This document shows positions 1-64,000 of a stretch of 64,000 nucleotides of DNA, one piece after another. This stretch comes from Candidatus Manganitrophaceae bacterium. GTDB lineage: Bacteria; Nitrospirota; Nitrospiria; SBBL01; JAADHI01. The position numbers were made by a program, and so were the translations under genes. The notes beneath the pieces were generated by a model. It ran no database searches, had not been told where the DNA came from, and saw nothing but the letters and a program-made list of their open reading frames with translations. How positions within the stretch are numbered: the first letter of the stretch is position 1; each line of letters begins with the position of its first letter. Location: positions 41,718 to 105,717 of the forward strand of contig JAADHI010000124.1 of the NCBI GenBank assembly GCA_013151935.1, read 5' to 3'.

Positions 1-1
1 A

Positions 2-178
2 CATTGTGACGGGCAGGTGCTCGTCATGCACGACTTGCTCGGCCTTTTCACCCAATTTCGTCCCAAATTTGTCCGGCGCTACGCCGATTTTACAGCCAGC
101 GCGTCGGAGGCCTTTTCTCGTTATCGATCCGATGTGCAGAATGGGAAATTCCCGACTGAAGCCGAAGGCTACGAATAG
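2..178 (+). CDS. panB: 3-methyl-2-oxobutanoate hydroxymethyltransferase (PanB), C-terminal fragment entering from the left edge
   Basis: Frame-2 translation HCDGQVLVMHDLLGLFTQFRPKFVRRY...NGKFPTEAEGYE*. It parallels the PanB C-terminus (E. coli ...DGQILVMHDAFGI..PKFAKNF...GVYPGEEHSF). The stop TAG is at 176-178. It is absent from the ORF track because the 5' end lies outside the window. Confidence 0.8.
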   Translation, partial: HCDGQVLVMHDLLGLFTQFRPKFVRRYADFTASASEAFSRYRSDVQNGKFPTEAEGYE

Positions 179-218
179 GTAAACCCTTTAACAATTAAGT
201 GAGCAGAAAGTTAAACCC

Positions 219-1589
219 ATGAATCCAGCTTCAGAAAACACAGAAAAGAAACTCATCGTCGTGGGGGGCGGACTCGCAGGCTCCGAAGCAGCATGGCAAG
301 CCGCTGAACGTGGTGTGGATGTCACACTCTATGAAATGCGACCGCATAAACTCACACCGGCACACGAAACAGGGCAACTGGCCGAATTGGTTTGCAGCAA
401 TTCTTTAGGCTCCCTTAAAGCCATCAGTGCACCCGGTCTCTTAAAAGAAGAAATGCGTCGGCTCGGCTCGCTTATTATTCGTACTGCCGAAGCCTGTGCG
501 GTGCCGGCCGGCGGGGCCTTGGCCGTAGACCGTGACCGTTTTGCAAAAAACATTTCAGAATGTATCAAAAAACACCCACGCATTACCGTATTACACGAGG
601 AAGTCAAAGAAATCCCCCCGGATGGCACCATTGCTGTGGTTTCATCCGGGCCACTCACTTCTGAAGCTCTGACGGAATCCTTAAAAGCCGCGGCACAGAC
701 CGAACACCTTTATTTTTACGATGCGATTTCTCCCATTCTGGAAGCCGATGGCATCGATATGGAGATTGTTTTCCGGGCTTCTCGTTATGGCAAAGGAGGC
801 GATGACTACCTCAATTGCCCCATGAATGAGGCCGAGTACGACCGTTTTTATGAAGCCCTCATGGCTGGCGAACGGGTCGAAGCAAAGTCTTTTGAAAAAA
901 TTAAGTATTTTGAAGGCTGTCTGCCCATCGAAGTTTTGGCGGAACGCGGCAAAAAGACCCCACTCTTTGGCCCCATGAAACCCGTTGGCCTCGTCGACCC
1001 CAGAACCGGAGAACAACCTTTCGCCGTTGTACAGCTTCGTGCGGAAAACCGTTTTGGTACGGCTTACAGTCTTGTCGGGTTTCAAACCAAGATGACCTGG
1101 CCTGAACAGCGCCGTATTTTTAAGATGATCCCAGGGCTTGAAGATGCAAATTTTTTGCGACTCGGCAGCCTACATCGGAACACCTTTTTAAATTCTCCTC
1201 GTATCTTGAGTGAAAGTTTGCAACTACGTACCCAGCCCGGTCTTTTTTTGGCGGGACAAATCGTCGGCGTAGAAGGGTATGTCGAGTCTGCCTCAATGGG
1301 TTATCTCGCAGGCATGAACGCTGCACGATTATTATCCGGTAAAACAACAGCCGTGCCACCGGAAAACACCGCACACGGGGCACTCATTCAATACATCACA
1401 AAAAGCAATCCCACATTTTTTCAACCGATTAACAGCAACTTCGGCCTTTTTCCGCCAGTTGCCCCGATGATCAAAGGCCGTTATAAAATGAAAAAAACAG
1501 AACGATATCAAAAAATTGTCGAGCGCGCATTGGACGAACTCTCATTATGGATCACGCAATACGGGATTTTGAACGACATCTCAAAGTAG
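219..1589 (+). CDS. trmFO: methylenetetrahydrofolate--tRNA-(uracil-5)-methyltransferase TrmFO (Gid)
   Basis: 456-aa ORF. The N-terminal FAD fold is [32 protein letters not shown]. Length and layout fit TrmFO. A xerC-type gene follows, as in the Bacillus gid-codV arrangement. Confidence 0.9.
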
Positions 1590-2467
1590 AGCGAAATGTC
1601 TCGCCCCATACCCTTCGCAACTACCTTTCAGACCTCGCGGCTTTTCACGCCCATTTGCTTTCTAAGAAAGTGGCGTCAGATCAGAAGCAACGAGAACAAT
1701 CAGATGAAATCAGTCTCTCTTCATCTGACTTAAAAGAGATAGATTATTTAACAATCCGAGGGTTTCTTGCCGCCCAACGAAAAAAAGGACTTAGCAAAAC
1801 CTCCATGGCCCGCAAACTCGCAACACTGCGGACTTTTTTTGACTATCTTGTTCGAAATAAAACCCTAAACCTCAATCCGGCAAAACAAGTCTCGCCCCCT
1901 AAACTAGAACAACACCTCCCTCAATTTTTAAATCTGGATCAAGCCTGTATCCTCGTCGAGTTACCCAAAGGAAAAGGCTGGCGTGTCCTGCGTGATCGCG
2001 CCATACTGGAAACATTCTATTCGACGGGCATTCGACTTTCAGAATTGGTCGGGCTCTCAGAAGAGGACATTCACTTTGCTTCCGGGACCTTGCGTGTTTT
2101 TGGAAAGGGCCGAAAAGAGCGGATTGTACCCATCGGTTCAAAAGCCATTGAAGCCCTTCAGCTTTACCTCAAGGCCCGTCCTGCTGGCGCTTTCGGGCTT
2201 TTTTCAAACCATCGGGGTGGGTGTTTGACGACACGCAGTGTCAGCCGTATCGTGAAACACTACCTCAAACAAATTGATCGACCAGGTGCAAGCCCACACA
2301 CATTGCGACACACTTACGCAACACATTTACTTGAAGGCGGCGCCGATCTCCGAGCCGTTCAGGAACTGCTCGGCCACGCGAGTTTGTCAACCACGCAGCG
2401 TTACACCCACCTACAAACAGACCATCTCATGAAGGTGTATGATGAATCTCATCCCCGAAAACCCTAA
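1547..2467 (+). CDS. xerC: tyrosine site-specific recombinase XerC/XerD family
   Basis: 306 aa. The catalytic C-terminus is [38 protein letters not shown], and there is an N-terminal core-binding region ([19 protein letters not shown]). It overlaps trmFO by 43 nt. The XerC versus XerD assignment is not resolvable here. Confidence 0.8.
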
Positions 2468-2487
2468 GAAAGCATGGAGGAGCAACA

Positions 2488-3090
2488 ATGGATATATTCT
2501 CAAAACCCAGTGTTATTGACGATGATATCATCAAAAACCTTGGGCCCTTTGCACCATTTGCAGGGACTTGGGAGGGAGACAAGGGCCTGGATATTTCTCC
2601 CTCCAAGACGGGCCCAGTTGAAACACATTTTAGAGAACAGATCACCCTTGAACCCATGGGACCCGTCGTAAATGGTCCTCAAGTCCTCTATGGTCTAAAA
2701 TACGCAACAAGCGCTTGGCCCTTAGGCCAGGATGCCGCTTTTCATGAAGAAGTCGGGTATTGGTTGTGGGATGCAAAAGAGCAACAGGCGATGCGTTGTT
2801 TCATTGTCCCACGTGGCATTGCAATCAACGCAGGTGGACACGCAGATCTACACAACACCACAATAGAACTCTCCGCCGAAGTGGGTTCTGAAACCTACGG
2901 TATTTTGTCTAACCCTTTTCTGGATGAAGCCTTCAAAACAGTGCGTTACACCCTTAAACTTACTTTGCACGAAGATGGGAGCTTTAGCTATTTTGAAGAC
3001 ACTGAGCTAAAGATCCAGGGTCAAGAAATACACTTCCATCATACCGATCAAAACCGCTTGACACGATCGACCGATAAGCCACGTAATTGA
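2488..3090 (+). CDS. nitrobindin/THAP4-like heme-binding beta-barrel (DUF1794) family protein
   Basis: 200 aa. The N-terminal LGPFAPFAGTWEGDKG motif and the size are typical of this family. The call comes from remembered family features only. Confidence 0.45.
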   Translation: MDIFSKPSVIDDDIIKNLGPFAPFAGTWEGDKGLDISPSKTGPVETHFREQITLEPMGPVVNGPQVLYGLKYATSAWPLGQDAAFHEEVGYWLWDAKEQQAMRCFIVPRGIAINAGGHADLHNTTIELSAEVGSETYGILSNPFLDEAFKTVRYTLKLTLHEDGSFSYFEDTELKIQGQEIHFHHTDQNRLTRSTDKPRN

Positions 3091-3151
3091 TTTTTATCGA
3101 CCCAAATGCTATCTTGATCTACATTTTTCTGGGTCGATAAAGGAGGTTTCC

Positions 3152-3829
3152 GTGTTAAGGTACATTCGAGAAGGGGCGATTGACAATCCCTGGTTTTTCA
3201 GAATCGTCATGTTGGGCATTGCTGCCGTCTTCGCCGTTTCAATGGGCTGGTGGGGCTTTGGCGATAATGAAGATCCGGAAAACGTTCTTGCTCAAGTCGG
3301 TGAAGATCGCATCATGATCATTGAGTATCGGCGGGCCTACCAGAACGCCTCAAAATTTTATCGGGAACTTTTTCAGGGAGATTATGATGACGAAGCCCTC
3401 CGCCGACGCGTCATTGATGAACTGGTTGAACGCAGACTTTGGATTCAGGAGGCCCGAAGAATGCAAATATTCATCAGTGATGAAAGCCTAAAAGGTTCCA
3501 TCACTGCGATGCCCGGATTTCAGAGAGAAGGAACCTTTGATTCCGAGCTATATAAACGCGCCCTCGCCTCCGAACGCTACACGCCCAAAAGTTTTGAAGC
3601 CAGACAACGGAACACCCTCTTGGTCAAAAAAGCTCAACTACTCGTCAGAAGTGGTGTTTGGTTAACCCCCACAGAAATCAAAGAAGCCCAGGAATCTAAT
3701 CCTGCAAACCCTTCCGACAATAAAACCATTGAAGACCGTCTTTCCCGTAAAAAAGAACGTGCCATGAGAGCCTATGCGATCTCCCTCAAACAAAAAGCAG
3801 GAATCGTCATCAAAGACGAGTTATTGTAA
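3152..3829 (+). CDS. PpiD/SurA N-terminal-domain periplasmic chaperone-like protein (no PPIase domain)
   Basis: GTG start preceded by AAAGGAGG. There is an N-terminal membrane anchor (FFRIVMLGIAAVFAVSMGWWGF), followed by a SurA_N-like helical region. Confidence 0.5.
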   Translation: MLRYIREGAIDNPWFFRIVMLGIAAVFAVSMGWWGFGDNEDPENVLAQVGEDRIMIIEYRRAYQNASKFYRELFQGDYDDEALRRRVIDELVERRLWIQEARRMQIFISDESLKGSITAMPGFQREGTFDSELYKRALASERYTPKSFEARQRNTLLVKKAQLLVRSGVWLTPTEIKEAQESNPANPSDNKTIEDRLSRKKERAMRAYAISLKQKAGIVIKDELL

Positions 3830-3875
3830 GCCCTTTCTCCCCTCCTGAAACCGCCTCTTCACTCTTGACATCACA

Positions 3876-4850
3876 CTAAAGCCGTACTCTGGGATCAACC
3901 CAGGTATAGGAAATATCCGTAAGAATCAGCCCTAGAATGTATAGCACTGAGCCCAAAAACACCATCGCGCGGACGATACTGAAATCTTGGCTGTTAATCG
4001 CATCAATCGTGTAACTGCCCAGACCCGGGATGCTGAAGAAGGATTCGGTGATGAGACTGCCCATAAAAAGCAGAGGGATGACGACAACCACGCCTGTTAA
4101 AATGGGGACGAGGGCGTTTCGCAGGACGTGGGAGAAAAGTACACTCAGCTCTGAAAGCCCTTTGGCGCGTGCGGTACGGACATAGTCTTTTCCAATTTCT
4201 TCGAGGAAGATGCTGCGATACCAGCGCGTACCGCTGCCGATGCCACCCACCAATCCCACAATAACGGGCAGGATTAAAAACTTGACGGCATCCAAACCCG
4301 TGTCGTAACCCGAAATGGGGACAAGTCGAAACATTTTACTAAATAAAAATTGGCCACCAATGATGTAAAAAAGCGATGAAATAGACATCATCGCCACAGC
4401 AATGATGACGGCCCAAGTATCAATGTAAGTTGCGCGAAAAAAAGCAATGATCATGGCAACGGTAATATTAACGAAGAGCCCGACGATCAAACTGGGGATG
4501 GCAATCGCCAGACTCGGCCACATGCGCTCTCGAATATCCGAGCCGATGTTTCGCCCATCGTCCGCAAAACCAAAATCAAAGACAAAAAGTCGCAGGGATT
4601 TTTCAAAAAATACCGTTTGAGTTAGTTTTCCAAAGCCTTCAGCTTGGGCATTAAATGCGATGGGTTTGTCATAACCGTGATCGGCCTTCCATTTTTCGAT
4701 GGCTTCGGGTGTGACACGTTTCATACCCAACTGAAGCCGCGCCATATCATCCGGGGTATTCACCACAAAAAAGAGCAGAAAAGTCAATAAATTGACTCCG
4801 ATTAAAATTGGAATGGCATACAAACTGCGACGAATAATGTAGCTGATCAC
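3876..4850 (-). CDS. ABC transporter permease, OppB/DppB type
   Basis: 324 aa and multi-TM. The EAA-loop region is YVRTARAKGLSELSVLFSHVLRNALVP. It lies directly downstream of the family-5 binding protein, 1 nt apart. Confidence 0.8.
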   Translation of the reverse strand: MISYIIRRSLYAIPILIGVNLLTFLLFFVVNTPDDMARLQLGMKRVTPEAIEKWKADHGYDKPIAFNAQAEGFGKLTQTVFFEKSLRLFVFDFGFADDGRNIGSDIRERMWPSLAIAIPSLIVGLFVNITVAMIIAFFRATYIDTWAVIIAVAMMSISSLFYIIGGQFLFSKMFRLVPISGYDTGLDAVKFLILPVIVGLVGGIGSGTRWYRSIFLEEIGKDYVRTARAKGLSELSVLFSHVLRNALVPILTGVVVVIPLLFMGSLITESFFSIPGLGSYTIDAINSQDFSIVRAMVFLGSVLYILGLILTDISYTWVDPRVRL

Positions 4851-4851
4851 T

Positions 4852-6990
4852 TCAAATGCCTCGCTCTTTTTTTCGATAGCTCATGACGGCTGGCACAGTT
4901 CCGGCAACAAAGAGGGCCACGATCACCGCAAGCGGCCACCACCGGGGTTTGTTCCATTCTGCCCGTTTTTTGCTGCGTAAAAGGGAATCGACTTTTTTGT
5001 ATTTCAGGGTATTATTAGCCATGAGGTTTGGTTTAACATTGCCCTGCCAGGCATGATACAAGGCAAACTGTTTGGGATGAAACCCGGAAACCCAGGGCAC
5101 GTCATGCCGGAAGATTTCGACCATTTCGTTGATGATTTTTTGTCGTCTGGGGCTATTTCCCATATTTTTCATTTCTTCAAATAGGGCATCAAAACGTGGA
5201 TTTGCGTAGTTTGCGGCATTTTCCCCATTTTTACCCGCTTTAGCATTGGGGCCGTAGAGCAAAAATAAAAAGTTTTCGGGATCGGGATAATCCGCATTCC
5301 AACCCCATTGAAACATTTGCGCCGAACCTTTCAACATTTTGTCTTGAAAACGATTGTAGTCGGTATTTCTAACCACCAGCTGAATCTGAAGTTTTTCAAA
5401 CTGCTTCCGCATCCAATCAAAATTCGCCTTCACCGCAGGCCCTGTACCCGTTGTATCAAAGTGAATAATCAGTGGTTTTCCCGTTTTTTTATCTCGGCCA
5501 TTGGGATAACCCGCCTCGGCCAAAAGTTTTCGAGCCACAGCAATGGACTTTCGTTTTGCCTTGCCATCAACCCAATCATAAACATAGGGGTTGATCCCTG
5601 CTTCCCCTTCGAGATATCCGAAGATGCCGGGGGGCAGCGGCCCCTGCATGGCGATGCCCCGGCCATTGCGAAAAATCGCAATGGATTCTTCCTGATCAAT
5701 GGCAATGCCGATGGCTTGACGGATCAGTCGTGCAGACACTGAATCTCCACCGACAACAGAGTCAAGCATATTAAAGGCCATATAAAAAGTTGTGGTTGCT
5801 GTGCTGGTCAAAAGACGAATGCCCTGTGCTTTCATCTCATCGGTTAAGGCGGCGTCCCCCCCCGCACTCACTTGCACCGCTTGATCAAAACTATCAGAAG
5901 AAATCCCGGAGCCATCATAAAATCCCTGTAAAAACTTGTTCCAAATGGGAATACCTTCTTTTTCTAAACTAAAAATGATCTTTTCGATAAAGGGCAATGT
6001 CGCACCTGCGTCATCTAAAAGCCCTGCTTCTGCATCTCCGGGCATGCCTTCTGTCGGATAGACTTCTGGGTGGAAATTTGGATTTTTTTCAAGCACCATT
6101 TGTCGATTGGGGTTATTGACCGTCAGCATATAAGGTCCTGTTCCAACGGGGTACCAATCGAGTGTGATATTTTTTTCGATCAAACCCGGCTGCGCATAAA
6201 AACGATCTGCTTCATGGGGCAAAGGGGCAAAAAAAGGCATGGCCAGCCAATAAAGAAATTGAGGATACTTGCCTTTGACTTTGATGCGATAGGTGTAGCG
6301 GTCAATGACTTCTACCCCTTCAAGGGGAAATTCCCTCAAATCCAAAAACCCTTTGTCCTCAGAAGCGGATTTTTTGAGGGTTTTGCCCAGAGCCCCTAAA
6401 CCCACAATGTACTGGCTCATCAAACCAAAAATAGGAGAATGGATCTTCGGATGCGCCAGCCGTTTAATCTGATAAACATAGTCTTCGGCAATGAGTTCAC
6501 GACTACCGGTTTCCTTAAAATCAGAAAGACGCCTGATGTCATCCAAGTCAATCGCATCAAGTTTATGATAACGAGAAAGCCCCGCTGCCGTTTTTGCAAA
6601 AGCCGGGTGAGGTTGATATTGAATCCCCGGCGTAATTTGAATTTCGTAAAGACTCCAAGCCACGTCCGAAACAGGGCCATCTTCTTCAATGACCATACCT
6701 GAGGCATCCAAATAAACCGGGCTGGGCATCTTTTTTGCTGTTAAGGGAATGAGTTCGTAGGGACGTTTAAGATAATGGTATTGGAAAGGGGGTTCGTAAA
6801 TCTGGGCCGTAAAAGTTGCTTCATTGGACGCGTAAGATCTGGCTGGATCAAGGTGTTTGGGACGTTCGCTAAATGAGCTGTAAAGCACATTCAGACTGTT
6901 TTCTTCTGGAGGATAGGGATTATTGAGCGCCGTATTTGAACACCCCACAAACAAAAGAAAAACAAGGATAAGTCTAGAAAAGACTATCAC
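4852..6990 (-). CDS. family-5 (peptide/nickel type) ABC substrate-binding lipoprotein with C-terminal TM helix
   Basis: Large SBP_bac_5-like ORF. The track start at 7104 overlaps secG. I prefer GTG at 6990, which gives VIVFSRLILVFLLFVGCS, a signal peptide with a lipobox Cys. The C-terminus WWPLAVIVALFVAGTVPAVMSY is hydrophobic. Confidence 0.65.
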   Translation of the reverse strand: MIVFSRLILVFLLFVGCSNTALNNPYPPEENSLNVLYSSFSERPKHLDPARSYASNEATFTAQIYEPPFQYHYLKRPYELIPLTAKKMPSPVYLDASGMVIEEDGPVSDVAWSLYEIQITPGIQYQPHPAFAKTAAGLSRYHKLDAIDLDDIRRLSDFKETGSRELIAEDYVYQIKRLAHPKIHSPIFGLMSQYIVGLGALGKTLKKSASEDKGFLDLREFPLEGVEVIDRYTYRIKVKGKYPQFLYWLAMPFFAPLPHEADRFYAQPGLIEKNITLDWYPVGTGPYMLTVNNPNRQMVLEKNPNFHPEVYPTEGMPGDAEAGLLDDAGATLPFIEKIIFSLEKEGIPIWNKFLQGFYDGSGISSDSFDQAVQVSAGGDAALTDEMKAQGIRLLTSTATTTFYMAFNMLDSVVGGDSVSARLIRQAIGIAIDQEESIAIFRNGRGIAMQGPLPPGIFGYLEGEAGINPYVYDWVDGKAKRKSIAVARKLLAEAGYPNGRDKKTGKPLIIHFDTTGTGPAVKANFDWMRKQFEKLQIQLVVRNTDYNRFQDKMLKGSAQMFQWGWNADYPDPENFLFLLYGPNAKAGKNGENAANYANPRFDALFEEMKNMGNSPRRQKIINEMVEIFRHDVPWVSGFHPKQFALYHAWQGNVKPNLMANNTLKYKKVDSLLRSKKRAEWNKPRWWPLAVIVALFVAGTVPAVMSYRKKERGI

Positions 6991-7006
6991 AGACCCAGCG
7001 CTTTCT

Positions 7007-7327
7007 TTATTCTGAGACAGCGTCCTCAGGTGTTTCGATCGGGGTGGGGATACTTGGACTTGGAGAAGCACTTGTGCCACTGCCGGAGGAGACAACCGAC
7101 GCACTTCGACTCATCACCGAAAGTGTCATTGAAGTGACCATAAAAACAATGGCAGCACTCACGGTCAGTTTACTTAAAAAAGTGGCCGCGCCACGGCTCC
7201 CAAAAATCGTCTGACTTGACCCACCGAAAGCGGCCCCCATTTCGGCCCCTTTTCCAGATTGAAGCAAAACAACACCAATTAAAATAAGACAAACCGACAC
7301 ATGAATCACAACAACCAGGGTATACAT
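7007..7327 (-). CDS. secG: preprotein translocase subunit SecG
   Basis: 106 aa. LLQSGKGAEMGAAFGGSSQTIFGSRGAATFLSK is the SecG signature. It follows tpiA, as in many bacteria. Confidence 0.85.
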   Translation of the reverse strand: MYTLVVVIHVSVCLILIGVVLLQSGKGAEMGAAFGGSSQTIFGSRGAATFLSKLTVSAAIVFMVTSMTLSVMSRSASVVSSGSGTSASPSPSIPTPIETPEDAVSE

Positions 7328-7335
7328 AATGCTCC

Positions 7336-8121
7336 TTACTTAGCGCTTGCGCCTTGCGCAATGATTTCAAAAAAAGTTTTAGGGGAGAGACTTGCGCCAC
7401 CCACCAAGACCCCATCAATATCAGGAGTTTTCATAAAGTCCACGATATTTTCTTCCGAGACACTTCCACCATACAAAATACGTGGCACACCTTTTCCCAC
7501 TGTATCAGCAATCAAGGCCTGAATCTGCTGATGCACTTCTGCCACATCTGCAGGTTCCGGGGTTTCCCCCGTGCCGATGGCCCAAACGGGCTCATAAGCA
7601 ATCATCCAATCCGACACCGTATCGCACAAGCCACTCGCAATAAATTCCTCTGAGAATACAGAATTGAGTTGGCCCTGCAAGCGTTGCCAGGTCTTCCCAG
7701 CCTGTCGATCTTGCTGGGTTTCTCCAATGCAAAGAATCGGAAATAAACCCGCTTTTCGGACAGCCACCAACTTTTTATGGATCTCCTCATCGTTTTCGCT
7801 GAAAAGGATACGCCGCTCAGAATGACCGATGATAACGTATTTGCACCCAATTTCGCAAAGCATCTCGGTCGAAATCTCCCCCGTATACGCCCCTTTGGGT
7901 GAAAAATGCACATTTTGTGCCGCCAAATCGATTTCACATGCCGCAGTATTTAAGATATTTGAAACCGTCTGTAAGGCCGTAAAGGGGGGTGCAATAATGA
8001 TTTTTGATGGCGCGAGTACCACATCCGCGCAATGTTTGATGAGATCGGAGAGATGGCTTTCTGAGGCCTTAAGGCCCATATTCATCTTCCAATTCGCAAC
8101 AAAACAAGGCGGACGTGACAT
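7336..8121 (-). CDS. tpiA: triosephosphate isomerase
   Basis: Motifs ANWKMN, IIGHSERR and AYEPVWAIGTG. The start ATG overlaps the pgk stop by 1 nt (TGATG). Confidence 0.95.
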   Translation of the reverse strand: MSRPPCFVANWKMNMGLKASESHLSDLIKHCADVVLAPSKIIIAPPFTALQTVSNILNTAACEIDLAAQNVHFSPKGAYTGEISTEMLCEIGCKYVIIGHSERRILFSENDEEIHKKLVAVRKAGLFPILCIGETQQDRQAGKTWQRLQGQLNSVFSEEFIASGLCDTVSDWMIAYEPVWAIGTGETPEPADVAEVHQQIQALIADTVGKGVPRILYGGSVSEENIVDFMKTPDIDGVLVGGASLSPKTFFEIIAQGASAK

Positions 8122-9326
8122 CAGTGGGGATCCTCCATATCGGGCAGAACAGAAAGCCCTGGCAGGACTTTGCCCTCTAGAAGTTGTAGTGCTGCCCCTC
8201 CACCCGTTGAAATAAAGGAAATATTTTCAGATTCGTTGGCCTGATGCACCGCCATCGCCGTTTCACCTCCGCCAACGATGCTCAAAGCATAGGCATTTGC
8301 AACAGCGTGGGCGATGGCTGAAGTACCCCGTGAATAGGCATCTACTTCAAAGAGCCCCATGGGGCCATTCCAAAGAATGGTTTTTGCGTTGGCCAAGGCC
8401 TCTGTAAATAAATGAACCGAGGCCCGACCAATATCCAAACCCATCCATCCCTTTGGAATTTCCTGAACCGGCACAGACTTCGCTTCAGCCGAAGGATCTT
8501 TACTCGCGGCAACAACACAGTCCACGGGCAAATAAAATTTAATCCCTCGGGCAATGGCATTTTGCATAATTTCACGCGCAAAATCGAGCATGGAATCCTC
8601 AACAAGCGAGTTCCCCACATCAATACCAGAAGCCTTTAAAAAGGTGAAGGCCATACCGCCACCCACAATGACTTTGTCTACATTGGGCCCCAGATTTTCG
8701 ATCACACCAATTTTCCCGGAAACCTTCGCCCCCCCCAAAATCGCCACAAAGGGACGCGCCGGACTTGAAACGGCACGAACAAGATAAACAATCTCCTTTT
8801 TCATGAGGAAACCACAGGCCTTGCTCTGGATCAATTCGGCAAGCCTGATGGTTGAGGCATGTTCACGGTGGGCCGTACCAAACGCATCGTTAATATAAAC
8901 ATCGAGACGCAGCTTTGCGAGAGAGCGTGCAAAAGCCGCATCATTTTTCTGCTCTCCGGCATGAAACCTCAAATTTTCCAAGAGTAGGATTTCACCTGGC
9001 TTAAGGTTTCTTGCCATTTTTTCTGTTTGTGGTCCGATACAGTCATCAGCAAACAAAACGTCCTTTCCCAGGAGACGTTGCAATCGTTTTGCAAGTGGGG
9101 CAAGGGAAAATCGGGGGTCTGCACCCTTTGGCCGACCTAAATGCGACGCCAAAATAATAGAAGCCCCCTCATCAATGGCATAGTTAATCGTGGGTAGGGC
9201 AGAGCGAATACGCGTATCATCCGTGATATTTAAATTGTCATCTAAGGGCACGTTAAAATCAACACGAATGAAAAGCTGTTTGCCTTTGATGTCGATATCT
9301 TCGATGGTGACTTTATTGGTATTCAT
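8121..9326 (-). CDS. pgk: phosphoglycerate kinase
   Basis: RVDFNVP, ASHLGRPKG and the C-terminal STGGGA motifs. The track ORF starts at 9464 inside gap. The canonical start is MNTNKVTIEDIDIKGK at 9326. Confidence 0.95.
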   Translation of the reverse strand: MNTNKVTIEDIDIKGKQLFIRVDFNVPLDDNLNITDDTRIRSALPTINYAIDEGASIILASHLGRPKGADPRFSLAPLAKRLQRLLGKDVLFADDCIGPQTEKMARNLKPGEILLLENLRFHAGEQKNDAAFARSLAKLRLDVYINDAFGTAHREHASTIRLAELIQSKACGFLMKKEIVYLVRAVSSPARPFVAILGGAKVSGKIGVIENLGPNVDKVIVGGGMAFTFLKASGIDVGNSLVEDSMLDFAREIMQNAIARGIKFYLPVDCVVAASKDPSAEAKSVPVQEIPKGWMGLDIGRASVHLFTEALANAKTILWNGPMGLFEVDAYSRGTSAIAHAVANAYALSIVGGGETAMAVHQANESENISFISTGGGAALQLLEGKVLPGLSVLPDMEDPH

Positions 9327-9342
9327 ATCAAACGCTTCGCCT

Positions 9343-10347
9343 TTAGAGGCTTTTCCCCACGTATAAAACAAGATCACGAACGCGGCAGGAATAACCCCAT
9401 TCGTTGTCGTACCACGAAACCACTTTGGCCATGCGTTTGTTGATGACACTTGTAAGGGGACCATCCACGATTGAAGAATGTGTATTGCCTTTAAAATCGA
9501 TGGAAACCAAGGGGACTTCGGTATAGGCCAGGATACCTTTTAGTTCATTCTCAGCCGCATTTTTAAATACGGCTTGAATTTCAGCAATATCCGCATCTCG
9601 ATTGAGCATCACCACAAGATCAATCACAGAAACATTCGGGGTTGGAACACGGATCGACATGCCGTCGAGTTTACCTGTCAAGCTGGGCAAGACTTCAGAA
9701 ATGGCTTTTGCCGCACCCGTCGTCGTGGGAATGATCGATTGCCCCGCCGTGCGCGCGCGCCGAAGGTCTTTGTGAGATCCATCAAGTAGCTGTTGATCAC
9801 GGGTATAAGCATGCACGGTCGTCATCAGTCCGCTTTGAATCCCAAAATGTTCATCCAGCACTTTAGCGACAGGGGCCAAACAGTTGGTGGTACAGGAAGC
9901 ATTGGAAATAATATCGTGGCTTTTCGCATCGTATTGGGATTCATTGACCCCAAGAACAACAGTGACATCTGGATTTTTGGCGGGGGCTGAAATGATGACT
10001 TTTTTTGCACCCGCCTCAAGATGTTGCTGGGCGGAGGGGCGATCTACAAAACGACCGGTAGACTCAACAACAAGATCAACCGCCATTTCTCGCCAAGGCA
10101 GATGGGCAGGACTTGTCTCGTGGGTCATCCGAATAGATTTCCCATCAATGAGCAGACAATCATCTTTGGCTTCAACCGTGTGATTAAATTGTCCATGCAC
10201 GGAATCGTATTTGAGTAAGTGTGCCAGTGTCGATGCATCACCCAAGTCGTTAATCGCTACGATTTCTAAGTCAGGATGTGCAAAGGCACATCTCAGAACA
10301 TTTCGTCCAATTCTCCCAAATCCGTTAATTCCAACACGTAAAGACAT
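9343..10347 (-). CDS. gap: glyceraldehyde-3-phosphate dehydrogenase (type I)
   Basis: GINGFGRIGRNVLR and the active site SNASCTTNCLAP. 334 aa. Confidence 0.95.
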   Translation of the reverse strand: MSLRVGINGFGRIGRNVLRCAFAHPDLEIVAINDLGDASTLAHLLKYDSVHGQFNHTVEAKDDCLLIDGKSIRMTHETSPAHLPWREMAVDLVVESTGRFVDRPSAQQHLEAGAKKVIISAPAKNPDVTVVLGVNESQYDAKSHDIISNASCTTNCLAPVAKVLDEHFGIQSGLMTTVHAYTRDQQLLDGSHKDLRRARTAGQSIIPTTTGAAKAISEVLPSLTGKLDGMSIRVPTPNVSVIDLVVMLNRDADIAEIQAVFKNAAENELKGILAYTEVPLVSIDFKGNTHSSIVDGPLTSVINKRMAKVVSWYDNEWGYSCRVRDLVLYVGKSL

Positions 10348-10415
10348 CTTCTATCGGCTCCTTCAACTCTAAAATAAGTCCTTATTTTAAATCGGTTCTT
10401 GCTAAAAAAATAGAC

Positions 10416-12869
10416 TTAAAATGCACCCGATTCTTGATCAAACCTAAAAAAATCCGTAGGAGAAGAAAGGGTTTTTTCTTCATATTTAGGCTCGGTTCCC
10501 TTCACAAAAATTTCCATCTCACCACTCTCCCCTTCTTCGGCTAAATACCCTGTGGTGGGGTTAATTTTAGCATAAACAATCTCATCAGGAATAGAAAAAG
10601 GAACAACAGGCAGACGCGCCAGCGCCTCATCCATAAATGAAACCCAAATGGGTAAGGCCGTGCGTCCACCCGATTCATTGCGACCCAAAGAGCGGTTGTC
10701 ATCAAAACCCACCCAAACCCCTGCAGCCATATTAGGCGTATAGCCAACAAACCAAGCATCGGTATATTCGTTGGTTGTCCCTGTTTTTCCCGCAACAGGA
10801 CGACCCAAAACACGGGCGCGTTTTGCTGTGCCCCTTTGTACCACATCTTCCATGATATTTGTAACGACGTAGGCCGTCTCTTTCGAGAGGACCCGCTTGG
10901 GGACAAGATCTCGAGATTCCAGGACACGTCCATGTTGATCCGTCACGGATAAAATAAGCGTCGGCTCCACACGAATCCCTGCGTTGGCATAAACACCAAA
11001 AGCAGAGGTCAATTCCAAAAGACTCAGACCAGACGAACCCAAAGCCAAGGATAAATCTCGTGTCAAGGGACTTTTGATGCCGATACGCTGGGCATAAGAC
11101 ACAACACTTTTGATCCCAATTTGTCTCAGCAATTTGACTGTGGCAAGGTTTCGTGAATGGGTTAATGCGTCACGCAGCGTGGTCGGACCATAAAATTTTT
11201 TTTCGTAATTTTCCGGCTTCCAGACTTTATGCGTTGCATCGTCTGTAAAGATAACTGGATTGTCGATTAAAATACTGGCGGGCGTGAAACCCCGTTCAAT
11301 TGCGGTCCCGTAAATGATAGGTTTAAAAACGGAACCGGGCTGTCTTCTAGCAGATACGGCACGATTGTATTCGCTGCGTTTAAAATCATAGCCCCCCACC
11401 ATCGCACTAACCGTGCCTGTCGCAGGGTCTAAAGCAATGAATCCTCCTTCCACAATAGGTTCTTGCTCAAGGCTAAACAGGGTCTCATTTTCACTCAGTG
11501 TCTCCTCAAAAGCAGTGACTGCACGCGCTTGCGTCTGCTGATTTTCCAGAAGACCAACCTGTTTTACGCGCACGAGAACAATATCATCTGGTTTTAGGAT
11601 ATCTCCGGGTTTTGGATGCTCAATCAAAATCCTGTCTTTCCGAACATCACGCCCTTTCAGTTTTTGAGCTGCCCAAAGCATGTCTTCCAATAAAATTTTT
11701 CCAATAAACCCTTTTGCATCCACAAGGGCGTAGGCCTCCGTTCCAGATAAAACCCGCGCTTCTAAAAATTCACCCTGCTTTAATACTTCGCCTTCCCCCT
11801 TATGGGAAGCCTGAACCGCATCCCCGCTCACATCGGACTGATAAAGACGAACCGGACCACGATACCCTTGGCGTTTGTCCAGCTTCCTCAAACCCTCCCT
11901 CAGCGCACGTTCCGCCGTTTCCTGCATCTCTGCATTCAGGGTGGTGTAGACATTAAGCCCTCCCTTATAAAGAAGATCTGCGCCATAACGCTCAATGAGA
12001 TATTGACGTACGTACTCCGTAAAATAGAGTCCCGAAACGTCCCCAGGGTCTAGCTTTTGAAAAACAAGATCATTTTCATAGGCCTCACGATATCGATCTT
12101 TTGTAATGTACTGCTCAGCCAATAGACGTCTTAAGACAATACGCTGACGAAACTTCGCTTTTTCGGGGGCACGATATGGGGAATAATTATTGGGGGCTTT
12201 TGGCAGACCCGCGAGAAAAGCAGCCTCTTCCAAACTAATTTCAGAAACATCTTTTCCAAAATAGGTCTGACTGGCCACTTGCACTCCATAGGCACCATGA
12301 CCAAAATAAATCTGATTAAGGTAGATTTCGAGAATCTGATCCTTTGAGAGCATCACTTCCATTTTGCGTGAAAGAATCAGCTCCTTGATTTTACGCTGGA
12401 TGGTCCGCTCCGGGGTCAAAAAAAGGGAACGCGTAACCTGCTGCGTGATCGTGCTCGCGCCTTGCCTGATTGCACCACTTTGCACATTTTTGATAAACGC
12501 CCTCACGATCCGAATGGGATCAAAACCTTGGTGCTCATAAAAACGCGCGTCCTCCACCGCCAAAATAGCCTGGATCAGGTGTTTGGGCATCCGTTCAAAG
12601 GGAACAAAAACCCTTTTTTCAATATAAAATTCCCCAATCACTTTATTTTGGTCTGAATAAACCCGTGTAGCCTGACTTGGCGCGTAGCTTCCAGCGGCGC
12701 TGAGAGAGGGCAAATCCTGCGAAAAATAATAGAGCACACCTCCGACACTTGCCGCACCCAGAAGAAGGCAAACAAAACCAACAACAAGACCAATTTTTAG
12801 CCATCGCCAAACAAGATTTTTTTTGTTTTTAACAGGCACTTCTTCTCCCGTAAAATGCTTTACGTCCAA
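10416..12869 (-). CDS. mrcA: penicillin-binding protein 1A (bifunctional glycosyltransferase/transpeptidase)
   Basis: GT51 motifs EDARFYEHQGFD and RQGASTITQQ. Transpeptidase motifs SVFK (SxxK), SRN and KTGTT. A PBP1A-type insertion domain is present. TTG start with an upstream AAGGAAAA. Confidence 0.9.
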   Translation of the reverse strand: MDVKHFTGEEVPVKNKKNLVWRWLKIGLVVGFVCLLLGAASVGGVLYYFSQDLPSLSAAGSYAPSQATRVYSDQNKVIGEFYIEKRVFVPFERMPKHLIQAILAVEDARFYEHQGFDPIRIVRAFIKNVQSGAIRQGASTITQQVTRSLFLTPERTIQRKIKELILSRKMEVMLSKDQILEIYLNQIYFGHGAYGVQVASQTYFGKDVSEISLEEAAFLAGLPKAPNNYSPYRAPEKAKFRQRIVLRRLLAEQYITKDRYREAYENDLVFQKLDPGDVSGLYFTEYVRQYLIERYGADLLYKGGLNVYTTLNAEMQETAERALREGLRKLDKRQGYRGPVRLYQSDVSGDAVQASHKGEGEVLKQGEFLEARVLSGTEAYALVDAKGFIGKILLEDMLWAAQKLKGRDVRKDRILIEHPKPGDILKPDDIVLVRVKQVGLLENQQTQARAVTAFEETLSENETLFSLEQEPIVEGGFIALDPATGTVSAMVGGYDFKRSEYNRAVSARRQPGSVFKPIIYGTAIERGFTPASILIDNPVIFTDDATHKVWKPENYEKKFYGPTTLRDALTHSRNLATVKLLRQIGIKSVVSYAQRIGIKSPLTRDLSLALGSSGLSLLELTSAFGVYANAGIRVEPTLILSVTDQHGRVLESRDLVPKRVLSKETAYVVTNIMEDVVQRGTAKRARVLGRPVAGKTGTTNEYTDAWFVGYTPNMAAGVWVGFDDNRSLGRNESGGRTALPIWVSFMDEALARLPVVPFSIPDEIVYAKINPTTGYLAEEGESGEMEIFVKGTEPKYEEKTLSSPTDFFRFDQESGAF

Positions 12870-13012
12870 GGGTTTTCCTTAAAAAACTGACCGATAGGTC
12901 AACGACATCCGATCACTTATGTCAATGTGGATATATAAGGCTAAAACCGCCTCTTGTTATTTTTATACGCTGAGGACAAAACAACACCAAAGTGAGGGGG
13001 GATCTCTTATCC

Positions 13013-13069
13013 AAAAAATCTCCAAGGCACCTGCGCACCCTTAGCGCACAAACACCTTGGAGATTTTTT
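13013..13069 (-). terminator. rho-independent terminator-like hairpin downstream of the LolA-like gene
   Basis: Perfect 15-nt arms AAAAAATCTCCAAGG / CCTTGGAGATTTTTT, with an inner TGCGC/GCGCA pair. A T-run follows the stem on the minus strand. Confidence 0.6.
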
Positions 13070-13127
13070 AGATGAAGATACAAGGTCGGAAAATATTCAG
13101 GTAATGGGTCTTTTATAGGGTGATCGT

Positions 13128-13943
13128 TTAACGCGGAGGGCCCTTCTCCAAGACACGCGCGGCAAAGATTGAATCTCTCAAACCTGTATCATTTTTGATC
13201 TCGGTAATTTCAAAAATAGTCTTATGTTTTGACTGAACATTTTGTATTTCAGAACGCGTCCAAACAAGCACTTTTCCAATTTTTTCCCAAAGAATGGTCT
13301 GTAATTTCAGACCTTTCATATTCCGATCATAGAATTCGACTTTATGCGCAACCCAATCTTTTTTAGAAATAAAATACCGCTTTTTCCCATAGGGGCTATC
13401 TGTTTCCTTGGGAAAACTGTCAACAACGTAAGAAGGTTCTTTACAGCCCTTGCAGAGCCCGTCAAAAACGAGTTTATGATCATCTTCATCCAGACGGCGT
13501 GCGCCCATATCCGAAAAAGTAAGATCCGACCCCATAAAAGAATCATTTTGGTCTCGGGTTGTCATTCTCCGAACACTTCTTAGGCTAGGCAAATAAAGCC
13601 ACAAGTCATCCGGTTTTCCTTTTATGGAATAATCCCAGATTAAAAACCCCGTGCCTTTCTGATCTGGAGGGAACTCCGTATAAAAGACACTTTTGTTATC
13701 CAGGCCATCTTTTCCATTCATGTGTTTGTGAAAACGTAAGGTTTCAATCCTCCGTTTATTCCCTTGCGCGTCAATCAAAATCATCGTGACGATGGAGGTT
13801 TGATCCATCGTCATGTTCGCGTGCTGGACACGCTCCATGACCTCAGCCCCTGTGAGCTTATTTTCCTGTGCAAGCACATTTCCAGCACCAAGAAACAAAA
13901 CTATTCCTACAAAAAAGAATCGAAAATTTCTACGTTTAATCAT
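13128..13943 (-). CDS. outer-membrane lipoprotein-sorting (LolA-like, PF17131-type) protein
   Basis: Signal peptide MIKRRNFRFFFVGIVLFLGAGNVLA. The family-typical block is TGAEVMERV...TMILIDAQGNKRRIETLRF...GTGFLIWDY...DDLWLYLPSLRSVRRM. The start is moved to the second ATG, which follows GGGAGTGGG. Confidence 0.65.
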   Translation of the reverse strand: MIKRRNFRFFFVGIVLFLGAGNVLAQENKLTGAEVMERVQHANMTMDQTSIVTMILIDAQGNKRRIETLRFHKHMNGKDGLDNKSVFYTEFPPDQKGTGFLIWDYSIKGKPDDLWLYLPSLRSVRRMTTRDQNDSFMGSDLTFSDMGARRLDEDDHKLVFDGLCKGCKEPSYVVDSFPKETDSPYGKKRYFISKKDWVAHKVEFYDRNMKGLKLQTILWEKIGKVLVWTRSEIQNVQSKHKTIFEITEIKNDTGLRDSIFAARVLEKGPPR

Positions 13944-14027
13944 TGAGAAACCCACTCCCATCTATAGATTAAAAAAAGCACAACAAAAAACCACTCCACG
14001 ATAAACGCTACTCTATGTCACCTTTTT

Positions 14028-14056
14028 AGTATATTAAATTGCAGGGTAAAGCGCAA
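14028..14056 (-). promoter_or_regulatory. sigma-70-like promoter for the LolA-like gene
   Basis: The minus strand reads TTGCGC-N17-TATACT (-35 at 14051-14056, -10 at 14028-14033), about 70 nt upstream of the start. Confidence 0.3.
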
Positions 14057-14078
14057 GGAAAGGACCCAGACTCAGTCT

Positions 14079-14996
14079 TTAGATAAAACTCAGCCAACCG
14101 TATTTGTCTTCAGTTTTGTTTCTAACGATATCAAAAAAGGATTGTTGCAATTGTTGGGTGATCGGGCCAGGAATTCCCTCTCCAATCATGCGACTGTCAA
14201 CCTCTCGAATAGGAGTCACTTCAGCAGCCGTGCCTGTAAAAAAAGCTTCGTCTGCAATATAAAGATCGTCCCGCGTAAAACGCGCTTCAACAACAGAGAT
14301 CTGCTGTGCTTGTGCCAGTTGAATGATCGTATTCCGTGTAATGCCATCCAAGATAGAGGATGTCAATGGGGTTGTCTTTAGGACACCATTTTTTACAATA
14401 AAAATATTTTCGCCCGGCCCTTCAGCCACAAAACCTTCGGTATCGAGCAAGATCGCTTCGTCAAAACCCGCCGCTTTTGCTTCTCGTTTTGCAAATTGAG
14501 AATTGGTGTAATTTCCGGTAATTTTTGCGCGCGTTAAACTAATATTTACATGGTGCCGAATAAAAGAAGAAATCGCCGTACGGATCCCCTTTTTAAGACC
14601 TTCTTCTCCGAGATAAGTTCCCCAAGGCCAAACAGCAATGGAAAGATTGACTGGGGCTTCTTTTGCATAAAGGCCCATCTCTCCGTAACCTATATACGCC
14701 AGCGGCCGGATGTATCCTTCATCCAGCTTATTAACACGTACCGTTTTAATAATTGCATCCCTTACCTCTTTTTGAGAAAAAGGGATGTCCATTTGAACGA
14801 TTTTTGCAGAATCAAAAAGACGTGCCACATGCTCCGACAGTCGAAAGATCGCTGTTTTTGATTGACCTTTGTAACAGCGAATGCCCTCGAAGACGCCCAA
14901 ACCATAATGGAGGGAGTGCGTCAAGACGTGGACGGTCGCCTCCTGCCAGGGAACCAACTTCCCGTCCATCCAAATAAAAGGTGTCTCTTTAATCAC
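14079..14996 (-). CDS. ilvE: branched-chain amino acid aminotransferase (class IV)
   Basis: 305 aa. The N-terminal IWMDGKLVPWQEATVHVLTHSLHYGLGVFEGIRCY and overall layout are typical of IlvE. Confidence 0.9.
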   Translation of the reverse strand: MIKETPFIWMDGKLVPWQEATVHVLTHSLHYGLGVFEGIRCYKGQSKTAIFRLSEHVARLFDSAKIVQMDIPFSQKEVRDAIIKTVRVNKLDEGYIRPLAYIGYGEMGLYAKEAPVNLSIAVWPWGTYLGEEGLKKGIRTAISSFIRHHVNISLTRAKITGNYTNSQFAKREAKAAGFDEAILLDTEGFVAEGPGENIFIVKNGVLKTTPLTSSILDGITRNTIIQLAQAQQISVVEARFTRDDLYIADEAFFTGTAAEVTPIREVDSRMIGEGIPGPITQQLQQSFFDIVRNKTEDKYGWLSFI

Positions 14997-15005
14997 ACCA
15001 AGACC

Positions 15006-15599
15006 TTACTTTTTTGCACGTGCTCTTTTCTTCCCGCCTGATTTTGCAATGGGCTTTTCAATGGCGACAGCCTTGGTTTTCGGCTTTGCTTTGACTTTCG
15101 CTTTCCCCTTCGTCTTGACCTTTGTTTTCACTTTGGCCTTGGGTTTTGCCCTTGCTTTTGCAGTGGGTTTCGCGGCGGCTTTGGCCTTAGTGCCTTTTTT
15201 GGGCTTCACCACGGCTTTCGGCTTTGTTTTTGCTTTTGTTTTGCTCTTAGGTTTTGCAACAGCTTTTGGTTTTGCCTTTGACTTCGTCACGACCTTCGAT
15301 TTTGCTTTGACCGCAGACTTCAGGGAAATGGACGCCTTTTTTGCAGCTTTCATAATTTGCTGAGAAAGTGCTGTCCCTCTTGCGCCACCTCGTTTTCCGG
15401 TCAACAACCAATCTGTGGTGACACGACCAATTTCCGCAATACGGACAAGGAGGTCCGGAGAAGGAATGCGTCCCCGCTCATATCGACTAATGTAATTCTG
15501 CTTTTTAACACCGAGCACATTTGCAAACTCAGTTTGTGTTTGTTTTCCTCTGACTGCCCGGATTCTTTCACCGACTTTCTCTGGAGAAACATTTTCCAT
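15006..15599 (-). CDS. XRE-family HTH protein with histone-H1-like Lys/Ala/Pro-rich C-terminal tail
   Basis: N-terminal HTH_3: IRAVRGKQTQTEFANVLGVKKQNYISRYERGRIPSPDLLVRIAEIGRVTTDWLLTG. This is followed by about 100 aa of AKPK/KTKV repeats. RBS GGAAGGG. Only 9 nt separate it from ilvE. Confidence 0.75.
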   Translation of the reverse strand: MENVSPEKVGERIRAVRGKQTQTEFANVLGVKKQNYISRYERGRIPSPDLLVRIAEIGRVTTDWLLTGKRGGARGTALSQQIMKAAKKASISLKSAVKAKSKVVTKSKAKPKAVAKPKSKTKAKTKPKAVVKPKKGTKAKAAAKPTAKARAKPKAKVKTKVKTKGKAKVKAKPKTKAVAIEKPIAKSGGKKRARAKK

Positions 15600-15857
15600 T
15601 TCGAGTCCCTTCCTTCTTGGTTCAAGTGCTTGAAATTCTCCCCAGTAAGTCTATTGAATTACTGAGTAGTGCCTATTGTGTCTATATCACTACAGTATAG
15701 TTTAGTGTCTAAAAAAACACAAGGTGAGGAACTTCAGTGCGCATAACCATTTGAGTCTTAAGGGTTTTTAGCTAAAACATGCTCACCCCTGAGGGCTATT
15801 CTAGAGAGTCAAATTTTTGTCGCAGGGAGAGCTAGACCCAGAAAGTCTTAAAGAAAT

Positions 15858-16589
15858 CTAGAATGAAAAAAAATCCCGTTTTTTTTGCCCAAAACCTTTA
15901 AATGGACTTTTTTTCTGCTCGGTAAATTGAGTCAAATCTTTATTTTTTCCAACTAGCATCAGAATATCACCTTTTTCCAAGAGGTAATCTGATGCGGGGT
16001 CAAAAATAAACTGTTCTTTTTCTTTTCCCCAATTAAATGCCCCGGAAGCCCCCACAATTTTTTTGATTGCAAAAGCCTTGAGCGAAGCGATTTTGAGCGT
16101 GTCTAAGGTCGACCCGATGAGAGATTCTGGGACTTCCCATTGTACGAGAGAATGTGTGGTCGAAAGCTCAATGTAGTCTAAAATAGCATTTCCAGAACAA
16201 GCCTTTCCAAGACGTCGCCCCATCTCCTGCTCAACAAAAACAACCCGTGTGGCTCCCACCAACTCCAGGATACGTTTTTCCCGCTCAGTATAGGCCCGGA
16301 CGATAATTTCCTTGAGTCCTAACTCTTTTAAGATCACTGTGGTAATGACACTGGCTTCCAGGTTTTCACCAATCGCGATAATCGCGGTATCCACACCATC
16401 CGCACCAACAGATTTGAGTGCATCAAAATCAGTGCCGTCCAATTGCACTGCGTGAGAAACACGTTCCTTAATCTCCTCCACCTTGTCTGCACGTTCGTCA
16501 ACCGCAATCACTTCTCCCCCTTCCGCATAGAGGGTTTCAGCCAGCGACATACCAAAACGGCCCAGACCAATCACAACAAATCGTTTCAC
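15858..16589 (-). CDS. trkA: Trk/Ktr potassium uptake system NAD-binding subunit (RCK_N + RCK_C)
   Basis: Rossmann motif VIGLGRFGMSLAETL. It has a C-terminal RCK_C-like domain and sits next to the trkH/ktrB gene. Confidence 0.8.
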   Translation of the reverse strand: MKRFVVIGLGRFGMSLAETLYAEGGEVIAVDERADKVEEIKERVSHAVQLDGTDFDALKSVGADGVDTAIIAIGENLEASVITTVILKELGLKEIIVRAYTEREKRILELVGATRVVFVEQEMGRRLGKACSGNAILDYIELSTTHSLVQWEVPESLIGSTLDTLKIASLKAFAIKKIVGASGAFNWGKEKEQFIFDPASDYLLEKGDILMLVGKNKDLTQFTEQKKSPFKGFGQKKRDFFSF

Positions 16590-16658
16590 GCTATTCTCCC
16601 AAAAATAAAATTACTCTCATAACCACTCTCATAGATAAACGGGCGAGACGGATTGTGA

Positions 16659-18428
16659 CTATCCAATAATAATCCTTTCTTCTGGATAGGTATACTTCCC
16701 CTTCATCACGCGCTCTGCAATACTAAAAGCAAGTGTCAGTGAACCAATGCGTCCGATAAACATCGTGACAATAATAATCAGTTTTCCGATTGGGCTCAAT
16801 TCAGAAGTAATCCCCGTTGATAGCCCAACTGTATTAAACGCTGAGACCGACTCAAATACAATCGCTTTAAAATCTCCCTCTTCCGTAAATAATAACAGCA
16901 ACAAAAACATCGCTAACAAGGCTGAAGAGGAAAATGCAATTGAAAGAGATTTTCTCACCGCAAGTGGAGAAAAACTTCTCCTAAAAAGAGAAACCTGCTC
17001 ACGCTGATTCAACATGGCTTTCAGGGTCGCCAACATCACACCAAAGGTTGTTGTTTTAATGCCGCCAGCAGTGGATGCGGGAGAGCCTCCAATCCACATG
17101 AGTAAAATCAAGAGGAAGAGCGTTGCATCAGAAAAATCGCCCACATTCAAGGTATTAAAACCCGCCGTCCGCGCAGTAACCGAGTGAAAAAAAGCGGCGA
17201 ACCATTTGTCAAACCAAGAAAGCCCTGCAAGTGTCCCCTGAAACTCAAGGATATAAATACCCAAGGTCCCGACCGCAAGCAAACCACCGGAAATAGACAG
17301 CACCATCTTGGAGTGGAATGAAAGACGCCAGGCCGCGCGCCCCTTCCTTCTCATCGGATAACTGAGTAGATTGCTGATGACTGGAAAACCGATACCTCCG
17401 AGAATAACCAACACTGCAATGACCCCATTCATCGGAATGTTACCCAAAAAACCTTCAAGATTCGTGGAGAAGAGCGAAAAACCCGCATTACAAAAAGCAG
17501 AAACCGCATGAAAGATCGCTGTAAAAATAGGTTGATCTGTCTCTTTGGGTAAAAAAAAGTAGATCAACAAGGCGCCCAGTGTTTCAATCACCAGCGTAAG
17601 TAAAAAGATCAGTCGTATCTCTTTTCTCACCGTTCCAACAGACTCCGTCTCAAGCACGCCCTGTAGGGCCACCGCATCCTGAAGCTTAATTCTCTTATTT
17701 GACACGAGAGAAAAAAGTACTCCAAAAGTCATGATGCCCAAGCCTCCCGTTTGAATGAGAAAAAGGATGACCCAGATTCCGCTCGGTCGATAAAATTCAG
17801 AAATCGGCCCCAGGGTTAGCCCCGTTACCGTTGTGGCTGAGGTTGCTGTAAATAGCGCATCAATAATCACAATTTTGGAAGGATCGATCACCATTTGAGG
17901 AAGAGAGAGCAGCATAGTGCCCACCAAAATGACCAGGAGAAAACCCATCGTCATGGTCTGTGCGGGCCTCAGATGTAGGCCCCCCAGAAACCGCGCAATA
18001 ATATTCAGACGGAGCCCGTAAATTGCAAAAGAAGACATAAAAAAAATCATGCTGTAAGCACGATAGGGATTGATTAAAAAGTCAAAGGACTCGCCCCACA
18101 TCGAAAACAGAATCACAACTTTCTCAAAATAAAAAAGCAGACAAACCCCAAAGAGGGCGATGGGAATCAGCTTTTTTTGCCAGGAAAGACGCCGAAAGCG
18201 TAGATGTAACAGTTTTTCTTCAAAGGCAAGTTTGACCAACACACCTGCCTGAAAAAGAAGCGCGATGCTCCGACAAATCATCGGGAACCAAACTGAAAAA
18301 TCGAGTAAGAGGGATAAAAGAAGTATCCCGGGCATCGAAAAATATTTCACCCCACGCACCTGGGTCGTGAGGGCTTGAGAGGCCTGGTTTATCTTGTCGC
18401 GGATGTGTTTAAAAACAATGCGTCTCAC
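16659..18428 (-). CDS. trkH: TrkH/KtrB-family potassium transporter with extended N-terminus
   Basis: 589 aa and polytopic. It has repeated pore-loop-like GFN/GLS segments (TARTAGFNT, SAFNTVGLSTG). The GTG start is uncertain. Confidence 0.8.
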   Translation of the reverse strand: MRRIVFKHIRDKINQASQALTTQVRGVKYFSMPGILLLSLLLDFSVWFPMICRSIALLFQAGVLVKLAFEEKLLHLRFRRLSWQKKLIPIALFGVCLLFYFEKVVILFSMWGESFDFLINPYRAYSMIFFMSSFAIYGLRLNIIARFLGGLHLRPAQTMTMGFLLVILVGTMLLSLPQMVIDPSKIVIIDALFTATSATTVTGLTLGPISEFYRPSGIWVILFLIQTGGLGIMTFGVLFSLVSNKRIKLQDAVALQGVLETESVGTVRKEIRLIFLLTLVIETLGALLIYFFLPKETDQPIFTAIFHAVSAFCNAGFSLFSTNLEGFLGNIPMNGVIAVLVILGGIGFPVISNLLSYPMRRKGRAAWRLSFHSKMVLSISGGLLAVGTLGIYILEFQGTLAGLSWFDKWFAAFFHSVTARTAGFNTLNVGDFSDATLFLLILLMWIGGSPASTAGGIKTTTFGVMLATLKAMLNQREQVSLFRRSFSPLAVRKSLSIAFSSSALLAMFLLLLLFTEEGDFKAIVFESVSAFNTVGLSTGITSELSPIGKLIIIVTMFIGRIGSLTLAFSIAERVMKGKYTYPEERIIIG

Positions 18429-18451
18429 AAATTCGCCCCGCTTGTTTACAC

Positions 18452-18491
18452 ATAAATCGCGGATTCAAAAAAAACTAAATCCGCGATTTAT
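18452..18491 (-). terminator. strong hairpin downstream of sat (possible terminator)
   Basis: Perfect 14-nt arms ATAAATCGCGGATT / AATCCGCGATTTAT with a 12-nt A-rich loop. No clean U-tract follows on the minus strand. Confidence 0.4.
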
Positions 18492-18533
18492 CTCGAAAAA
18501 TCCGAGCAGACACAAGCTTTAGGAAGCTAAAGA

Positions 18534-19691
18534 TTATTTAGTCATGGCTTCGATCAGGATCTTGGCCACTTCTGGACGACTGAATTCTGGTGGCGGTTTA
18601 ATGCCCTGGCTGAGCATTTCCCGAACCTTCGTCCCAGAAAGGGCGATACGCTGAGAGGCATCATGCGAACAGGTTTTTGCCGAGGCCATACCAATACAAC
18701 GTTTGCAATAGAATGAATGATCAAAAAAAAGCGGCTGGATCCCAAGCGCATCCGCTTCAAATTCTTTAAAAATATTTTGCGCATCGTAGGTCCCGTAAAA
18801 ATCACCGACCCCCGCATGATCACGTCCAACAATAAAATGTGTCACCCCATAATTTTTGCGGCAAATCGCGTGAAAAATCGCCTCTTTTGGTCCACCGTAA
18901 CGCATGGCCGCCGGAAAAACAGAGAGCATTGTACGATCTTTTGGATAATAATTTTCAAGCAGGACTTTATAACAATCCATACGGACATCCGCCGGAATAT
19001 CTCCCTTTTTTGTCGCCCCCACAATCGGGTGCAACAGAAGTCCATCGGTAATCTCCATCGCACATTTTTGAATATATTCATGAGCACGATGCACAGGATT
19101 GCGCGTTTGAAATGCCACAATACGATTCCAGCCTTTTTCTAAAAAGGCTTGCCGGGTTTCTGCTGGGGTCAAGCGATGCTCGGAAAAAGCTTGCGCCGCA
19201 GGTGGTCTCAACATGTCAATTTTCCCACCCAGGAGCACATCCCCCTGCGAATGCGTATACGCAACACCAGGATGACTGTCATCGTTTGTGCCATAAGCTG
19301 CGAGCGCTTCTTTTTCTTTGTCGAAGGGAAATTTCTCCTCAAGCTGCAATATCGCCAAGACAAGACCCTTCTGATCTTGCAGCGCAATCTCTGATCCTTC
19401 ATTGAAAGAAGCCGCTTCTGCTGATGTCGCAGACAAGGTAATGGGCAAACTCCAAGGTAAACCATTCACCAGATGCATTGATTTGAGCACACTTTCATAA
19501 TCTGCACGCCCCATAAAACCTTCAAGGGGTGAAAAAACGCCTGTCGCAATGAGTTCTAAATCCGAAATCTCACGCGCTGACAATTGAATGGTCTTAAGGG
19601 AACCGGCTTTCGATTCCAAGTCTCTTAGCCTCTCCACCGCGACAAAACGATTGATTAGCTGACCGCCATGCGGCACTGAAATACTCATCAC
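18534..19691 (-). CDS. sat: sulfate adenylyltransferase (ATP sulfurylase)
   Basis: QTRNPVHRAHE and VGRDHAGVG motifs. 385 aa. Confidence 0.9.
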   Translation of the reverse strand: MMSISVPHGGQLINRFVAVERLRDLESKAGSLKTIQLSAREISDLELIATGVFSPLEGFMGRADYESVLKSMHLVNGLPWSLPITLSATSAEAASFNEGSEIALQDQKGLVLAILQLEEKFPFDKEKEALAAYGTNDDSHPGVAYTHSQGDVLLGGKIDMLRPPAAQAFSEHRLTPAETRQAFLEKGWNRIVAFQTRNPVHRAHEYIQKCAMEITDGLLLHPIVGATKKGDIPADVRMDCYKVLLENYYPKDRTMLSVFPAAMRYGGPKEAIFHAICRKNYGVTHFIVGRDHAGVGDFYGTYDAQNIFKEFEADALGIQPLFFDHSFYCKRCIGMASAKTCSHDASQRIALSGTKVREMLSQGIKPPPEFSRPEVAKILIEAMTK

Positions 19692-19754
19692 TATCTCCTC
19701 AAATACATACCCTTATAAATGATCTGTTTTTTTCTTATTTCAAGTCGACAGCGT

Positions 19755-20141
19755 CTAGATCGAGAAATCAAGACCTTGCTCGCTGTCCTCAACCTGTTCA
19801 TCCAAAGCGATTTTCATCACCTTTGTGCGAATCGTAAACGTCTCTTTTTTCCCACGAACATCGACCGCATCCCAAGTAATAAAATCACGGTCTTTGTGGA
19901 TATGCGGCGCAAGTGTTGCCTCACGTGACCCAAACTGGTACGAAAGATGAAACTCAATGGCTTCTTCGGGACAGACCTTGATACAAGGGAGACAATCCCA
20001 ACAATCTTCGGGGTATTTGAGATACGCTTTGTTGACACTGTGATCTTTTACAATAAGATCTCCGGGACACATTCTTAAACAAGGGGGCTGACGCGAACTA
20101 TGACAGCCATTGCATTTATCCGGGTCAATCCAAACAGGCAT
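19755..20141 (-). CDS. aprB: adenylylsulfate (APS) reductase beta subunit-like 2x[4Fe-4S] protein
   Basis: MPVWIDPDKCNGCHSSRQPPCLRMCPGDL and CWDCLPCIKVCP parallel the two AprB cluster motifs (A. fulgidus MPSFVNPEKCDGCK...CEYICPNDL, CWECYSCVKMCP). At 128 aa it is short. Confidence 0.75.
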   Translation of the reverse strand: MPVWIDPDKCNGCHSSRQPPCLRMCPGDLIVKDHSVNKAYLKYPEDCWDCLPCIKVCPEEAIEFHLSYQFGSREATLAPHIHKDRDFITWDAVDVRGKKETFTIRTKVMKIALDEQVEDSEQGLDFSI

Positions 20142-20188
20142 TCTCTTTCCTCACTTTCTAAAATGAAACTTAAATAATGACGTCACAA

Positions 20189-21910
20189 TCAGGGTTTATA
20201 GCGGTCTCCGGGAACAAGCTGCTCATAAGGCCGCGTCATCAACACTATTTTTCCACTTTGTGGGTCTCTCACCGAATTAACAAATTTCAACCAATTGACA
20301 TCATCCCGCTCTGGATAATCCGTCCGTGTATGATAGGTCGGCCAACGGGTTTCTTTTCGATAAGCCATGTGCTCTACAAGCACTTGCGCCACATCAATTC
20401 GGTCAATCACTTCATGGGCCTTCATCAGTTGATGCAAATCCTCCGCAACCAAACCCGAAACTTCCTGCGGCAAATCTGCAAGTTTTTTTCGGGCGATTGC
20501 AAGCATTTCTTCATTCATCTCATAATAAGTGGATGCCCCGCCAGCATACTGTTCCATAATTTTCTGAAGTCGGGATTCGAGCTCTGAAGATTTAATGCCA
20601 TGTTTCATTTTCGCATGATTTTCAAAAGGGCCAAAAGCACGACGCTCTTCTGCTGCAATACGCTCCTCTGAGACAAGCACCTTTTCTTCCATCCGCTCAA
20701 TATCCGAACCCATTGCACGGGCCGCCAAGACGCCTTCCGCCCAACAACCAGAAACAAATTTAAAAGGCGCACCGCCTGCAACATCTCCCGCCGCGTAAAG
20801 CCCTTTAAGGGTTGTTCTACGATCCACATCCACCCAATACCCGGACTGGCAATGTCCACCCACAATATAGGGCTCCGTCGTCTGCACTTCAACGGGTTCG
20901 GCTCCCGGATCAATATCATTGGCCAACCAATACAGCACCTGAGAGGGATACATATCGAGATAGGCTTTTTTGAGATCCGTTACTTTTTCTGCACTGATCC
21001 CGCGCGTATCCAAGTAGACAGGGCCACGACCTGCTTTGATCTCTTGAATCGGGCCGTGGGCGCGATAAGGCGTAGGCGCGCCATCGCCTCCAATATCCGC
21101 ATAACGAGAAACCATAAAACGCTCCCCCTTTGCATTCACCTGGGGTGCGCCCGCGCCAAGTGCAATCGTACCTGTGGGTGCGATTGCATCTTTTGTTCTC
21201 AAGGCAACATAACGCATTTCATAAGAAGTCATCTCCGCACCTGCACGAATGCCCATCGCATAACCTGCACCCGTATTGTAGGGAGAGTACCAGGTTTTAT
21301 GGGAAGCATCTCCGGCATTATTAGGACGATAAAGCCCTGCTGCGCCACCCGTGGCGATGAGAACGGCCTTCGCGTTCACCACATAAAGTTTTCCATTTCT
21401 CAGGGAAAAACCCACGGCCCCCGTCACACGCTCTCCCTCAGTTAGAAGATTGGTCACCGTAATCCAGTTATAAACCTTTGCTCCCGCCGAGCGTGCGGCT
21501 TTCGCCAAAATAGGTTTAAGGGACTCTCCGTTGATTTTAATATTCCAACGACCCCGTGGCACATAGTCCCCATTTTCATCAGATAAAATCGGAAGACCCC
21601 ATTTTTCAACTTTTTTCACACAATATTCAAACAACTCCGACATGCTTTTCACCAAATCTTCACGGATCAAACCGCAGGAGTCGGAGCGCACATAACGCAC
21701 AAAACTTTCAGGCGTTTCACCTTTATTCAAATAGGCATTTATCGCATTCATCCCGCCAGCAAGACAACCGCTCCGGTCGATATGTGCTTTTTCAAGAATA
21801 GTCACTTTGTATTGCGGAAATTTTTCTTTGACCTCAACGGCTGCCATGCAACCAGCGGTTCCACCCCCGATAATAAGGATGTCCGTTTCAATCGTTTGGC
21901 GTTCAATCAT
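20189..21910 (-). CDS. aprA: adenylylsulfate (APS) reductase alpha subunit-like flavoprotein
   Basis: ETDILIIGGGTAGC FAD fold, KWGLPI, INGESLKPI, LIATGGA, EPYIVGGH, LQKIMEQYAGG and RKETRWPTYHTRTDYPE are colinear with AprA. At 573 aa it is shorter than classical AprA. Confidence 0.75.
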   Translation of the reverse strand: MIERQTIETDILIIGGGTAGCMAAVEVKEKFPQYKVTILEKAHIDRSGCLAGGMNAINAYLNKGETPESFVRYVRSDSCGLIREDLVKSMSELFEYCVKKVEKWGLPILSDENGDYVPRGRWNIKINGESLKPILAKAARSAGAKVYNWITVTNLLTEGERVTGAVGFSLRNGKLYVVNAKAVLIATGGAAGLYRPNNAGDASHKTWYSPYNTGAGYAMGIRAGAEMTSYEMRYVALRTKDAIAPTGTIALGAGAPQVNAKGERFMVSRYADIGGDGAPTPYRAHGPIQEIKAGRGPVYLDTRGISAEKVTDLKKAYLDMYPSQVLYWLANDIDPGAEPVEVQTTEPYIVGGHCQSGYWVDVDRRTTLKGLYAAGDVAGGAPFKFVSGCWAEGVLAARAMGSDIERMEEKVLVSEERIAAEERRAFGPFENHAKMKHGIKSSELESRLQKIMEQYAGGASTYYEMNEEMLAIARKKLADLPQEVSGLVAEDLHQLMKAHEVIDRIDVAQVLVEHMAYRKETRWPTYHTRTDYPERDDVNWLKFVNSVRDPQSGKIVLMTRPYEQLVPGDRYKP

Positions 21911-21943
21911 AAGCTCTTGTATCCTTCTAATTTCTTTAATGTC

Positions 21944-22384
21944 TTAAATATGAAACATCAAAACGTCTTTTTCTTCCTTTTCTTTTGTCCGCAGACACAG
22001 CGCTTCAAGACTGATTGAGTTGAGATGAGCCTCAAGCCCGTCATTTATTTCGGCGTAAACTTCTTTTAAAACAATCTGTTCGACACTTCCATTTCGCGCA
22101 GAAGAGAGGTCCTTCGCAGAAATTGGCCCCTCGACCGCCTGAATGACTTCGCCAAAATAGATTTTATTCGGTGAACGTGTCAAGCGGTAGCCCCCATAAG
22201 GACCTCGCACACTTTCAACCAAGCCCTTCTTTTTCAGGGCACTCATGACCTGCTCCAAAAACCGAGGAGGGATAGATTTTTTTTCCGCAATACTTTTGAC
22301 CTGCAAGGGCTTTTCCCCCGGATGCAAGGACAAAGCCAGCATCGCCAAAATTGCATATTCCCCTTTTGCAGAGATAAATCGCAT
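21944..22384 (-). CDS. Rrf2-family transcriptional regulator (single Cys, no Fe-S ligand triad; CymR-like)
   Basis: Rrf2 N-terminal wHTH: MRFISAKGEYAILAMLALS...IAEKKSIPPRFLEQVMSALKKKGLVESVRGPYGGYRL. The whole protein has only one Cys. Confidence 0.8.
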   Translation of the reverse strand: MRFISAKGEYAILAMLALSLHPGEKPLQVKSIAEKKSIPPRFLEQVMSALKKKGLVESVRGPYGGYRLTRSPNKIYFGEVIQAVEGPISAKDLSSARNGSVEQIVLKEVYAEINDGLEAHLNSISLEALCLRTKEKEEKDVLMFHI

Positions 22385-22417
22385 AATTCCTACTATTCCG
22401 ATAAACTTAATGTAGTA

Positions 22418-22446
22418 TTAATAGTCGAGGATAAGGATCTTGTCAA
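22418..22446 (-). promoter_or_regulatory. sigma-70-like promoter of the rrf2-aprA-aprB-sat unit with adjacent inverted repeats
   Basis: The minus strand reads TTGACA-N17-TATTAA (-35 at 22441-22446, -10 at 22418-22423). Between the -10 and the start codon lie the inverted repeats TACTA/TAGTA and TACTATT/AATAGT (22391-22425), a candidate Rrf2 operator. Confidence 0.45.
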
Positions 22447-22718
22447 GTCTGAACAGACAAAAATGATGATCTGAGTAAGATATTCTGAGCTTGTTTCTCT
22501 CCTAATGTCATATAAAAAACACGTATTATTTTGCCTTGAACAAGAAGGCTGTGCCAGATATCCTCCATTAAGTATCTGTTTTTTAAGAACTTATTGCAAT
22601 AACAATCGCCTCAAAATGGATGCCAATTTCTTGACAAGCTTAGGGCCCTGTGGTACGGTTATTTCAGTTTTATTCTATTCGAAACAGACTGATTTTAACG
22701 ACTTCTGGGATCTGAAAA

Positions 22719-23498
22719 ATGCCGTTGCGCGTACTACTCGCCGATGAAAATCTTGCCGTGCAAAAGCTCGTTGAGTTGACCCTGAAAAACGAAGGCATTC
22801 AGCTCACTGCAACAGACAACAGCCTTTCTGCCCTTGATATCGCACTCAAAAAATCACCCGATATTATCTTGGCTGACTTTAATCTTGAGGGCTTGGACAT
22901 CTTTAGTTTTGTCAGTAAGATTAGACAAAACCCCCGGCTTTCTGATATCCCCATTATTCTGCTCATCAATGCAGCAGAAACCTTTGACCCCACACAATTG
23001 AGTTCTGTAGGGGTACAGGCCTTTTTCAAAAAACCGCTTGATTCCAAAGAACTACTGGATGAGATCAAAAAATTAACAGGGGATGCTGTTCAGGCCAGCG
23101 AGCGATCGAATAGCAGCTCAAAAAATGCTGACTCAGGTGTGTCTCAGCATTTTTCTGAATTGGAACAAGAAGCAGAAAAAATGGAAGCAGCCCTCGGTTG
23201 GTCTTCTTCTGTGGCGAAAAAATCAACAGAAGAAACAAGCCCTACCTCTGCGTCCTCTGGAAATTCAGAAAAATCCAATCTCCCTTTACATGACAGCCTC
23301 CTTGATGAAGCGATTCGTAAAAAAGTCCAGGAGTCCGTTGAAAAAGTCGCATGGGATGTTTTACCCGAGCTGCTCAGAACAGCGCTTTCCAAAGAAGCCA
23401 TGAGTCCCATTTTGGAAAAAGTGGCCTGGGAGGTTGTTACGCCCATCGCAGAAAGCGAGATCAAGAAAGAAATCGTACGCCTCCAAAACGGAAAATAA
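22719..23498 (+). CDS. response-regulator receiver protein with disordered S/E-rich linker and duplicated C-terminal motif
   Basis: REC: RVLLADEN...PDIILADFNLEGLD...IPIILL...FFKKPLD. The C-terminus carries two copies of EKVAW(D/E)V 27 aa apart. No DNA-binding or enzymatic output domain is recognisable. Confidence 0.7.
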   Translation: MPLRVLLADENLAVQKLVELTLKNEGIQLTATDNSLSALDIALKKSPDIILADFNLEGLDIFSFVSKIRQNPRLSDIPIILLINAAETFDPTQLSSVGVQAFFKKPLDSKELLDEIKKLTGDAVQASERSNSSSKNADSGVSQHFSELEQEAEKMEAALGWSSSVAKKSTEETSPTSASSGNSEKSNLPLHDSLLDEAIRKKVQESVEKVAWDVLPELLRTALSKEAMSPILEKVAWEVVTPIAESEIKKEIVRLQNGK

Positions 23499-23541
23499 AC
23501 CCTCAGCTGCATTTATTAACAAAGTTATCCCACCAAAAGTT

Positions 23542-24477
23542 TTACCCCCCAAAGATGTACTGAAAAATTCTTTTCTTAATGGTTTTATTCACTTCAGATT
23601 GAAGGGCTGCGAGTGATTTTTGTTCCGCCTCTTCCAAGGAAAGCTGGCCCTCCCTGCCTGTATTTCGCACACTGCCAATGACCCGCCCGCTTTCTTTTTC
23701 TGTCAGAATAATGCGTGTACTCCAACGCATAAAATGCCAAGTCGGGCTTTTTGGCCCTGTCTTTTCAAAACGGACCGCACCTGAGACAGAGAGCTTCGGC
23801 TCAGACCCAAGGCTGAGCCCCATTTGATTCAGGTTTTCAAGAATCGCCTTTTCGACTTCTGCCGCATGAGGGCCTTCCAAGGCAATCTCCACCTGAAAAT
23901 GTGTCCGCAGCACCTCGTCCAATTGATTTTGTAAACCTGCACTCATCACAGATTCTTCCAAAGGGCTGGCATGATTTGGGACGATTACACGCAACTTAGC
24001 CTGATATTCATCCGCCTGTCTTGAAGCCCTAAGCCCCCGGTACAAGGCTTTCGCCACTGCCAGAGGCAGTTCGGCCTCCGTGGCCCGCTCCAACCACATT
24101 TCCGCCTCACGTTCAAGGCCAGACACATTTTTAAGAAAGACGACCTTGGTCTTATCTCGATTTAAAACGGCCAAAATATAATGCACTTTAGAAAGCGGAT
24201 CAAACCAATCTTCAGCAAGTGTAATCTGTGCTAAGTCCTGCTTTGAACGAATACCCGAGCGAAAAACACGCACCAGCGCCTCGACGGCATTTCTTTCGGC
24301 AGACCGCTTGTCATCCGCAAAACCAAGCCCCCTCAGATAAACCGCTTCAGGGTATTGGAGGCTTGAACCGTCAATCCAGTCGGGTTTAAGATCTACGGGG
24401 TAAACCTCATCAAGCCCGCAAAAGAAACTCGCGAAAAGGGTAAAAACAACCAACCCAGACTTACTCAGAGGTCCCAT
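23542..24477 (-). CDS. LPP20-like lipoprotein, function unknown
   Basis: Signal and Cys (VVFTLFASFFCG). The N-terminal LPP20-like segment is YLRGLGFADDKRSAERNAVEALVRVF. The rest is unrecognised. Confidence 0.4.
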   Translation of the reverse strand: MGPLSKSGLVVFTLFASFFCGLDEVYPVDLKPDWIDGSSLQYPEAVYLRGLGFADDKRSAERNAVEALVRVFRSGIRSKQDLAQITLAEDWFDPLSKVHYILAVLNRDKTKVVFLKNVSGLEREAEMWLERATEAELPLAVAKALYRGLRASRQADEYQAKLRVIVPNHASPLEESVMSAGLQNQLDEVLRTHFQVEIALEGPHAAEVEKAILENLNQMGLSLGSEPKLSVSGAVRFEKTGPKSPTWHFMRWSTRIILTEKESGRVIGSVRNTGREGQLSLEEAEQKSLAALQSEVNKTIKKRIFQYIFGG

Positions 24478-24504
24478 AGGAGGACTACAAACTTGTCCAC
24501 TGAA

Positions 24505-24621
24505 TCAGTGGGGCGCAAAAACATCGGTGGTAGGTGAAAATACGAGGACCATTTGGATGATGTAGTAACCGACAAAAAGCATGGCGGCAACAAAAAAAAG
24601 TTGTTTCAAGAATGCTTTCAT
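24505..24621 (-). CDS. possible 38-aa small membrane protein (below the ORF-track cutoff)
   Basis: ATG preceded by AAAGAGG-N5. Translation MKAFLKQLFFVAAMLFVGYYIIQMVLVFSPTTDVFAPH* has one TM helix. It ends 27 nt before the LPP20-like gene. Confidence 0.3.
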   Translation of the reverse strand: MKAFLKQLFFVAAMLFVGYYIIQMVLVFSPTTDVFAPH

Positions 24622-24649
24622 ACAAACCTCTTTGCCCTTAGAAATTTAC

Positions 24650-24679
24650 ATTTTATTCAATTGGAGTAGATGATGTCAA
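24650..24679 (-). promoter_or_regulatory. sigma-70-like promoter for the small ORF and LPP20-like gene
   Basis: The minus strand reads TTGACA-N18-TAAAAT (-35 at 24674-24679, -10 at 24650-24655), immediately after the left arm of repeat copy A. Confidence 0.35.
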
Positions 24680-24683
24680 ATAT

Positions 24684-24845
24684 AAGAAACCTCTGATTAA
24701 GTTTTGGGTCATTTTTTTAGGAGATAAAGTTTCCTGATTCAAGACGCAAATTTCAGGGAATAGCCCGCTATTTCCAAAATTTGAAACGCAGAAGCGGGGA
24801 ATTTTTGCCCTCAAAAAACAAGTCATCACTTAATCAGAGTTTCCT
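24684..24845. repeat. intergenic inverted-arm element, copy A (about 162 bp)
   Basis: The left arm AGAAACCTCTGATTAAGT (24685-24702) and right arm ACTTAATCAGAGTTTCCT (24828-24845) are inverted repeats with a one-base bulge. The left arm is 18/18 identical to 45998-46015. The interior shares ordered blocks with copy B: GATTCrAGA, GGGnAATArCCCG, AACGC-N4-GCG, GCC..AAAAA and CATnACTTrATCAGAGTTT. Confidence 0.7.
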
Positions 24846-24865
24846 AAACACAAAGAACCTGAGAT

Positions 24866-26113
24866 TTATGGCATCTGGTCTTCTAGCATTTGTATCCTCA
24901 AATCTACGATATGGATTTCCTGAGATCCACCTGTTTTTTCAAAATAAACACGGGCCTTTTTTAAATGCGTAAGCGCTTTAGAAAATTCACCTTTCTTTTC
25001 GTGGATCGTCCCGATGGTGCCTTCAATTTCCGCAAGTTTCTTCAGGTTTTTTAAAGGGATCTGAATATAAAGGGCTTCTTCCGCCGCATGCAAAGCGTCT
25101 GAGTATTGGCCTTGATCACGATAGAGTAAACTTAAATTCAACCATGTTTTTGAGCGATTACGACTATCCTGTAATTTCTGATACCCCACCAAGGCCTTCA
25201 ATTGCAGCTTGAGTGCGGTCTCAAAGTCACCGAGGTCTTTGTAAACAAAACTTAAAGCCGAGCGTAGACCCGCCTCGCTCAGCGGATCATCGAGCTTTTT
25301 GTATATTTTGAGCGCTTTTTGGTAATAATCTCGTGCGAGCGGCAAGCGCTGATCGCGATAATACAAACTTGCCAGTTGGCCCAGCTGTCTGGCCTCAAGC
25401 CAAGGGATGGGAACCGTCTCTGCAATTTCCAGGGCTTCGATATGGGCAGCCGCTCCTTTGTCAGCAGAACCTAATTTAAAATAAAAGGCCCCCAATTGCG
25501 ACAAGGACAGCCCTTGTGCATGCCAATCATCTGTTTCTCGGTTGAGTTCGAGCGCCTTTTCGAGCCATTGCACCGCTTCTTTCCAGCGCTTGGACATGGA
25601 ATAAACGAGCGCAAAATTTGCCATTGCCGCCGACTTTATCTTTGGGTGATCCGCCTTCTGAAAGGCCAAATGAAAAGCAGATATCGCTTGGGATTCTTGA
25701 CCCAAGATGAGCAGACTATTGCCATATAAGATCAAAATGGCCCCACTTTGTTGCTCTACAGGAAGCAGATCAATTTCCTTTACGATATTCTGAAAATGGT
25801 TTTTTCGATAATGGGCATAAAGTGTCGAATAATGCAGAGACCTTCGCTCCGCTTCTGGCAAATGGAGCTCCCGCTTAAAAGCACTCAGATTGAGGTCTTT
25901 TAGGGCTTGCGCGGAAATTGCCGGGGAAGGTTCTGAAAAGACAGGACGACTGACAAGCGTAGAGAAGATCAGAAAAACAAAGAAAAACGCAAGCTTCCCT
26001 ACAGAGTTCAAAATGGAGGACTTAAAAAAAGGAGAAGATACAAAATAAAAAAAGGGGGCGATTCTAAAAAAACCAGCCGATGGGATTAAGCTATTTTTTT
26101 GTAATAAACCCAA
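24866..26113 (-). CDS. TPR-repeat protein with N-terminal signal/anchor
   Basis: Multiple 34-aa TPR-like units (for example AISAFHLAFQK, AVQWLEKALEL, ARDYYQKALKIYKK, ALKLQLKALVGYQK). Hydrophobic N-terminus. The TTG start is uncertain, and an internal TTG before NSVGKLAFFFVF is also possible. Confidence 0.65.
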   Translation of the reverse strand: MGLLQKNSLIPSAGFFRIAPFFYFVSSPFFKSSILNSVGKLAFFFVFLIFSTLVSRPVFSEPSPAISAQALKDLNLSAFKRELHLPEAERRSLHYSTLYAHYRKNHFQNIVKEIDLLPVEQQSGAILILYGNSLLILGQESQAISAFHLAFQKADHPKIKSAAMANFALVYSMSKRWKEAVQWLEKALELNRETDDWHAQGLSLSQLGAFYFKLGSADKGAAAHIEALEIAETVPIPWLEARQLGQLASLYYRDQRLPLARDYYQKALKIYKKLDDPLSEAGLRSALSFVYKDLGDFETALKLQLKALVGYQKLQDSRNRSKTWLNLSLLYRDQGQYSDALHAAEEALYIQIPLKNLKKLAEIEGTIGTIHEKKGEFSKALTHLKKARVYFEKTGGSQEIHIVDLRIQMLEDQMP

Positions 26114-26370
26114 TCTTCTCTTTCCGCTAAATAACGATCTTCACGTTTGTTAATCCTGGATCGTAACTCAGTAAAGCTTTTTCGATGTAGTCTTCTCACC
26201 GCATCATCCAGTACTTCTTGCACCGTCGGATAGGTTTCTGTATTGAACTTCATGCCTTCGTAGGAAAAACTGCCAGAATATCCATTTTCGTCGACATCAA
26301 CCGCCACATCCCGATTAAACATCCGCATATCCCAATCAAATCCTTCTATATGATGTACTTCAAAAACCAT
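26086..26370 (-). CDS. 94-aa hypothetical protein
   Basis: The start is moved to MVFEVHHIEG (ATG at 26370) because GGAGG-N7 precedes it and a consensus-like promoter lies upstream. It overlaps the TPR ORF start by 28 nt. No family is recognised. Confidence 0.5.
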   Translation of the reverse strand: MVFEVHHIEGFDWDMRMFNRDVAVDVDENGYSGSFSYEGMKFNTETYPTVQEVLDDAVRRLHRKSFTELRSRINKREDRYLAEREDWVYYKKIA

Positions 26371-26410
26371 TCTTTGGCCTCCATCTTTTTTCAAATCACT
26401 GATTCGGCAG

Positions 26411-26439
26411 ATTATAGACAGTGCGATTTATCAAATCAA
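26411..26439 (-). promoter_or_regulatory. near-consensus sigma-70 promoter for the 94-aa/TPR gene pair
   Basis: The minus strand reads TTGATT-N17-TATAAT (-35 at 26434-26439, -10 at 26411-26416), followed by GGAGG and the ATG. Confidence 0.55.
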
Positions 26440-26509
26440 CCCGAATTGCGTCCACAAGTGCAAGTCGTACAGATCACCTACTTTAATATTGAGGAATTAA
26501 GAATGCCTC

Positions 26510-29500
26510 TTAAGTATCCAATAAAAAATCAAAATCAGTTTTACTCAGAGCGTAGGCCTGACCCTTTTGCTCCTCACCACCCATTACGGCATCATAAAGT
26601 GCACTTTTTTTCTTCTTTAAGTCCATCATTTTTTCTTCAATGGTGTGGCGCATCAAAATCCGAGTAATGGAGACGTTTTGTTTCTGCCCGATACGGTGGA
26701 CCCGATCCGAAGCTTGATTTTCCACGGCCGGGTTCCACCAGGGATCAAGATGAAAAACATAAGAGGCCTTTGTTAAATTAAGTCCCTGCCCCCCCGCCTT
26801 TAGGCTCAGCAAAAAAACTGAAGGCGTCAATTCTTCTTGAAAAGACCTCACCAAGGCCTTTCGTTGTAGGGTTGGGGTCGAACCATCCAAACGAGAATAG
26901 GGGAGCTTCCCTGGCGCCAAAGCCTCTTCGAGTAGGTCTAAAGCCCGTGTAAATTGCGAAAAAACAAGCGCACTATGGCCTTCTGCGTGCAGGGCTTGAA
27001 GCTGCTCAATCAGAAAAGTGATCTTTGGAGAATGTGCACTTTTTGTCTTAAACTCCAAACTAATCAAACGTGGAGAAACACACAATTGTCGCAATTTCAT
27101 AATCGCGGTCAGGGCAATAATTTTGGCCTGACCTGTGGTTTTATCACGGTAGGCCCGATTGATCTGAGATGAAATCAAAGAAACCGTCTGCTGATAAAGC
27201 GTCTTTTGCTCTCCCGTTAAGCTGAGATAAATATTCGTCTCGATTTTTGGCGGTAAGTCGTGCAAGACCGCTTCTTTCATGCGTCTCAAAACAAAGGGCC
27301 GTGTCCGCCGTATCAATACGGTCAGCAGTGGAGAATCGGACAACTTGAGTTGGGACTTGAATTGATCGTATTCTCCAAGTAAACCCGGCAGACAAAGATC
27401 AATCAGCGAATAATACTCTCCCAAATGATTTTCAAGCGGCGTACCAGACATCACAAGGTTAAACATTCCCTTCAGTTGTCGAACAGCACCTGTGGTTTCA
27501 GCATATATATTTTTAACGGTCTGGGCTTCGTCGAAGATGATGACATGAAAGGGAATTTCTTTTAGTTTTACGATATCACGTCGCACAATAGCATAAGTCG
27601 TCAAAACAATATCGTAGCCTTCAAACCTCGTCCGCCGATCTTTTCCAAAATAGGGGTAGAAACTCAAGTCAGGGTAAAACCGGGAGATCTCCTGTTCCCA
27701 ATTAAACAAGAGGGTCGGTGGAACAACAATGAGATGAGGTCCTTTTTCTGAGCCCGATTGAGCGGGGATACACCCTTCTTTTAAAGCCGCCAGCAGGGCG
27801 ATCGCCTGTAATGTTTTGCCCAGCCCCATGTCGTCGGCCAAAATTGCACCAAAACGATGTTGATACAAAAAAGCCAGCCAATCAAGTCCTTCTTTTTGAT
27901 AGGGACGCAAGGTCGCCAGTAAGTTCGGAGGCGTCTCAATTTGCTCAATTTGTTCCAATTGTGTGAGATGTTTGATCAATCGTTCGTCGGCTTCTGATAA
28001 GCGAATGTCCACACCTTCTTTTCTAAGCATGACCCAGTCTAATAACTGCATCCTCGGCACTTGTACAATTTCCCGTTTTTCACGCGGAGCATTTTTTGGC
28101 TGGTGATAAATAAGGGCCAGGGCATCGATAATTTTTTGCGCATTGGCATCCACAATCTGAATGGTGCCTTTGTCTTCAACAATGCCACGTCCCTGCAAAA
28201 GTTTTTGCCAGACGGCATCCGAGACCAGGACGCCGTCCGAACGAATTTCAGGACGAAGTTCAAACCAATCAATGCCCGAAGGCTTACGGGCATCAAAGGC
28301 AAAGTCCCATTTTACGGTTTGAACAGGTTTACCCTGATAATAGAGTGTAATTCCGACGGACTGACATTGCACATGAAGATGAGAGAGTTGTGCATCCAGT
28401 TGATTTGTGGGCAAGCGAATTTCGTGATAACGCGTCATCTCCCTAAAAACCTTGGCACCAAAACATTCAAAGGGGATTTTGTAGAGCAAGACCTCTTTTT
28501 CTTTTTCATTCGGAGCAATAAACCAATTCCCTGCGCTAAAATGTAGACGCGCGTCCTCGTCCTGTAAACTGCTAAAACAACGTTTCAGCAGTTCCCGTGC
28601 CGAGCGTTTTACGGCATATTCCGTAAAATCCCCATTAGAGAGGGCCTTTTTAATCACTTTAAGCGCCTCTTCTCTTTCCGTTATCTTGAAAAGAAGGAAG
28701 AAGGTTTGGTAGAGCACGGTTAATCGCTTGATCGCTCGAAGTGCTCCAGGTAGGCCCTGGGTATGGATATCCGTAAAAAAACCAAAGGTATGGCCTGTTG
28801 TCACGCCAACAGAATCCCCGATACGACATTCAGTGCGTAAACTTGTCGTCTCACCCTGCCTTGAGTCAATGGTCAAACGATGTTCATGTTTAGCGGATTG
28901 TGCTGCAGTGAACTGCCCCTCGACCTTCAACACCAGATGGGCCAAGGTGTCCTTCAATATCTTTTGTGTAATGTTGAGCTGTATGGATTGAAAGGTTTTT
29001 AAGGGAACCTTAAAGTGGGCGTTCGGGACGATCCATTCTCTTCCGGAAAGCCGCTGATCTTCTATTTCGTCCAATCGCTCAAAGGGACTAAGAGAAGAAG
29101 GCCTAAAAAGACGGTCAAGATGATCAAAAAGCCCCCAGCCCGCACGATCTCGGACACGGCCCAGGGTTCTTGTTTTTAAATCGACGACAAAATCCCAAAA
29201 CCGTTCGGTGTTTTCACAAGGCACATCCCCTAAAAAAATACAGGCCTGTACCGCGACAGAATCCCCCAAAACATTGAGTTCAGTCTTGCTCTGATACATC
29301 AATTGAGGATCCCAGCGCAGTCGGATCTGGGATAAACGCCCCTCAAAAATTAAGGGATAACGCGATGCATTTTTTTTAAGATGTTCGAAAAACCCGTCTC
29401 GTAGAGATTGGTCTGTATGATAACGGTAGGTGAAAACGGACAAACCATCAGGTAAACCACTGAGCGTATCGATCACCCGTCCTCCTCTTCTCAGGAAAAT

Positions 29501-30025
29501 AGCGGGGTAATCCTCCTTTGATTCAATGACAACCTCGAGGGTCTCTGCTTTCTTCGAAGAAACACTGCCCGATGGCAAAGTTTTCCCCTTCTGGGTCTGT
29601 GCCAGCTTGCGACTTACAAGACCTTGATTCCGAATCAAAACAGCCTTAAGTGCCTGAAGACGATTCTCATCCTGATCGGGCTGACTAAACCACTTGGGCG
29701 AAATCAGGTTCAGCAGTGACAACAGGACACAAATCACATGACGGCACTCTTGTTGCGACTGCTCCAATTGGCAGTCGCAACAAGAGTGCAAGTCTTTAGC
29801 CCTCACAGAAAGGGTCACCGTGTAAGATTTTGCTCCAGCAAGGGAGGCTTTTAAGAGGCTTTGGTTTTCCTGCCAAAGAATGGATTGCAGCCGCTCGGCC
29901 TTATAATCTGCAAAGCCCAGAAGAAAAACAGACTTTGAGGTCATTTGATACAGGCTGCTGGGCTGAAGTATCTTTAAAAGGGACAGCAGGTCTGGATCAA
30001 GAGGTGTATTGACAACTTTCTCCAT
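26510..30025 (-). CDS. SNF2-family helicase with N-terminal SWIM zinc finger
   Basis: SWIM-like CCDCQ...ECRHVICVL. SNF2_N: LRPYQKEGLDWL...LADDMGLGKTLQAIALL and DEAQTVKN. Helicase_C: LLSLKAGGQGLNLTKASYVFHLDPWWNPAVENQASDRVHRIGQ. 1171 aa. Confidence 0.85.
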   Translation of the reverse strand: MEKVVNTPLDPDLLSLLKILQPSSLYQMTSKSVFLLGFADYKAERLQSILWQENQSLLKASLAGAKSYTVTLSVRAKDLHSCCDCQLEQSQQECRHVICVLLSLLNLISPKWFSQPDQDENRLQALKAVLIRNQGLVSRKLAQTQKGKTLPSGSVSSKKAETLEVVIESKEDYPAIFLRRGGRVIDTLSGLPDGLSVFTYRYHTDQSLRDGFFEHLKKNASRYPLIFEGRLSQIRLRWDPQLMYQSKTELNVLGDSVAVQACIFLGDVPCENTERFWDFVVDLKTRTLGRVRDRAGWGLFDHLDRLFRPSSLSPFERLDEIEDQRLSGREWIVPNAHFKVPLKTFQSIQLNITQKILKDTLAHLVLKVEGQFTAAQSAKHEHRLTIDSRQGETTSLRTECRIGDSVGVTTGHTFGFFTDIHTQGLPGALRAIKRLTVLYQTFFLLFKITEREEALKVIKKALSNGDFTEYAVKRSARELLKRCFSSLQDEDARLHFSAGNWFIAPNEKEKEVLLYKIPFECFGAKVFREMTRYHEIRLPTNQLDAQLSHLHVQCQSVGITLYYQGKPVQTVKWDFAFDARKPSGIDWFELRPEIRSDGVLVSDAVWQKLLQGRGIVEDKGTIQIVDANAQKIIDALALIYHQPKNAPREKREIVQVPRMQLLDWVMLRKEGVDIRLSEADERLIKHLTQLEQIEQIETPPNLLATLRPYQKEGLDWLAFLYQHRFGAILADDMGLGKTLQAIALLAALKEGCIPAQSGSEKGPHLIVVPPTLLFNWEQEISRFYPDLSFYPYFGKDRRTRFEGYDIVLTTYAIVRRDIVKLKEIPFHVIIFDEAQTVKNIYAETTGAVRQLKGMFNLVMSGTPLENHLGEYYSLIDLCLPGLLGEYDQFKSQLKLSDSPLLTVLIRRTRPFVLRRMKEAVLHDLPPKIETNIYLSLTGEQKTLYQQTVSLISSQINRAYRDKTTGQAKIIALTAIMKLRQLCVSPRLISLEFKTKSAHSPKITFLIEQLQALHAEGHSALVFSQFTRALDLLEEALAPGKLPYSRLDGSTPTLQRKALVRSFQEELTPSVFLLSLKAGGQGLNLTKASYVFHLDPWWNPAVENQASDRVHRIGQKQNVSITRILMRHTIEEKMMDLKKKKSALYDAVMGGEEQKGQAYALSKTDFDFLLDT

Positions 30026-30051
30026 AAACCGCTTGAAATCCGAAACGATTA

Positions 30052-30912
30052 CTAATTTTGTTGCATGTATTTAAAAAATTCTGATTGCGGCGTGGTAACA
30101 AGTGTTGTGCCTTCATTGAAGACTTTTTTGTAGGCCTCCATTGAGCGCATGAATTCAAAAAATTGGGGATCTTTCCCATAGGCTTCGGCATAAATTCGGA
30201 ACGCTTCTGCGTCTCCCTGCCCCATGAGTTTTTGTTGTTTTTTATAGGCTTCAGCCAAAAGGATCTCTTTTTCCTTTTCTGCTTCGGAACGGACTCTCTG
30301 CGCCGCTTCTTCACCTTCAGAGCGATAGCGTTTTGCTTCCCGACCCCGCTCCGCCTGCATCCGGTTAAAAACAGCTCTTTCATTTTCTTCCGGCAAATCG
30401 GCCCGTTTAATGCGGACATCAACAATTTCGATGCCATATTCCAAAGCCTTCTCATTGGTGATTCGCGTAACAGTCGCCATAATTGCTGAGCGGTTTTTTG
30501 AAATAATTTCGGAAAGATCCTGCAGTCCCAAATCGACGCGCAATTCCGAATAAATAATATCGTCCAAACGCGCCCGCGCGACCTGTTCCGTTCGAAAAGC
30601 CTCGTAAAACTTGAGAGGATCAACAATACGCCACTTCGCAAAGTTGTCGATGACCAAGGTTTTTTTGTCCTTGGTTACCACATCCTGAGGGTCAGAGTCA
30701 TAATCCAAGAGCCGTTTGTCAAACTGGATTACATCCTGGATAAAAGGAATTTTAAAGTTCAGCCCTGGCTCAGTAATCGTCCGAACAGGTTTTCCCAACT
30801 GAACAACAATGGCGGTGTGAATAATATCCACGATAAAAAAAGGAGATCCACCCATTAGAATTAAAATGAGCAGCCCCAAGATCATCACCCCAAAGAGGTT
30901 TTGTTTTTTCAT
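30052..30912 (-). CDS. hflC: protease modulator HflC (SPFH/band-7)
   Basis: 286 aa. N-terminal TM plus an SPFH domain. It overlaps hflK by 4 nt. Confidence 0.85.
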   Translation of the reverse strand: MKKQNLFGVMILGLLILILMGGSPFFIVDIIHTAIVVQLGKPVRTITEPGLNFKIPFIQDVIQFDKRLLDYDSDPQDVVTKDKKTLVIDNFAKWRIVDPLKFYEAFRTEQVARARLDDIIYSELRVDLGLQDLSEIISKNRSAIMATVTRITNEKALEYGIEIVDVRIKRADLPEENERAVFNRMQAERGREAKRYRSEGEEAAQRVRSEAEKEKEILLAEAYKKQQKLMGQGDAEAFRIYAEAYGKDPQFFEFMRSMEAYKKVFNEGTTLVTTPQSEFFKYMQQN

Positions 30913-31943
30913 TTCGCCCCCTGCTTTAACCCTTTACCGAGCACCCCTCGGTCAAGTGGCAAATAGGGCAATACCTTTCCCGCCACCGCATCGTCTATGA
31001 TCACCTTATCCACTTTGCTCATCACTTCTTCCATCGTTTCGATAAAGATGCGCTTTCTAATAATTTTTTCTGATTGTTTGTATTCTTTTAGGGTTTTCAA
31101 AAATCGATCAGCTTCCCCCTCTGCCCGTCGCACACGCGACTCAGAATAGGCTTGTGCTTCATTCACCATCTGAGCGGCCTCGCCCTTCGCTTTGGGAATG
31201 ATGTCATTCCGGTAACCGTGTGATTCGTTAATCAGTTTTTCTTTGTCCTCTTTGGCGCTGGCCACATCCTTAAAGGCCGCAGCAACATCATCCGGTGGAT
31301 TTACATCCTGAAGCTGGATCGCCGTAATTTGCACCCCCGCCTCATATTCATCCAATATGTTCTGAAGCGCGGTTTGTGCTTCAAGCTGGATTTGCGCCTT
31401 TCCAACCGTCAGGGCTTCATCAATATCTGTTTGACCAACGACTTGTCGAATCGAGGCCTCTGCGCTCTTTTTGATTGTTGCACCGATATCAGCCACATTA
31501 AAAAGAAATTCCTGCGCATTTTTAATCCGAAACTGGACGATCATCTCCACTGCAACGATATTTTCATCGCCCGTTACCATGAGGGCCTCAACCGGGATAC
31601 GTTGAGAACTCGATCCCCGTGTGCGAAAACCAATTTCAATCCGGTGTAACTTTGTGATTTTGGGTAAAAGAACCTCTTCAATCATCGGAATTTTCAAATG
31701 TGGCCCGGGTGAAGTCGTCCGCACCATTTTGCCAAAACGCAGTACAACGCCTTGTTCATCGGGCGCGACAATGTAAAACCCCTTCCAGAGAAAGAATCCC
31801 ACAACAAGGAGCAGTAGGATAATCTTCCAGCCCTTGAATATGGGGCCAGGGGCACGCTGTTTTAAAAACTTTTGAAATTCTTTCAGGATTTTGACAAAGG
31901 GATCTTCAAAATCACCACCGGGGCTTCTGGGCTCCCAAGACAT
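30909..31943 (-). CDS. hflK: protease modulator HflK (SPFH/band-7)
   Basis: 344 aa. TM segment (WKIILLLLVVGFFLW), an SPFH domain and a coiled C-terminal region. Paired with hflC. Confidence 0.85.
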   Translation of the reverse strand: MSWEPRSPGGDFEDPFVKILKEFQKFLKQRAPGPIFKGWKIILLLLVVGFFLWKGFYIVAPDEQGVVLRFGKMVRTTSPGPHLKIPMIEEVLLPKITKLHRIEIGFRTRGSSSQRIPVEALMVTGDENIVAVEMIVQFRIKNAQEFLFNVADIGATIKKSAEASIRQVVGQTDIDEALTVGKAQIQLEAQTALQNILDEYEAGVQITAIQLQDVNPPDDVAAAFKDVASAKEDKEKLINESHGYRNDIIPKAKGEAAQMVNEAQAYSESRVRRAEGEADRFLKTLKEYKQSEKIIRKRIFIETMEEVMSKVDKVIIDDAVAGKVLPYLPLDRGVLGKGLKQGAK

Positions 31944-32315
31944 AAGACATCCTTAAGTTTGAGGAGGGAAAAAGTATCGAGTGGGTACCTTAGCATCTAC
32001 CATGACGGAGGTCAATACTCTCAGATTTTGCAAAATAGCCCGCGGATGAGGCGGACAAAACATGAGATGAATATTGAGACGCGCGTCTGGCAAGACAATC
32101 CCATGAGGGTCTCAGCGCAGCCCTCAGGACTTCCCTGCCTTGACGGTTTTCAAAGACCTATGATACCTTTGATTTATCATGCTTTTTGCCCAGAAACGTG
32201 CATCATTAAAAAATGACACACGTGTTTTTATCCTAAATACTTTGTAGGAATTTTTGGGCGCTAAAATGTTTTAGAAGTTCATCAATAAGCAAAATGGACG
32301 CTCTACCCAACAACT

Positions 32316-33521
32316 ATGGCGCTTGAAGGCACACTAAAAGATTTTTCCCCGTTTGATATCATGGAACTCATCGATTTCAAACAAAAAACCGGCCTACTTT
32401 TTGTGACCGCCCCAGAGGGGGAAACAATTACGCTGGGCTTCGAAAAAAAAGGCCTGGTTCTCGCCCAATCCTCCACAAAAAAAAATGATCTACAGCTGGG
32501 AAACATTCTGGTTCGGGCAGGAAAAATTACCGAAGCCAACCGAGACAAAGCCCTGGAGATGCAAAAAGGAACACTTGATCGTTTAGGCTTTATCTTCGCC
32601 CGGGAGAAATATTGTACCGAAAAAGACATTTGCGAAAGCCTCCGCATTCAGATAAAACGTGTTTTTTTCACCTTGCTGCGATGGAGCGAAGGTATTTACA
32701 TCTTTGAACCCCGTGAATCCATCGACTACTTTCACGAGTTCATCAAACCCGTCTTTGTTCAGCCCTTGAGTGTAAAAGGGCTCATGATGGAAGGCGCGCT
32801 CATGATTGACGAATGGCCGATGGTGGAAAAAGTCGTCAAATCACTCGACATGGTTTTTCGCCGACTTCCGGCCAAGCAGGAAATTAAAACCCTTACAGAA
32901 GAAGCGGCCTTTGATTTTGAAGGAAGCGCTACAAAAAATGACACTGCGATTCATCTCACACCGGATGAGAAAATCTTATACGACTTAATTGACGGACGTC
33001 AATCTGTTTCAAGTATTCTGGAAAAGACCCTATTTTCGGAATTTACTTGTTGTAAAATAATTTTTGATCTTGTCAAAAAAGATCTACTTGAAGAAAACAA
33101 AGAGTCTCCCCTTGAAGTCAGCCCTCCCTCAAAAAAAGATGCAGCTTCAGGGGATGTGCTCTCTGATGAAATCGTCCGGAAAAACTGGGAAGCCGCGCGC
33201 GTATTGGTCCAGCGTGCCTTGCCGGAGGCCCTCATCCTGGAAATCACCCTTTCTCAAAAGAAAGCAACGCTCTTGCAGGGAGAAACAGACCTAGAACAAT
33301 GGCCAGACTTGATTATGGCCATTTACCAAGAAGCAAAACCACTCGGAAACCGCAGTGACGTCGGCGTTTTTGAATATGTTGCGGATGAAGTCGGAATCGC
33401 ACTCTTTTGGGATCATCGCACCGATTACATGCTTGTTGTGGTATCGGCGCTCAACGGCAGCATCGGCGCGTCTCGCTTTCGTGCCCACGTGGCGACCGTC
33501 ACACGTTGTGTCATCGTTTAA
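32316..33521 (+). CDS. PATAN (DUF4388) domain protein with Roadblock/LC7-like C-terminus
   Basis: The N-terminus LEGTLKDFSPFDIMELIDFKQKTGLLFV is the DUF4388 signature. The C-terminal VGIALFWDHRTDYMLVVVSALNGSIGASRFRAHVATVTRCV resembles the last strand-helix of Roadblock/MglB domains. Confidence 0.6.
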   Translation: MALEGTLKDFSPFDIMELIDFKQKTGLLFVTAPEGETITLGFEKKGLVLAQSSTKKNDLQLGNILVRAGKITEANRDKALEMQKGTLDRLGFIFAREKYCTEKDICESLRIQIKRVFFTLLRWSEGIYIFEPRESIDYFHEFIKPVFVQPLSVKGLMMEGALMIDEWPMVEKVVKSLDMVFRRLPAKQEIKTLTEEAAFDFEGSATKNDTAIHLTPDEKILYDLIDGRQSVSSILEKTLFSEFTCCKIIFDLVKKDLLEENKESPLEVSPPSKKDAASGDVLSDEIVRKNWEAARVLVQRALPEALILEITLSQKKATLLQGETDLEQWPDLIMAIYQEAKPLGNRSDVGVFEYVADEVGIALFWDHRTDYMLVVVSALNGSIGASRFRAHVATVTRCVIV

Positions 33522-33535
33522 GTTGAGGATAAACC

Positions 33536-33943
33536 ATGAGCCAGATGAATGACGCATGCAGAAAAGTACTGGAGAGTGTTGGTAATGCCCTCGCCTGCGG
33601 GGTCTTTGATCTAGAACGCAAACAGGCGATCGAGATTGTCCATGTGCCTGAATTTTCAGATGTGCAACAAGAGATGATCACCCACGCGATTATGAATCTC
33701 TTTCGAGGGATTAACGCAAAGCTCCTGGCAAATCGTGCGCACGAACAAATTGGAAAACCGGTCATGAAAGAAAAAGGATTCAGGGAAATCCAAATGGCTT
33801 TTGAAGAAAACTTTTATTTTTCAAAAACCATCAAAAATGGAAATGCAGCACTCATCCTGGTGACAAAAGAAAACACGAATATCGGCATGGCCTGGGTCCA
33901 ACTTAAATCAGTGATTCCTATTGTTGAACCCCTCATTCCTTAA
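33536..33943 (+). CDS. Roadblock/LC7 (MglB-like) domain protein
   Basis: 135 aa with a GAGGA RBS. ALACGVFDLERKQ...FREIQMAFEENFYFSKTIKNGNAALILVTKENTNIGMAWVQLKSVIPIVE has the Roadblock-like pattern. The call rests on pattern recognition only. Confidence 0.45.
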   Translation: MSQMNDACRKVLESVGNALACGVFDLERKQAIEIVHVPEFSDVQQEMITHAIMNLFRGINAKLLANRAHEQIGKPVMKEKGFREIQMAFEENFYFSKTIKNGNAALILVTKENTNIGMAWVQLKSVIPIVEPLIP

Positions 33944-33988
33944 AAAATATTTACACTTCAGCACATAAAACAATCATCTCAAACAGAA

Positions 33989-34019
33989 GGGGGCCGCACG
34001 AGAAATGACATGCGGCCCC
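33989..34019. terminator. GC-rich hairpin between convergent genes (bidirectional terminator candidate)
   Basis: GGGGCCGCA / TGCGGCCCC is a 9-bp perfect stem with a 12-nt loop. It lies between the Roadblock gene stop (33943) and the nrdJ stop (34047). Confidence 0.55.
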
Positions 34020-34046
34020 ACCAGAAATGTTATTCAAAAGCAGATG

Positions 34047-36416
34047 CTAATAGCAGCGTGAGTAGCCGCAATAGTGACATTTTTCGCAGCCTTCCCCAAA
34101 AATTAATTCACAACCACATTCAGGACAGGGAAAAACCATTTTCTGTGTTTCCATGACAGGAGGTTCTGCAACGGCAACAGCAGAACCGCCTTGCGCTGGA
34201 TAACGATCCTCCGAGACCTTCATTTCCAAAGACTGATTGAAAATTTTGGCAATGGCGTCCGAACAGGAAAGCACTTTTTCCGGGCCAACACCAAAAGGCT
34301 TGTTACAACGAATACCGATCAACTGCTTGACGATATCACGTGGGGTCACCCCGGCCCGCATGCACAGGGAGATGAGACGACCAATGGCCTCGTTAAAAGA
34401 ACCCTCGCAACCCCCTGCTTTGCCCATTGTGGCAAAGGCTTCAAAGGGTTTTTTGCTCTCTTGGTCTTGATTGACGGTTAAATAGAGGTCACCACAGGAA
34501 GTCTGTCGCTTCGTGGTTGTGCCTAACATGACTTCTGGACGGGGTCGGGGCGTCACGATGGGGAAATACTCTTTTTCACTCCCTGCTGAGGCATGCTCGG
34601 TCGTTTTGGTCGCTTCGCCTTTTTTGGATTTTCCCACATTCATGACTTGATCGGGGCGACAACCATCTCGGTAGACCGTGATGCCTTTACAGCCCAAACG
34701 ATAAGCCAAGAGATAGGCCTCCTTAATTTCATCCTCAGTCGCGTTTGTGGGCAAGTTAATGGTTTTGCTCACCGCAGAATCTGAAAAGGCTTGAAAAGCC
34801 GCCTGCATACGCACATGCCATTCGGAAGAGATCCCATGAGAGGTCACAAAAACATCCTGCCAATGTTGCGGCACCTGCTTGAGACCACGAACCGAACCCT
34901 TATTGGCAATAATTTGATCCAGTAAATCATCCACATAAAAACCCTCACGCTTGGCCACGTCGGTAAAATAATCGAGCGCATAGGGCAAGTGCTCCCCATC
35001 CATGACGTTTTTATACCAAACCAGTGAAAATTCGGGCTCACAACCGCCAGAGGTATCTGCAATCATCGAGATCGTTCCTGTGGGAGCAACAGTGGTGAGA
35101 TAAGAATTCCTTAGCCGTCGCCCCTGCTCTTGATGACGCGAGCCCTCCCAATATTCATAAACCCCGCGCTGCTCCGCGAGCCGTGCAGATTCATCAGAGG
35201 CCATTTTATGTATAAAACCCATGACGGTACGGGCCATTTCAATCCCGCTTTCTGAGTTATAGGGGATCTCAAGCTTGAAGAGCATTCTGGCAAAACCCAT
35301 AACCCCCAAACCGATTTTTCGGTTAGCACGTGTGATTTCTTCGATTTCAGGAATCGGGTAACGATTCATGTCCAGCACATTGTCCAAAAAATGGATAGAG
35401 GTACGCACGGTTTCTTCAAGTGCGGCCCAATCAATCTGGTAGCCGTCGTCCACTTTTTTAAGATGCCGCTCCAGCGTGATGCTACCTAATGTGCAGCTTT
35501 CGTAAGGCAGTAAGGGCTGCTCGCCGCAAGGGTTAGTCGCCTCCATGTCAGCAATATGGGGGGTTGGGTTTGTTCGATTTGTCGCATCAATAAAAAACAA
35601 ACCCGGCTCTCCCGTTTTCCAGGCCTGCTCGGCGATTTTATCCATCATTTTTTTGGCAGAAACGGATTTCACCGCTTCCCCCGTTCTGGGGGAAATCAAG
35701 TCATAATTTTCGCCTTTTTTGTAGGCCTCCATAAAACGATCTGTAATCGCGACAGAGATATTAAAGTTTGTAATTTCAGAGGTGTCTGATTTACAGGAAA
35801 TAAAATCCAGGATATCGGGATGATCTACACGCAAAATACCCATATTGGCTCCTCTGCGTGTGCCGCCCTGTTTAACGGCCTCTGTTGCATGATTAAAAAC
35901 TTTCATGAATGAGATTGGCCCGGAAGCCACACCACCTGTGGATTTCACACGATCATCTTTGGGGCGTAATCGTGAGAACGAAAACCCTGTGCCACCGCCA
36001 GATTTGTGAATAATGGCTGCCTGTTTCACGGTTTCAAAAATCGATTCCATCGAATCCTCAACCGGCAAGACAAAACAGGCCGAGAGCTGTTGTAAATCAC
36101 GACCCGCATTCATCAATGTTGGAGAATTAGGAAGAAAACGAAAGCTTGTCATCAAATCGTAAAATTGTTCTTCCGTCTCAAGCAGATCGCAAGTGTCATC
36201 ATAAACATGTTCGGCCTTTGCAATATTATGGGCAACACGCCGAAAAAGATCTTCGGGGCTTTCGACAACTTTTCCTTGTAAATCTTTAAGCAAGTAGCGT
36301 TTTTCCAAGACCCGAAGCGCATTCTGCGAAAGAGCTATTTTCTCTTGCAGACCCTCCTCTGTTTTGATGGATGCGGTTTTTAACTTGGCGCTGCCATTTT
36401 TCTCGATCCCCTTCAT
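34047..36416 (-). CDS. nrdJ: class II (adenosylcobalamin-dependent) ribonucleotide reductase with C-terminal Cys-rich zinc tail
   Basis: 789 aa. Active-site TNPCGEQPL. The monomeric class II layout is present. The C-terminal tail is CPECGCELIFGEGCEKCHYCGYSRCY. RBS AGGGAGG. Confidence 0.9.
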   Translation of the reverse strand: MKGIEKNGSAKLKTASIKTEEGLQEKIALSQNALRVLEKRYLLKDLQGKVVESPEDLFRRVAHNIAKAEHVYDDTCDLLETEEQFYDLMTSFRFLPNSPTLMNAGRDLQQLSACFVLPVEDSMESIFETVKQAAIIHKSGGGTGFSFSRLRPKDDRVKSTGGVASGPISFMKVFNHATEAVKQGGTRRGANMGILRVDHPDILDFISCKSDTSEITNFNISVAITDRFMEAYKKGENYDLISPRTGEAVKSVSAKKMMDKIAEQAWKTGEPGLFFIDATNRTNPTPHIADMEATNPCGEQPLLPYESCTLGSITLERHLKKVDDGYQIDWAALEETVRTSIHFLDNVLDMNRYPIPEIEEITRANRKIGLGVMGFARMLFKLEIPYNSESGIEMARTVMGFIHKMASDESARLAEQRGVYEYWEGSRHQEQGRRLRNSYLTTVAPTGTISMIADTSGGCEPEFSLVWYKNVMDGEHLPYALDYFTDVAKREGFYVDDLLDQIIANKGSVRGLKQVPQHWQDVFVTSHGISSEWHVRMQAAFQAFSDSAVSKTINLPTNATEDEIKEAYLLAYRLGCKGITVYRDGCRPDQVMNVGKSKKGEATKTTEHASAGSEKEYFPIVTPRPRPEVMLGTTTKRQTSCGDLYLTVNQDQESKKPFEAFATMGKAGGCEGSFNEAIGRLISLCMRAGVTPRDIVKQLIGIRCNKPFGVGPEKVLSCSDAIAKIFNQSLEMKVSEDRYPAQGGSAVAVAEPPVMETQKMVFPCPECGCELIFGEGCEKCHYCGYSRCY

Positions 36417-36554
36417 GGATCCTCCCTATTCTGTATAAAAAAGTGTTTGAGATACCTCTCATTTCCCCAGAGGCGCTTTGATTGAAAGTAGATGTGAAAC
36501 ACACCGAATATAATTAAGCTATAAAATAATCCTGCGACTTTGTCAAGGGCTAAG

Positions 36555-36570
36555 ATACAATATATAGACA
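36555..36570 (-). promoter_or_regulatory. NrdR-box-like palindrome next to a TTGACA -35 element upstream of nrdJ
   Basis: The minus strand reads tgtCTATATATTGtat. The 10-nt core fits the published NrdR consensus acaCwAtATaTwGtgt. It lies 8 nt upstream of TTGACA (36541-36546). A convincing second box was not found. Confidence 0.3.
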
Positions 36571-36725
36571 AATATAAAATACAAACAACATCATCTTGTG
36601 GAATCTCTGAATATAAGCTGTGGAGAAGATGTGTAAGAAAAAAGGACATTTCCCTCTAAGTCACGAATTTATTTAGGTTTTGCTTTGTGGAAAAACAGGA
36701 AAAATACTCTGACGAAATAAATCAA

Positions 36726-37679
36726 CTACTGCATGCGAAAATAGTAGAGCGTTGTCTGCTGCCCCGTACGCCGAACCACGGCCGAGACGGTCTTGAAAGT
36801 GTCATTAACCTGACCCGTGGCTCTGAGGGTGAAAAACTGGCTGTCTTTTCTCTGCCAATCCCCGATACGGTTGATCACATCGGTGGATAAGAGGTTTCTA
36901 AACTCTGAACGCCAGGTGGTCGCCTCATCAAAGGGACGTTTTTCGATAATGCGGCGCGCCACAGACTCATCCAAATCAAGATCAAAACTCTGCAAAACCA
37001 AAGAATCTGCCGTATTGATATTGATCAAACCCTCCCCATAAACCGTCAGATAGGGAGAGATCTGAGTATAGATTGCATTCGTAATCCCGCGAACCATGTA
37101 CAACTCCTCTAAAGTCTGCATGGCTCCATTTCTCGCAGCATAACCCGGATTACCGGCTTGATAACTTGGACTTTCCGCACCATAAGGCATCGGAACATCA
37201 TCCGGGTCGATCCAATCCACAATCGCATCCGTCAAATCAGGATTGATCTCTAGCAGCTCAAACAAGCGCATGAGCTGGTCTTGCCTTTTTTGAATCACCT
37301 TGCCCGTACTCTGATTGACCAACTTATTGATATTGATCTTGCGTTCTTCGTCTACAATAAATCCACTCAATAGACCATCCCCCAGGGGATATTCTGGAAT
37401 GGCTGCGGCCCAGAACTCATCCACGCCATCATAAGCTGCGCTGTTTTTTGCATCATCTTTTAGCAGGGCTTCACCCGCAGAAATCCCGGAACGGGCAAGA
37501 TATTCGGCCTTTAAATCATCTCTAAAATTACCCGCAGCACGCAGATCCGCTCGAATCTGATAATCAGCCTCAAAAATAATGATCACCAAGAGCACAACGA
37601 TCAAAAGACTCAAAAGCAGCGCAAAACCATTTTGGTTTCGCAAGCCTGTGCCGGGATATTTAGGAAGCAACCTTTTCAT
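36726..37679 (-). CDS. gspK: type II secretion system minor pseudopilin GspK
   Basis: N-terminal NGFALLLSLLIVVLLVIIIF. The HhH-type segment is TLEELYMVRGIT...ININTADSLVLQSF...ARRIIEKRPF. It overlaps gspM by 20 nt. Confidence 0.8.
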   Translation of the reverse strand: MKRLLPKYPGTGLRNQNGFALLLSLLIVVLLVIIIFEADYQIRADLRAAGNFRDDLKAEYLARSGISAGEALLKDDAKNSAAYDGVDEFWAAAIPEYPLGDGLLSGFIVDEERKININKLVNQSTGKVIQKRQDQLMRLFELLEINPDLTDAIVDWIDPDDVPMPYGAESPSYQAGNPGYAARNGAMQTLEELYMVRGITNAIYTQISPYLTVYGEGLININTADSLVLQSFDLDLDESVARRIIEKRPFDEATTWRSEFRNLLSTDVINRIGDWQRKDSQFFTLRATGQVNDTFKTVSAVVRRTGQQTTLYYFRMQ

Positions 37680-38229
37680 AAGAAAGGACCAGGAAAGTAA
37701 CGTCCATCAAATCTGGATTCGAAAACCGTGTTTTCATGGAGAGTCGCTTAATCCGCAAACGATTCTTGCTGTTTTCAAGTGCAGCGAGGAAAGGGATGAT
37801 TTCAGATAGCCGAACCTTTTCGACTTTGACTTCGACTGGAACTTCTCGGTATCGCGACAGGTGTTCCTGTGCTGCCAGTGGTCGGATAAAAGCGATATTG
37901 CCTTTGATCCTATTTTTTGCCGCGTGTTCTTCAAGAAAGGAGAGGGCTGAAAAGCTACTTTCTTCTGGAAGCGCATGCACAATGGCGTCAATTTCTTTCG
38001 AGACGCCCTGAAACGACTGCTTTAAGTCTATGAGTTCACTCAAGTCGCGTTCCTTCCGAGGGATCAAGCTATCCAACTGCTTCATGCGTTCCAGTGTTGG
38101 ATCAACCAGAAAAAAGAAAATAATAAGAAAACTTGCGATAAAACCACCACCGCCCAACATCCATTTTTCCCGTGTGGAAAGACGAATCAAAAACTGATCA
38201 ATCCTTCCTAAAAATCCACTTTTTTCCAT
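37660..38229 (-). CDS. gspM: type II secretion system protein GspM
   Basis: 189 aa and bitopic (TM GGGGFIASFLIIFFFLV). The call rests on its position after gspL and its size and topology. Confidence 0.6.
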   Translation of the reverse strand: MEKSGFLGRIDQFLIRLSTREKWMLGGGGFIASFLIIFFFLVDPTLERMKQLDSLIPRKERDLSELIDLKQSFQGVSKEIDAIVHALPEESSFSALSFLEEHAAKNRIKGNIAFIRPLAAQEHLSRYREVPVEVKVEKVRLSEIIPFLAALENSKNRLRIKRLSMKTRFSNPDLMDVTFLVLSYEKVAS

Positions 38230-38277
38230 TGCTTTTTATGTCCTCATGTTCCGCAAATGATGCCCAAAGCTTTTCAC

Positions 38278-39972
38278 TTATTCCGCCGCATCTCGTACGG
38301 CCATCTTAATCCGAAACCGCACATGTGCCTTATTAGCGGCAACCTTCGCGTCACTCATCTCGACCTGTTTAAATTGGTTTGTCGCAAGCAAGGCACTTCG
38401 AATACGATCCACCGACTCAAAGGAGTCGGTCTGGGCCTGAATACGCACACTCCCGTCATCAATCACCAAATTGAAGACATCAATCGTAATCGTTTCAGGG
38501 ATCGCCAGCGTAATATCGCTCAAAACCTGGAGTGGACTCCGCTCATTGAGCCCTAAAAAAGCCCCGGTCTTTTGACGTTCACTGATGGCCGTTCGGGTTT
38601 GAGCCAATTCATTCACCACATTTTTAACATTGGGGAAAATTTCAGTAAAGGCCATCCTGACCTCACTTTTCAAATTCTGGTAACGATTTTCCTTTTTTTG
38701 ATAATGTAAATAAAGGTCTGCGCCCATCAATCCCAGTAGAAAAAAAACAATCATCGTCAAGCTGACAAAACGGTGTCGACGTGCAATGGTCTCTTTGCCA
38801 AAGACAAATTCACCCCGCCGAAAATTAATGGGTGGCCCCTCGCTTTCTTGCAGGGCCAGCCCAAAAGCCTGCGCATATACCGGAGCAATTTCTTCTTCAG
38901 GAACCCGATCAATCCCGGCAATGCCGGCGGCCAGACCTCCTTTTTCGAAATTAACACCGATGGCCTCCATTTCAAGGTTGTTTGCCAGTTGACGCTCAAA
39001 ACCCTTGATCTCACTGCCTCCACCACACAAGTGGAAAACCCGCCGAACCGGACCTTGGGCCTCGTCCTGCAAACCCTGCGGCACATCCTGTTTACTTTCG
39101 GGAGAAAAAATACGAATGCTCTTCTCAATCTCCAAGCTTAAGGCGGAAAGGCCCTTCTCAAGGGCCTCCAGTTCGATGATCTCCTGCTCATTGGTCGGAT
39201 CATCCATGGAGAGATCAATCTCGGTTTTTCGAGCTTCCGCAGCTTCCCAAGTCAGACCCGAAAATGCCATCATGGTTCGCGTAATATCGTCTCCACCCAA
39301 AGGGATGGTGCGGACCCAATTGAGGCTTGTCCCACGAAGATGACAAAGCACGGTACGAGTGGCTCCCACATCAACAAGGAAGGTTTCGGTCTCGCTGCCT
39401 TTTTTGAGTCCCAGAAAATAACGGGCGTAGGCCATAAGAGAAAGTGGGTTTTCACCCACCCAGGCGGGGTCAATGCCAAGCTCCGCAAGATCCTGCAAAT
39501 AGGCTCTGATCAGCGTATTCTGAATGGCAGAAACAAGCAGGTGCGTTTCTTTTTTTGAGGCCTCTCTCCCGAGATCATCAGCGCTTTGACGTAAGGGTTT
39601 TTGAAGGAAGGTATAATCAATCGTCAATGCTTCTAAATCAAAAGGCAGCTCGCTTTCAACTTCATAGGGGGTAATTTGCTCGATCTTTTTGAGATCGCTA
39701 AAGGGCAAGGTCAACTCCCGCGTGGAAATAAAATCTCCGGGAATCGAAAGGGCGATCAAGTCCCCTTTTTTAATCTGGCCCTGCTCAACAAGTTCTGAAA
39801 GCGCGGCCATCTGAGCTGAATCTAAAAGACCTTGTTCTGGCGGCTCTGTTTCAGACATCACCACCGGCGCTTCAAAAACATCCAAGAGCCGCACCCCACG
39901 AAAATTTCGCGTCACCCGCACGCCCTTTACAGAAGCGCTACCAATATCTAAACCTAGAATCGTCTGTCTCAT
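38278..39972 (-). CDS. gspL: type II secretion system protein GspL (PilM-like actin-fold N-domain plus TM plus PilN-like C-domain)
   Basis: ILGLDIGSASVKGVRV opens an actin-like ATPase fold. A central TM follows (FVSLTMIVFFLLGLMGADLYL), then a periplasmic C-domain. 564 aa. Confidence 0.7.
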   Translation of the reverse strand: MRQTILGLDIGSASVKGVRVTRNFRGVRLLDVFEAPVVMSETEPPEQGLLDSAQMAALSELVEQGQIKKGDLIALSIPGDFISTRELTLPFSDLKKIEQITPYEVESELPFDLEALTIDYTFLQKPLRQSADDLGREASKKETHLLVSAIQNTLIRAYLQDLAELGIDPAWVGENPLSLMAYARYFLGLKKGSETETFLVDVGATRTVLCHLRGTSLNWVRTIPLGGDDITRTMMAFSGLTWEAAEARKTEIDLSMDDPTNEQEIIELEALEKGLSALSLEIEKSIRIFSPESKQDVPQGLQDEAQGPVRRVFHLCGGGSEIKGFERQLANNLEMEAIGVNFEKGGLAAGIAGIDRVPEEEIAPVYAQAFGLALQESEGPPINFRRGEFVFGKETIARRHRFVSLTMIVFFLLGLMGADLYLHYQKKENRYQNLKSEVRMAFTEIFPNVKNVVNELAQTRTAISERQKTGAFLGLNERSPLQVLSDITLAIPETITIDVFNLVIDDGSVRIQAQTDSFESVDRIRSALLATNQFKQVEMSDAKVAANKAHVRFRIKMAVRDAAE

Positions 39973-39984
39973 TACAAGCTGCGT

Positions 39985-40884
39985 CTACAGTCCAAGAGGG
40001 ACCGCCTTTCCATTCACAGAAACCTGTGGCGCTCGGATTGGGCCATTGATTCGAATTTTCAAAGGACTATTGGCCGTGTAGCCTTGCACAAAGAGTTCCG
40101 CCATTTCTTGTAAAGATCCCTTTGGGCTAGCAAATAAAGAGAGGGTTATCATGCTATTTTCCGGGGGATTTCGAAGCAAGACCACGCCACTTTCACTCCT
40201 TAAATCAGCCATTTCACCCTTGGCTGAAAAAGCTTCAAGAACAACACGTCCGTCTTTCCAAAAAGCCTGTGCATCTATTTGTGAAAAGCTTATTTCTCCA
40301 ATCGGAAGCTCAAAGCCGCCAAAAGACTTAAATCGTCCTTTTTTGATTCCTAAAAGAAGCTTTCCTGAACCTTTCATAACATCCTGGTTTTGCCAAGCAC
40401 CTTCGCCCTGAATCGAAATCAGGGCAGAGAAACCCTCCTCTTCAAACATCAGTTGAGCCCCTTCGGTCCGAAGCGAGACGGCAAGCGCTTCTGCTTCCTC
40501 TTTCAGACGCAAATGCCCTGGAATATTGCCAAACGCCGAGCCGATTAAAAAATCAACCTCAAGTGTTTTTTCAAACAAAAGCGGCAAAAGCGCAAGATCC
40601 ATATCCAGCGATTTCAATTGGAATGTAAGATCTCCTCGCCCCCGCAAACCCAAACGCTGCTTCGGACAACGCCCCGTCAAACCCCGCGTACGGATCTTTA
40701 CAGGCAGCGCGTAGGTACTTTGCGCTACGGTCACGACACAACCCGTTTCAGACGTCAAGAAACGCAATGCTTGTTTTTCGGCAAGATCAAAAGGGAAAGT
40801 TAACCATAAGAAAAAGACAAAGGCCAGTAAAGCAAAGACACTATAAAGCAAAAAACGAACAAATTTTTCTTTTTGAATTTTCAT
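39985..40884 (-). CDS. GspN-like bitopic T2SS accessory protein (tentative)
   Basis: N-terminal TM FVRFLLYSVFALLAFVFFLWLTFPFD, then a beta-rich periplasmic part. It is embedded between gspJ and gspL. The start is moved to ATG 40884 (TGA GTG TTG ATG). Confidence 0.4.
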   Translation of the reverse strand: MKIQKEKFVRFLLYSVFALLAFVFFLWLTFPFDLAEKQALRFLTSETGCVVTVAQSTYALPVKIRTRGLTGRCPKQRLGLRGRGDLTFQLKSLDMDLALLPLLFEKTLEVDFLIGSAFGNIPGHLRLKEEAEALAVSLRTEGAQLMFEEEGFSALISIQGEGAWQNQDVMKGSGKLLLGIKKGRFKSFGGFELPIGEISFSQIDAQAFWKDGRVVLEAFSAKGEMADLRSESGVVLLRNPPENSMITLSLFASPKGSLQEMAELFVQGYTANSPLKIRINGPIRAPQVSVNGKAVPLGL

Positions 40885-40890
40885 CAACAC

Positions 40891-41550
40891 TCAGAGTCCC
40901 ATGGGCAGATCCACCCACGTTTTGAAACGACGCGGAGGATGACCCTCCACTTTAAGAATAAACTCAATCTCTACAACAGTCGGCGCTTTGGGATTTGCGC
41001 CAAGGGTCTCCCAGGTCTCGACCCATTCAGCGCTGTTTTTTGGCAAGTAACGAAAACTCAAACCCTCAATAGGCCCCGCAAGCTCATTGACCAAAATACT
41101 GCCATTAGAAAACCGTGTCTCTTGAATCAAATATCGGTTTTCAAGGGCATAGCGCATCACCAACTGCTCGGAGGCGGGGACATCGCCGATACGGCGGTGC
41201 GAAACGGTACTGAATTCAATCGCATCGTTCGGAAAAGTTTCATTTCCCTGTAAACGCTCACTGTTTTTTCCGTTAAAAACCATCGTCTTTTTCGCGTTGT
41301 TCCCCTCTGGGTCTTGTGACACAAAAAACATGCTCAAGTCATTGGCAATATAATAAAGACTCATGCGCGTCATTCGATAGCGCTCAGCATCGGCCTCCAT
41401 TTGCTGAGTGCCCTGATGTACATTGCTAAACGTGCCATAAATCACAACAAAAATAATCGCGACAATGCCCAAGGAGATCATCAGCTCCAAAAGCGTAAAA
41501 CCCGCTTGCCCCAAAGGGCTTGAGTGAGATGATTTTTTTCCTTCTACCAC
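40891..41550 (-). CDS. gspJ: type II secretion system minor pseudopilin GspJ
   Basis: Prepilin motif QAGFTLLELMISLGIVAIIF. 219 aa. GTG start 4 nt after the gspI stop. Confidence 0.75.
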   Translation of the reverse strand: MVEGKKSSHSSPLGQAGFTLLELMISLGIVAIIFVVIYGTFSNVHQGTQQMEADAERYRMTRMSLYYIANDLSMFFVSQDPEGNNAKKTMVFNGKNSERLQGNETFPNDAIEFSTVSHRRIGDVPASEQLVMRYALENRYLIQETRFSNGSILVNELAGPIEGLSFRYLPKNSAEWVETWETLGANPKAPTVVEIEFILKVEGHPPRRFKTWVDLPMGL

Positions 41551-41554
41551 CGGA

Positions 41555-41965
41555 CTACGACTCTGAAATGGGGGCTAAACTTCTGGCTTTTGTCCCGCGA
41601 TCAAAAAGATAGGTGGTCACCGCCAGGGAAACCTCTCGATTGTTCTCCTGCCAAAGCACTTCCAGCATAATCTCCCGCACGACATTAAAGGGCGTTTGCA
41701 CTACATCCTGACGCCAAGTGTATTGCGGAAAGTCTTTACCAAAATCGCCCTTTTTTTCGCCTAACTCAGGGAAACCCTCCGCAGAAACCTCTGTTACTTT
41801 TTGTCGTGCAAGCAAAGTGGCCTCAATAATATGACGACTTCGCGCCGCAAGCGTAATGCCCTGATTCCGAAGTCCCAGTAAAACAACTAAAGCAATGGAC
41901 AAAATGGACAAAGCGATCATGACCTCAATCAGCGTAAACCCCTTTTTGCCATTTGCAGTGTCCAA
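41555..41965 (-). CDS. gspI: type II secretion system minor pseudopilin GspI
   Basis: Prepilin motif KKGFTLIEVMIALSILSIALVVL. The track ORF (to 42163) overlaps gspH. I prefer TTG at 41965 (LDTANGKKGFTLIE), which gives about 136 aa. Confidence 0.65.
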   Translation of the reverse strand: MDTANGKKGFTLIEVMIALSILSIALVVLLGLRNQGITLAARSRHIIEATLLARQKVTEVSAEGFPELGEKKGDFGKDFPQYTWRQDVVQTPFNVVREIMLEVLWQENNREVSLAVTTYLFDRGTKARSLAPISES

Positions 41966-42002
41966 ATGGCAAAAAGGGTCTCTTTTTACACCTAAGTTCA
42001 AG

Positions 42003-42548
42003 TTACAGCCCTGCCCGTTCGATTTTTTCGATGTAGGAATCAAAGATCTTGACACGTCCGGTGAGGCTGTTGACGATGAGTGTCCAGACCGTGCCATCCT
42101 CCTCTTTGAGATGAATGGTTGTTTTTTCAACACCCAGGGGGAAAAACTCGGTATAGGCTTCACCGTCCTGCACCTTGCCGTGACGAAAGGTCACAACATC
42201 CTCAAAAACAAGACCATCCGGCAACTTACGACCTGCAATCAAATCACCCGAAACGGGGACAAATTCCCGACCTTGTAGGATTTTGACCGAATAAGCCTCT
42301 TCTTCAAAATCGTAATAGAGTCGATAATATTTTTTTGTTGCAAGCGATTCCTGAGCCAAATGCTGGATCAAACGCGAGAGATGACGTGTCGCAGCCTTTC
42401 CTGAATTTACCCCAAAAGCAGAGAGTTTTGGGAAGACCATCAGTGCGGTAATGCCTAAAATGCTCACGATAACCATCAGCTCTAACAGGGTAAAGCCTGC
42501 GTCATGCCGATGCCTATTAGTTGAGATTCCAGCTTTCGAGATCGGCAT
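42003..42548 (-). CDS. gspH: type II secretion system minor pseudopilin GspH
   Basis: Prepilin motif DAGFTLLELMVIVSILGITALMVFP. The start is placed at the internal ATG (MPISKAG...) and is uncertain. The track start is 42605. Confidence 0.7.
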   Translation of the reverse strand: MPISKAGISTNRHRHDAGFTLLELMVIVSILGITALMVFPKLSAFGVNSGKAATRHLSRLIQHLAQESLATKKYYRLYYDFEEEAYSVKILQGREFVPVSGDLIAGRKLPDGLVFEDVVTFRHGKVQDGEAYTEFFPLGVEKTTIHLKEEDGTVWTLIVNSLTGRVKIFDSYIEKIERAGL

Positions 42549-42978
42549 TGTCCCCTTCTCCGCCAGGTTCATTGTCCGTCCCATAAGAAACGAGGTCATA
42601 AGCACCGTTTGACCCCGGACTTAGATAGACATAAGGATTATCCCAGGCATCATCCGGTATCTTGGATAAATATCCGCCCTCCTTCCAATGTTTCGGAATC
42701 ACACCGACGGTCGGCACATTCACGAGGGCATGCAATCCCTGCTCTGTACTGGGATAAACCCCGTTATCGAGCTTATACAACTGAAGCGCGCCCTCGATAT
42801 TTTTAATTTGCGCCTTGGTTGAAACCCGTCGGGCCTGGTCGGTACGCCCCACCATCTTTGGCGCAACAAGTGCGATCAAAATAGCCAAAATGGTCACAAC
42901 CACCATAATTTCAATCAAAGTAAAACCGCGCTCGCGCAAATGTCGTTTTTTTAGATTTTTCCTATTTGCTGATCTCAT
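42517..42978 (-). CDS. gspG: type II secretion system major pseudopilin GspG
   Basis: ERGFTLIEIMVVVTILAILIALVAPK...AQIKNIEGALQLYKLDNGVYPSTEQGL is the GspG signature. The start is moved to the ATG at 42978, preceded by AGGAAAG. Confidence 0.9.
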   Translation of the reverse strand: MRSANRKNLKKRHLRERGFTLIEIMVVVTILAILIALVAPKMVGRTDQARRVSTKAQIKNIEGALQLYKLDNGVYPSTEQGLHALVNVPTVGVIPKHWKEGGYLSKIPDDAWDNPYVYLSPGSNGAYDLVSYGTDNEPGGEGDNADLESWNLN

Positions 42979-43025
42979 CACTTTCCTCAAATTCATTCCG
43001 ATTGAAGCCCTCACTTAAAAATACC

Positions 43026-44246
43026 CTAGCCGACCATCTGGCTCACTTCAAAAATCGGCAGTAAGATGGCTAACACAATAAAAAGAATCGCAAACCCCAT
43101 CCCCAAAATCATGAGAGGACCTAAGAGCGAAGTCATGCCGGTCACACTCGTCTCCACTTCATTATCGTAGGCTTCTGATACCTTTTGAAGCATGGTTTCT
43201 AACTCACCACTTTTTTCACCGATACTAATCATATGTGTCACCAAGGGCGGAAAAAGGCCACTGCGTTTAAGCGGATCGGCAATCGACTCCCCTTCTCGGA
43301 TATTGCCACGTGCTTCTCGAATGGTCTCTTCCAATACTTTATTGCCCACGACTTCCTGCACAATTTCAAGTGCCTTTAGCAATTGTACGCCACTGGCCAA
43401 CAAGGTGGCGAGGGTCTTTGTAAAACGGGAAATCGCCACCATTTTAACCACTTTGCCAAAAATCGGAACTTTGAGTGAAATCCGGTCGTATTTTTCCCGA
43501 CCTTCAGGTGTTGCAATATGTCGCCTCAGAAAAAAGAACCCTAAGGCCAAAAGCAGAAAAAGCAGCCATCCATAAGCAATCACAAAATCGCTTATGGATA
43601 AAAGAATCACTGTCGGTAAGGGCAGGGCTTGATTCAAATCATCAAAAATCGAAGTCACTTTCGGCACAACATAGGCGACCAAAAAAAGGAGGATCAGGCC
43701 ACTGACCACCATCATTAAAATGGGATAGGTCATCATGGAAAAAATCTTCCCACGCAAACGCACCTGATTTTCGAGATAGTCCGCGAGACGTAATAAAATT
43801 TTATCCAAGGCACCACTGGCTTCACCCGCTCGGACCATATGACAGTAAAGGTCTGAAAAAACCTTGGGGTGACGACTTAAGGCATCTGCAAAGGTACTGC
43901 CTTCTTTAACCCCCTCACGCACATCCACCCAAACCTTTTTAGAGGCCTTGTTTTCCGTTTGCTCTATCAAAGCGGCCAAACCTTCCATAATAGAAAGTCC
44001 CGCACCCGCAAGCGTTGCCATCTGACGCGTCATAAGCGCTGTCTCTGAAAGACTCACTTTTTGCCCAAAAGAAAAGGCTTCGCGGGCCTGCACTGCGGCA
44101 GCGGCTTTGGCCGTGATCACCTCGGTCGGGAAAATGCCACTCTGGCGGAGTTTGCTCCGGGCCTGACGCGGATTATCAGCATCAATCACACCCGCCATAT
44201 TTTTTCCCCTCAGATCCAAACCCTTGTATTCAAAAACAGCCATCAA
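43026..44246 (-). CDS. gspF: type II secretion system inner-membrane platform protein GspF
   Basis: 406 aa. The GspF/PilC repeat is duplicated, with 3 TM segments. Confidence 0.9.
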   Translation of the reverse strand: MMAVFEYKGLDLRGKNMAGVIDADNPRQARSKLRQSGIFPTEVITAKAAAAVQAREAFSFGQKVSLSETALMTRQMATLAGAGLSIMEGLAALIEQTENKASKKVWVDVREGVKEGSTFADALSRHPKVFSDLYCHMVRAGEASGALDKILLRLADYLENQVRLRGKIFSMMTYPILMMVVSGLILLFLVAYVVPKVTSIFDDLNQALPLPTVILLSISDFVIAYGWLLFLLLALGFFFLRRHIATPEGREKYDRISLKVPIFGKVVKMVAISRFTKTLATLLASGVQLLKALEIVQEVVGNKVLEETIREARGNIREGESIADPLKRSGLFPPLVTHMISIGEKSGELETMLQKVSEAYDNEVETSVTGMTSLLGPLMILGMGFAILFIVLAILLPIFEVSQMVG

Positions 44247-45953
44247 TTAAATCTTCTCTTCTTGCGTCACACGGAGCACTTCTTCCGTCGTCGTCAAACC
44301 GGAAATCACTCGTCTTGCCCCATCTTCTCGTAAGCTATTCATGCCCTTTGAAAGTGCCGCCGCTTTAATCTGCGTCGAGTCTGCCTTTGAAAGAATCATG
44401 TTTCGAATTTCATCGTCGAGCAATAAAATTTCATAAATACCAGAACGTCCCTTAAAACCCGTATTCAAACACTCGGAACAGCCAGGGCCTTTAAAAAATG
44501 AATGTTTGGAATCCGGTGGTAGGCCCATTTTTTCATATTCTTCCGCGCTGGGCTGATAGGCCTTACGACACTCTTGGCAAATTCTTCGGACCAAACGCTG
44601 GGCAATCATCGCGACGACAGAAGAAGAGACCAAGAAAGGCTCAATACCCATATCCAGTAAACGTGTGACCGCACCCGCAGAGTCATTGGTGTGTAGTGTC
44701 GAAAAAACCAAGTGCCCGGTAAGGGAGGCCTGAATGGCAATGGTTGCGGTTTCGCTGTCTCTGATCTCTCCAATCATGATGACATCGGGATCCTGACGTA
44801 AAATAGAACGCAAACCACTCGCAAAGGTAAGCCCTATTTTTGAATTGACTTGAATCTGCCCAATGCCCTGCAACTGATATTCGATGGGGTCTTCAATGGT
44901 GAGGATATTTTTATCCGGAGAATTGATACGACTCAAAGCAGAATAAAGGGTTGTGGTTTTCCCACTCCCGGTCGGCCCGGTGACCAGAATAATCCCGTGG
45001 GCCAAATCAGTTAGATTTTCCATGGACTTTAAATCTTTGTCTGAGAGGCCGATCTGAGTCAAATCCAGTGACTCACTTGATTTTTCTAAAATCCGCAAAA
45101 CCAAACGCTCGCCATGCGCTGTGGGAATATCAGAAACACGGATGTCAATCTCTCGCCCACCAATTCTGAGGCTAATTCGGCCATCCTGAGGCAGACGTTT
45201 TTCGGCAATATTCATGCCTGCCATAATCTTAACACGGGAGATAAGGGCGGACTGAAGACGCTTTGGCGAGGTCAAGACATTGTAGAGTACGCCATCCACA
45301 CGGTAGCGCACCTTCACTTCGCGCTCAAAAGGCTCAAAGTGAATATCGGAGGCCCGTTGCTGTACGGCCTTAAAAAAGATGGAATTGACCAGTAATATCA
45401 TTGGCGCTTCGTCATCTGTATCCAAGAGGTCTTCCGGTTCGCCGATTTCCTCCGCCAACACACTCAAATTATCCCCTGAAAAGTCGGAAATCGCATCTTC
45501 CGGGCTGTCCGTTGCCAACTCATAAACCTGATGAATACAACGCATAATTTCTTCAGAAGGCACAATCACAAGATCCATCTGGCTTTTGAGCAGGATAAAA
45601 AAGTCATCCAGTGCACGTAAATTCAGGGGTTTTGCTGTCGCACAAACGATACGTTTACCCTTACGTTTGATCGGCAAGAACTGATGACGTTTTGCAAAAG
45701 AAAGTGGAATTTTTTCAGTCAGTGCGGGGTCGATTTCGTTAATGTCCAGCTCAGTCTGATAAGGCAGGTTCCACTGTTCCGAAAGCGCTTCGAGTAAAGT
45801 CCCCTCTTTTAAGAGTTTAAGACGCAACAAAATATCACCAATCGAGCCGCCTTCTTCCTTTTGCAGTTCGAGGGCTTCTACAATTTGCTCCGCGGTGATC
45901 GCACCTTTCGCAATAAATATTTCGCCAATGAGGGGGCGTTTCTGATGTATCAA
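44247..45953 (-). CDS. gspE: type II secretion system ATPase GspE
   Basis: Walker A GPTGSGKTTT. Asp and His boxes are present, as is the tetracysteine motif CQECRK...CSEC. TTG start preceded by AGAGG. Confidence 0.9.
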   Translation of the reverse strand: MIHQKRPLIGEIFIAKGAITAEQIVEALELQKEEGGSIGDILLRLKLLKEGTLLEALSEQWNLPYQTELDINEIDPALTEKIPLSFAKRHQFLPIKRKGKRIVCATAKPLNLRALDDFFILLKSQMDLVIVPSEEIMRCIHQVYELATDSPEDAISDFSGDNLSVLAEEIGEPEDLLDTDDEAPMILLVNSIFFKAVQQRASDIHFEPFEREVKVRYRVDGVLYNVLTSPKRLQSALISRVKIMAGMNIAEKRLPQDGRISLRIGGREIDIRVSDIPTAHGERLVLRILEKSSESLDLTQIGLSDKDLKSMENLTDLAHGIILVTGPTGSGKTTTLYSALSRINSPDKNILTIEDPIEYQLQGIGQIQVNSKIGLTFASGLRSILRQDPDVIMIGEIRDSETATIAIQASLTGHLVFSTLHTNDSAGAVTRLLDMGIEPFLVSSSVVAMIAQRLVRRICQECRKAYQPSAEEYEKMGLPPDSKHSFFKGPGCSECLNTGFKGRSGIYEILLLDDEIRNMILSKADSTQIKAAALSKGMNSLREDGARRVISGLTTTEEVLRVTQEEKI

Positions 45954-45997
45954 AGTAACCTCTAAGGGGTGTGAAAAACCTGTGACAAAACGGGCTT

Positions 45998-46176
45998 AGA
46001 AACCTCTGATTAAGTCTGGATTGGATGTTCCAAGAGAAACTTTTGGTCGATTCGAGATAAAAATCACGGGCAATAACCCGTTTGATTCAAAACTAGCACC
46101 AATAGTAAACGCTTTCGCGACGCAGAAATGGGACATAATGGCCTTAAAAACCGATTCATAACTTGATCAGAGTTTG
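45998..46176. repeat. intergenic inverted-arm element, copy B (about 179 bp) between gspD and gspE
   Basis: Left arm AGAAACCTCTGATTAAGT (45998-46015, identical to copy A). Right arm ACTTGATCAGAGTTTG (46161-46176) ends 2 nt from the gspD stop codon. The interior blocks are colinear with copy A. Confidence 0.7.
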
Positions 46177-46178
46177 TT

Positions 46179-47633
46179 TTACTGAGGGAGATCAATCATT
46201 TCACTAAACAGTGCTCCCTCGCCCTCCTCTCGTAAGTGGGACAAATGTTCTTCCATGAAACGTACCGATCCTTGCATTTTTCTTGCTCGAATTTCCTCTA
46301 GCTCTTCGTCATTGAGTACAATATGCGGTGTGAGAAAGATCATTAAATTGGTTTTTTCAATGCGATTCGATTTAAAATGAAATAACCATCCAATCAGAGG
46401 AATATCTCCTAATAAAGGGATTTTTCGATCCACTGCGATGAGGTTATCCTTGATGAGTCCACCGATGACAACGGTCTGCCCATTTGCAACAATGACGGTC
46501 GTACTGGCCGAGCGTTTATTCGTCGTCGGTCCCAGGTTTTCGGCACCCGCCGTGACCGCAGTCGCCACCACAGAAGAAATTTCTTGATAGACATCTAACT
46601 GCACACGGTTGTCATCAAGCACATCAGGCGTGAGCCTCAAAATAATACCGACATCTTTTCGCTCAATGGTCGTTTGAACATTGCCTCCCACGCTTTGGCT
46701 TTGCGCTCCCGGAAAAGGGACATTCTGCGCAACGACAATTTCAGCTTTCTGCTTGTCCGTCGTCAAAATCTGTGGGGTCGATAATACGTTTACGTCAGAG
46801 GAAGATTTCAAGGCCCTGAGTGCCGCAACAATATTGACCGCACCGATACTTAGGCCATCAACCCCCGCAATTGCTCCGAGACCTGAGACATCAACCGTGC
46901 TGTTAAAGCCACCCAGCACGGTTGCATCATTGCCCGAGGTATAGCCAAAAGCCGCCCCCAATTCCGTACCCAGCTCCCTAAATTTATCCGCCGATAACTC
47001 CAACACGACCGCCTCAACATAAACCTGCCGTCGTCTTTGATCCAGCTCTTCAATCACACCCGTCAAAATGGCATAGTCTGATTTTGTTGCCGTGATGACA
47101 AGGCTATTTGTCTCTTTATCGGTGAGTATCTGGACTTGACCCTGTAGCCCTTTCGAGTTGTTTTTTTTCTTTTTACCACGCCCGGCAGGTTTTGCAACCA
47201 AACCCCGTAAGACTTTTGCTATTTCTTCAGACTTCATGTTTTTAAGACGATAAACATAAACCTCACGATCCAGAGATACTTCGGCAAAAGGCCGGATCAG
47301 ATAGACCAATCCACTTTCCACGACCGTAAGTCCTTTCAATTCCAATACGGAAAGAAAGACCTCATAAACCCGATCCAGAGGGATTTTACTCGGAGAAATG
47401 ATGGAGATTTTACCTCTAACTTTTTCATCGATCACAAAATTTTTACCGGTGAGCTCACTGATGAGTCTGACCAGAACAGGAAGATCCACTTCACTGAAAT
47501 CAAGCGTGACTTCTTTTGTCGCTGCTTTTTTTTTCGAGGCTTTTTGCCCCACCGAAGTCCCTGGTAAGGCCAATGTCAGGACGACCAAAAAAATAACCCA
47601 GTACAGTCCTTGCCTTTGTAAATTTCTACGCAT
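46179..47633 (-). CDS. gspD: type II secretion system secretin GspD (short form)
   Basis: Signal peptide, then an N0-like segment (VTLDFSEVDLPVLVRLISELTGKNFVID). Ring-building domains follow, then a secretin core (NKRSASTTVIVANGQTVVIGGLI...KIPLLGDIPLIGWLF). 484 aa. Confidence 0.85.
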   Translation of the reverse strand: MRRNLQRQGLYWVIFLVVLTLALPGTSVGQKASKKKAATKEVTLDFSEVDLPVLVRLISELTGKNFVIDEKVRGKISIISPSKIPLDRVYEVFLSVLELKGLTVVESGLVYLIRPFAEVSLDREVYVYRLKNMKSEEIAKVLRGLVAKPAGRGKKKKNNSKGLQGQVQILTDKETNSLVITATKSDYAILTGVIEELDQRRRQVYVEAVVLELSADKFRELGTELGAAFGYTSGNDATVLGGFNSTVDVSGLGAIAGVDGLSIGAVNIVAALRALKSSSDVNVLSTPQILTTDKQKAEIVVAQNVPFPGAQSQSVGGNVQTTIERKDVGIILRLTPDVLDDNRVQLDVYQEISSVVATAVTAGAENLGPTTNKRSASTTVIVANGQTVVIGGLIKDNLIAVDRKIPLLGDIPLIGWLFHFKSNRIEKTNLMIFLTPHIVLNDEELEEIRARKMQGSVRFMEEHLSHLREEGEGALFSEMIDLPQ

Positions 47634-47639
47634 TAGGTC

Positions 47640-48554
47640 CTATCGAATCTCATAACTGAATGTCTCTTTTTGGTTGTTGCGCATCAAGTCCACACTAATA
47701 TTGGTTTCGTCTTTGAGTTGCCCAATCACTTTCATAAAATTCTGCGGACTGGTCACATCCACACTGTTAATTCGATGAAGAATATCCCCATTTTGAAGCC
47801 CTATTTTATCGTAGAGGCTATTCTTTGCAATCGCAAAAATCCGAAAACCGTCGGGCTTGCCGTCCTTAAAACTCGGAATGACACGGGCCTTGGTCAAAAG
47901 CTGAGGTAGGTTTTTGAGGGAATCATCCAATTCTCGCCGATCAAGCACCCACTCATTATCCGAAATCTGCTTAATGGTATCTGAAGCCTTGGGTTTCACA
48001 CCGCCTCCACGACCATTCGAGCGACGAGCAATCACCTTCTTTTTTTCAGATTTGGCTTTGACTTCCAAAAACTCTTTTTGTCCGCCACGCAATAGCTCAA
48101 CCTTGTTCCGCTGAATACTCACCAGCTTGGCTTTGTTCGCATTATTTTCCCCAATGACCGCCCCGATCACATCCCCTTTTCGATAAAGCTTCTGTTTTTT
48201 TTCCTTAGGGCTTTTGATGATTGCAAAAGGGTAGGCTGTGCCAATAAGCGTGAGATTAAGTGGCGGCAGAGAAGTGACTTCTCTCGACGTAAGCGGATCA
48301 ATGCCAGAGCGTACAACGGGACTCGACTTAGGGGTGGAGTTAAATATATTCTTTTTTGCAATAATATTATAGTTTCCAGAACTTCGAATCACACGGTCTC
48401 CCGCGACAAAAGAAGCGGTGGGTGGAGCCTGCGAAGGTTTTTCTAACATGGATTCAAGATGTGATGAAATGCCAAGGTTGGCCATATCAGCCATAAAATA
48501 GGCCCCTGCGACAATCATTGTAAGATGCAATATAAGATACGAAACTTGGGGCAT
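47640..48554 (-). CDS. gspC: type II secretion system protein GspC (TM plus HR plus PDZ)
   Basis: N-terminal TM, then a C-terminal PDZ (LYDKIGLQNGDILHRINSVDVTSPQNFMKVIGQL). It lies directly upstream of gspD. Confidence 0.7.
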   Translation of the reverse strand: MPQVSYLILHLTMIVAGAYFMADMANLGISSHLESMLEKPSQAPPTASFVAGDRVIRSSGNYNIIAKKNIFNSTPKSSPVVRSGIDPLTSREVTSLPPLNLTLIGTAYPFAIIKSPKEKKQKLYRKGDVIGAVIGENNANKAKLVSIQRNKVELLRGGQKEFLEVKAKSEKKKVIARRSNGRGGGVKPKASDTIKQISDNEWVLDRRELDDSLKNLPQLLTKARVIPSFKDGKPDGFRIFAIAKNSLYDKIGLQNGDILHRINSVDVTSPQNFMKVIGQLKDETNISVDLMRNNQKETFSYEIR

Positions 48555-48691
48555 GCTTTTATACTCACACCTCTCAGAGAGACCAGAGGTTTCTTCCCGA
48601 ACGACACAAGTGAGGCCTTGGGAAAAACGAGCTTCGACAATATGCCTTAAAAGTAAGTTGGACGACGTGACAATGCGATTGTATCTTCATT

Positions 48692-48880
48692 AAGAAGCTT
48701 CTGTTCTGATTATAGTTAGTTTATAGGCAAAGTCAACAAATGCTCAGGACAGATCTCGATAAAATTAAATGACTTGAAGTCTCATCCTTAAAGTGATTTA
48801 TGAGGTCTTTCCCCCGGCATTTTTGAGAACGAATCAAAAAGGTAGGGCATGAGAAAACTTCAAAAATTCCCGAGGGCCTT
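48692..48880. repeat. possible degenerate third copy of the inverted-arm element
   Basis: AAGAAGCTTCTGTTCTGATTATAGT (48692-48716) resembles the left arm with insertions. The interior CGATAAAAT and CCGGCATTTTTG...CAAAAA blocks resemble copies B and A. The far end abuts the htrA stop. Similarity is weak and the boundaries are uncertain. Confidence 0.3.
48709..48736 (-). promoter_or_regulatory. near-consensus sigma-70 promoter of the gsp operon
   Basis: The minus strand reads TTGACT-N16-TATAAT (-35 at 48731-48736, -10 at 48709-48714). This implies a leader of about 150 nt before the gspC ATG. Confidence 0.5.
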
Positions 48881-49966
48881 TCATCGAGGACGTTCCCCCA
48901 GTCGAACCGAAACTGTTTTTTTTGTTTTTCCGCGCCAGAGCGTGAGCACAATCGGATCGCCAGGTTTTTTAGATTTTAAAACCTCATGAAATTCCACACC
49001 TGTCTTCAAAGGCTTTCCGTTGAGGGCAACAATGATATCGCCTCCAACAATAAAAATGGCATTCCCGACTTCAACCCGTCGACTGCCGCCACGAATACCC
49101 GCACGGTGGGCTGGCCCGCCCCTGGAAATTCGTGCCACCATGACCCCATGTTGCACGGGCAAAGACAAGGCTTTTGCAAGATCAGGAACGAGCATTTGCG
49201 TTTCAATGCCCAGCCAAGGATAAGCAACGTATCCCTTTTCAATCAGCTCATTCAAGATATTGAGTGCGGTATTGATCGGCACGGCAAAACCAATGCCCAC
49301 ACTGCCCCCCGAGGGGGTGAATATTGCCGTATTGATTCCGATCATTTTCCCATCCGAATCAATCAAAGGCCCCCCTGAATTTCCGGGGTTAATGGCAGCA
49401 TCAATCTGAATCACTTCTTCCATTTCGGAGGCATCTGTTTTAATGTGTTTCCGAATCGCACTGATAATCCCAGTGGTGAGCGTTCGCTCCAAACCAAAGG
49501 GATTCCCAATGGCCAGCACCTTTTGCCCCGGACGTAAATGATCCGAATGACCCATTGGAATGACTGTCAATTTTTTTGAGGGAGCCTTTATTTGAATGAC
49601 TGCAAGGTCAGAAACAGGATCTGCTCCCACAAGCTTAGCCGCCCATTTACTGCCATCGGAGAGCGTGACCATCAGACGTTTGGCATCTTTTACCACATGA
49701 CTATTGGTCAAAATATGGCCTTGTTGGCTAATAATTGAGCCTGAACCTGAAGCTTGCGACGGGATGGGATTCATAAAAAAGTCATAGGTCACCGCAATAT
49801 TGGTGATATTGACGACGCTGGCATTGATCGATTCATAGATTTGGATCGTATTTTTTTCATCCTGAGTCAAAGCCTGCGCAGGATGAGCGGCGCAGAACAA
49901 CAGAAGAACAATCTCGACAATGGAAACGAGAAACCTGCTTTTTAAAAGAAGATATTTATCGTTCAT
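48881..49966 (-). CDS. HtrA/DegP-family serine protease with one PDZ domain
   Basis: Trypsin-like triad context (TNSHVV, D in DLAVI, GNSGGPL), followed by a PDZ. The start is moved to MNDKYLLLKSRF...AAHPAQA, which gives a signal peptide. Confidence 0.85.
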   Translation of the reverse strand: MNDKYLLLKSRFLVSIVEIVLLLFCAAHPAQALTQDEKNTIQIYESINASVVNITNIAVTYDFFMNPIPSQASGSGSIISQQGHILTNSHVVKDAKRLMVTLSDGSKWAAKLVGADPVSDLAVIQIKAPSKKLTVIPMGHSDHLRPGQKVLAIGNPFGLERTLTTGIISAIRKHIKTDASEMEEVIQIDAAINPGNSGGPLIDSDGKMIGINTAIFTPSGGSVGIGFAVPINTALNILNELIEKGYVAYPWLGIETQMLVPDLAKALSLPVQHGVMVARISRGGPAHRAGIRGGSRRVEVGNAIFIVGGDIIVALNGKPLKTGVEFHEVLKSKKPGDPIVLTLWRGKTKKTVSVRLGERPR

Positions 49967-50198
49967 ACCAGAAGCCTGTATTTCAGTTAAGATGCCTTGG
50001 GTCAACACGAGCCACATTTTTTGTACTCGCGCTCAAAGTGCTAAAAATACGCAAGCCCTTGTTAAAAATCAACTTCCTTGGTGTTCGCGTATGAGAATCT
50101 TTTTGTGACTCAGAAAACAGAATCTCCTCGGTTATACTATGCTTAGCCGTAAGACCAAAGGTCATTTTATTTCATGACCGCAGTAGTAAAGGTTGCTC

Positions 50199-52829
50199 AT
50201 GGGTACCAAAACTCAAAAGCCTCTTCCCAAAAACAAGAGGCTCAAAGACGAAATCGCAGTCCTCAAAAAAACAGAAAAACACGACCACATTCTCAAAACA
50301 TTAGCGCACACCTGCTTTTCAATCACTCAGGACGAAGACATGCTCGAAGCGGTACTGCAAATCGTGCTTGAGGCCTTTAAGTGTGATCGGACATGGTGGG
50401 TTTTTCCCTGTAATCCCGAAGCAGAACAATATGCCCTAATCAAAGAGGTCAGCCGTCCAGCCTGGCGGCGGCCGATCGCGGCGCTTCGTGGTCTTCCGGT
50501 CACACCAAAAGATACCGAGGTCTTTAAAAAAGCACTGGATACAAACTATCCACTCAAACACGACCCAGGAACACCTTGGCCTGTAGCTTGCTCCACGCTC
50601 AATGCCACCGACGATATGCAATCCATGCTTTGCGCCGCAATCAAACCGAAGACAGGACAGCCTTGGTTGTTAGGGATCCACCACTGCGCCAAAGCGCATC
50701 ACTTTACAGCAGACGAAGTAGAACTATTTGACGACATTGCCAGATGTCTCAACGAGGCATTGAACCCATGGCTCCATATCAAAGAACTCGAAAAAACCAG
50801 ATCTGTGCTGGAAGAAGCACAACACATCGCGAAAATCGGATCTTGGGATCTTGATTTTCTAAAAAATACCCTGAGCTGGTCAGACGAAATTTATAGATTG
50901 TTTGGGCAGAAACCCCAAGAGTTTTTAGCCACCTATGATGCCTTTATTGAAACCATCCATCCAGATGACCGCAAAATGGTCAATACCGCGTATACAGAAT
51001 CCCTTAAAAACAAAACACCTTACAATATTGTCCACCGACTTCTACTCAAAGACCACACTATAAAATATGTCAGCGAATGGTGCGAAACCTATTATGATGC
51101 TTCAGGTATTGCCATTCGCTCTATTGGGACCGTGCAGGATATCACCCAACAAAAACGAACAGAGGACAAGCTCCGACAATCCGCCGTCATCGTAGAGAAT
51201 ATGGCCGATGCCGTCATTATCACAGACAAAACAAATAAAATTATTGAAGTCAACCGTGCCTACCTTGAAATCACAGGGTATTGCCGAGCCGATGTCATCG
51301 GCCAAACCCCAAAACTCTTAAGATCCGACGTACATGACCAGATATTTTATGCAAATCTTTGGAGAGACCTCCTTGGAAGAGGGTTTTGGCAAGGAGAGCT
51401 GTGGGATAGACGGAAAAACGGAAAAATCTTTCCGACCTGGGCCACAATCACCGCAGTTCAGGATGAGGAAGGTTACAGCAGCAATTTCATACAAGTTTTT
51501 TCCGATATCTCCTCCATCAAACGCTCTCAGGATAAAATCGATTTCCTGGCCCATCACGATCCTTTAACACATCTTCCCAATCGCCTTTTATGTCAGGACC
51601 GACTCAAACATGCGTTGGCTGTCGCAAAACGCAATAAAACACAAGTCGCAATTGTTGTACTCGACTTGGATCGATTTAAAAATATCAATGACAGCCTGGG
51701 GCATACGGTTGGGGATATTATCTTGCAGGAGACCAGCAAACGCATTCAGGAAAATATACGTGCAAGTGATACCATCTCACGTCTTGGCGGCGATGAATTT
51801 GTCATCATCATTGAACACGTGGACAAGATACAGCACATCAGCATTGTCGCCAGAAAGTTGCTAAAAATGTTTTCTTCCCCTTTTGTCGTCAATGATCAAG
51901 AACTGCACCTAACGGCAAGTCTGGGCATCAGCCTCTATCCAGGTGATGGACGCAAGGGAGAAACACTCATCCGAAATGCCGAAACGGCGATGTATCGTGC
52001 AAAAGAAGAGGGACGGAATAACTTTCAGTTTTACACCACGTCGCTCACGATGGCTGCCTCTGAACGCTTGAACCTCGAAACAGCATTGCATCACGCCTTG
52101 AAAAATAAGGAATTTTTATTACATTACCAACCACAATACGACCTCAAGACAAGAGAAGTCACAGGCCTTGAAGCACTCATTCGTTGGGAAAACCCAGAAT
52201 TAGGACTTGTCTCCCCGGATCGCTTCATTCCATCCGCTGAAGACTCTGGCTTGATTCTACCCATAGGAGAATGGGTGCTGGAGACGGCTTGCAGACAAAT
52301 GCAAGTTTGGCTCAAAAGCGGATACAATTTGAAGTATATTTCGGTCAATGTCTCTGTGATTCAAATTCAACGCGGTGACATCGTAAAGACCATCAAACGG
52401 GTCTTAAAAAAAACGGGACTCCCGGCTCACTGTCTCGGTCTTGAAATCACCGAAAGTACGGCAATGCAAGAACTGGATCGTGTCATTCAAGATTTGGGCC
52501 TCCTCTCAGCTTTGGGCATAGAGATCTCAATTGATGACTTTGGCACAGGACACTCTTCGCTCAGTTATCTCAAAAAATTACCCATCAAACATTTAAAGAT
52601 AGACCGTTCCTTCGTAAAAGATATCCCGCAAAACAAAGATGACATGGCGATTGCACGTGCCATCATCGCCCTCGGACAAAGCCTCGAACTCGGGATCATT
52701 GCCGAGGGCATCGAAACCGAGGCACAAGAAACCTTTTTAAAAGAACAGGGCTGTAACGCAGGACAGGGCTATTTATTCAGCCGCCCCTTAGCCGCAGAAC
52801 GCGTCAGCAAATTTTTCAAGCGGCATTAA
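50199..52829 (+). CDS. GAF/PAS-GGDEF-EAL c-di-GMP turnover protein
   Basis: Two PAS-like modules, GGDEF (RLGGDEFVIII) and EAL (LEALIRW, EITES, DDFGTGHSSLSYLK). The ATG at 50199 is preferred over the TTG at 50193 (AAAGG upstream). Confidence 0.85.
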   Translation: MGTKTQKPLPKNKRLKDEIAVLKKTEKHDHILKTLAHTCFSITQDEDMLEAVLQIVLEAFKCDRTWWVFPCNPEAEQYALIKEVSRPAWRRPIAALRGLPVTPKDTEVFKKALDTNYPLKHDPGTPWPVACSTLNATDDMQSMLCAAIKPKTGQPWLLGIHHCAKAHHFTADEVELFDDIARCLNEALNPWLHIKELEKTRSVLEEAQHIAKIGSWDLDFLKNTLSWSDEIYRLFGQKPQEFLATYDAFIETIHPDDRKMVNTAYTESLKNKTPYNIVHRLLLKDHTIKYVSEWCETYYDASGIAIRSIGTVQDITQQKRTEDKLRQSAVIVENMADAVIITDKTNKIIEVNRAYLEITGYCRADVIGQTPKLLRSDVHDQIFYANLWRDLLGRGFWQGELWDRRKNGKIFPTWATITAVQDEEGYSSNFIQVFSDISSIKRSQDKIDFLAHHDPLTHLPNRLLCQDRLKHALAVAKRNKTQVAIVVLDLDRFKNINDSLGHTVGDIILQETSKRIQENIRASDTISRLGGDEFVIIIEHVDKIQHISIVARKLLKMFSSPFVVNDQELHLTASLGISLYPGDGRKGETLIRNAETAMYRAKEEGRNNFQFYTTSLTMAASERLNLETALHHALKNKEFLLHYQPQYDLKTREVTGLEALIRWENPELGLVSPDRFIPSAEDSGLILPIGEWVLETACRQMQVWLKSGYNLKYISVNVSVIQIQRGDIVKTIKRVLKKTGLPAHCLGLEITESTAMQELDRVIQDLGLLSALGIEISIDDFGTGHSSLSYLKKLPIKHLKIDRSFVKDIPQNKDDMAIARAIIALGQSLELGIIAEGIETEAQETFLKEQGCNAGQGYLFSRPLAAERVSKFFKRH

Positions 52830-52994
52830 GAAATGCTTTAACAGAAATCCCCTTTTTTGACCTAAAACCCCTAATAAAATAACTGACATCACAAAATCGA
52901 ACCTCTCCCAATAAACAACATCCACCTCTGCTACACTTGGCAGTTCCTTCCAATTAAGACTAAAATGCTTATTTAATCGGAGAATCTAAATCAC

Positions 52995-54440
52995 ATGCCC
53001 ATCAGCAGCAGACAGCTAAGCCTGCTTATCTCTGAAATCGAAACAGATCTCAGAGGCGGCATTATTAAGAACATCGACCAGAGCAATGCCAATACCCTCA
53101 TTTTTGAGATCGTGCAGGGAAAGCAGCGCCATCGTCTTCTTTTTTCTTCCCATCGACATTTCACCCGGGCTCACCTGGTTCAGCAAAAAAACCCACAGGC
53201 TAAAATGCCCCCTGGGTTTTGTCAACTATTACGCGCCCATTTGCGTCACAAACGTATTGAGCGTATCCAACAAAAAAATAATGATCGAATTATTGAAATA
53301 TCTTGTGCCTGGTCAGAAGAAAGTCCAAACACAATGCGCTTTGTCGCTGAGTTGACCGGGACATGCGCTAACTTCTATTTACTGGACACAAAAAAACACA
53401 TACTCGGCATGCTGAGACAAGCCCCCCCTTCTCGGAATTTACACCAAGGCACACCTTATGTCCCACCCCTCCTACACATCACAACACGTTTTCAAGAAAC
53501 ACACATTCCGCCAGTCGCTTCAGAGGCCTTTCCTCTCAATTACGCCCTTGAGATCTATTTTTCAGAATTAGAAAAACAAGAACAGAAAATACGGAAACAA
53601 AAAGAAACACTTCTCCGGTTTGATACCGCAATCAAAAACTTAAAAAAACGCCTAAAACACCTACAAGCAAAAGCGAATGCCACCGAAAACTCACTTCGAT
53701 ACCGAGACTACGGAGAGCATTTAAAGTATCACCTGCATGAGGTTTTACCCGGAGCAAAGGTGTTTTTTTACCCCAACTCACATTCATCCGATCAGGGAAA
53801 ATACGCTGTCCCGCTAAACCCCGCCTTATCTGCAGCACAAAATATGGCACAATTTTTTAAACGCTACAAAAAAGCAGTAAGAGAAAGATCCATGCACTTA
53901 AAATTACAGGAGGAAACAGAATCCAAATTAAGCGGACTCAAGGTAGGAAGAAAAACTGTGGCAGAGGGAGCAGTTCTCAGATTAGAGGACTTTCCTCTCC
54001 TTTCTGCTCAAAAAAAACCGCACATAAAAAAGACAAAAAAAGAACTACAGACCTACCTCTCTTCTGACAATCTACGACTCATGCTTGGAAGAAATAGTCT
54101 TGAAAATGACACACTCACCTTTCGTCTTGCACGGGGAAATGATCTTTGGTTCCACGCACGTGGAGTTTCAGGATCTCACCTTGTGGTGAAAATGGAGAAA
54201 CGCAAAACACTCCCGCCAAAAACTTTGCTCGAAGCCGCAACTTTGGCGCTTTATTTCAGTGCTTACCGAAAAGCGGGAAAAGGAGAAGTGATGTACACCT
54301 ATAAAAAATACCTACAACGCCCCAAAAATGGAAAACCAGGTTCGGTCATTTGCACACAGGAAAAGACCCTTTTTATCGAAATCAATCCGGCACGTTTATC
54401 AAGCATTTTAGACAATAGATTGCATGACATTCAGGAATGA
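52995..54440 (+). CDS. NFACT-family (FbpA/RqcH-like) protein with NFACT-N, coiled coil and NFACT-R/DUF814
   Basis: The C-terminal LGRNSLENDTLTFRLARGNDLWFHARGVSGSHLVVK is the DUF814/NFACT-R signature. The central part is K/E-rich and coiled. 481 aa. Confidence 0.7.
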   Translation: MPISSRQLSLLISEIETDLRGGIIKNIDQSNANTLIFEIVQGKQRHRLLFSSHRHFTRAHLVQQKNPQAKMPPGFCQLLRAHLRHKRIERIQQKNNDRIIEISCAWSEESPNTMRFVAELTGTCANFYLLDTKKHILGMLRQAPPSRNLHQGTPYVPPLLHITTRFQETHIPPVASEAFPLNYALEIYFSELEKQEQKIRKQKETLLRFDTAIKNLKKRLKHLQAKANATENSLRYRDYGEHLKYHLHEVLPGAKVFFYPNSHSSDQGKYAVPLNPALSAAQNMAQFFKRYKKAVRERSMHLKLQEETESKLSGLKVGRKTVAEGAVLRLEDFPLLSAQKKPHIKKTKKELQTYLSSDNLRLMLGRNSLENDTLTFRLARGNDLWFHARGVSGSHLVVKMEKRKTLPPKTLLEAATLALYFSAYRKAGKGEVMYTYKKYLQRPKNGKPGSVICTQEKTLFIEINPARLSSILDNRLHDIQE

Positions 54441-54444
54441 GTGA

Positions 54445-55527
54445 CTATTTCTTTGCGACAGAAACCATGTCCCGCCCTTTTCTTTTCGATTCATACATGG
54501 CGCGGTCTGCAAGATGAATCAAATCCGTTCTGTTTTTGGCATGTTCGGGATAGCTTGCAATTCCAAAACTTGCGGCAATGTGCAAAGAGAGACCTTCTGT
54601 CTGCAGAAATTTAAAATCCCGAATGGCGACTCGAACACGCTCGGCAACACGTGTGGCCTTTTTAAGTGGGGTGTTGGGCAGCAAAACAACAAACTCATCT
54701 CCCCCGTAGCGCACAACAACATCCACAGCACGTAGACTCTCGATCAAAATATCCGCAATTTCAATCAAGACTTGACTGCCCATGATATGACCATGATTGT
54801 CATTCACTTGTTTAAAATAATCGAGGTCAATAAAAATAAGTGCAAGCGAACTTTTATAACGCCGACTCCGCTTCATCTCCACTTCTAAAATCCGATCAAG
54901 ATATCTTAAGTTATAGAGATGCGTCAGGTCATCGGTCGTCACAAGATCCGACATTTTTTGCAGTACATCCGAGCGTTCGATCGCCTGAGTGGATTGATCC
55001 AATAATTTTTCCAATAAGAGACAATCGTTTTCAGTAAAATGTTCTTCCTCAAGGCGATTAACCATCTGAATCACACCCAGTACTTGGTTTTTTGCCAGGA
55101 TGGGTAAACAGAGCACCGAGCGTGCACTTAAGTGAGGATAAAAACGTGCAGCATCATAACGCTTTTGTTTTGAAAAATCGGGAATCAGAAGCGGACGGCC
55201 TTTTTGGGCCACCCAACCCACTGGCCCCTCTCCAAGTCTATACTGCAATTTTTTGAGGTCTTTTAAAATAGCCCCCTTGGTCAAGGCGTAATGTAAGGTA
55301 TTCTCGGTCGGGTTGAACAACAGCAGAGACCAATCTTCACAACGCACAAGCCTTCTTGCGGCAGACAAAACAACTTGAAGTACCTTTTTAAATTCAAGCG
55401 GGGCACTTAAGTCCTTCCCCGCCTTAATAAAATGGTTCAACTCACGTTGTTTTTGACGCAGCGCTTTTTTCAGATCCTTGTTTTCTTGCACAAGCAAAGA
55501 CAAGCTTTTCTGAGACACGGGTGTCAT
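54445..55527 (-). CDS. GAF-GGDEF diguanylate cyclase
   Basis: GAF region, then GGDEF (RYGGDEFVVLL) with DLDYFKQVNDNHGH. Confidence 0.85.
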   Translation of the reverse strand: MTPVSQKSLSLLVQENKDLKKALRQKQRELNHFIKAGKDLSAPLEFKKVLQVVLSAARRLVRCEDWSLLLFNPTENTLHYALTKGAILKDLKKLQYRLGEGPVGWVAQKGRPLLIPDFSKQKRYDAARFYPHLSARSVLCLPILAKNQVLGVIQMVNRLEEEHFTENDCLLLEKLLDQSTQAIERSDVLQKMSDLVTTDDLTHLYNLRYLDRILEVEMKRSRRYKSSLALIFIDLDYFKQVNDNHGHIMGSQVLIEIADILIESLRAVDVVVRYGGDEFVVLLPNTPLKKATRVAERVRVAIRDFKFLQTEGLSLHIAASFGIASYPEHAKNRTDLIHLADRAMYESKRKGRDMVSVAKK

Positions 55528-55557
55528 GCGAGACCTACTTGTTGTTTTTTTCTGTGA

Positions 55558-58248
55558 TTATCTGCCGTGACATTTTTTATATTTTTTTCCGCTGCCACAA
55601 GAGCAGGGGTCGTTTCGGCCGATCTTTTTTTCTTGACGTTGAATGGTCTTTTGAGGCGCGGCAGATTCTCCGCGGTTCATTTGCATCGCCTGCGTTTTTT
55701 GAAAAACAGACGCAATTTCTTCTTCTTTTTCTTCTTCATTGACGATCTGGACATGAAAAAGTTGCTCAATCGTGTCACCCTTAATTCGGTCGATCATCAT
55801 CGAAAACATGTCAAACCCTTCTTTTTTGTATTCACTCAAAGGTTCTTTTTGCCCATATCCCCGAAGACCAATACCTTCCTTGAGCGAGTCCATGCCCAAG
55901 AGATGGTCCTTCCAATGCACGTCGATCATTCTGAGAAAAAGCTGTTTTTCGATAGACTGAAACAAGTGTTCCCCGATGGTGCTGCGTTTTTCTTCATAGC
56001 GCTGTTTGACCGCTTCTAGCACCTGCTGCCGAAGCGCTTCTCTTCCAGTATTTGAAAAATCAAAATCCTCGGCCTTGCTCTTTAGCGCAAACTGATGAGA
56101 CAAACCTTCCGAAAGACCCGCTGCATCCCACGTTTCAGGATAGGCATCTTCAGGGCAATGGATTGACAGTAGATCATCGACCTGCTCGTCAAGCATGTCT
56201 GCAATGTCTTCACTTATTTCATCTTTGGAAAGGATTTCGCGGCGACGGTTATAAATCACCATCCGCTGCTTATTCATTACATCATCATACTCAAGCAGTT
56301 GTTTCCGAATATCGAAGTTATGTCCTTCAACCCGTTTTTGAGCATTCTCAATGGCTTTTGTCACCATGCCGTGTTCGATGGGAACCCCTTCTTCCATGCC
56401 CAGACGACTCATCAAATTCGAGATTTTATCGGAACCAAAAATACGGAGCAGATCATCTTCAAGCGACAAATAAAATCGGGATGAACCCGGATCGCCCTGA
56501 CGCGCTGCACGACCACGTAGCTGATTATCGACACGACGCGATTCATGACGCTCCGTGCCGATAATGTGCAAGCCACCCGCATCAAGCACTTCTTTTTTTT
56601 CAGCTTCTGTCTCTGTAATCAAATTCTTATGCGCTTCTTCCAAGGCTTCTGATGTCGCATTGGGATGTTGGCGCTCATAGAGCTTCAAAAGAAAATCGGG
56701 ATTTCCTCCCAGGAGGATGTCGGTACCACGACCCGCCATATTTGTCGCAATCGTCACAGCCCCCTTTCGACCTGCTTGAGAAATAATTTCGGCTTCTCTT
56801 TCATGATATTTAGCATTCAAAACAAAATGGGGGACGCCTTTCCGCTTCAAAAGCGCACCCAAGTGCTCTGACTTTTCAATGGAGATCGTCCCAACAAGCA
56901 CCGGACGTCCTGCTTCGTGCAATACGGCAACTTCATCGACGATCGCTTGAAATTTTTCTTTCTCAGTTCTGTAAATGACATCAGGATCGTTCGCACGCTT
57001 CATGTCTCGATTCGTGGGAAGCACGATGACTTCAAGTTTATAAATCTTCTGAAATTCAGCCGCTTCAGTATCCGCCGTCCCCGTCATCCCGCCGAGTTTT
57101 TCGTAGAGCCGAAAATAATTCTGAAAGGTCACAGAAGCCAATGTCTGATTTTCGTTGGCAATTTTAACACCTTCTTTGGCTTCTGTGGCTTGATGCAAAC
57201 CATCACTCCACCGTCGCCCCGGCATCATCCGACCCGTGAATTCGTCGACGATAATCACTTCCCCGTCCCGAACCACGTAATCAACATCACGCTTAAAAAG
57301 AACATGGGCTTTCAGACCCTGCATGACATGATGAACCAGAGATAAGTTCTTTAAATCGTAGAGATTATCGACCCCTAATAATTGCTCAGCCTTTGCATTG
57401 CCTTCTTCGGAAAGGGTCACCGTTTTGGTTTTTTCCTCAACGGTGTAATCAATTTCTTTTTTAAGACTGGGGATGATTTTATCAATACGTGTGTAAAGAT
57501 CGGTGGAGTCTTCGGCTGGCCCCGAGATAATGAGGGGCGTCCTGGCCTCGTCGATTAAGATACTGTCCACCTCATCAATAATCGCATAATGCGGGTCTCG
57601 CTGGACAAAGTTTTTGGAATCAAACTTCATATTATCGCGCAGGTAATCGAAGCCATATTCGTTATTCGTCCCATAGGTGATGTCAGCAGCGTAGGCCGCC
57701 TGTCGATCTACATCAGGTTCATCGTGTTGGATGATGCCAACCGTCAGGCCCAAAAATCGGTAGAGCTGTCCCATCCATTGTGAATCGCGTTCCGCCAAAT
57801 AGTCATTCACCGTGATCACATGAACCCCTCGACGTGTGAGGGCATTGAGATAAACCGGCAGGGTGGCGACGAGCGTTTTTCCTTCACCTGTCTTCATTTC
57901 AGCAATCTTGCCTTCATGCAAGACCGCACCACCAAGAATCTGAACATCAAAGTGACGCATACCCAAGACACGCTTAGAAGCCTCTCGCACAACAGCAAAA
58001 GCCTCTGGGAGAATCGCATCAAGCGCTTCGGCGAGTTTTTTTAGATCAATCTCTGGCAGAGGCCCTGTTTCAGGGATGCCTAGTTTTTCTCGAAAGGAAG
58101 CCGTTTTAGCTTTTAATTCTTGATCTGAAAGTACTGAAATAGAGGCCTCCAGTGCATTCACTTGCGATGTGATTGGCCCGAGTCGCTTCAGCTCTCTATC
58201 GTTCCTGCTCCCTACCACTTTCCGGACAAGCGTACCAAGCCCCAACAT
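55558..58248 (-). CDS. secA: preprotein translocase ATPase SecA
   Basis: 896 aa. [14 protein letters not shown] Walker [20 protein letters not shown], and the C-terminal zinc motif [14 protein letters not shown]. Confidence 0.97.
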
Positions 58249-58315
58249 CTTTTTCTCCCCTATTTTGAAAATAATTTAAAGCATTTTAGCATAGGCTTTT
58301 TCATCTTGCTATTGG

Positions 58316-58352
58316 AAAAAAACCCCGGCAAGAACTCACTTACCGGGGTTTT
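58316..58352 (-). terminator. rho-independent terminator downstream of the M23 peptidase gene
   Basis: AAAACCCCGG / CCGGGGTTTT stem with a 14-nt loop. On the minus strand a T7 run follows the stem. Confidence 0.7.
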
Positions 58353-58402
58353 AAAATATCAGGACTTTACTATATCTTGTTTTCAGATGGATTGCAGATC
58401 GG

Positions 58403-59305
58403 CTAATTCAAAATGTAAGTCATCGGGTTGATTGGCACTTTATTCACAGAAACTTCGTAGTGGAGGTGTGGACCAGTGGAAAGCCCTGTATTTCCGACAT
58501 AAGCAATAACGTCTCCGCGCTTAACCTTCTGACCAACCTTCACGTCGACCTTAGATAGGTGTCCATAATGGGTCACAACCCCATATCCGTGATTTAATTT
58601 GAGAAAACGACCAAACCCGCCATTGAATTTAGAATAAGTTACAACACCCGACGCAGGTGCAATGATCGGGGTTCCAGGACGCGCGGCAATATCAATGCCA
58701 TTGTGGTTTGCAAGACGCCCCGAAAAAGGAGAGATCCGTTTACCAAAAGAAGAAGTCAACCAGCCAGAGGTTGGCCAAATCGAAGGGGTCGATGCCCAGA
58801 GAGATTGACGATCATGCACAACCTCTTCAAGCTCTTGAAAACTCTTGTCCTGTTGCACCACATGAGATTGAAGTAACTCCAAATCCCGGTGGATCACCTC
58901 CAAGGGCGCCAATGCCGCATAGGATGAAATTTGCTGTTCATCCGAGCCGCCGACCCCGAAAGCACTCGTATTGCTTTTTGGCGGTCCAATATCTGTCATC
59001 ACACGAAGTTTGCGATCAAATTCAACCAAACGAACCACTTGATTTTTCAAGTCTTCGATGGTGTTAGAAAAACCTTGAATCTGAACTTTCTGGGTTTTAT
59101 TTTCTGTCCGAAGACTCGTAACGTCTTCCAACTGGTCCCACATCAGATAATATTGGAAAGAAAATGCAGCCAAAACCATTGAAAAAACAACGGAAAAACC
59201 AATAAAAAGTTTGATCACCCCTTTTTTAAGGGAGAGTCGATAAGGCTCGGAGGTTTTTGTCCCTGAGAAGATAACAATAGAGTAAGAATCGTTTGATTGC
59301 GCCAT
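58403..59305 (-). CDS. M23-family peptidoglycan metalloendopeptidase (EnvC/NlpD-like)
   Basis: N-terminal TM and coiled coil. The C-terminal M23 motifs are HNGIDIAA and GNTGLSTGPHLHYEV. Confidence 0.85.
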   Translation of the reverse strand: MAQSNDSYSIVIFSGTKTSEPYRLSLKKGVIKLFIGFSVVFSMVLAAFSFQYYLMWDQLEDVTSLRTENKTQKVQIQGFSNTIEDLKNQVVRLVEFDRKLRVMTDIGPPKSNTSAFGVGGSDEQQISSYAALAPLEVIHRDLELLQSHVVQQDKSFQELEEVVHDRQSLWASTPSIWPTSGWLTSSFGKRISPFSGRLANHNGIDIAARPGTPIIAPASGVVTYSKFNGGFGRFLKLNHGYGVVTHYGHLSKVDVKVGQKVKRGDVIAYVGNTGLSTGPHLHYEVSVNKVPINPMTYILN

Positions 59306-59446
59306 ACAATAGCTCCTAAAAAAGACTAAAAAAGCCTATCATGGGGGTATTTTTGTGTCAAGAAAACAAGGGGAGATGAGGACATCCAGTCAAGCTATCT
59401 TACTATTTTACAGGCCTCTTCACGAAAGAGACTTCCTTAAAAGAAA

Positions 59447-59533
59447 TGGTGGGCGCGGCCAGAATCGAACTGGCACGAAGTTACCTCCGGCAGTTTTTGA
59501 GACTGCTGCGTCTACCAATTCCGCCACGCGCCC
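59447..59533 (-). tRNA. tRNA-Leu (anticodon CAA), 87 nt with encoded CCA
   Basis: The minus strand reads GGGCGCGTGGCGGAATTGGTAGACGCAGCAGTCTCAAAAACTGCCGGAGGTAACTTCGTGCCAGTTCGATTCTGGCCGCGCCCACCA. The acceptor stem is GGGCGCG/CGCGCCC. The anticodon stem GCAGT/ACTGC carries the loop CTCAAAA. There is a long variable arm and a T arm GCCAG-TTCGATT-CTGGC. Confidence 0.95.
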
Positions 59534-59606
59534 GAAGTAGGCCTCGTTCTATCACACCGTCCCTTTTTTATCAAGAACTTGAATCTTCACAAACCAGTAC
59601 CACAAA

Positions 59607-60446
59607 ATGAAAAATATTCCGTTCCGGCGATATTGCTGGCCTATACTTCTTGTGCTATGCTTTTCTTGTGGAGGCATGCCTGTTTTGAGTGTAACGATTT
59701 TTATTTTTGGCCTGATTATTGGGAGCTTTGTCAACGTCTGCATCTATCGCTTGCCTCGAGACGAGTCCCTTGTTTTTCCCGCGTCGCACTGTCCGCATTG
59801 CAAAACAGACATCCGGGCCTGGCAAAACATCCCTGTCCTTAGTTTTTTAGCGCTCCGTGGAAAATGTGGCACATGTAAAAACCCAATCCCATGGCGTTAT
59901 CCTCTGGTCGAGCTGCTACACGGTTTCGGTTTCCTGTTTATTTTTTATGAATTTGGGCCGACACCACAAACCCTCATTTATCTTCTTTTTTTTGCATCAC
60001 TGATTGCTGTCATTTTTATCGACCTCTCCCATCAAATTATTCCCGATGTCATTACCCTTCCCGGCATCGTGATCGGGGTCATTGCAGCCACGACAATCCT
60101 GCCCCCGGGTCTAAGAAATTCTCTGATCGGACTCTTTTTAGGCGGCGGACTGTTTTACCTTGTCGCGATTTTGTCTGTTGCCCTCCTCAAGAAAGAGGGC
60201 ATGGGGGGTGGGGACATCAAACTCATCGCAATGATCGGTGCCTTTTTGGGATGGCAGGCCGTGCTTTTGACCATTTTCTTGGCGGCCTTGTCGGGCTCAG
60301 TCATTGGGATTTTAATGATTGTGACGAAGGGTCGAAGCCGTGCGGACATGATTCCGTTCGGGCCTTATCTTGTTTTTGGCGCACTCACCTCACTCTTTTG
60401 GGGGAAGAACATCTTCCAGTGGTACTTTTCTTTGGGACGTGTGTAA
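59607..60446 (+). CDS. pilD: prepilin peptidase/N-methyltransferase (A24 family; PilD/GspO)
   Basis: GLIIGSFVNVCIYRLP, the zinc motif CPHC...CGTC, and the catalytic-Asp context GMGGGDIKLIAMIGAFLGW. The start is uncertain, and an internal ATG at 59676 is also possible. Confidence 0.85.
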   Translation: MKNIPFRRYCWPILLVLCFSCGGMPVLSVTIFIFGLIIGSFVNVCIYRLPRDESLVFPASHCPHCKTDIRAWQNIPVLSFLALRGKCGTCKNPIPWRYPLVELLHGFGFLFIFYEFGPTPQTLIYLLFFASLIAVIFIDLSHQIIPDVITLPGIVIGVIAATTILPPGLRNSLIGLFLGGGLFYLVAILSVALLKKEGMGGGDIKLIAMIGAFLGWQAVLLTIFLAALSGSVIGILMIVTKGRSRADMIPFGPYLVFGALTSLFWGKNIFQWYFSLGRV

Positions 60447-60571
60447 TTCTGGTGTCGTTTTAGAGATAGGAAACAAGCATCTTTCTCGAAATAGATTCAT
60501 CACTAAGTCCGACAGCTTCCTAGACGAGACCCATCTCGGACGGACGCTAGCAAAAATGAAAAGAGTAGGTC

Positions 60572-62032
60572 TTGATTTCTGACAAAAAAAAACCCCAAGG
60601 GCGCCTCTTTACATTCACCAGTTTTGGCACCTTTCTTTTTTTAATCCTGGCCTTACTCAGTGTGCTTTTTCTCAAAATTTCTATTGTACTGACCCCTGCA
60701 AGTGAAGAGACAACAGCCGACGTCATCCTCTTACTTGTAAAGGTTTTTAGTGTCGCAGGCATTGGGCTTTTTACCTTTTCGCGTTTTCAAAAATCACTCC
60801 TTAATCGAGTCGCAAGCGAGGTGCAACCAGGGGAACATCGCCCCGACGGATTTGTAATCAATACCTTTGAAGGTCTCATTCAGGAACTGAAGGCCAAAGA
60901 AGAAGCCCTGGAAATTCTAAAAAAAGCAGCAGAAGACCGCGCAGTGGACATCGAGAGTTACAATGAAAATATACTGCAAAGTGTGCCCAGTGGAGTTTTA
61001 ACCTTCAACTGCGAAAAAATCATTACAACCTTCAATCCAGCAGCCGAAGCAATTTTAGACCTCCCCTCCGATCAGGCGCTCGAAAAACCCTACGAGACGA
61101 TCTTTGAAAACAATCCCAAAATGGTGCATTTGCTCGATAAAACACTGGAAAGAGCGCAAGACATTTTGCGTCAGGACTGCATGATTGAACAAACGCAGGG
61201 CAAAAAAATGTGGTTGGGATTGAGCACCTCTTTACTGCGCGATCGTCACGAAAAAATAATCGGCGCAACGCTTGTTTTTACCGATCTGACGGAAAAGAAG
61301 ATGCTTGAAGAACAGGTCGAGCTTAAAAAAAGACTGGTCATGATGGGAGAAATGTCTGCCTGGGTTGCCCATGAATTTAGAAGTTACATGGGAACGATTT
61401 TGGGTTTTGCACGTTTATTAGAAAAAAAACTGGATGAAGGAGATGAGCGACAGCCGATGGTCGCATCTATTACCGACGAACTTTTGTCGATGGAACACCT
61501 CATCACAGAACTGCTCTCCTACAGCAAAACAACAGTCATTGCACCCACCCCCACCGTGCTCACGGACTTACTCGAACGCATCAAAGATCAGTTTGATGCG
61601 GGGGGGCTATACCCAGAAATAGACTGGAATCTTTCTTTTGAAGATGACTTTCCAGAAATAAAACTTGATCAGGTATTACTAAGGCAATCTTTTACAAACC
61701 TCATTCAAAATGCCTTAGACGCAATGGAAGGACAGGGCTGCCTCACGATTAAAGCTTTTTTTCGACATGCCGCCCGACGGGTGCAAATTGAAATCTCAGA
61801 CACAGGGCAAGGGATTTTAGCAGAAGACTTACATAAGGTCTTCCTTCCTTTTTTTACAACAAAAACAAAAGGCACAGGTCTTGGTTTAGCGCTCGTGCAT
61901 AAAATTATTTTGGCACATAACGGACACATCACCGTCGAAAACAAACAAAATAAAGGAACACTTTTTACAATCATTCTTCCGATTAAACAATCGCAGACCA
62001 TATTAAAGGAGCCCGAATGGAAACAATTTTAA
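60572..62032 (+). CDS. sensor histidine kinase (2 TM, PAS, HisKA, HATPase_c; PilS/NtrB-like)
   Basis: H-box AHEFRSYMGTILGF, N-box NLIQNALDAM, and G-boxes DTGQGI and GTGLGLALV. TTG start. Confidence 0.8.
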   Translation: MISDKKKPQGRLFTFTSFGTFLFLILALLSVLFLKISIVLTPASEETTADVILLLVKVFSVAGIGLFTFSRFQKSLLNRVASEVQPGEHRPDGFVINTFEGLIQELKAKEEALEILKKAAEDRAVDIESYNENILQSVPSGVLTFNCEKIITTFNPAAEAILDLPSDQALEKPYETIFENNPKMVHLLDKTLERAQDILRQDCMIEQTQGKKMWLGLSTSLLRDRHEKIIGATLVFTDLTEKKMLEEQVELKKRLVMMGEMSAWVAHEFRSYMGTILGFARLLEKKLDEGDERQPMVASITDELLSMEHLITELLSYSKTTVIAPTPTVLTDLLERIKDQFDAGGLYPEIDWNLSFEDDFPEIKLDQVLLRQSFTNLIQNALDAMEGQGCLTIKAFFRHAARRVQIEISDTGQGILAEDLHKVFLPFFTTKTKGTGLGLALVHKIILAHNGHITVENKQNKGTLFTIILPIKQSQTILKEPEWKQF

Positions 62033-63399
62033 TCGTTGAAGATCAAGAGGGTCTTGCAAAAATGCTCTCACAAGCCCTCAGGGAGGCGGGGTACCACACC
62101 CTTTGGGCAAAAGATGGACGAGAGGGCATCGCGACACTCAGCGAAAATCGCATTGACTTGATCCTCACAGACCTTAAACTCCCCCACAAAAGCGGCATGG
62201 ATGTCCTACAGGCGGCAAAAGCCCATCACGCCGCAACCCCCGTCATTATCATGACTGCCCATGGTAATTTTTCAATCGCGGTAAAAGCGGTGAAAGAAGG
62301 GGCCTTTGATTTTATCCCCAAACCCTTTGAGCCAGACCATTTGCTGCTTCAAATTGAAAAAGCCATGGAAAAACAACGGCTTTTGACCGAGAACTTCATT
62401 TTAAAAGAAACCTTTTCAGCACAGCTGTCTTTTCCAAAAATCATTGGAAAAAGCCAAATCATGCTCGATGTATTAGAGCAAGTCAAAAAAGTCGCGCAAG
62501 GAAAAACCAGCGTACTGCTGCTGGGCGAAAGTGGAACGGGGAAAGAACTCTTTGCCCGCGCCGTACACATGCTCAGCCCGCGCAAAGACAACAATTTAGT
62601 CACAATAAACTGCGCTGCGATTCCGCATGACCTCTTAGAAAGTGAGCTTTTTGGTCATGAAAAAGGTGCGTTTACGGGAGCCGGCACAAAAAAGATCGGA
62701 AAATTTGAACTGGCGGACAAAGGAACAATTTTTCTGGATGAGATTGGCGATATGGAAATCAGCTTACAAGCAAAATTGCTACGCGTTCTGGAAGAAGATG
62801 TCCTCATGCGTGTGGGCGGCACAAGTCGTGTTCCCATTGATGTCCGTGTGGTCGCCGCAACAAATCGTGGTCTAAACAAGCTGATTGAAGAGAAGAAGTT
62901 TCGGGAAGATTTATACTACCGACTCAATGTCTTTCCGCTGAGCATCCCCTCCCTGCGCGAACGCACGGAGGATATCCCTGCCATTGCTGAACATTTTATT
63001 GAATTTTATGCCAGAGAAATGAAAAAAGAAAACAAACCCCTTTCAAAAAAAGCCATGGATCTTTTAATGGATCACCCTTGGACTGGAAATGTGCGCGAGT
63101 TGCAAAATGCAATTGAGCGCGCAACCATTCTCTCCGATGGAGATCAAATCTGCCCGGACGATCTTGTCCTGAGAACAAGGTCAGAAACCAGACCTTCCAT
63201 CAATAGCATCCCCCTGGAAGGCTCTCTCCATGAAGTCAGTGATGCCGCCAGTCGTATCGTTGAAAACAAGATGATCAAGAAAGTCCTCAGGCAAACCGCA
63301 GGGAATAAAAGTCGTGCGGCAGAAATTCTACAAGTAAGCTACAAAACCCTATTGACTAAAATAAAAGACTATGCTATAGAAAATCAGAAATTAGTCTGA
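62017..63399 (+). CDS. sigma-54-dependent response regulator (REC plus AAA+ plus Fis-type HTH; PilR/NtrC-like)
   Basis: REC (DLILTDLKLP), Walker A GESGTGKE, the GAFTGA loop (EKGAFTGAG) and a C-terminal HTH (AAEILQVSYKTLLTKIK). It overlaps the kinase gene by 16 nt. Confidence 0.9.
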   Translation: METILIVEDQEGLAKMLSQALREAGYHTLWAKDGREGIATLSENRIDLILTDLKLPHKSGMDVLQAAKAHHAATPVIIMTAHGNFSIAVKAVKEGAFDFIPKPFEPDHLLLQIEKAMEKQRLLTENFILKETFSAQLSFPKIIGKSQIMLDVLEQVKKVAQGKTSVLLLGESGTGKELFARAVHMLSPRKDNNLVTINCAAIPHDLLESELFGHEKGAFTGAGTKKIGKFELADKGTIFLDEIGDMEISLQAKLLRVLEEDVLMRVGGTSRVPIDVRVVAATNRGLNKLIEEKKFREDLYYRLNVFPLSIPSLRERTEDIPAIAEHFIEFYAREMKKENKPLSKKAMDLLMDHPWTGNVRELQNAIERATILSDGDQICPDDLVLRTRSETRPSINSIPLEGSLHEVSDAASRIVENKMIKKVLRQTAGNKSRAAEILQVSYKTLLTKIKDYAIENQKLV

Positions 63400-63444
63400 T
63401 ATTATGGAATTTTTATTCCTATTGAGCATAGACTTGGTATTCTC

Positions 63445-64000
63445 ATGGGGTCAAAAAAGGGATATACCTTCATTGAACTGATGGTTGTTTTGGCACTTGT
63501 TGGCCTCGCATCCTCCATCGCCCTTTCCAGCCATCTGGCCCAAAAGCCACGTGCGCAGTTGCGTCAGGCCAGCCGAGAAATACTTTCACAGCTTAGAGGC
63601 ATCCGGCAACAGTCCATCACAACAGGTCAAGTCACCACAATCTGTTTTTCAGATGATGATGACCTGCTTCAAATTAACGGCGATAACATCGCCGTTGCGG
63701 ATAATGAATACGTGATCATTCCGGGCAGAACAAAAAAGACGCTCCCGTCCAAGATACGATTTGGCTACCCGGATGATGTCACTGAAACGCCCAGGGGCGG
63801 GGCACTCTCGGTGGCATCACAAGATGGCATTACTTTTAACCCCTGCGTCTCCTTTCAGCCAAATGGAACAGCAAATAGCTTAAACGGACAGATCTATCTG
63901 ACCAACGCAAGCGACAATCCAGAAGATAACCTCCAACACGAGTCCTTTGCAATTGATATCAATGTGACGGGGCAGGTGCGCTTATACAGGTGGAAGAACA
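63445..64000 (+). CDS. FimT/GspH-like pseudopilin, 5' part (runs off the right edge; not in the ORF track)
   Basis: Frame-1 ATG at 63445. MGSKKGYTFIELMVVLALVGLASSIALSS carries the prepilin cleavage/methylation motif. The frame stays open to position 64000. Confidence 0.7.
   Translation, partial: MGSKKGYTFIELMVVLALVGLASSIALSSHLAQKPRAQLRQASREILSQLRGIRQQSITTGQVTTICFSDDDDLLQINGDNIAVADNEYVIIPGRTKKTLPSKIRFGYPDDVTETPRGGALSVASQDGITFNPCVSFQPNGTANSLNGQIYLTNASDNPEDNLQHESFAIDINVTGQVRLYRWKN

Follow-up and report, generated by a model that had tools for sequence, protein, structure and literature searches.

The rrf2-aprA-aprB-sat operon of an uncultured Nitrospirota bacterium (class Nitrospiria, close to Ca. 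Manganitrophaceae), found in a window of 64 kb, by which we mean the whole stretch of DNA analysed, is an ordinary member of an already described enzyme family and not an odd locus of respiratory sulfate reduction. We consider it probable that it is a sulfur-assimilation operon, in which an AprAB-like enzyme acts directly on APS and the Rrf2 protein represses its own transcription. The first-pass annotation had suggested that the genes may represent a divergent branch of AprAB with a function in assimilation instead of dissimilatory sulfate reduction, and this basic view is well supported by the structurally characterized relative (PDB-code: 8A8O), by a sulfite reductase gene inside a related cassette and by the pathway published for the host lineage (PMC9040806).

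Organization of the locus

All four genes are located on the minus strand and separated by gaps of only 33, 47 and 63 nt (from the ORF coordinates), with aprA preceding aprB and sat at the end, as originally described. The first gene, rrf2 (21944..22384), codes for a CymR/IscR-like protein of 146 aa (Pfam PF02082, 122 bits) which indeed possesses a single Cys and no cluster ligands. It is followed by the genes for an FAD-containing flavoprotein belonging to the short, assimilatory type of (P)APS reductases (aprA-like; 20189..21910, 573 aa, FAD_binding_2 and Succ_DH_flav_C domains) and for a ferredoxin subunit with two [4Fe-4S] clusters devoid of the long canonical C-terminal tail (aprB-like; 19755..20141, 128 aa). 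The last gene, sat (18534..19691, 385 aa, GTG start), encodes a homo-oligomeric ATP sulfurylase composed of PUA_2 and ATP-sulfurylase domains without an APS kinase domain, and its product clearly exceeds the cutoff of NF003166 (567.6 versus 387 bits). The neighbours are trkH/trkA and a gene for a REC protein, in line with the earlier description, and a Pfam survey of 45 further ORFs in the 64-kb window revealed no qmo/hdr, aprM, dsr, cysC, cysH or sulfite reductase gene, which bears out the reported lack of qmo, aprM and dsr.

Family placement of the AprA- and AprB-like subunits

The AprA-like protein scores 775.5 bits against the "short AprA" model NF005331 (563 positions; cutoff 557) and only 466 bits against the canonical aprA model TIGR02061 (cutoff 641.75). 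Its best solved relative is the α subunit of the PAPS reductase MtPAPSR from Methanothermococcus thermolithotrophicus (8A8O_A, 643 bits, 54% identity), compared to 406 bits and 43% identity for A. fulgidus AprA (AfAprA). With 571 and 573 aa the α subunits of MtPAPSR and of the window align end-to-end with small gaps only, and both enzymes share a short β subunit of the two-[4Fe-4S] ferredoxin type, the lack of Qmo/AprM and the assimilatory role, as well as the catalytic Asn, Arg and His and the FAD-binding Trp-Tyr. The catalytic residues Asn58, Trp207, Arg238, Arg283 and His353 correspond to Asn74, Trp234, Arg265, Arg317 and His398 of AfAprA. The AprB-like protein likewise remains below its canonical model TIGR02060 (75.3 versus 135.65 bits), of which it covers profile positions 1–107 of 132, and it matches the structures 3GYX_B, 1JNR_B and 8A8O_C. 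Both four-Cys motifs are intact as previously noted (Cys10, Cys13, Cys21, Cys25, Cys47, Cys50, Cys53 and Cys57), and the relay residue Trp48 is present. Differences from MtPAPSR are an AprB longer by about 24 residues with an acidic C-terminus, the absence of genes for an APS kinase and a DHH PAP phosphatase from the locus, the Rrf2 regulator at the head of the operon and the bacterial host.

Canonical AprBA, as structurally established for A. fulgidus (1JNR/2FJA) and M. gigas (3GYX), shares with the enzyme of the window the fold, the FAD and two [4Fe-4S] clusters, the catalytic residues, Trp144 (Trp122 in the window), the Trp48 relay in AprB and the linkage to sat. It differs by about 50–70 additional surface-loop residues in AprA, by the AprB tail, by the gene order and by its Qmo/AprM partners. 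A canonical dissimilatory APS reductase of a sulfate-respiring organism, merely separated from its Qmo/Dsr partners, would conform to the PGAP/IMG names "adenylyl-sulfate reductase" or "dissimilatory adenylylsulfate reductase". We nevertheless regard this as very improbable in view of the two missed HMM cutoffs, the deviating gene order, the absent tail and surface loops and the aerobic or microaerophilic lithoautotrophic lifestyle of the host lineage (PMC9040806). Moreover, in one related locus (L036) a canonical aprBA pair exists alongside a separate short aprAB pair, which identifies the canonical and short forms as distinct paralogues.

The short subunits, the aprA-aprB order and the absence of Qmo/AprM, initially taken as signs of an atypical locus, are thus the norm of a large family documented by an NCBIfam model and a crystal structure. 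This comes near to what the first-pass annotation had named as speaking against its proposal, namely proteins nested in a well-known clade with a routine aprA-aprB order. In all 79 related loci with a detected aprB, aprA lies upstream of it.

The cassette in related genomes and the direction of the pathway

Within unrelated flanks, the Rrf2-AprA-AprB-Sat cassette is also found in Nitrospiria, Ca. Manganitrophus and Leptospirillia. Of the 31 loci with the xWN motif, the motif class of the window (see below), 13 have a co-oriented Rrf2 gene as the first gene of the cassette or close to its beginning, and in 20 sat is directly adjacent 3′ of aprB. In one of the related loci (L012) the cassette has the order Rrf2-Sir-AprA-AprB-Sat and thereby includes a sulfite reductase of the NIR_SIR+Fer4 type, but no kinase. 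A TauE-family anion permease is part of four others (L005, L006, L007 and L018); in the Ca. Manganitrophus cassettes it is placed between rrf2 and aprA, a position not occupied in the window. The AprA of Ca. Manganitrophus sp. GAC4 (L018) is 85% identical to that of the window over the longer of two aligned segments of a split gene.

Yu et al. (2022) assigned sat, aprA-B and aSir to an assimilatory pathway in the core genome of Ca. Manganitrophaceae (PMC9040806). These genes are direct orthologues of those described here and share with them the AprA-AprB-Sat order and an upstream Rrf2 gene. In the portion of their table accessible to us, AprA, AprB and Sat are consecutive and accompanied by a ferredoxin-type sulfite reductase, each of the three shows non-zero values in seven numeric columns, which we take as expression data, and no cysC or cysH KO occurs among the rows listed. 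The pathway represents an annotation without biochemistry, substrate call or regulator analysis (PMC9040806).

The same genes might in principle operate oxidatively, as in sulfur oxidizers, with AprAB converting sulfite to APS and Sat forming sulfate and ATP for detoxification or energy gain. Such a direction would agree with the reversibility of Sat-AprAB in canonical systems, with the presence, in the Manganitrophus cassettes, of a permease from the TauE/SafE family of "sulfite exporters" and with some metagenome papers interpreting Nitrospirota aprAB-sat as sulfite oxidation. It appears improbable, however, as the reverse activity of MtPAPSR was not measurable (PMC10322725), no AprM/Qmo for electron transfer to quinone is encoded in the 64-kb window, a CymR-like protein is the regulator and an assimilatory sulfite reductase is linked to the cassette. 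In addition, Yu et al. describe single-copy core genes, apparently expressed in Mn-oxidizing cultures in which sulfate is the anabolic sulfur source (PMC9040806).

APS or PAPS as substrate

The designation as an "APS reductase" is not secure, as the sole assayed family member, MtPAPSR, strongly prefers PAPS (0.114 U/mg) over APS (0.007 U/mg; PMC10322725). The operon may therefore serve the same assimilatory role with a PAPS reductase, APS kinase and PAP phosphatase being encoded elsewhere in the genome. Besides the biochemical precedent and the best PDB match, this alternative is backed by an Arg replacing Glu141 of AfAprA, which is found throughout the short family including MtPAPSR and could favour a 3′-phosphate.

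The PAPS specificity of the methanogen enzyme has, however, been proposed to depend on a Lys120-Arg121-Ser122 triad (Jespersen & Wagner 2023, PMC10322725). The equivalent residues are Arg-Trp-Asn in the window and Gln-Trp-Gln in AfAprA; taken together, Glu141, Gln143 and Gln145 of AfAprA are exchanged by Arg, Arg and Asn. Thus, of the triad only the basic character of Lys120 is retained, with Trp and Asn in place of Arg121 and Ser122, the Trp being that of true APS reductases. Arg-Trp-Asn is invariant in 11 clade members, and in a neighbour-joining tree the AprA-like protein of the window branches outside the clade holding MtPAPSR. CysC is encoded within 2.6 kb in all five Ser-type loci compared to 1 of 80 other loci (Fisher p ~2e-7, uncorrected and computed by hand), an association which comes down to roughly two independent lineages in a neighbour-joining tree computed without bootstrapping. 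None of the 31 xWN loci has CysC in the flanking DNA covered, at most 10 kb to either side. The kinase-free L012 cassette and the published sat, aprAB and aSir pathway (PMC9040806) likewise speak against PAPS. The triad in combination with the missing adjoining APS kinase renders direct APS reduction by the Arg-Trp-Asn clade likely but unproven; an APS kinase may be present elsewhere, as the survey extended over 64 kb here and over no more than 10 kb to either side in relatives. On balance, we consider PAPS as substrate rather unlikely, albeit the most serious of the alternatives.

Promoter, conserved box and regulator

The previously proposed promoter can be read directly, with a −35 hexamer TTGACA (22441..22446, minus strand) and, after a 17-nt spacer, a −10-like hexamer TATTAA (22418..22423, minus strand). 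The latter agrees with TATAAT at four of six positions and lacks the final T, which is why a consensus scanner missed it. In an alignment of 11 regions upstream of rrf2 from relatives within the Nitrospirota, all 11 have TTGACA at the corresponding place, with A/T-rich −10-like hexamers at the same position.

The stretch from the −10 hexamer to the start codon of rrf2 contains a conserved box, TATCGGAATAGTAG (22390..22403, minus strand), a candidate Rrf2 operator. From Nitrospiria to Leptospirillia, ATCGGAAT is found in nine and ATCGG in all of the 11 upstream regions; the box starts 15–23 nt 5′ of the start codon in the ten measurable ones, and the flanking DNA is not conserved. Allowing for two mismatches, the window holds no second copy of the 14-mer, although this carries little weight since matches of equal quality arose in 20 of 100 shuffles. 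Inverted repeats had been postulated at 22391–22425. Their site is right and harbours the conserved box, but the arms ACTATT/AATAGT comprise only 6 nt, and a repeat search detected no inverted repeat of at least 8 nt in this segment. A clear dyad symmetry is missing from the box itself, and its 3′ part possibly overlaps the ribosome-binding site or may be nothing more than the Shine-Dalgarno region. The box is likely to be an autoregulatory operator. At the other end, a perfect 17-bp stem-loop without U-tail (18452..18491, minus strand) is located 43 nt beyond the stop codon of sat and is a possible transcript 3′ end (region 18425–18540: −37.5 kcal/mol, z = −4.06 in RNA folding).

The best specific NCBIfam model for the Rrf2 protein is CymR with 105.7 bits, below the equivalog cutoff of 195. 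CymR of Bacillus and Staphylococcus, the master repressor of cysteine metabolism, also has an Rrf2 fold without the three Cys cluster ligands and controls sulfur-assimilation genes, as we infer for the window protein; unlike CymR, the latter is encoded in one transcript with its target operon. The conserved box resembles what we take to be the CymR box of B. subtilis, ATMGGAATTW. A clostridial operon with cysC and cysDN (CAC0102-0110) is a predicted CymR target and presumably contains an aprA-like gene, CAC0104.

Proposed mechanism and implications

We propose the following scenario. The identities of the genes, their family membership and the conservation of the catalytic residues, the cassette and the box are shown by the data, and the substrate (APS rather than PAPS), the electron donor, the repressor role and its signal are what we infer. 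A single sigma-70-type promoter would drive rrf2-aprA-aprB-sat. Sat would convert sulfate to APS, and the AprAB-like heterodimer, consisting of the FAD-containing α and the two-[4Fe-4S] β subunit, would reduce the activated sulfate to sulfite by FAD-N5 chemistry as in dissimilatory APS reductase. The enzyme is expected to be soluble and to receive its electrons from a low-potential soluble donor, probably ferredoxin, instead of a membrane-bound Qmo or AprM complex. Sulfide would then be formed by a sulfite reductase whose gene lies elsewhere. The cluster-less Rrf2 protein is most likely an autorepressor that binds to the TATCGGAATAGTAG box immediately 3′ of the −10 hexamer and, by analogy with CymR, would leave the DNA when sulfur or cysteine is scarce. 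The triad/CysC pattern and the conserved box appear to extend the published accounts. Bacteria like the manganese-oxidizing Nitrospirota use this enzyme family to assimilate sulfate, and if APS is taken directly, the Arg-Trp-Asn clade would reach sulfite from sulfate in only two steps that require neither APS kinase nor PAP phosphatase.

Organization of the rrf2-aprA-aprB-sat locus

The four genes of the locus, all on the minus strand, comprise rrf2 (21944-22384, 146 aa), an aprA-like flavoprotein gene (20189-21910, 573 aa), an aprB-like ferredoxin gene (19755-20141, 128 aa) and sat (18534-19691, 385 aa), each assigned with Pfam and NCBIfam models. The common orientation and the gaps of 33, 47 and 63 nt reported in a first-pass annotation based on the sequence alone are borne out by the ORF coordinates. 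The promoter TTGACA-17-TATTAA described there was also read directly upstream of rrf2, its -35 hexamer TTGACA at 22446-22441 being separated by 17 nt from the -10-like hexamer TATTAA at 22423-22418, both on the minus strand; it is missing from the list of the consensus scanner only because the -10 hexamer lacks the terminal T. At the other end of the operon, between sat and trkH, a hairpin with a U-rich loop and a perfect stem of 17 bp (18452-18491, minus strand) follows 43 nt past the stop codon of sat, and the folded 116-nt segment around it yields z = -4.06. As a U-tail is absent, this hairpin is not a textbook intrinsic terminator; it may form the 3′ end of the operon transcript. On the upstream side, rrf2 and a REC-domain gene (22719-23498) are divergently oriented with 334 bp between them, and this intergenic region contains a 12-nt perfect palindrome, TTATTGCAATAA, at 22591-22602.

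A Pfam survey of 45 further ORFs from across the 64-kb window (49 surveyed ORFs including the operon) revealed housekeeping genes only, among them gap-pgk-tpi, PBP1, trkAH, a SNF2 helicase, ribonucleotide reductase, a type II secretion/pilus cluster and secA. In agreement with the first reading, neither qmo/hdr nor aprM nor dsr genes were detected in this survey, and cysC, cysH and sulfite reductase genes were likewise not found. Rfam and tRNA scans brought up neither riboswitches nor any further RNA elements in the vicinity of the operon, the only hit being a tRNA-Leu at 59447-59533. The secretion cluster is a long same-strand array of type II secretion/type IV pilus-like genes (36726-48554) encoding a secretin, a T2SSE ATPase, T2SSF, pseudopilins, a PilM-like protein and T2SSK/M/C; a prepilin peptidase gene is found at 59607-60446.

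Family assignment of AprA and AprB

Both subunits score below the equivalog models of the canonical enzyme, AprA with 466.1 bits against a cutoff of 641.75 bits for TIGR02061 and AprB with 75.3 bits against 135.65 bits for TIGR02060, the match to the latter being confined to profile positions 1-107 of 132. AprA clearly exceeds the cutoff of NF005331, an NCBIfam model of 563 positions (775.5 versus 557 bits), and its best match in the PDB is the α subunit (571 aa) of the PAPS reductase from Methanothermococcus thermolithotrophicus (MtPAPSR, 8A8O_A), which was solved at 1.45 Å and aligns over residues 6-567 with 643 bits and small gaps only. Alignment with A. fulgidus AprA (AfAprA) reaches 406 bits in the same search and requires many insertions; the window protein shares 54% of its residues with MtPAPSR and 43% with AfAprA. 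A canonical dissimilatory APS reductase is accordingly the least probable reading of the locus and can practically be set aside. In canonical AprBA (TIGR02061/TIGR02060), aprB precedes aprA and the genes are linked to qmoABC or aprM, whereas in the window aprA comes first, exactly as in the MtPAPSR-type family, where aprA is followed by a short aprB among genes of sulfate activation. Because the NF005331 cutoff is passed and 8A8O is the best structural match, the short subunits are typical of the whole family, a crystallised enzyme included, and not a peculiarity of this locus. The earlier description of the locus as atypical can thus not be maintained, since short subunits and the aprA-aprB order are the rule in the NF005331/8A8O family. 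The locus is a typical case of this family, which is already known and widespread; a structure has been solved, an NCBIfam model exists, and for the nearest relatives of the locus the pathway has been assigned in the literature.

The catalytic and FAD-contacting residues Asn74, Trp234, Arg265, Arg317 and His398 of AfAprA correspond to Asn58, Trp207, Arg238, Arg283 and His353 of the window protein, and all five are invariant in an alignment of 11 clade members. In AprB, the eight cluster-ligating cysteines, already noted as intact in the first reading, and the relay residue Trp48 are present as in canonical AprB, but the long C-terminal tail that wraps around AprA is absent (128 aa; the A. fulgidus and M. 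gigas proteins have 150 and 166 aa, respectively). The window AprB carries an acidic C-terminal extension of ca. 20-25 residues (ALDEQVEDSEQGLDFSI, encoded at 19755-19830) which is common to Nitrospirota AprB (127-128 aa), but lacking in the β subunit of MtPAPSR (104 aa) and in most other family members (ca. 105-111 aa). It may serve as a partner-docking tail.

Distribution of the family and its gene cassettes

A protein search for AprA relatives returned at least 8000 candidates at E ≤ 1e-20. Among the best 120 of these, nearly all are 561-596 aa long (one has 631 aa and two are partial), and where named they originate mainly from MAGs of Nitrospiria, Ca. Manganitrophaceae, Nitrospirota and Leptospirillia. 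The Rrf2-AprA-AprB-Sat cassette is the same in three relatives with called genes, embedded in wholly different neighbourhoods. Scanning one genome per GTDB species for the AprA family added 80 loci from Nitrospirota, Leptospirillum, Schekmanbacteria, Thermodesulfobacteriota, Actinomycetota, Armatimonadota, Methanobacteriota and Halanaerobiales, with Clostridia such as Blautia, Eubacterium, Pelosinus and Sporomusa being very numerous. Wherever AprB was detected, in 79 loci, its gene follows aprA in the same orientation, with Sat, CysDN, CysC or Sir encoded in the vicinity; the seemingly inverted gene order is hence a family rule. One Bacillota MAG contig (L036) contains both types, a canonical aprB-then-aprA pair at 2173-4519, whose AprA is 36% identical to that of the window, and ca. 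5 kb apart a short aprA-then-aprB pair at 10001-12165 with a Lys-Trp-Asn motif, which identifies the canonical and the short types as distinct paralogues.

The cassettes differ in accessory genes. In a Nitrospirota MAG (L012) the order is Rrf2, sulfite reductase (NIR_SIR + Fer4), AprA, AprB and Sat, the small sulfite reductase gene occupying 8874-10004 between rrf2 and aprA; this cassette comprises a whole sulfate-to-sulfide route without a kinase. Manganitrophus-type cassettes harbour a gene for a TauE/SafE-family anion permease between rrf2 and aprA (L005:3317-4258, L006:616-1485, L007:9092-9964 and L018:9023-9964; the L018 copy was verified as PF01925 and the remaining ones were detected by tblastn), which is lacking in the window and in the homologous locus L001. 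In the complete genome of Ca. Manganitrophus sp. GAC4 (L018:10001-11712, CP114561.1) the AprA match is divided into two tblastn segments, the longer of which is 85% identical to the AprA of the window, and the ORF ends at 462 aa. Although this MAG genome is labelled "complete", an assembly-error frameshift may be the cause, or the gene may be a pseudogene.

The Rrf2 regulator and its putative operator

The window Rrf2 protein matches PF02082 with 122 bits and, as reported initially, contains a single cysteine, so that the three-Cys Fe-S ligand set is absent. Its best specific model is the CymR equivalog NF047409 (105.7 bits, cutoff 195 bits), followed by the IscR model (92.8 bits, cutoff 207.55 bits). 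It shares with CymR an Rrf2 winged helix devoid of the three-Cys cluster ligands, but stays under the CymR cutoff. Regulators of the CymR type recognise CymR boxes in sulfur-gene promoters and depend on CysK and O-acetylserine. The Rrf2 protein of the L012 cassette (8479-8904) possesses three clustered cysteines in an IscR-like ligand pattern.

Alignment of the 160 nt preceding rrf2 in 11 Nitrospirota loci, spanning Nitrospiria to Leptospirillia, uncovered the TTGACA -35 hexamer in all 11 regions, an A/T-rich -10-like hexamer and a box containing ATCGG in 11/11 and ATCGGAAT in 9/11 regions (consensus TATCGGAATAGTAG); the remaining DNA is not conserved. The distance from the beginning of the box to the start codon, measurable in ten regions, is 15-23 nt; in the window the box is found at 22390-22403 on the minus strand, downstream of the -10 hexamer, as a candidate Rrf2 operator. 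With up to 2 mismatches allowed, no second match exists in the 64 kb, but an equal-quality match occurs in 20 of 100 shuffles, and the evidence accordingly lies in its position and not in its uniqueness; the bare 8-mer ATCGGAAT is frequent by chance (41 and 59 matches in loci), so that only the fixed site upstream of rrf2 is meaningful. Of the first proposal, which placed an operator made of inverted repeats at 22391-22425, the interval stands, as the conserved box is located inside it; the inverted repeat is weak, with arms of only 6 nt, and a repeat search of this interval gave none of 8 nt or longer. Situated immediately after the -10 hexamer, the box would be suited for repression by Rrf2 and thus for autoregulation of the whole operon; towards its 3′ end it may run into the ribosome-binding site.

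The box appears similar to the 3′ half of ATMGGAATTW, the CymR box of B. subtilis. An aprA-like gene, CAC0104, presumably also belongs to the operon CAC0102-0110 of C. acetobutylicum. This operon, which contains cysC and cysDN, is a predicted CymR target. In Firmicutes, AATCGGAATA-type boxes similar to that of Nitrospirota were observed in promoter-like regions (L033:3726 and L063:854). These Firmicutes boxes hint at an operator type that might be common to several phyla.

Evidence for an assimilatory role

The closest characterised enzyme, MtPAPSR, equals dissimilatory APS reductases in architecture and in the mechanism proposed for it, but is used for assimilation (Jespersen and Wagner 2023, PMC10322725). 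It prefers PAPS (0.114 U/mg versus 0.007 U/mg with APS), its reverse activity was not measurable, ferredoxin was suggested as electron donor, and the enzyme was probably acquired from bacteria by horizontal transfer (PMC10322725); no relevant follow-up literature on bacterial MtPAPSR-like enzymes was found beyond this 2023 paper. For the direct orthologues, Yu et al. 2022 (PMC9040806) describe sat-aprAB-aSir as the assimilatory pathway of Ca. Manganitrophaceae, and their core-genome table lists the AprA, AprB and Sat genes as consecutive and single-copy in 8/8 genomes, each with non-zero values in seven numeric columns, which we read as expression data, together with a ferredoxin-type sulfite reductase. 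The assimilatory function inferred in the first-pass annotation is therefore right, but already published for direct orthologues.

Operation in the opposite direction, as an oxidative sulfite detoxification, appears very unlikely. It would be weakly in line with the TauE-family permease of the Manganitrophus cassettes and with some metagenome papers which interpret aprAB-sat genes in this manner, but no quinone-linked partner was found in the 64-kb window, the regulator is CymR-like and the cassette is linked to a sulfite reductase.

APS or PAPS as substrate

The PAPS specificity of MtPAPSR has been attributed to Lys120, Arg121 and Ser122, and Gln145 of AfAprA would clash with the 3′-phosphate (PMC10322725). 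At this triad, AfAprA has Gln-Trp-Gln, MtPAPSR Lys-Arg-Ser and the window protein Arg-Trp-Asn, which is invariant in the 11-member clade alignment. From the APS pocket of AfAprA (Glu141, Gln143, Trp144 and Gln145) only the tryptophan is kept in the corresponding window residues Arg119, Arg121, Trp122 and Asn123, and an arginine replaces Glu141 throughout the short family.

Across 85 loci the triad motif tracks the genomic context. The 31 loci with x-Trp-Asn/Gly have Sat adjacent in 20 cases, CysC and CysD-like genes in none and sulfite reductase in 5; for the 54 loci with all other triads the respective numbers are 1 (Sat), 6 (CysC), 34 (CysD-like) and 26 (sulfite reductase). CysC counts refer to up to 10 kb on each side, a range in which no CysC was found at any of the 31 x-Trp-Asn/Gly loci; the ORF survey of the window gave none either. 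The PAPS-specific subgroup is characterised by an APS kinase and a PAP phosphatase encoded at the same locus. Where the third position is Ser, an APS kinase gene is situated within 2.6 kb in 5/5 loci, directly upstream of aprA in four of them, compared with 1/80 non-Ser loci (Fisher p ca. 2e-7, computed by hand and ignoring phylogeny, the Ser loci representing about two lineages). In a neighbour-joining tree rooted on A. fulgidus and calculated without support values, a Lys-Trp-Asn pair is basal, followed by the Arg-Trp-Asn group including the window protein, and MtPAPSR falls into a separate x-Arg-Ser/Asn clade with Firmicutes. The gut and soil Clostridia (L039-L084) mostly exhibit Asn-Arg-Asn, followed by a CysD-like gene and usually with no APS kinase found nearby; weak "CysH" tblastn matches after aprB in Clostridia most likely correspond to CysD of the same superfamily.

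Based on these sequence features and given an assimilatory role, we consider direct APS reduction the more likely activity of the window enzyme. This assignment stays inferential because the whole short family contains Arg in place of Glu141 of AfAprA and because a kinase might be encoded elsewhere in the genome. The corresponding alternative, a PAPS reductase served by a distant kinase, is regarded as unlikely. Extending the APS assignment, the Arg-Trp-Asn clade might constitute a distinct class of ferredoxin-dependent assimilatory APS reductase, unlike the thioredoxin-dependent CysH and the PAPS-specific MtPAPSR, which would operate in a kinase-free Sat-AprAB-Sir route in Nitrospirota and several other phyla under cluster-less Rrf2 control via a CymR-operator-like box; for this joint proposal we see about even chances. 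If it is true, Asn or Ser at residue 123 alone would predict the use of APS or PAPS family-wide.

Implications

The substrate choice, electron donor and Rrf2 operator of the Arg-Trp-Asn clade are points of moderate interest. The distinction between Arg-Trp-Asn and Lys-Arg-Ser, combined with the APS kinase linkage, provides a cheap and testable sequence predictor of APS/PAPS specificity and takes up the mutagenesis idea put forward by Jespersen and Wagner (PMC10322725).

Annotation pipelines label such genes "adenylyl-sulfate reductase" or even "dissimilatory adenylylsulfate reductase", and metagenome surveys take aprAB plus sat to indicate dissimilatory sulfur cycling. In an aquifer study of Nitrospirota, aprAB and sat were interpreted as sulfite oxidation, and one short-type locus apparently stems from the same MAG series, as judged from the isolate name. 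The short type with aprA ahead of aprB has an assimilatory function and a very wide distribution, occurring in Nitrospirota and in many gut and soil Clostridia. Its recognition would clear false positives from surveys of the dissimilatory sulfur cycle, which is the main practical value of the finding.

Follow-up and report, generated by a model that had tools for sequence, protein, structure and literature searches.

Two intergenic repeats in a Nitrospirota genome are probably old copies of a MITE with IS5-type ends

The stretch of DNA analysed here (64 kb, referred to as the window) contains two related intergenic elements, which we designate copy A and copy B. Copy A (24686-24844, 159 bp from repeat to repeat) is located 17-21 nt after the stop codon of a TPR gene (24866-26113, minus strand). 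Downstream it adjoins a strongly conserved promoter-like sequence, TTGACA-N18-TAAAAT (24679-24650, minus strand, 11 of 12 matches), whose -35 box lies only 5 nt from the element and which precedes a conserved 38-aa ORF and then a gene for an LPP20-like lipoprotein. Copy B (45999-46177, 179 bp) lies between gspD (46179-47633, minus strand) and gspE (44247-45953, minus strand) within the gspC-D-E-F... operon for type II secretion. The GspD protein of the window is 100% identical to GXO96_09840 (Nitrospirae bacterium), and its next relatives belong to Nitrospiria and Manganitrophaceae. Short ORFs overlap both copies and differ between the two, and a tblastn search of the window with four IS5 transposases retrieved no IS5-type transposase, in agreement with the earlier note, which had seen none. 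The hydrophobic 38-aa ORF (MKAFLKQLFFVAAMLFVGYYIIQMVLVFSPTTDVFAPH, about 24506-24622, minus strand) is nearly invariant down to a lipoprotein identity of 63% and is conserved jointly with the promoter and the ribosome-binding site; judged from this conservation, it is probably a real gene for a small membrane protein.

The 18-mer AGAAACCTCTGATTAAGT, whose exact recurrence at 24685-24702 and 45998-46015 was the central observation of the earlier note, was found again at both positions and, with two mismatches, in inverted orientation at 24828-24845. The window thereby holds three matches versus 0.04 expected, and none of 100 shuffles reached three. The inverted partner arms are likewise real, namely the match at 24828-24845 in copy A and ACTTGATCAGAGTTTGT at 46161-46177 in copy B. 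Their reported asymmetry (AAACC on one side, AAAC with a gap on the other) holds as a difference, which a substitution without any indel (GAAACCTCTG versus GGAAACTCTG) describes better than a gap. The terminal inverted repeats of the element comprise 17 bp of the form G(G/A)AACCTCTGATTAAGT, with the family consensus GGAACCTCTGATTAAGT. The repeat begins with GAAACC. The A before it is part of the target duplication, and the element thus starts one base later than had been stated. In copy A, the low arm (24686-24702, GAAACCTCTGATTAAGT) and the high arm (24828-24844, ACTTAATCAGAGTTTCC; reverse complement GGAAACTCTGATTAAGT) each match the consensus in 16 of 17 positions. The low arm of copy B (45999-46015), again GAAACCTCTGATTAAGT, also reaches 16 of 17, and its decayed high arm (46161-46177, ACTTGATCAGAGTTTGT) reaches 13 of 17.

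Contrary to the earlier statement that no target-site duplication is visible, both copies are flanked by 4-bp duplications. They are imperfect, matching in three of four bases, and represent the TTTA and CTTA types, which are not strictly YTAR. The high-side duplication of copy A reads TAAA (TTTA on the minus strand; 24845-24848) and begins 17 nt after the TPR stop codon; its low-side equivalent (24681-24685) is a degenerate TATAA with one extra base in the window, where TAAA is expected. For copy B, alignment with empty sites places the low-side duplication CTTA (TAAG on the minus strand) at 45995-45998. The high-side duplication TTTA (TAAA on the minus strand; 46178-46181) is one change away from TAAG and includes the stop codon of gspD.

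The two copies align end to end except for a 21-nt insertion in copy B, with a mean column identity of 76% in an alignment that takes in short flanks. The interior of copy A (24703-24827, 125 nt) is a self-pairing, full-length foldback with a central GGAATAG/CTATTCC hairpin, and that of copy B (46016-46160, 145 nt) contains the insertion. An interior profile of subfamily g1, which is defined below, matches copy A at 24705-24826 (E=5e-25) and copy B at 46016-46159 (E=3e-20). The ordered interior blocks listed in the earlier note are real and are kept in relatives from other metagenomes (L075, L081, L085, L086 and L047); they are thus features of the family, and the element is directional as claimed. 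Neither a profile built from both copies nor a scan for arm pairs detected a third copy in the window, and a candidate arm pair at 36600-36898 was judged to be a chance match. A gene for a SNF2-family helicase contains, at 29744-29789, an inverted repeat of 19 nt without mismatches, the arms of which (GCACTCTTGTTGCGACTGC / GCAGTCGCAACAAGAGTGC) are 8 nt apart.

Comparison with related genomes revealed presence/absence polymorphism at the orthologous sites of both copies, the 4-bp target sequence being single in the empty sites. The spacer between gspD and gspE comprises 225 nt in the window versus 40 nt in three relatives whose GspD proteins are 85%, 77% and 76% identical. The site of copy B is empty at five loci (L067 to L071), three of which (L067, L069 and L071) read CAGTAAG or CAGTAGT at the insertion point, and in the alignment it is precisely the junction of ...CAG TAA with G(T/C)C... 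that the extra DNA interrupts. Without the element the site reads CAGTAAGTCG, with it CAG-TAAA-[ACAAACTCTG...CAGAGGTTTC]-TAAG-CCCG. The break occurs exactly at TAAG, which identifies this tetranucleotide including the gspD stop codon as the target; it was duplicated, and one of the two copies later changed by one base. Judging from this alignment of filled and empty sites, the gspD stop TAA(G) served as the apparent target of copy B, and the duplication regenerated the stop. The gspD gene, the 40-nt spacer and the ribosome-binding site of gspE are left intact. Copy B is also present, with one base different, in a near-identical genome from another metagenome (L084, UOGF01000008.1). Inside copy B, a terminator-like hairpin (ACGGGTTATTGCCCGT followed by GATTTTTATC; 46066-46081, minus strand) shares the transcribed strand of gspD and gspE; an active terminator at this point would have a polar effect on gspE-M.

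The site of copy A is empty in the 78% relative (L087, L088 and L089), which contains a single TTTA in the context CTGG-TTTA-TTTGAC. A 95% relative (L090) carries at this site a different, 37-nt element, GGAGGCTCTAATCAAcccagACTTAATTAGAGCCTCC, with a perfect TTTA on both sides. A 3-bp TWA duplication was considered for the window copies and rejected, since the perfect TTTA of this relative and the empty sites favour 4 bp.

The arms of the 37-nt element are identical to each other and differ from the window arms at three shared positions. A 63% relative (L091) has a partial copy in opposite orientation at this position in front of the conserved promoter. Three lineages, namely the window and the 95% and 63% relatives, accordingly each carry a different element with IS5-type ends at the TTTA that precedes the promoter by 5 nt (window 24650-24690; L090 2564-2600; L091 4766-4830; empty in L087 at about 5580-5600). 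This occupation results either from a hot spot that was hit repeatedly or from an ancient insertion that has since undergone turnover. Upstream of this promoter, the 63% relative has a gene for an ABC transporter in place of the TPR gene, and the stop codon TAA of the transporter gene lies inside the terminal repeat of the element (GAT TAA; 4766-4784), indicating that an insertion or a rearrangement at the element supplied the last codons and the stop of this gene.

An exact scan for the 18-mer across 185,579 species-representative genomes retrieved 66 loci in 48 genomes versus about 17 loci expected by chance. According to the record titles, the hosts belong to Chloroflexota, Gamma-, Beta- and Alphaproteobacteria, Acidobacteriota, Nitrospinota and Actinomycetota, and the 48 genomes with the same ends are labelled under at least six bacterial phyla. 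One further match stems from a MAG that is labelled, by its title only, as a Thermoplasmatales archaeon, and two matches in Bacteroidota look like chance occurrences in a conserved gene. Multiple occurrences in single genomes comprise eight contig ends in a single Chloroflexi MAG, five copies in OZ244905.1 and four in a Dehalococcoidia MAG; genomes other than that of the window hold three to eight copies of elements with the same ends, and the window holds two in 64 kb. A gapped scan of metagenome contigs for both arms yielded 12 loci, seven of which have interiors related to the window copies or to their sister group. A blastn search of a plasmid collection with the consensus of either subfamily gave no match, viral contigs gave one match that apparently arose by chance within a coding sequence, and a full-text search of the literature for the arm sequences retrieved unrelated primer matches only. 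Judged by this literature search and the plasmid collection, the MITE family with IS5-type ends is apparently undescribed.

TTAA or CTAA directly precedes GAAACC in 43 of the 66 loci. Among the 47 paired elements, i.e. those with a recognisable inverted partner 25-420 bp away, 24 exhibit perfect 4-bp duplications, comprising TTAA, CTAA, CTAG and one TTCA. TTAA (34), CTAA (19) and CTAG (7) occur among the 94 flanks of the family, which corresponds to the YTAR consensus of the 4-bp target duplications made by IS5 (PMC5009759). Eight elements are flanked on both sides by CTAA, which is not palindromic and therefore documents a direct duplication of 4 bp. The TA duplication of IS630/mariner-like elements is thereby excluded, because the first flanking base (C or T) is repeated on both sides (CTAA...CTAA).

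Interior-only profiles allowed us to define two subfamilies. The first (g1) comprises both window copies together with L084, L075, L081, L085, L086, L047 and L031, and its hosts have a GC content of 40-46% and include a MAG labelled 'Proteobacteria UBA2770'; the second (g2) comprises L015, L026, L043, L056, L058, L079, L082 and L083. The placement after stop codons that the earlier note had described is seen for both window copies and for several relatives, in which the gap between the element and the upstream ORF ranges from -21 to +25 nt. Two members of g2 (L043 and L058) have only housekeeping genes and no transposase beside the 18-mer, which identifies these copies as MITEs as well. In total, the family ranges from 'micro' elements of 25 nt to forms of 300 bp, plus a 917-bp form with a passenger ORF.

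In the 'micro' elements (25-42 nt) there is nothing but two terminal repeats, which abut or overlap. Such elements were found in L014, L022, L023 (969-1000), L030, L046, L060, L061 and L037, several of them with matching 4-bp duplications (CTCA, CTTA, TTAA). Longer foldbacks may have collapsed into these forms, or they may be mobile units of minimal size. The 917-bp element (L062, in reverse-complement orientation, starting at the 18-mer) has the same ends and a perfect TTAA duplication and lacks a transposase, the place of which is taken by an ORF of 147 aa that has CxxC motifs and for which membrane segments are predicted. The element may represent a passenger-carrying derivative. An apparent element of 2.3 kb in L014 was rejected, since it encloses host genes (PlsX/FabH-like) and thus represents two separate ends.

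The terminal repeats belong to the same type as those of IS5 and of insertion sequences of the IS5 subgroup such as ISXfu1 (GGAA-NN-T-NN-GA-NN-AAGT), and ends of the form GG(A)A...GA..AAG(T) are common to elements encoding an NF033581-type DDE transposase. One example is an intact IS of 1.29 kb (L023) with the ends GGAACCTCTATTAATTC / GGAACCTCTATAAATAG and TTAA on both sides, whose transposase of 347 aa scores 279.6 bits against NCBIfam NF033581 (IS5 family; cut-off 140); a 27-nt element that contains the 18-mer and is flanked by a CTCA duplication occurs in the same genome. Another example is a decayed IS of 1415 bp (L035) with the ends GGAAGCTCAGATTAAAT / GGAAGCTCTGATTAAGA and with transposase fragments that match the same NCBIfam family. 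ISXfu1 (end GGAAACTCTGAACAAT) and an IS of Rhodanobacter (end GGATGCTCTGATTTAT), both annotated as IS5-family members, are flanked by CTAA duplications. Compared with the family consensus, the end of E. coli IS5 (GGAAGGTGCGAAYAAG) matches in 11 of 17 positions, that of ISXfu1 in 12 and GGAAGCTCTGATTAAGA of the decayed IS in 15, and the end of the intact IS is identical in the first nine of nine positions. None of the recovered insertion sequences ends exactly in the consensus GGAACCTCTGATTAAGT; the closest are the decayed one with 15 of 17 and the intact one with 14 of 17 and one gap. The window elements differ from IS5 in lacking a transposase gene and in their length of 159-179 bp versus 1.2-1.4 kb, and their TTTA and CTTA duplications depart from the YTAR of IS5, which the family-wide duplications follow. 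IS5-family elements with matching ends were thus found in other genomes (L023, intact; L035, decayed), and none is located within the 64-kb window of the organism investigated here.

In the decayed IS, a long tandem array of the octamer GGAGTATT lies just inside the right end (about 2570-2770 of the extracted segment, reverse complement). In the Chloroflexi MAG VGNW01, eight contig ends (L001, L024, L029, L032, L036, L039, L053 and L055) fall into one sequence that is led by the 18-mer; they stop 90-127 nt inside this shared sequence, the interior beyond being unassembled. Contig ends inside one and the same sequence are the usual sign of a repeat that breaks the assembly. The pattern is suggestive of a full-length IS that bears precisely this end and is present in multiple copies, and no other sequence is as good a candidate for an autonomous element with an identical arm as that of VGNW01.

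The IS5-type ends bear on an alternative scenario, in which two full-length insertion sequences each lost their transposase gene by internal deletion on the spot. Both the arms, which are IS5-family ends, and the existence of a decayed full-length copy elsewhere (L035) would fit such a scenario. It is contradicted by the ordered interior that copies A and B share with each other and with elements of 155-161 bp in unrelated contigs (40-46% GC) and in the UBA2770 MAG, since independent deletions would not yield the same interior. Moreover, no transposase-derived sequence is left in the elements, and many members have intact duplications at short length. We consider this scenario very improbable. 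The earlier note had regarded a clean match to a known IS end as proof of ordinary IS remnants; the IS5-type ends exist, the conclusion does not follow, because a family of 155-180 bp moved as short units.

The same ends, together with the duplications, weigh against a palindrome of the REP/BIME type, which would be handled by a RAYT (TnpA-REP) tyrosine transposase. REP/BIME sequences are imperfect palindromes of 20-40 nt with a GTAG head, lack terminal repeats and duplications and are associated with RAYT proteins. The intergenic, palindromic nature of the window elements and their location after stop codons resemble them. However, the elements are 160-180 bp long without a GTAG-headed unit of 20-40 nt, they possess 17-bp terminal inverted repeats, 4-bp direct duplications and clean empty sites, and their ends match those of DDE-type IS5 elements. 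An origin of this kind can practically be dismissed.

The interior of the element is structurally conspicuous. The g1 element folds as a whole into one hairpin of 56 pairs. Its 17-pair terminal helix never exhibits a double change, which indicates a constraint on the sequence itself and fits a protein-binding site, whereas 16 pairs of the interior helices have double changes. The earlier note had proposed a search for compensatory changes, and this analysis indeed documents covariation of the g1 interior: 27 double-change cells were counted versus 9.4±2.6 in shuffles, none of 500 shuffles reached 27, and slid controls gave 4-15. A count by hand gave 25 G·U and 20 A·C cells among the mismatches of the foldback, which are thus balanced; since there is no excess of G·U, neither strand is favoured, which argues against a strand-specific RNA. 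More simply, the foldback may thus be regarded as a DNA-level palindrome with strand-neutral maintenance. Its maintenance could be due to a requirement of transposition or to template-switch correction, as compensatory changes in quasi-palindromes can result from template-switch repair without selection.

The foldback could alternatively be read as a cis-acting structured RNA, i.e. a hairpin of roughly 75 bp that would be transcribed with the upstream gene and either be processed by an RNase III-type enzyme or function as stabiliser or attenuator; at the gspD-gspE junction, such a hairpin could determine how strongly the secretin is expressed relative to the ATPase. The compensatory changes that keep the full-length hairpin in g1 are compatible with this, and the fold of copy A is much more stable than that of shuffles (-47.9 kcal/mol, z=-4.5); by contrast, the fold of copy B is no better than shuffles (z=-1.2). 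Also in favour are the terminator-like hairpin of copy B on the transcribed strand and the cleavage of the terminal repeats of Correia elements by RNase III (PMC10969869). A further such point is that all six g1 elements between co-directional genes (copies A and B, L075, L081, L085 and L047) face the same way with respect to transcription (two-sided p about 0.03 in this small sample). An opposite tendency in the sister subfamily g2 (five of six, in a small sample and with an uncertain relative orientation of g1 and g2) counts against an RNA. Rfam 15, which the earlier note had proposed to search, recovered in the whole window at the gathering score only a tRNA-Leu and no match at the element, and a permissive scan of 24600-24900 returned noise of at most 17.6 bits, all far below the thresholds. 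The balance of G·U and A·C cells and the capacity of template-switch repair to generate compensatory changes without selection also count against an RNA, and the element is absent from close relatives at both sites. The earlier idea of an RNA derived from a 3'UTR or processing site has thus gained no specific support, given the blank Rfam result, the balanced mismatches and a terminal helix that does not covary, and we regard it as improbable.

A related proposal is that environmental bacteria of several phyla have co-opted g1 as a portable cis-regulatory module. It is based on the compensatory foldback, the uniform orientation of the six elements and the recurrence after stop codons and just upstream of a promoter. 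If correct, the element would act as an RNA processing or attenuation hairpin inside operons (gspD-gspE) or as a structural DNA element upstream of promoters. We give this proposal little credence.

The best explanation, to which we assign a probability of about 90%, is that both elements are old, probably immobile copies of one MITE whose 17-bp repeats are of the kind recognised by DDE transposases of the IS5 subgroup. They are short (159 and 179 bp), have no coding capacity for a transposase and combine terminal inverted repeats with a 4-bp duplication. This reading joins the observed repeat, its arms, duplications and empty sites, the family distribution and the IS5-type ends with a mobilisation in trans by an IS5-family transposase that we infer. 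The transposase, supplied by a full-length IS5-type element, would bind both ends, excise or copy the short element and integrate it into an A/T-rich target of 4 bp, for which YTAR is the canonical sequence; the duplication would arise when the staggered cut at the YTAR-like site is repaired. Every YTAR contains TAA or TAG, which makes stop codons natural targets and explains the location of the copies directly after genes. The duplication would restore the stop codon, so that the genes survive the insertion. The imperfect arms and duplications and the identity of roughly three-quarters between copies A and B are indicative of old copies that are probably no longer mobile. Several observations speak against this explanation: the 64-kb window has no IS5-type transposase and only two copies, the duplications of these copies are imperfect and non-canonical, one arm of copy B is decayed, none of the recovered insertion sequences has exactly the consensus end, and the interior shows no visible derivation from the ends of either IS (L023, L035).

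The earlier note had compared the element to MITE, Correia and REP sequences. The first comparison stands in the light of the repeats, duplications, empty sites and IS5-type ends, the other two do not. Correia elements have a 26-bp repeat, a TA duplication and an IHF site; their repeat is unrelated to that of the window elements, and the TA duplication and the IHF site are absent here as well. These neisserial MITEs of about 100-200 bp have the potential to form long hairpins, are often co-transcribed with their neighbours and also occur in operons (PMC10969869). Closer counterparts are the IS5-family-derived MITEs BrickBuilt and MITEPgRS of P. gingivalis and ATR of N. meningitidis, which originated from ISNme1 (PMC4596501). 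Like the window family, they are short and non-coding and have terminal repeats that match the IS5 family without any transposase remnant (PMC4596501). They differ by their GAGACC... ends of a different IS5 subgroup, their variable or short duplications and their confinement to one genus, whereas the window family is characterised by GGAACCTCTGATTAAGT ends, YTAR duplications and an occurrence in at least six bacterial phyla. Chunjie of Geobacter uraniireducens is a MITE of 178-235 bp with 21-bp repeats and 9-bp direct repeats, compared with 17-bp repeats and 4-bp duplications here (PMC3184786). Its presence within an operon that remains unbroken resembles the situation of copy B (PMC3184786). 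In terms of sequence, the window elements thus appear to represent a known kind of feature, the MITE, in a family whose ends differ from those of BrickBuilt, MITEPgRS, ATR, Chunjie and Correia.

For annotation, this means that both intergenic stretches would be MITE insertions and not candidate sRNA genes or host regulatory sites. The family is spread over Nitrospirota, Chloroflexota, Acidobacteriota, Nitrospinota, Actinomycetota and several proteobacterial classes. Its preference for YTAR targets would turn stop codons into landing pads, allowing insertions to enter operons while leaving the genes unbroken. The pattern of presence and absence moreover provides a strain-level marker for these hydrothermal lineages of Nitrospirota.
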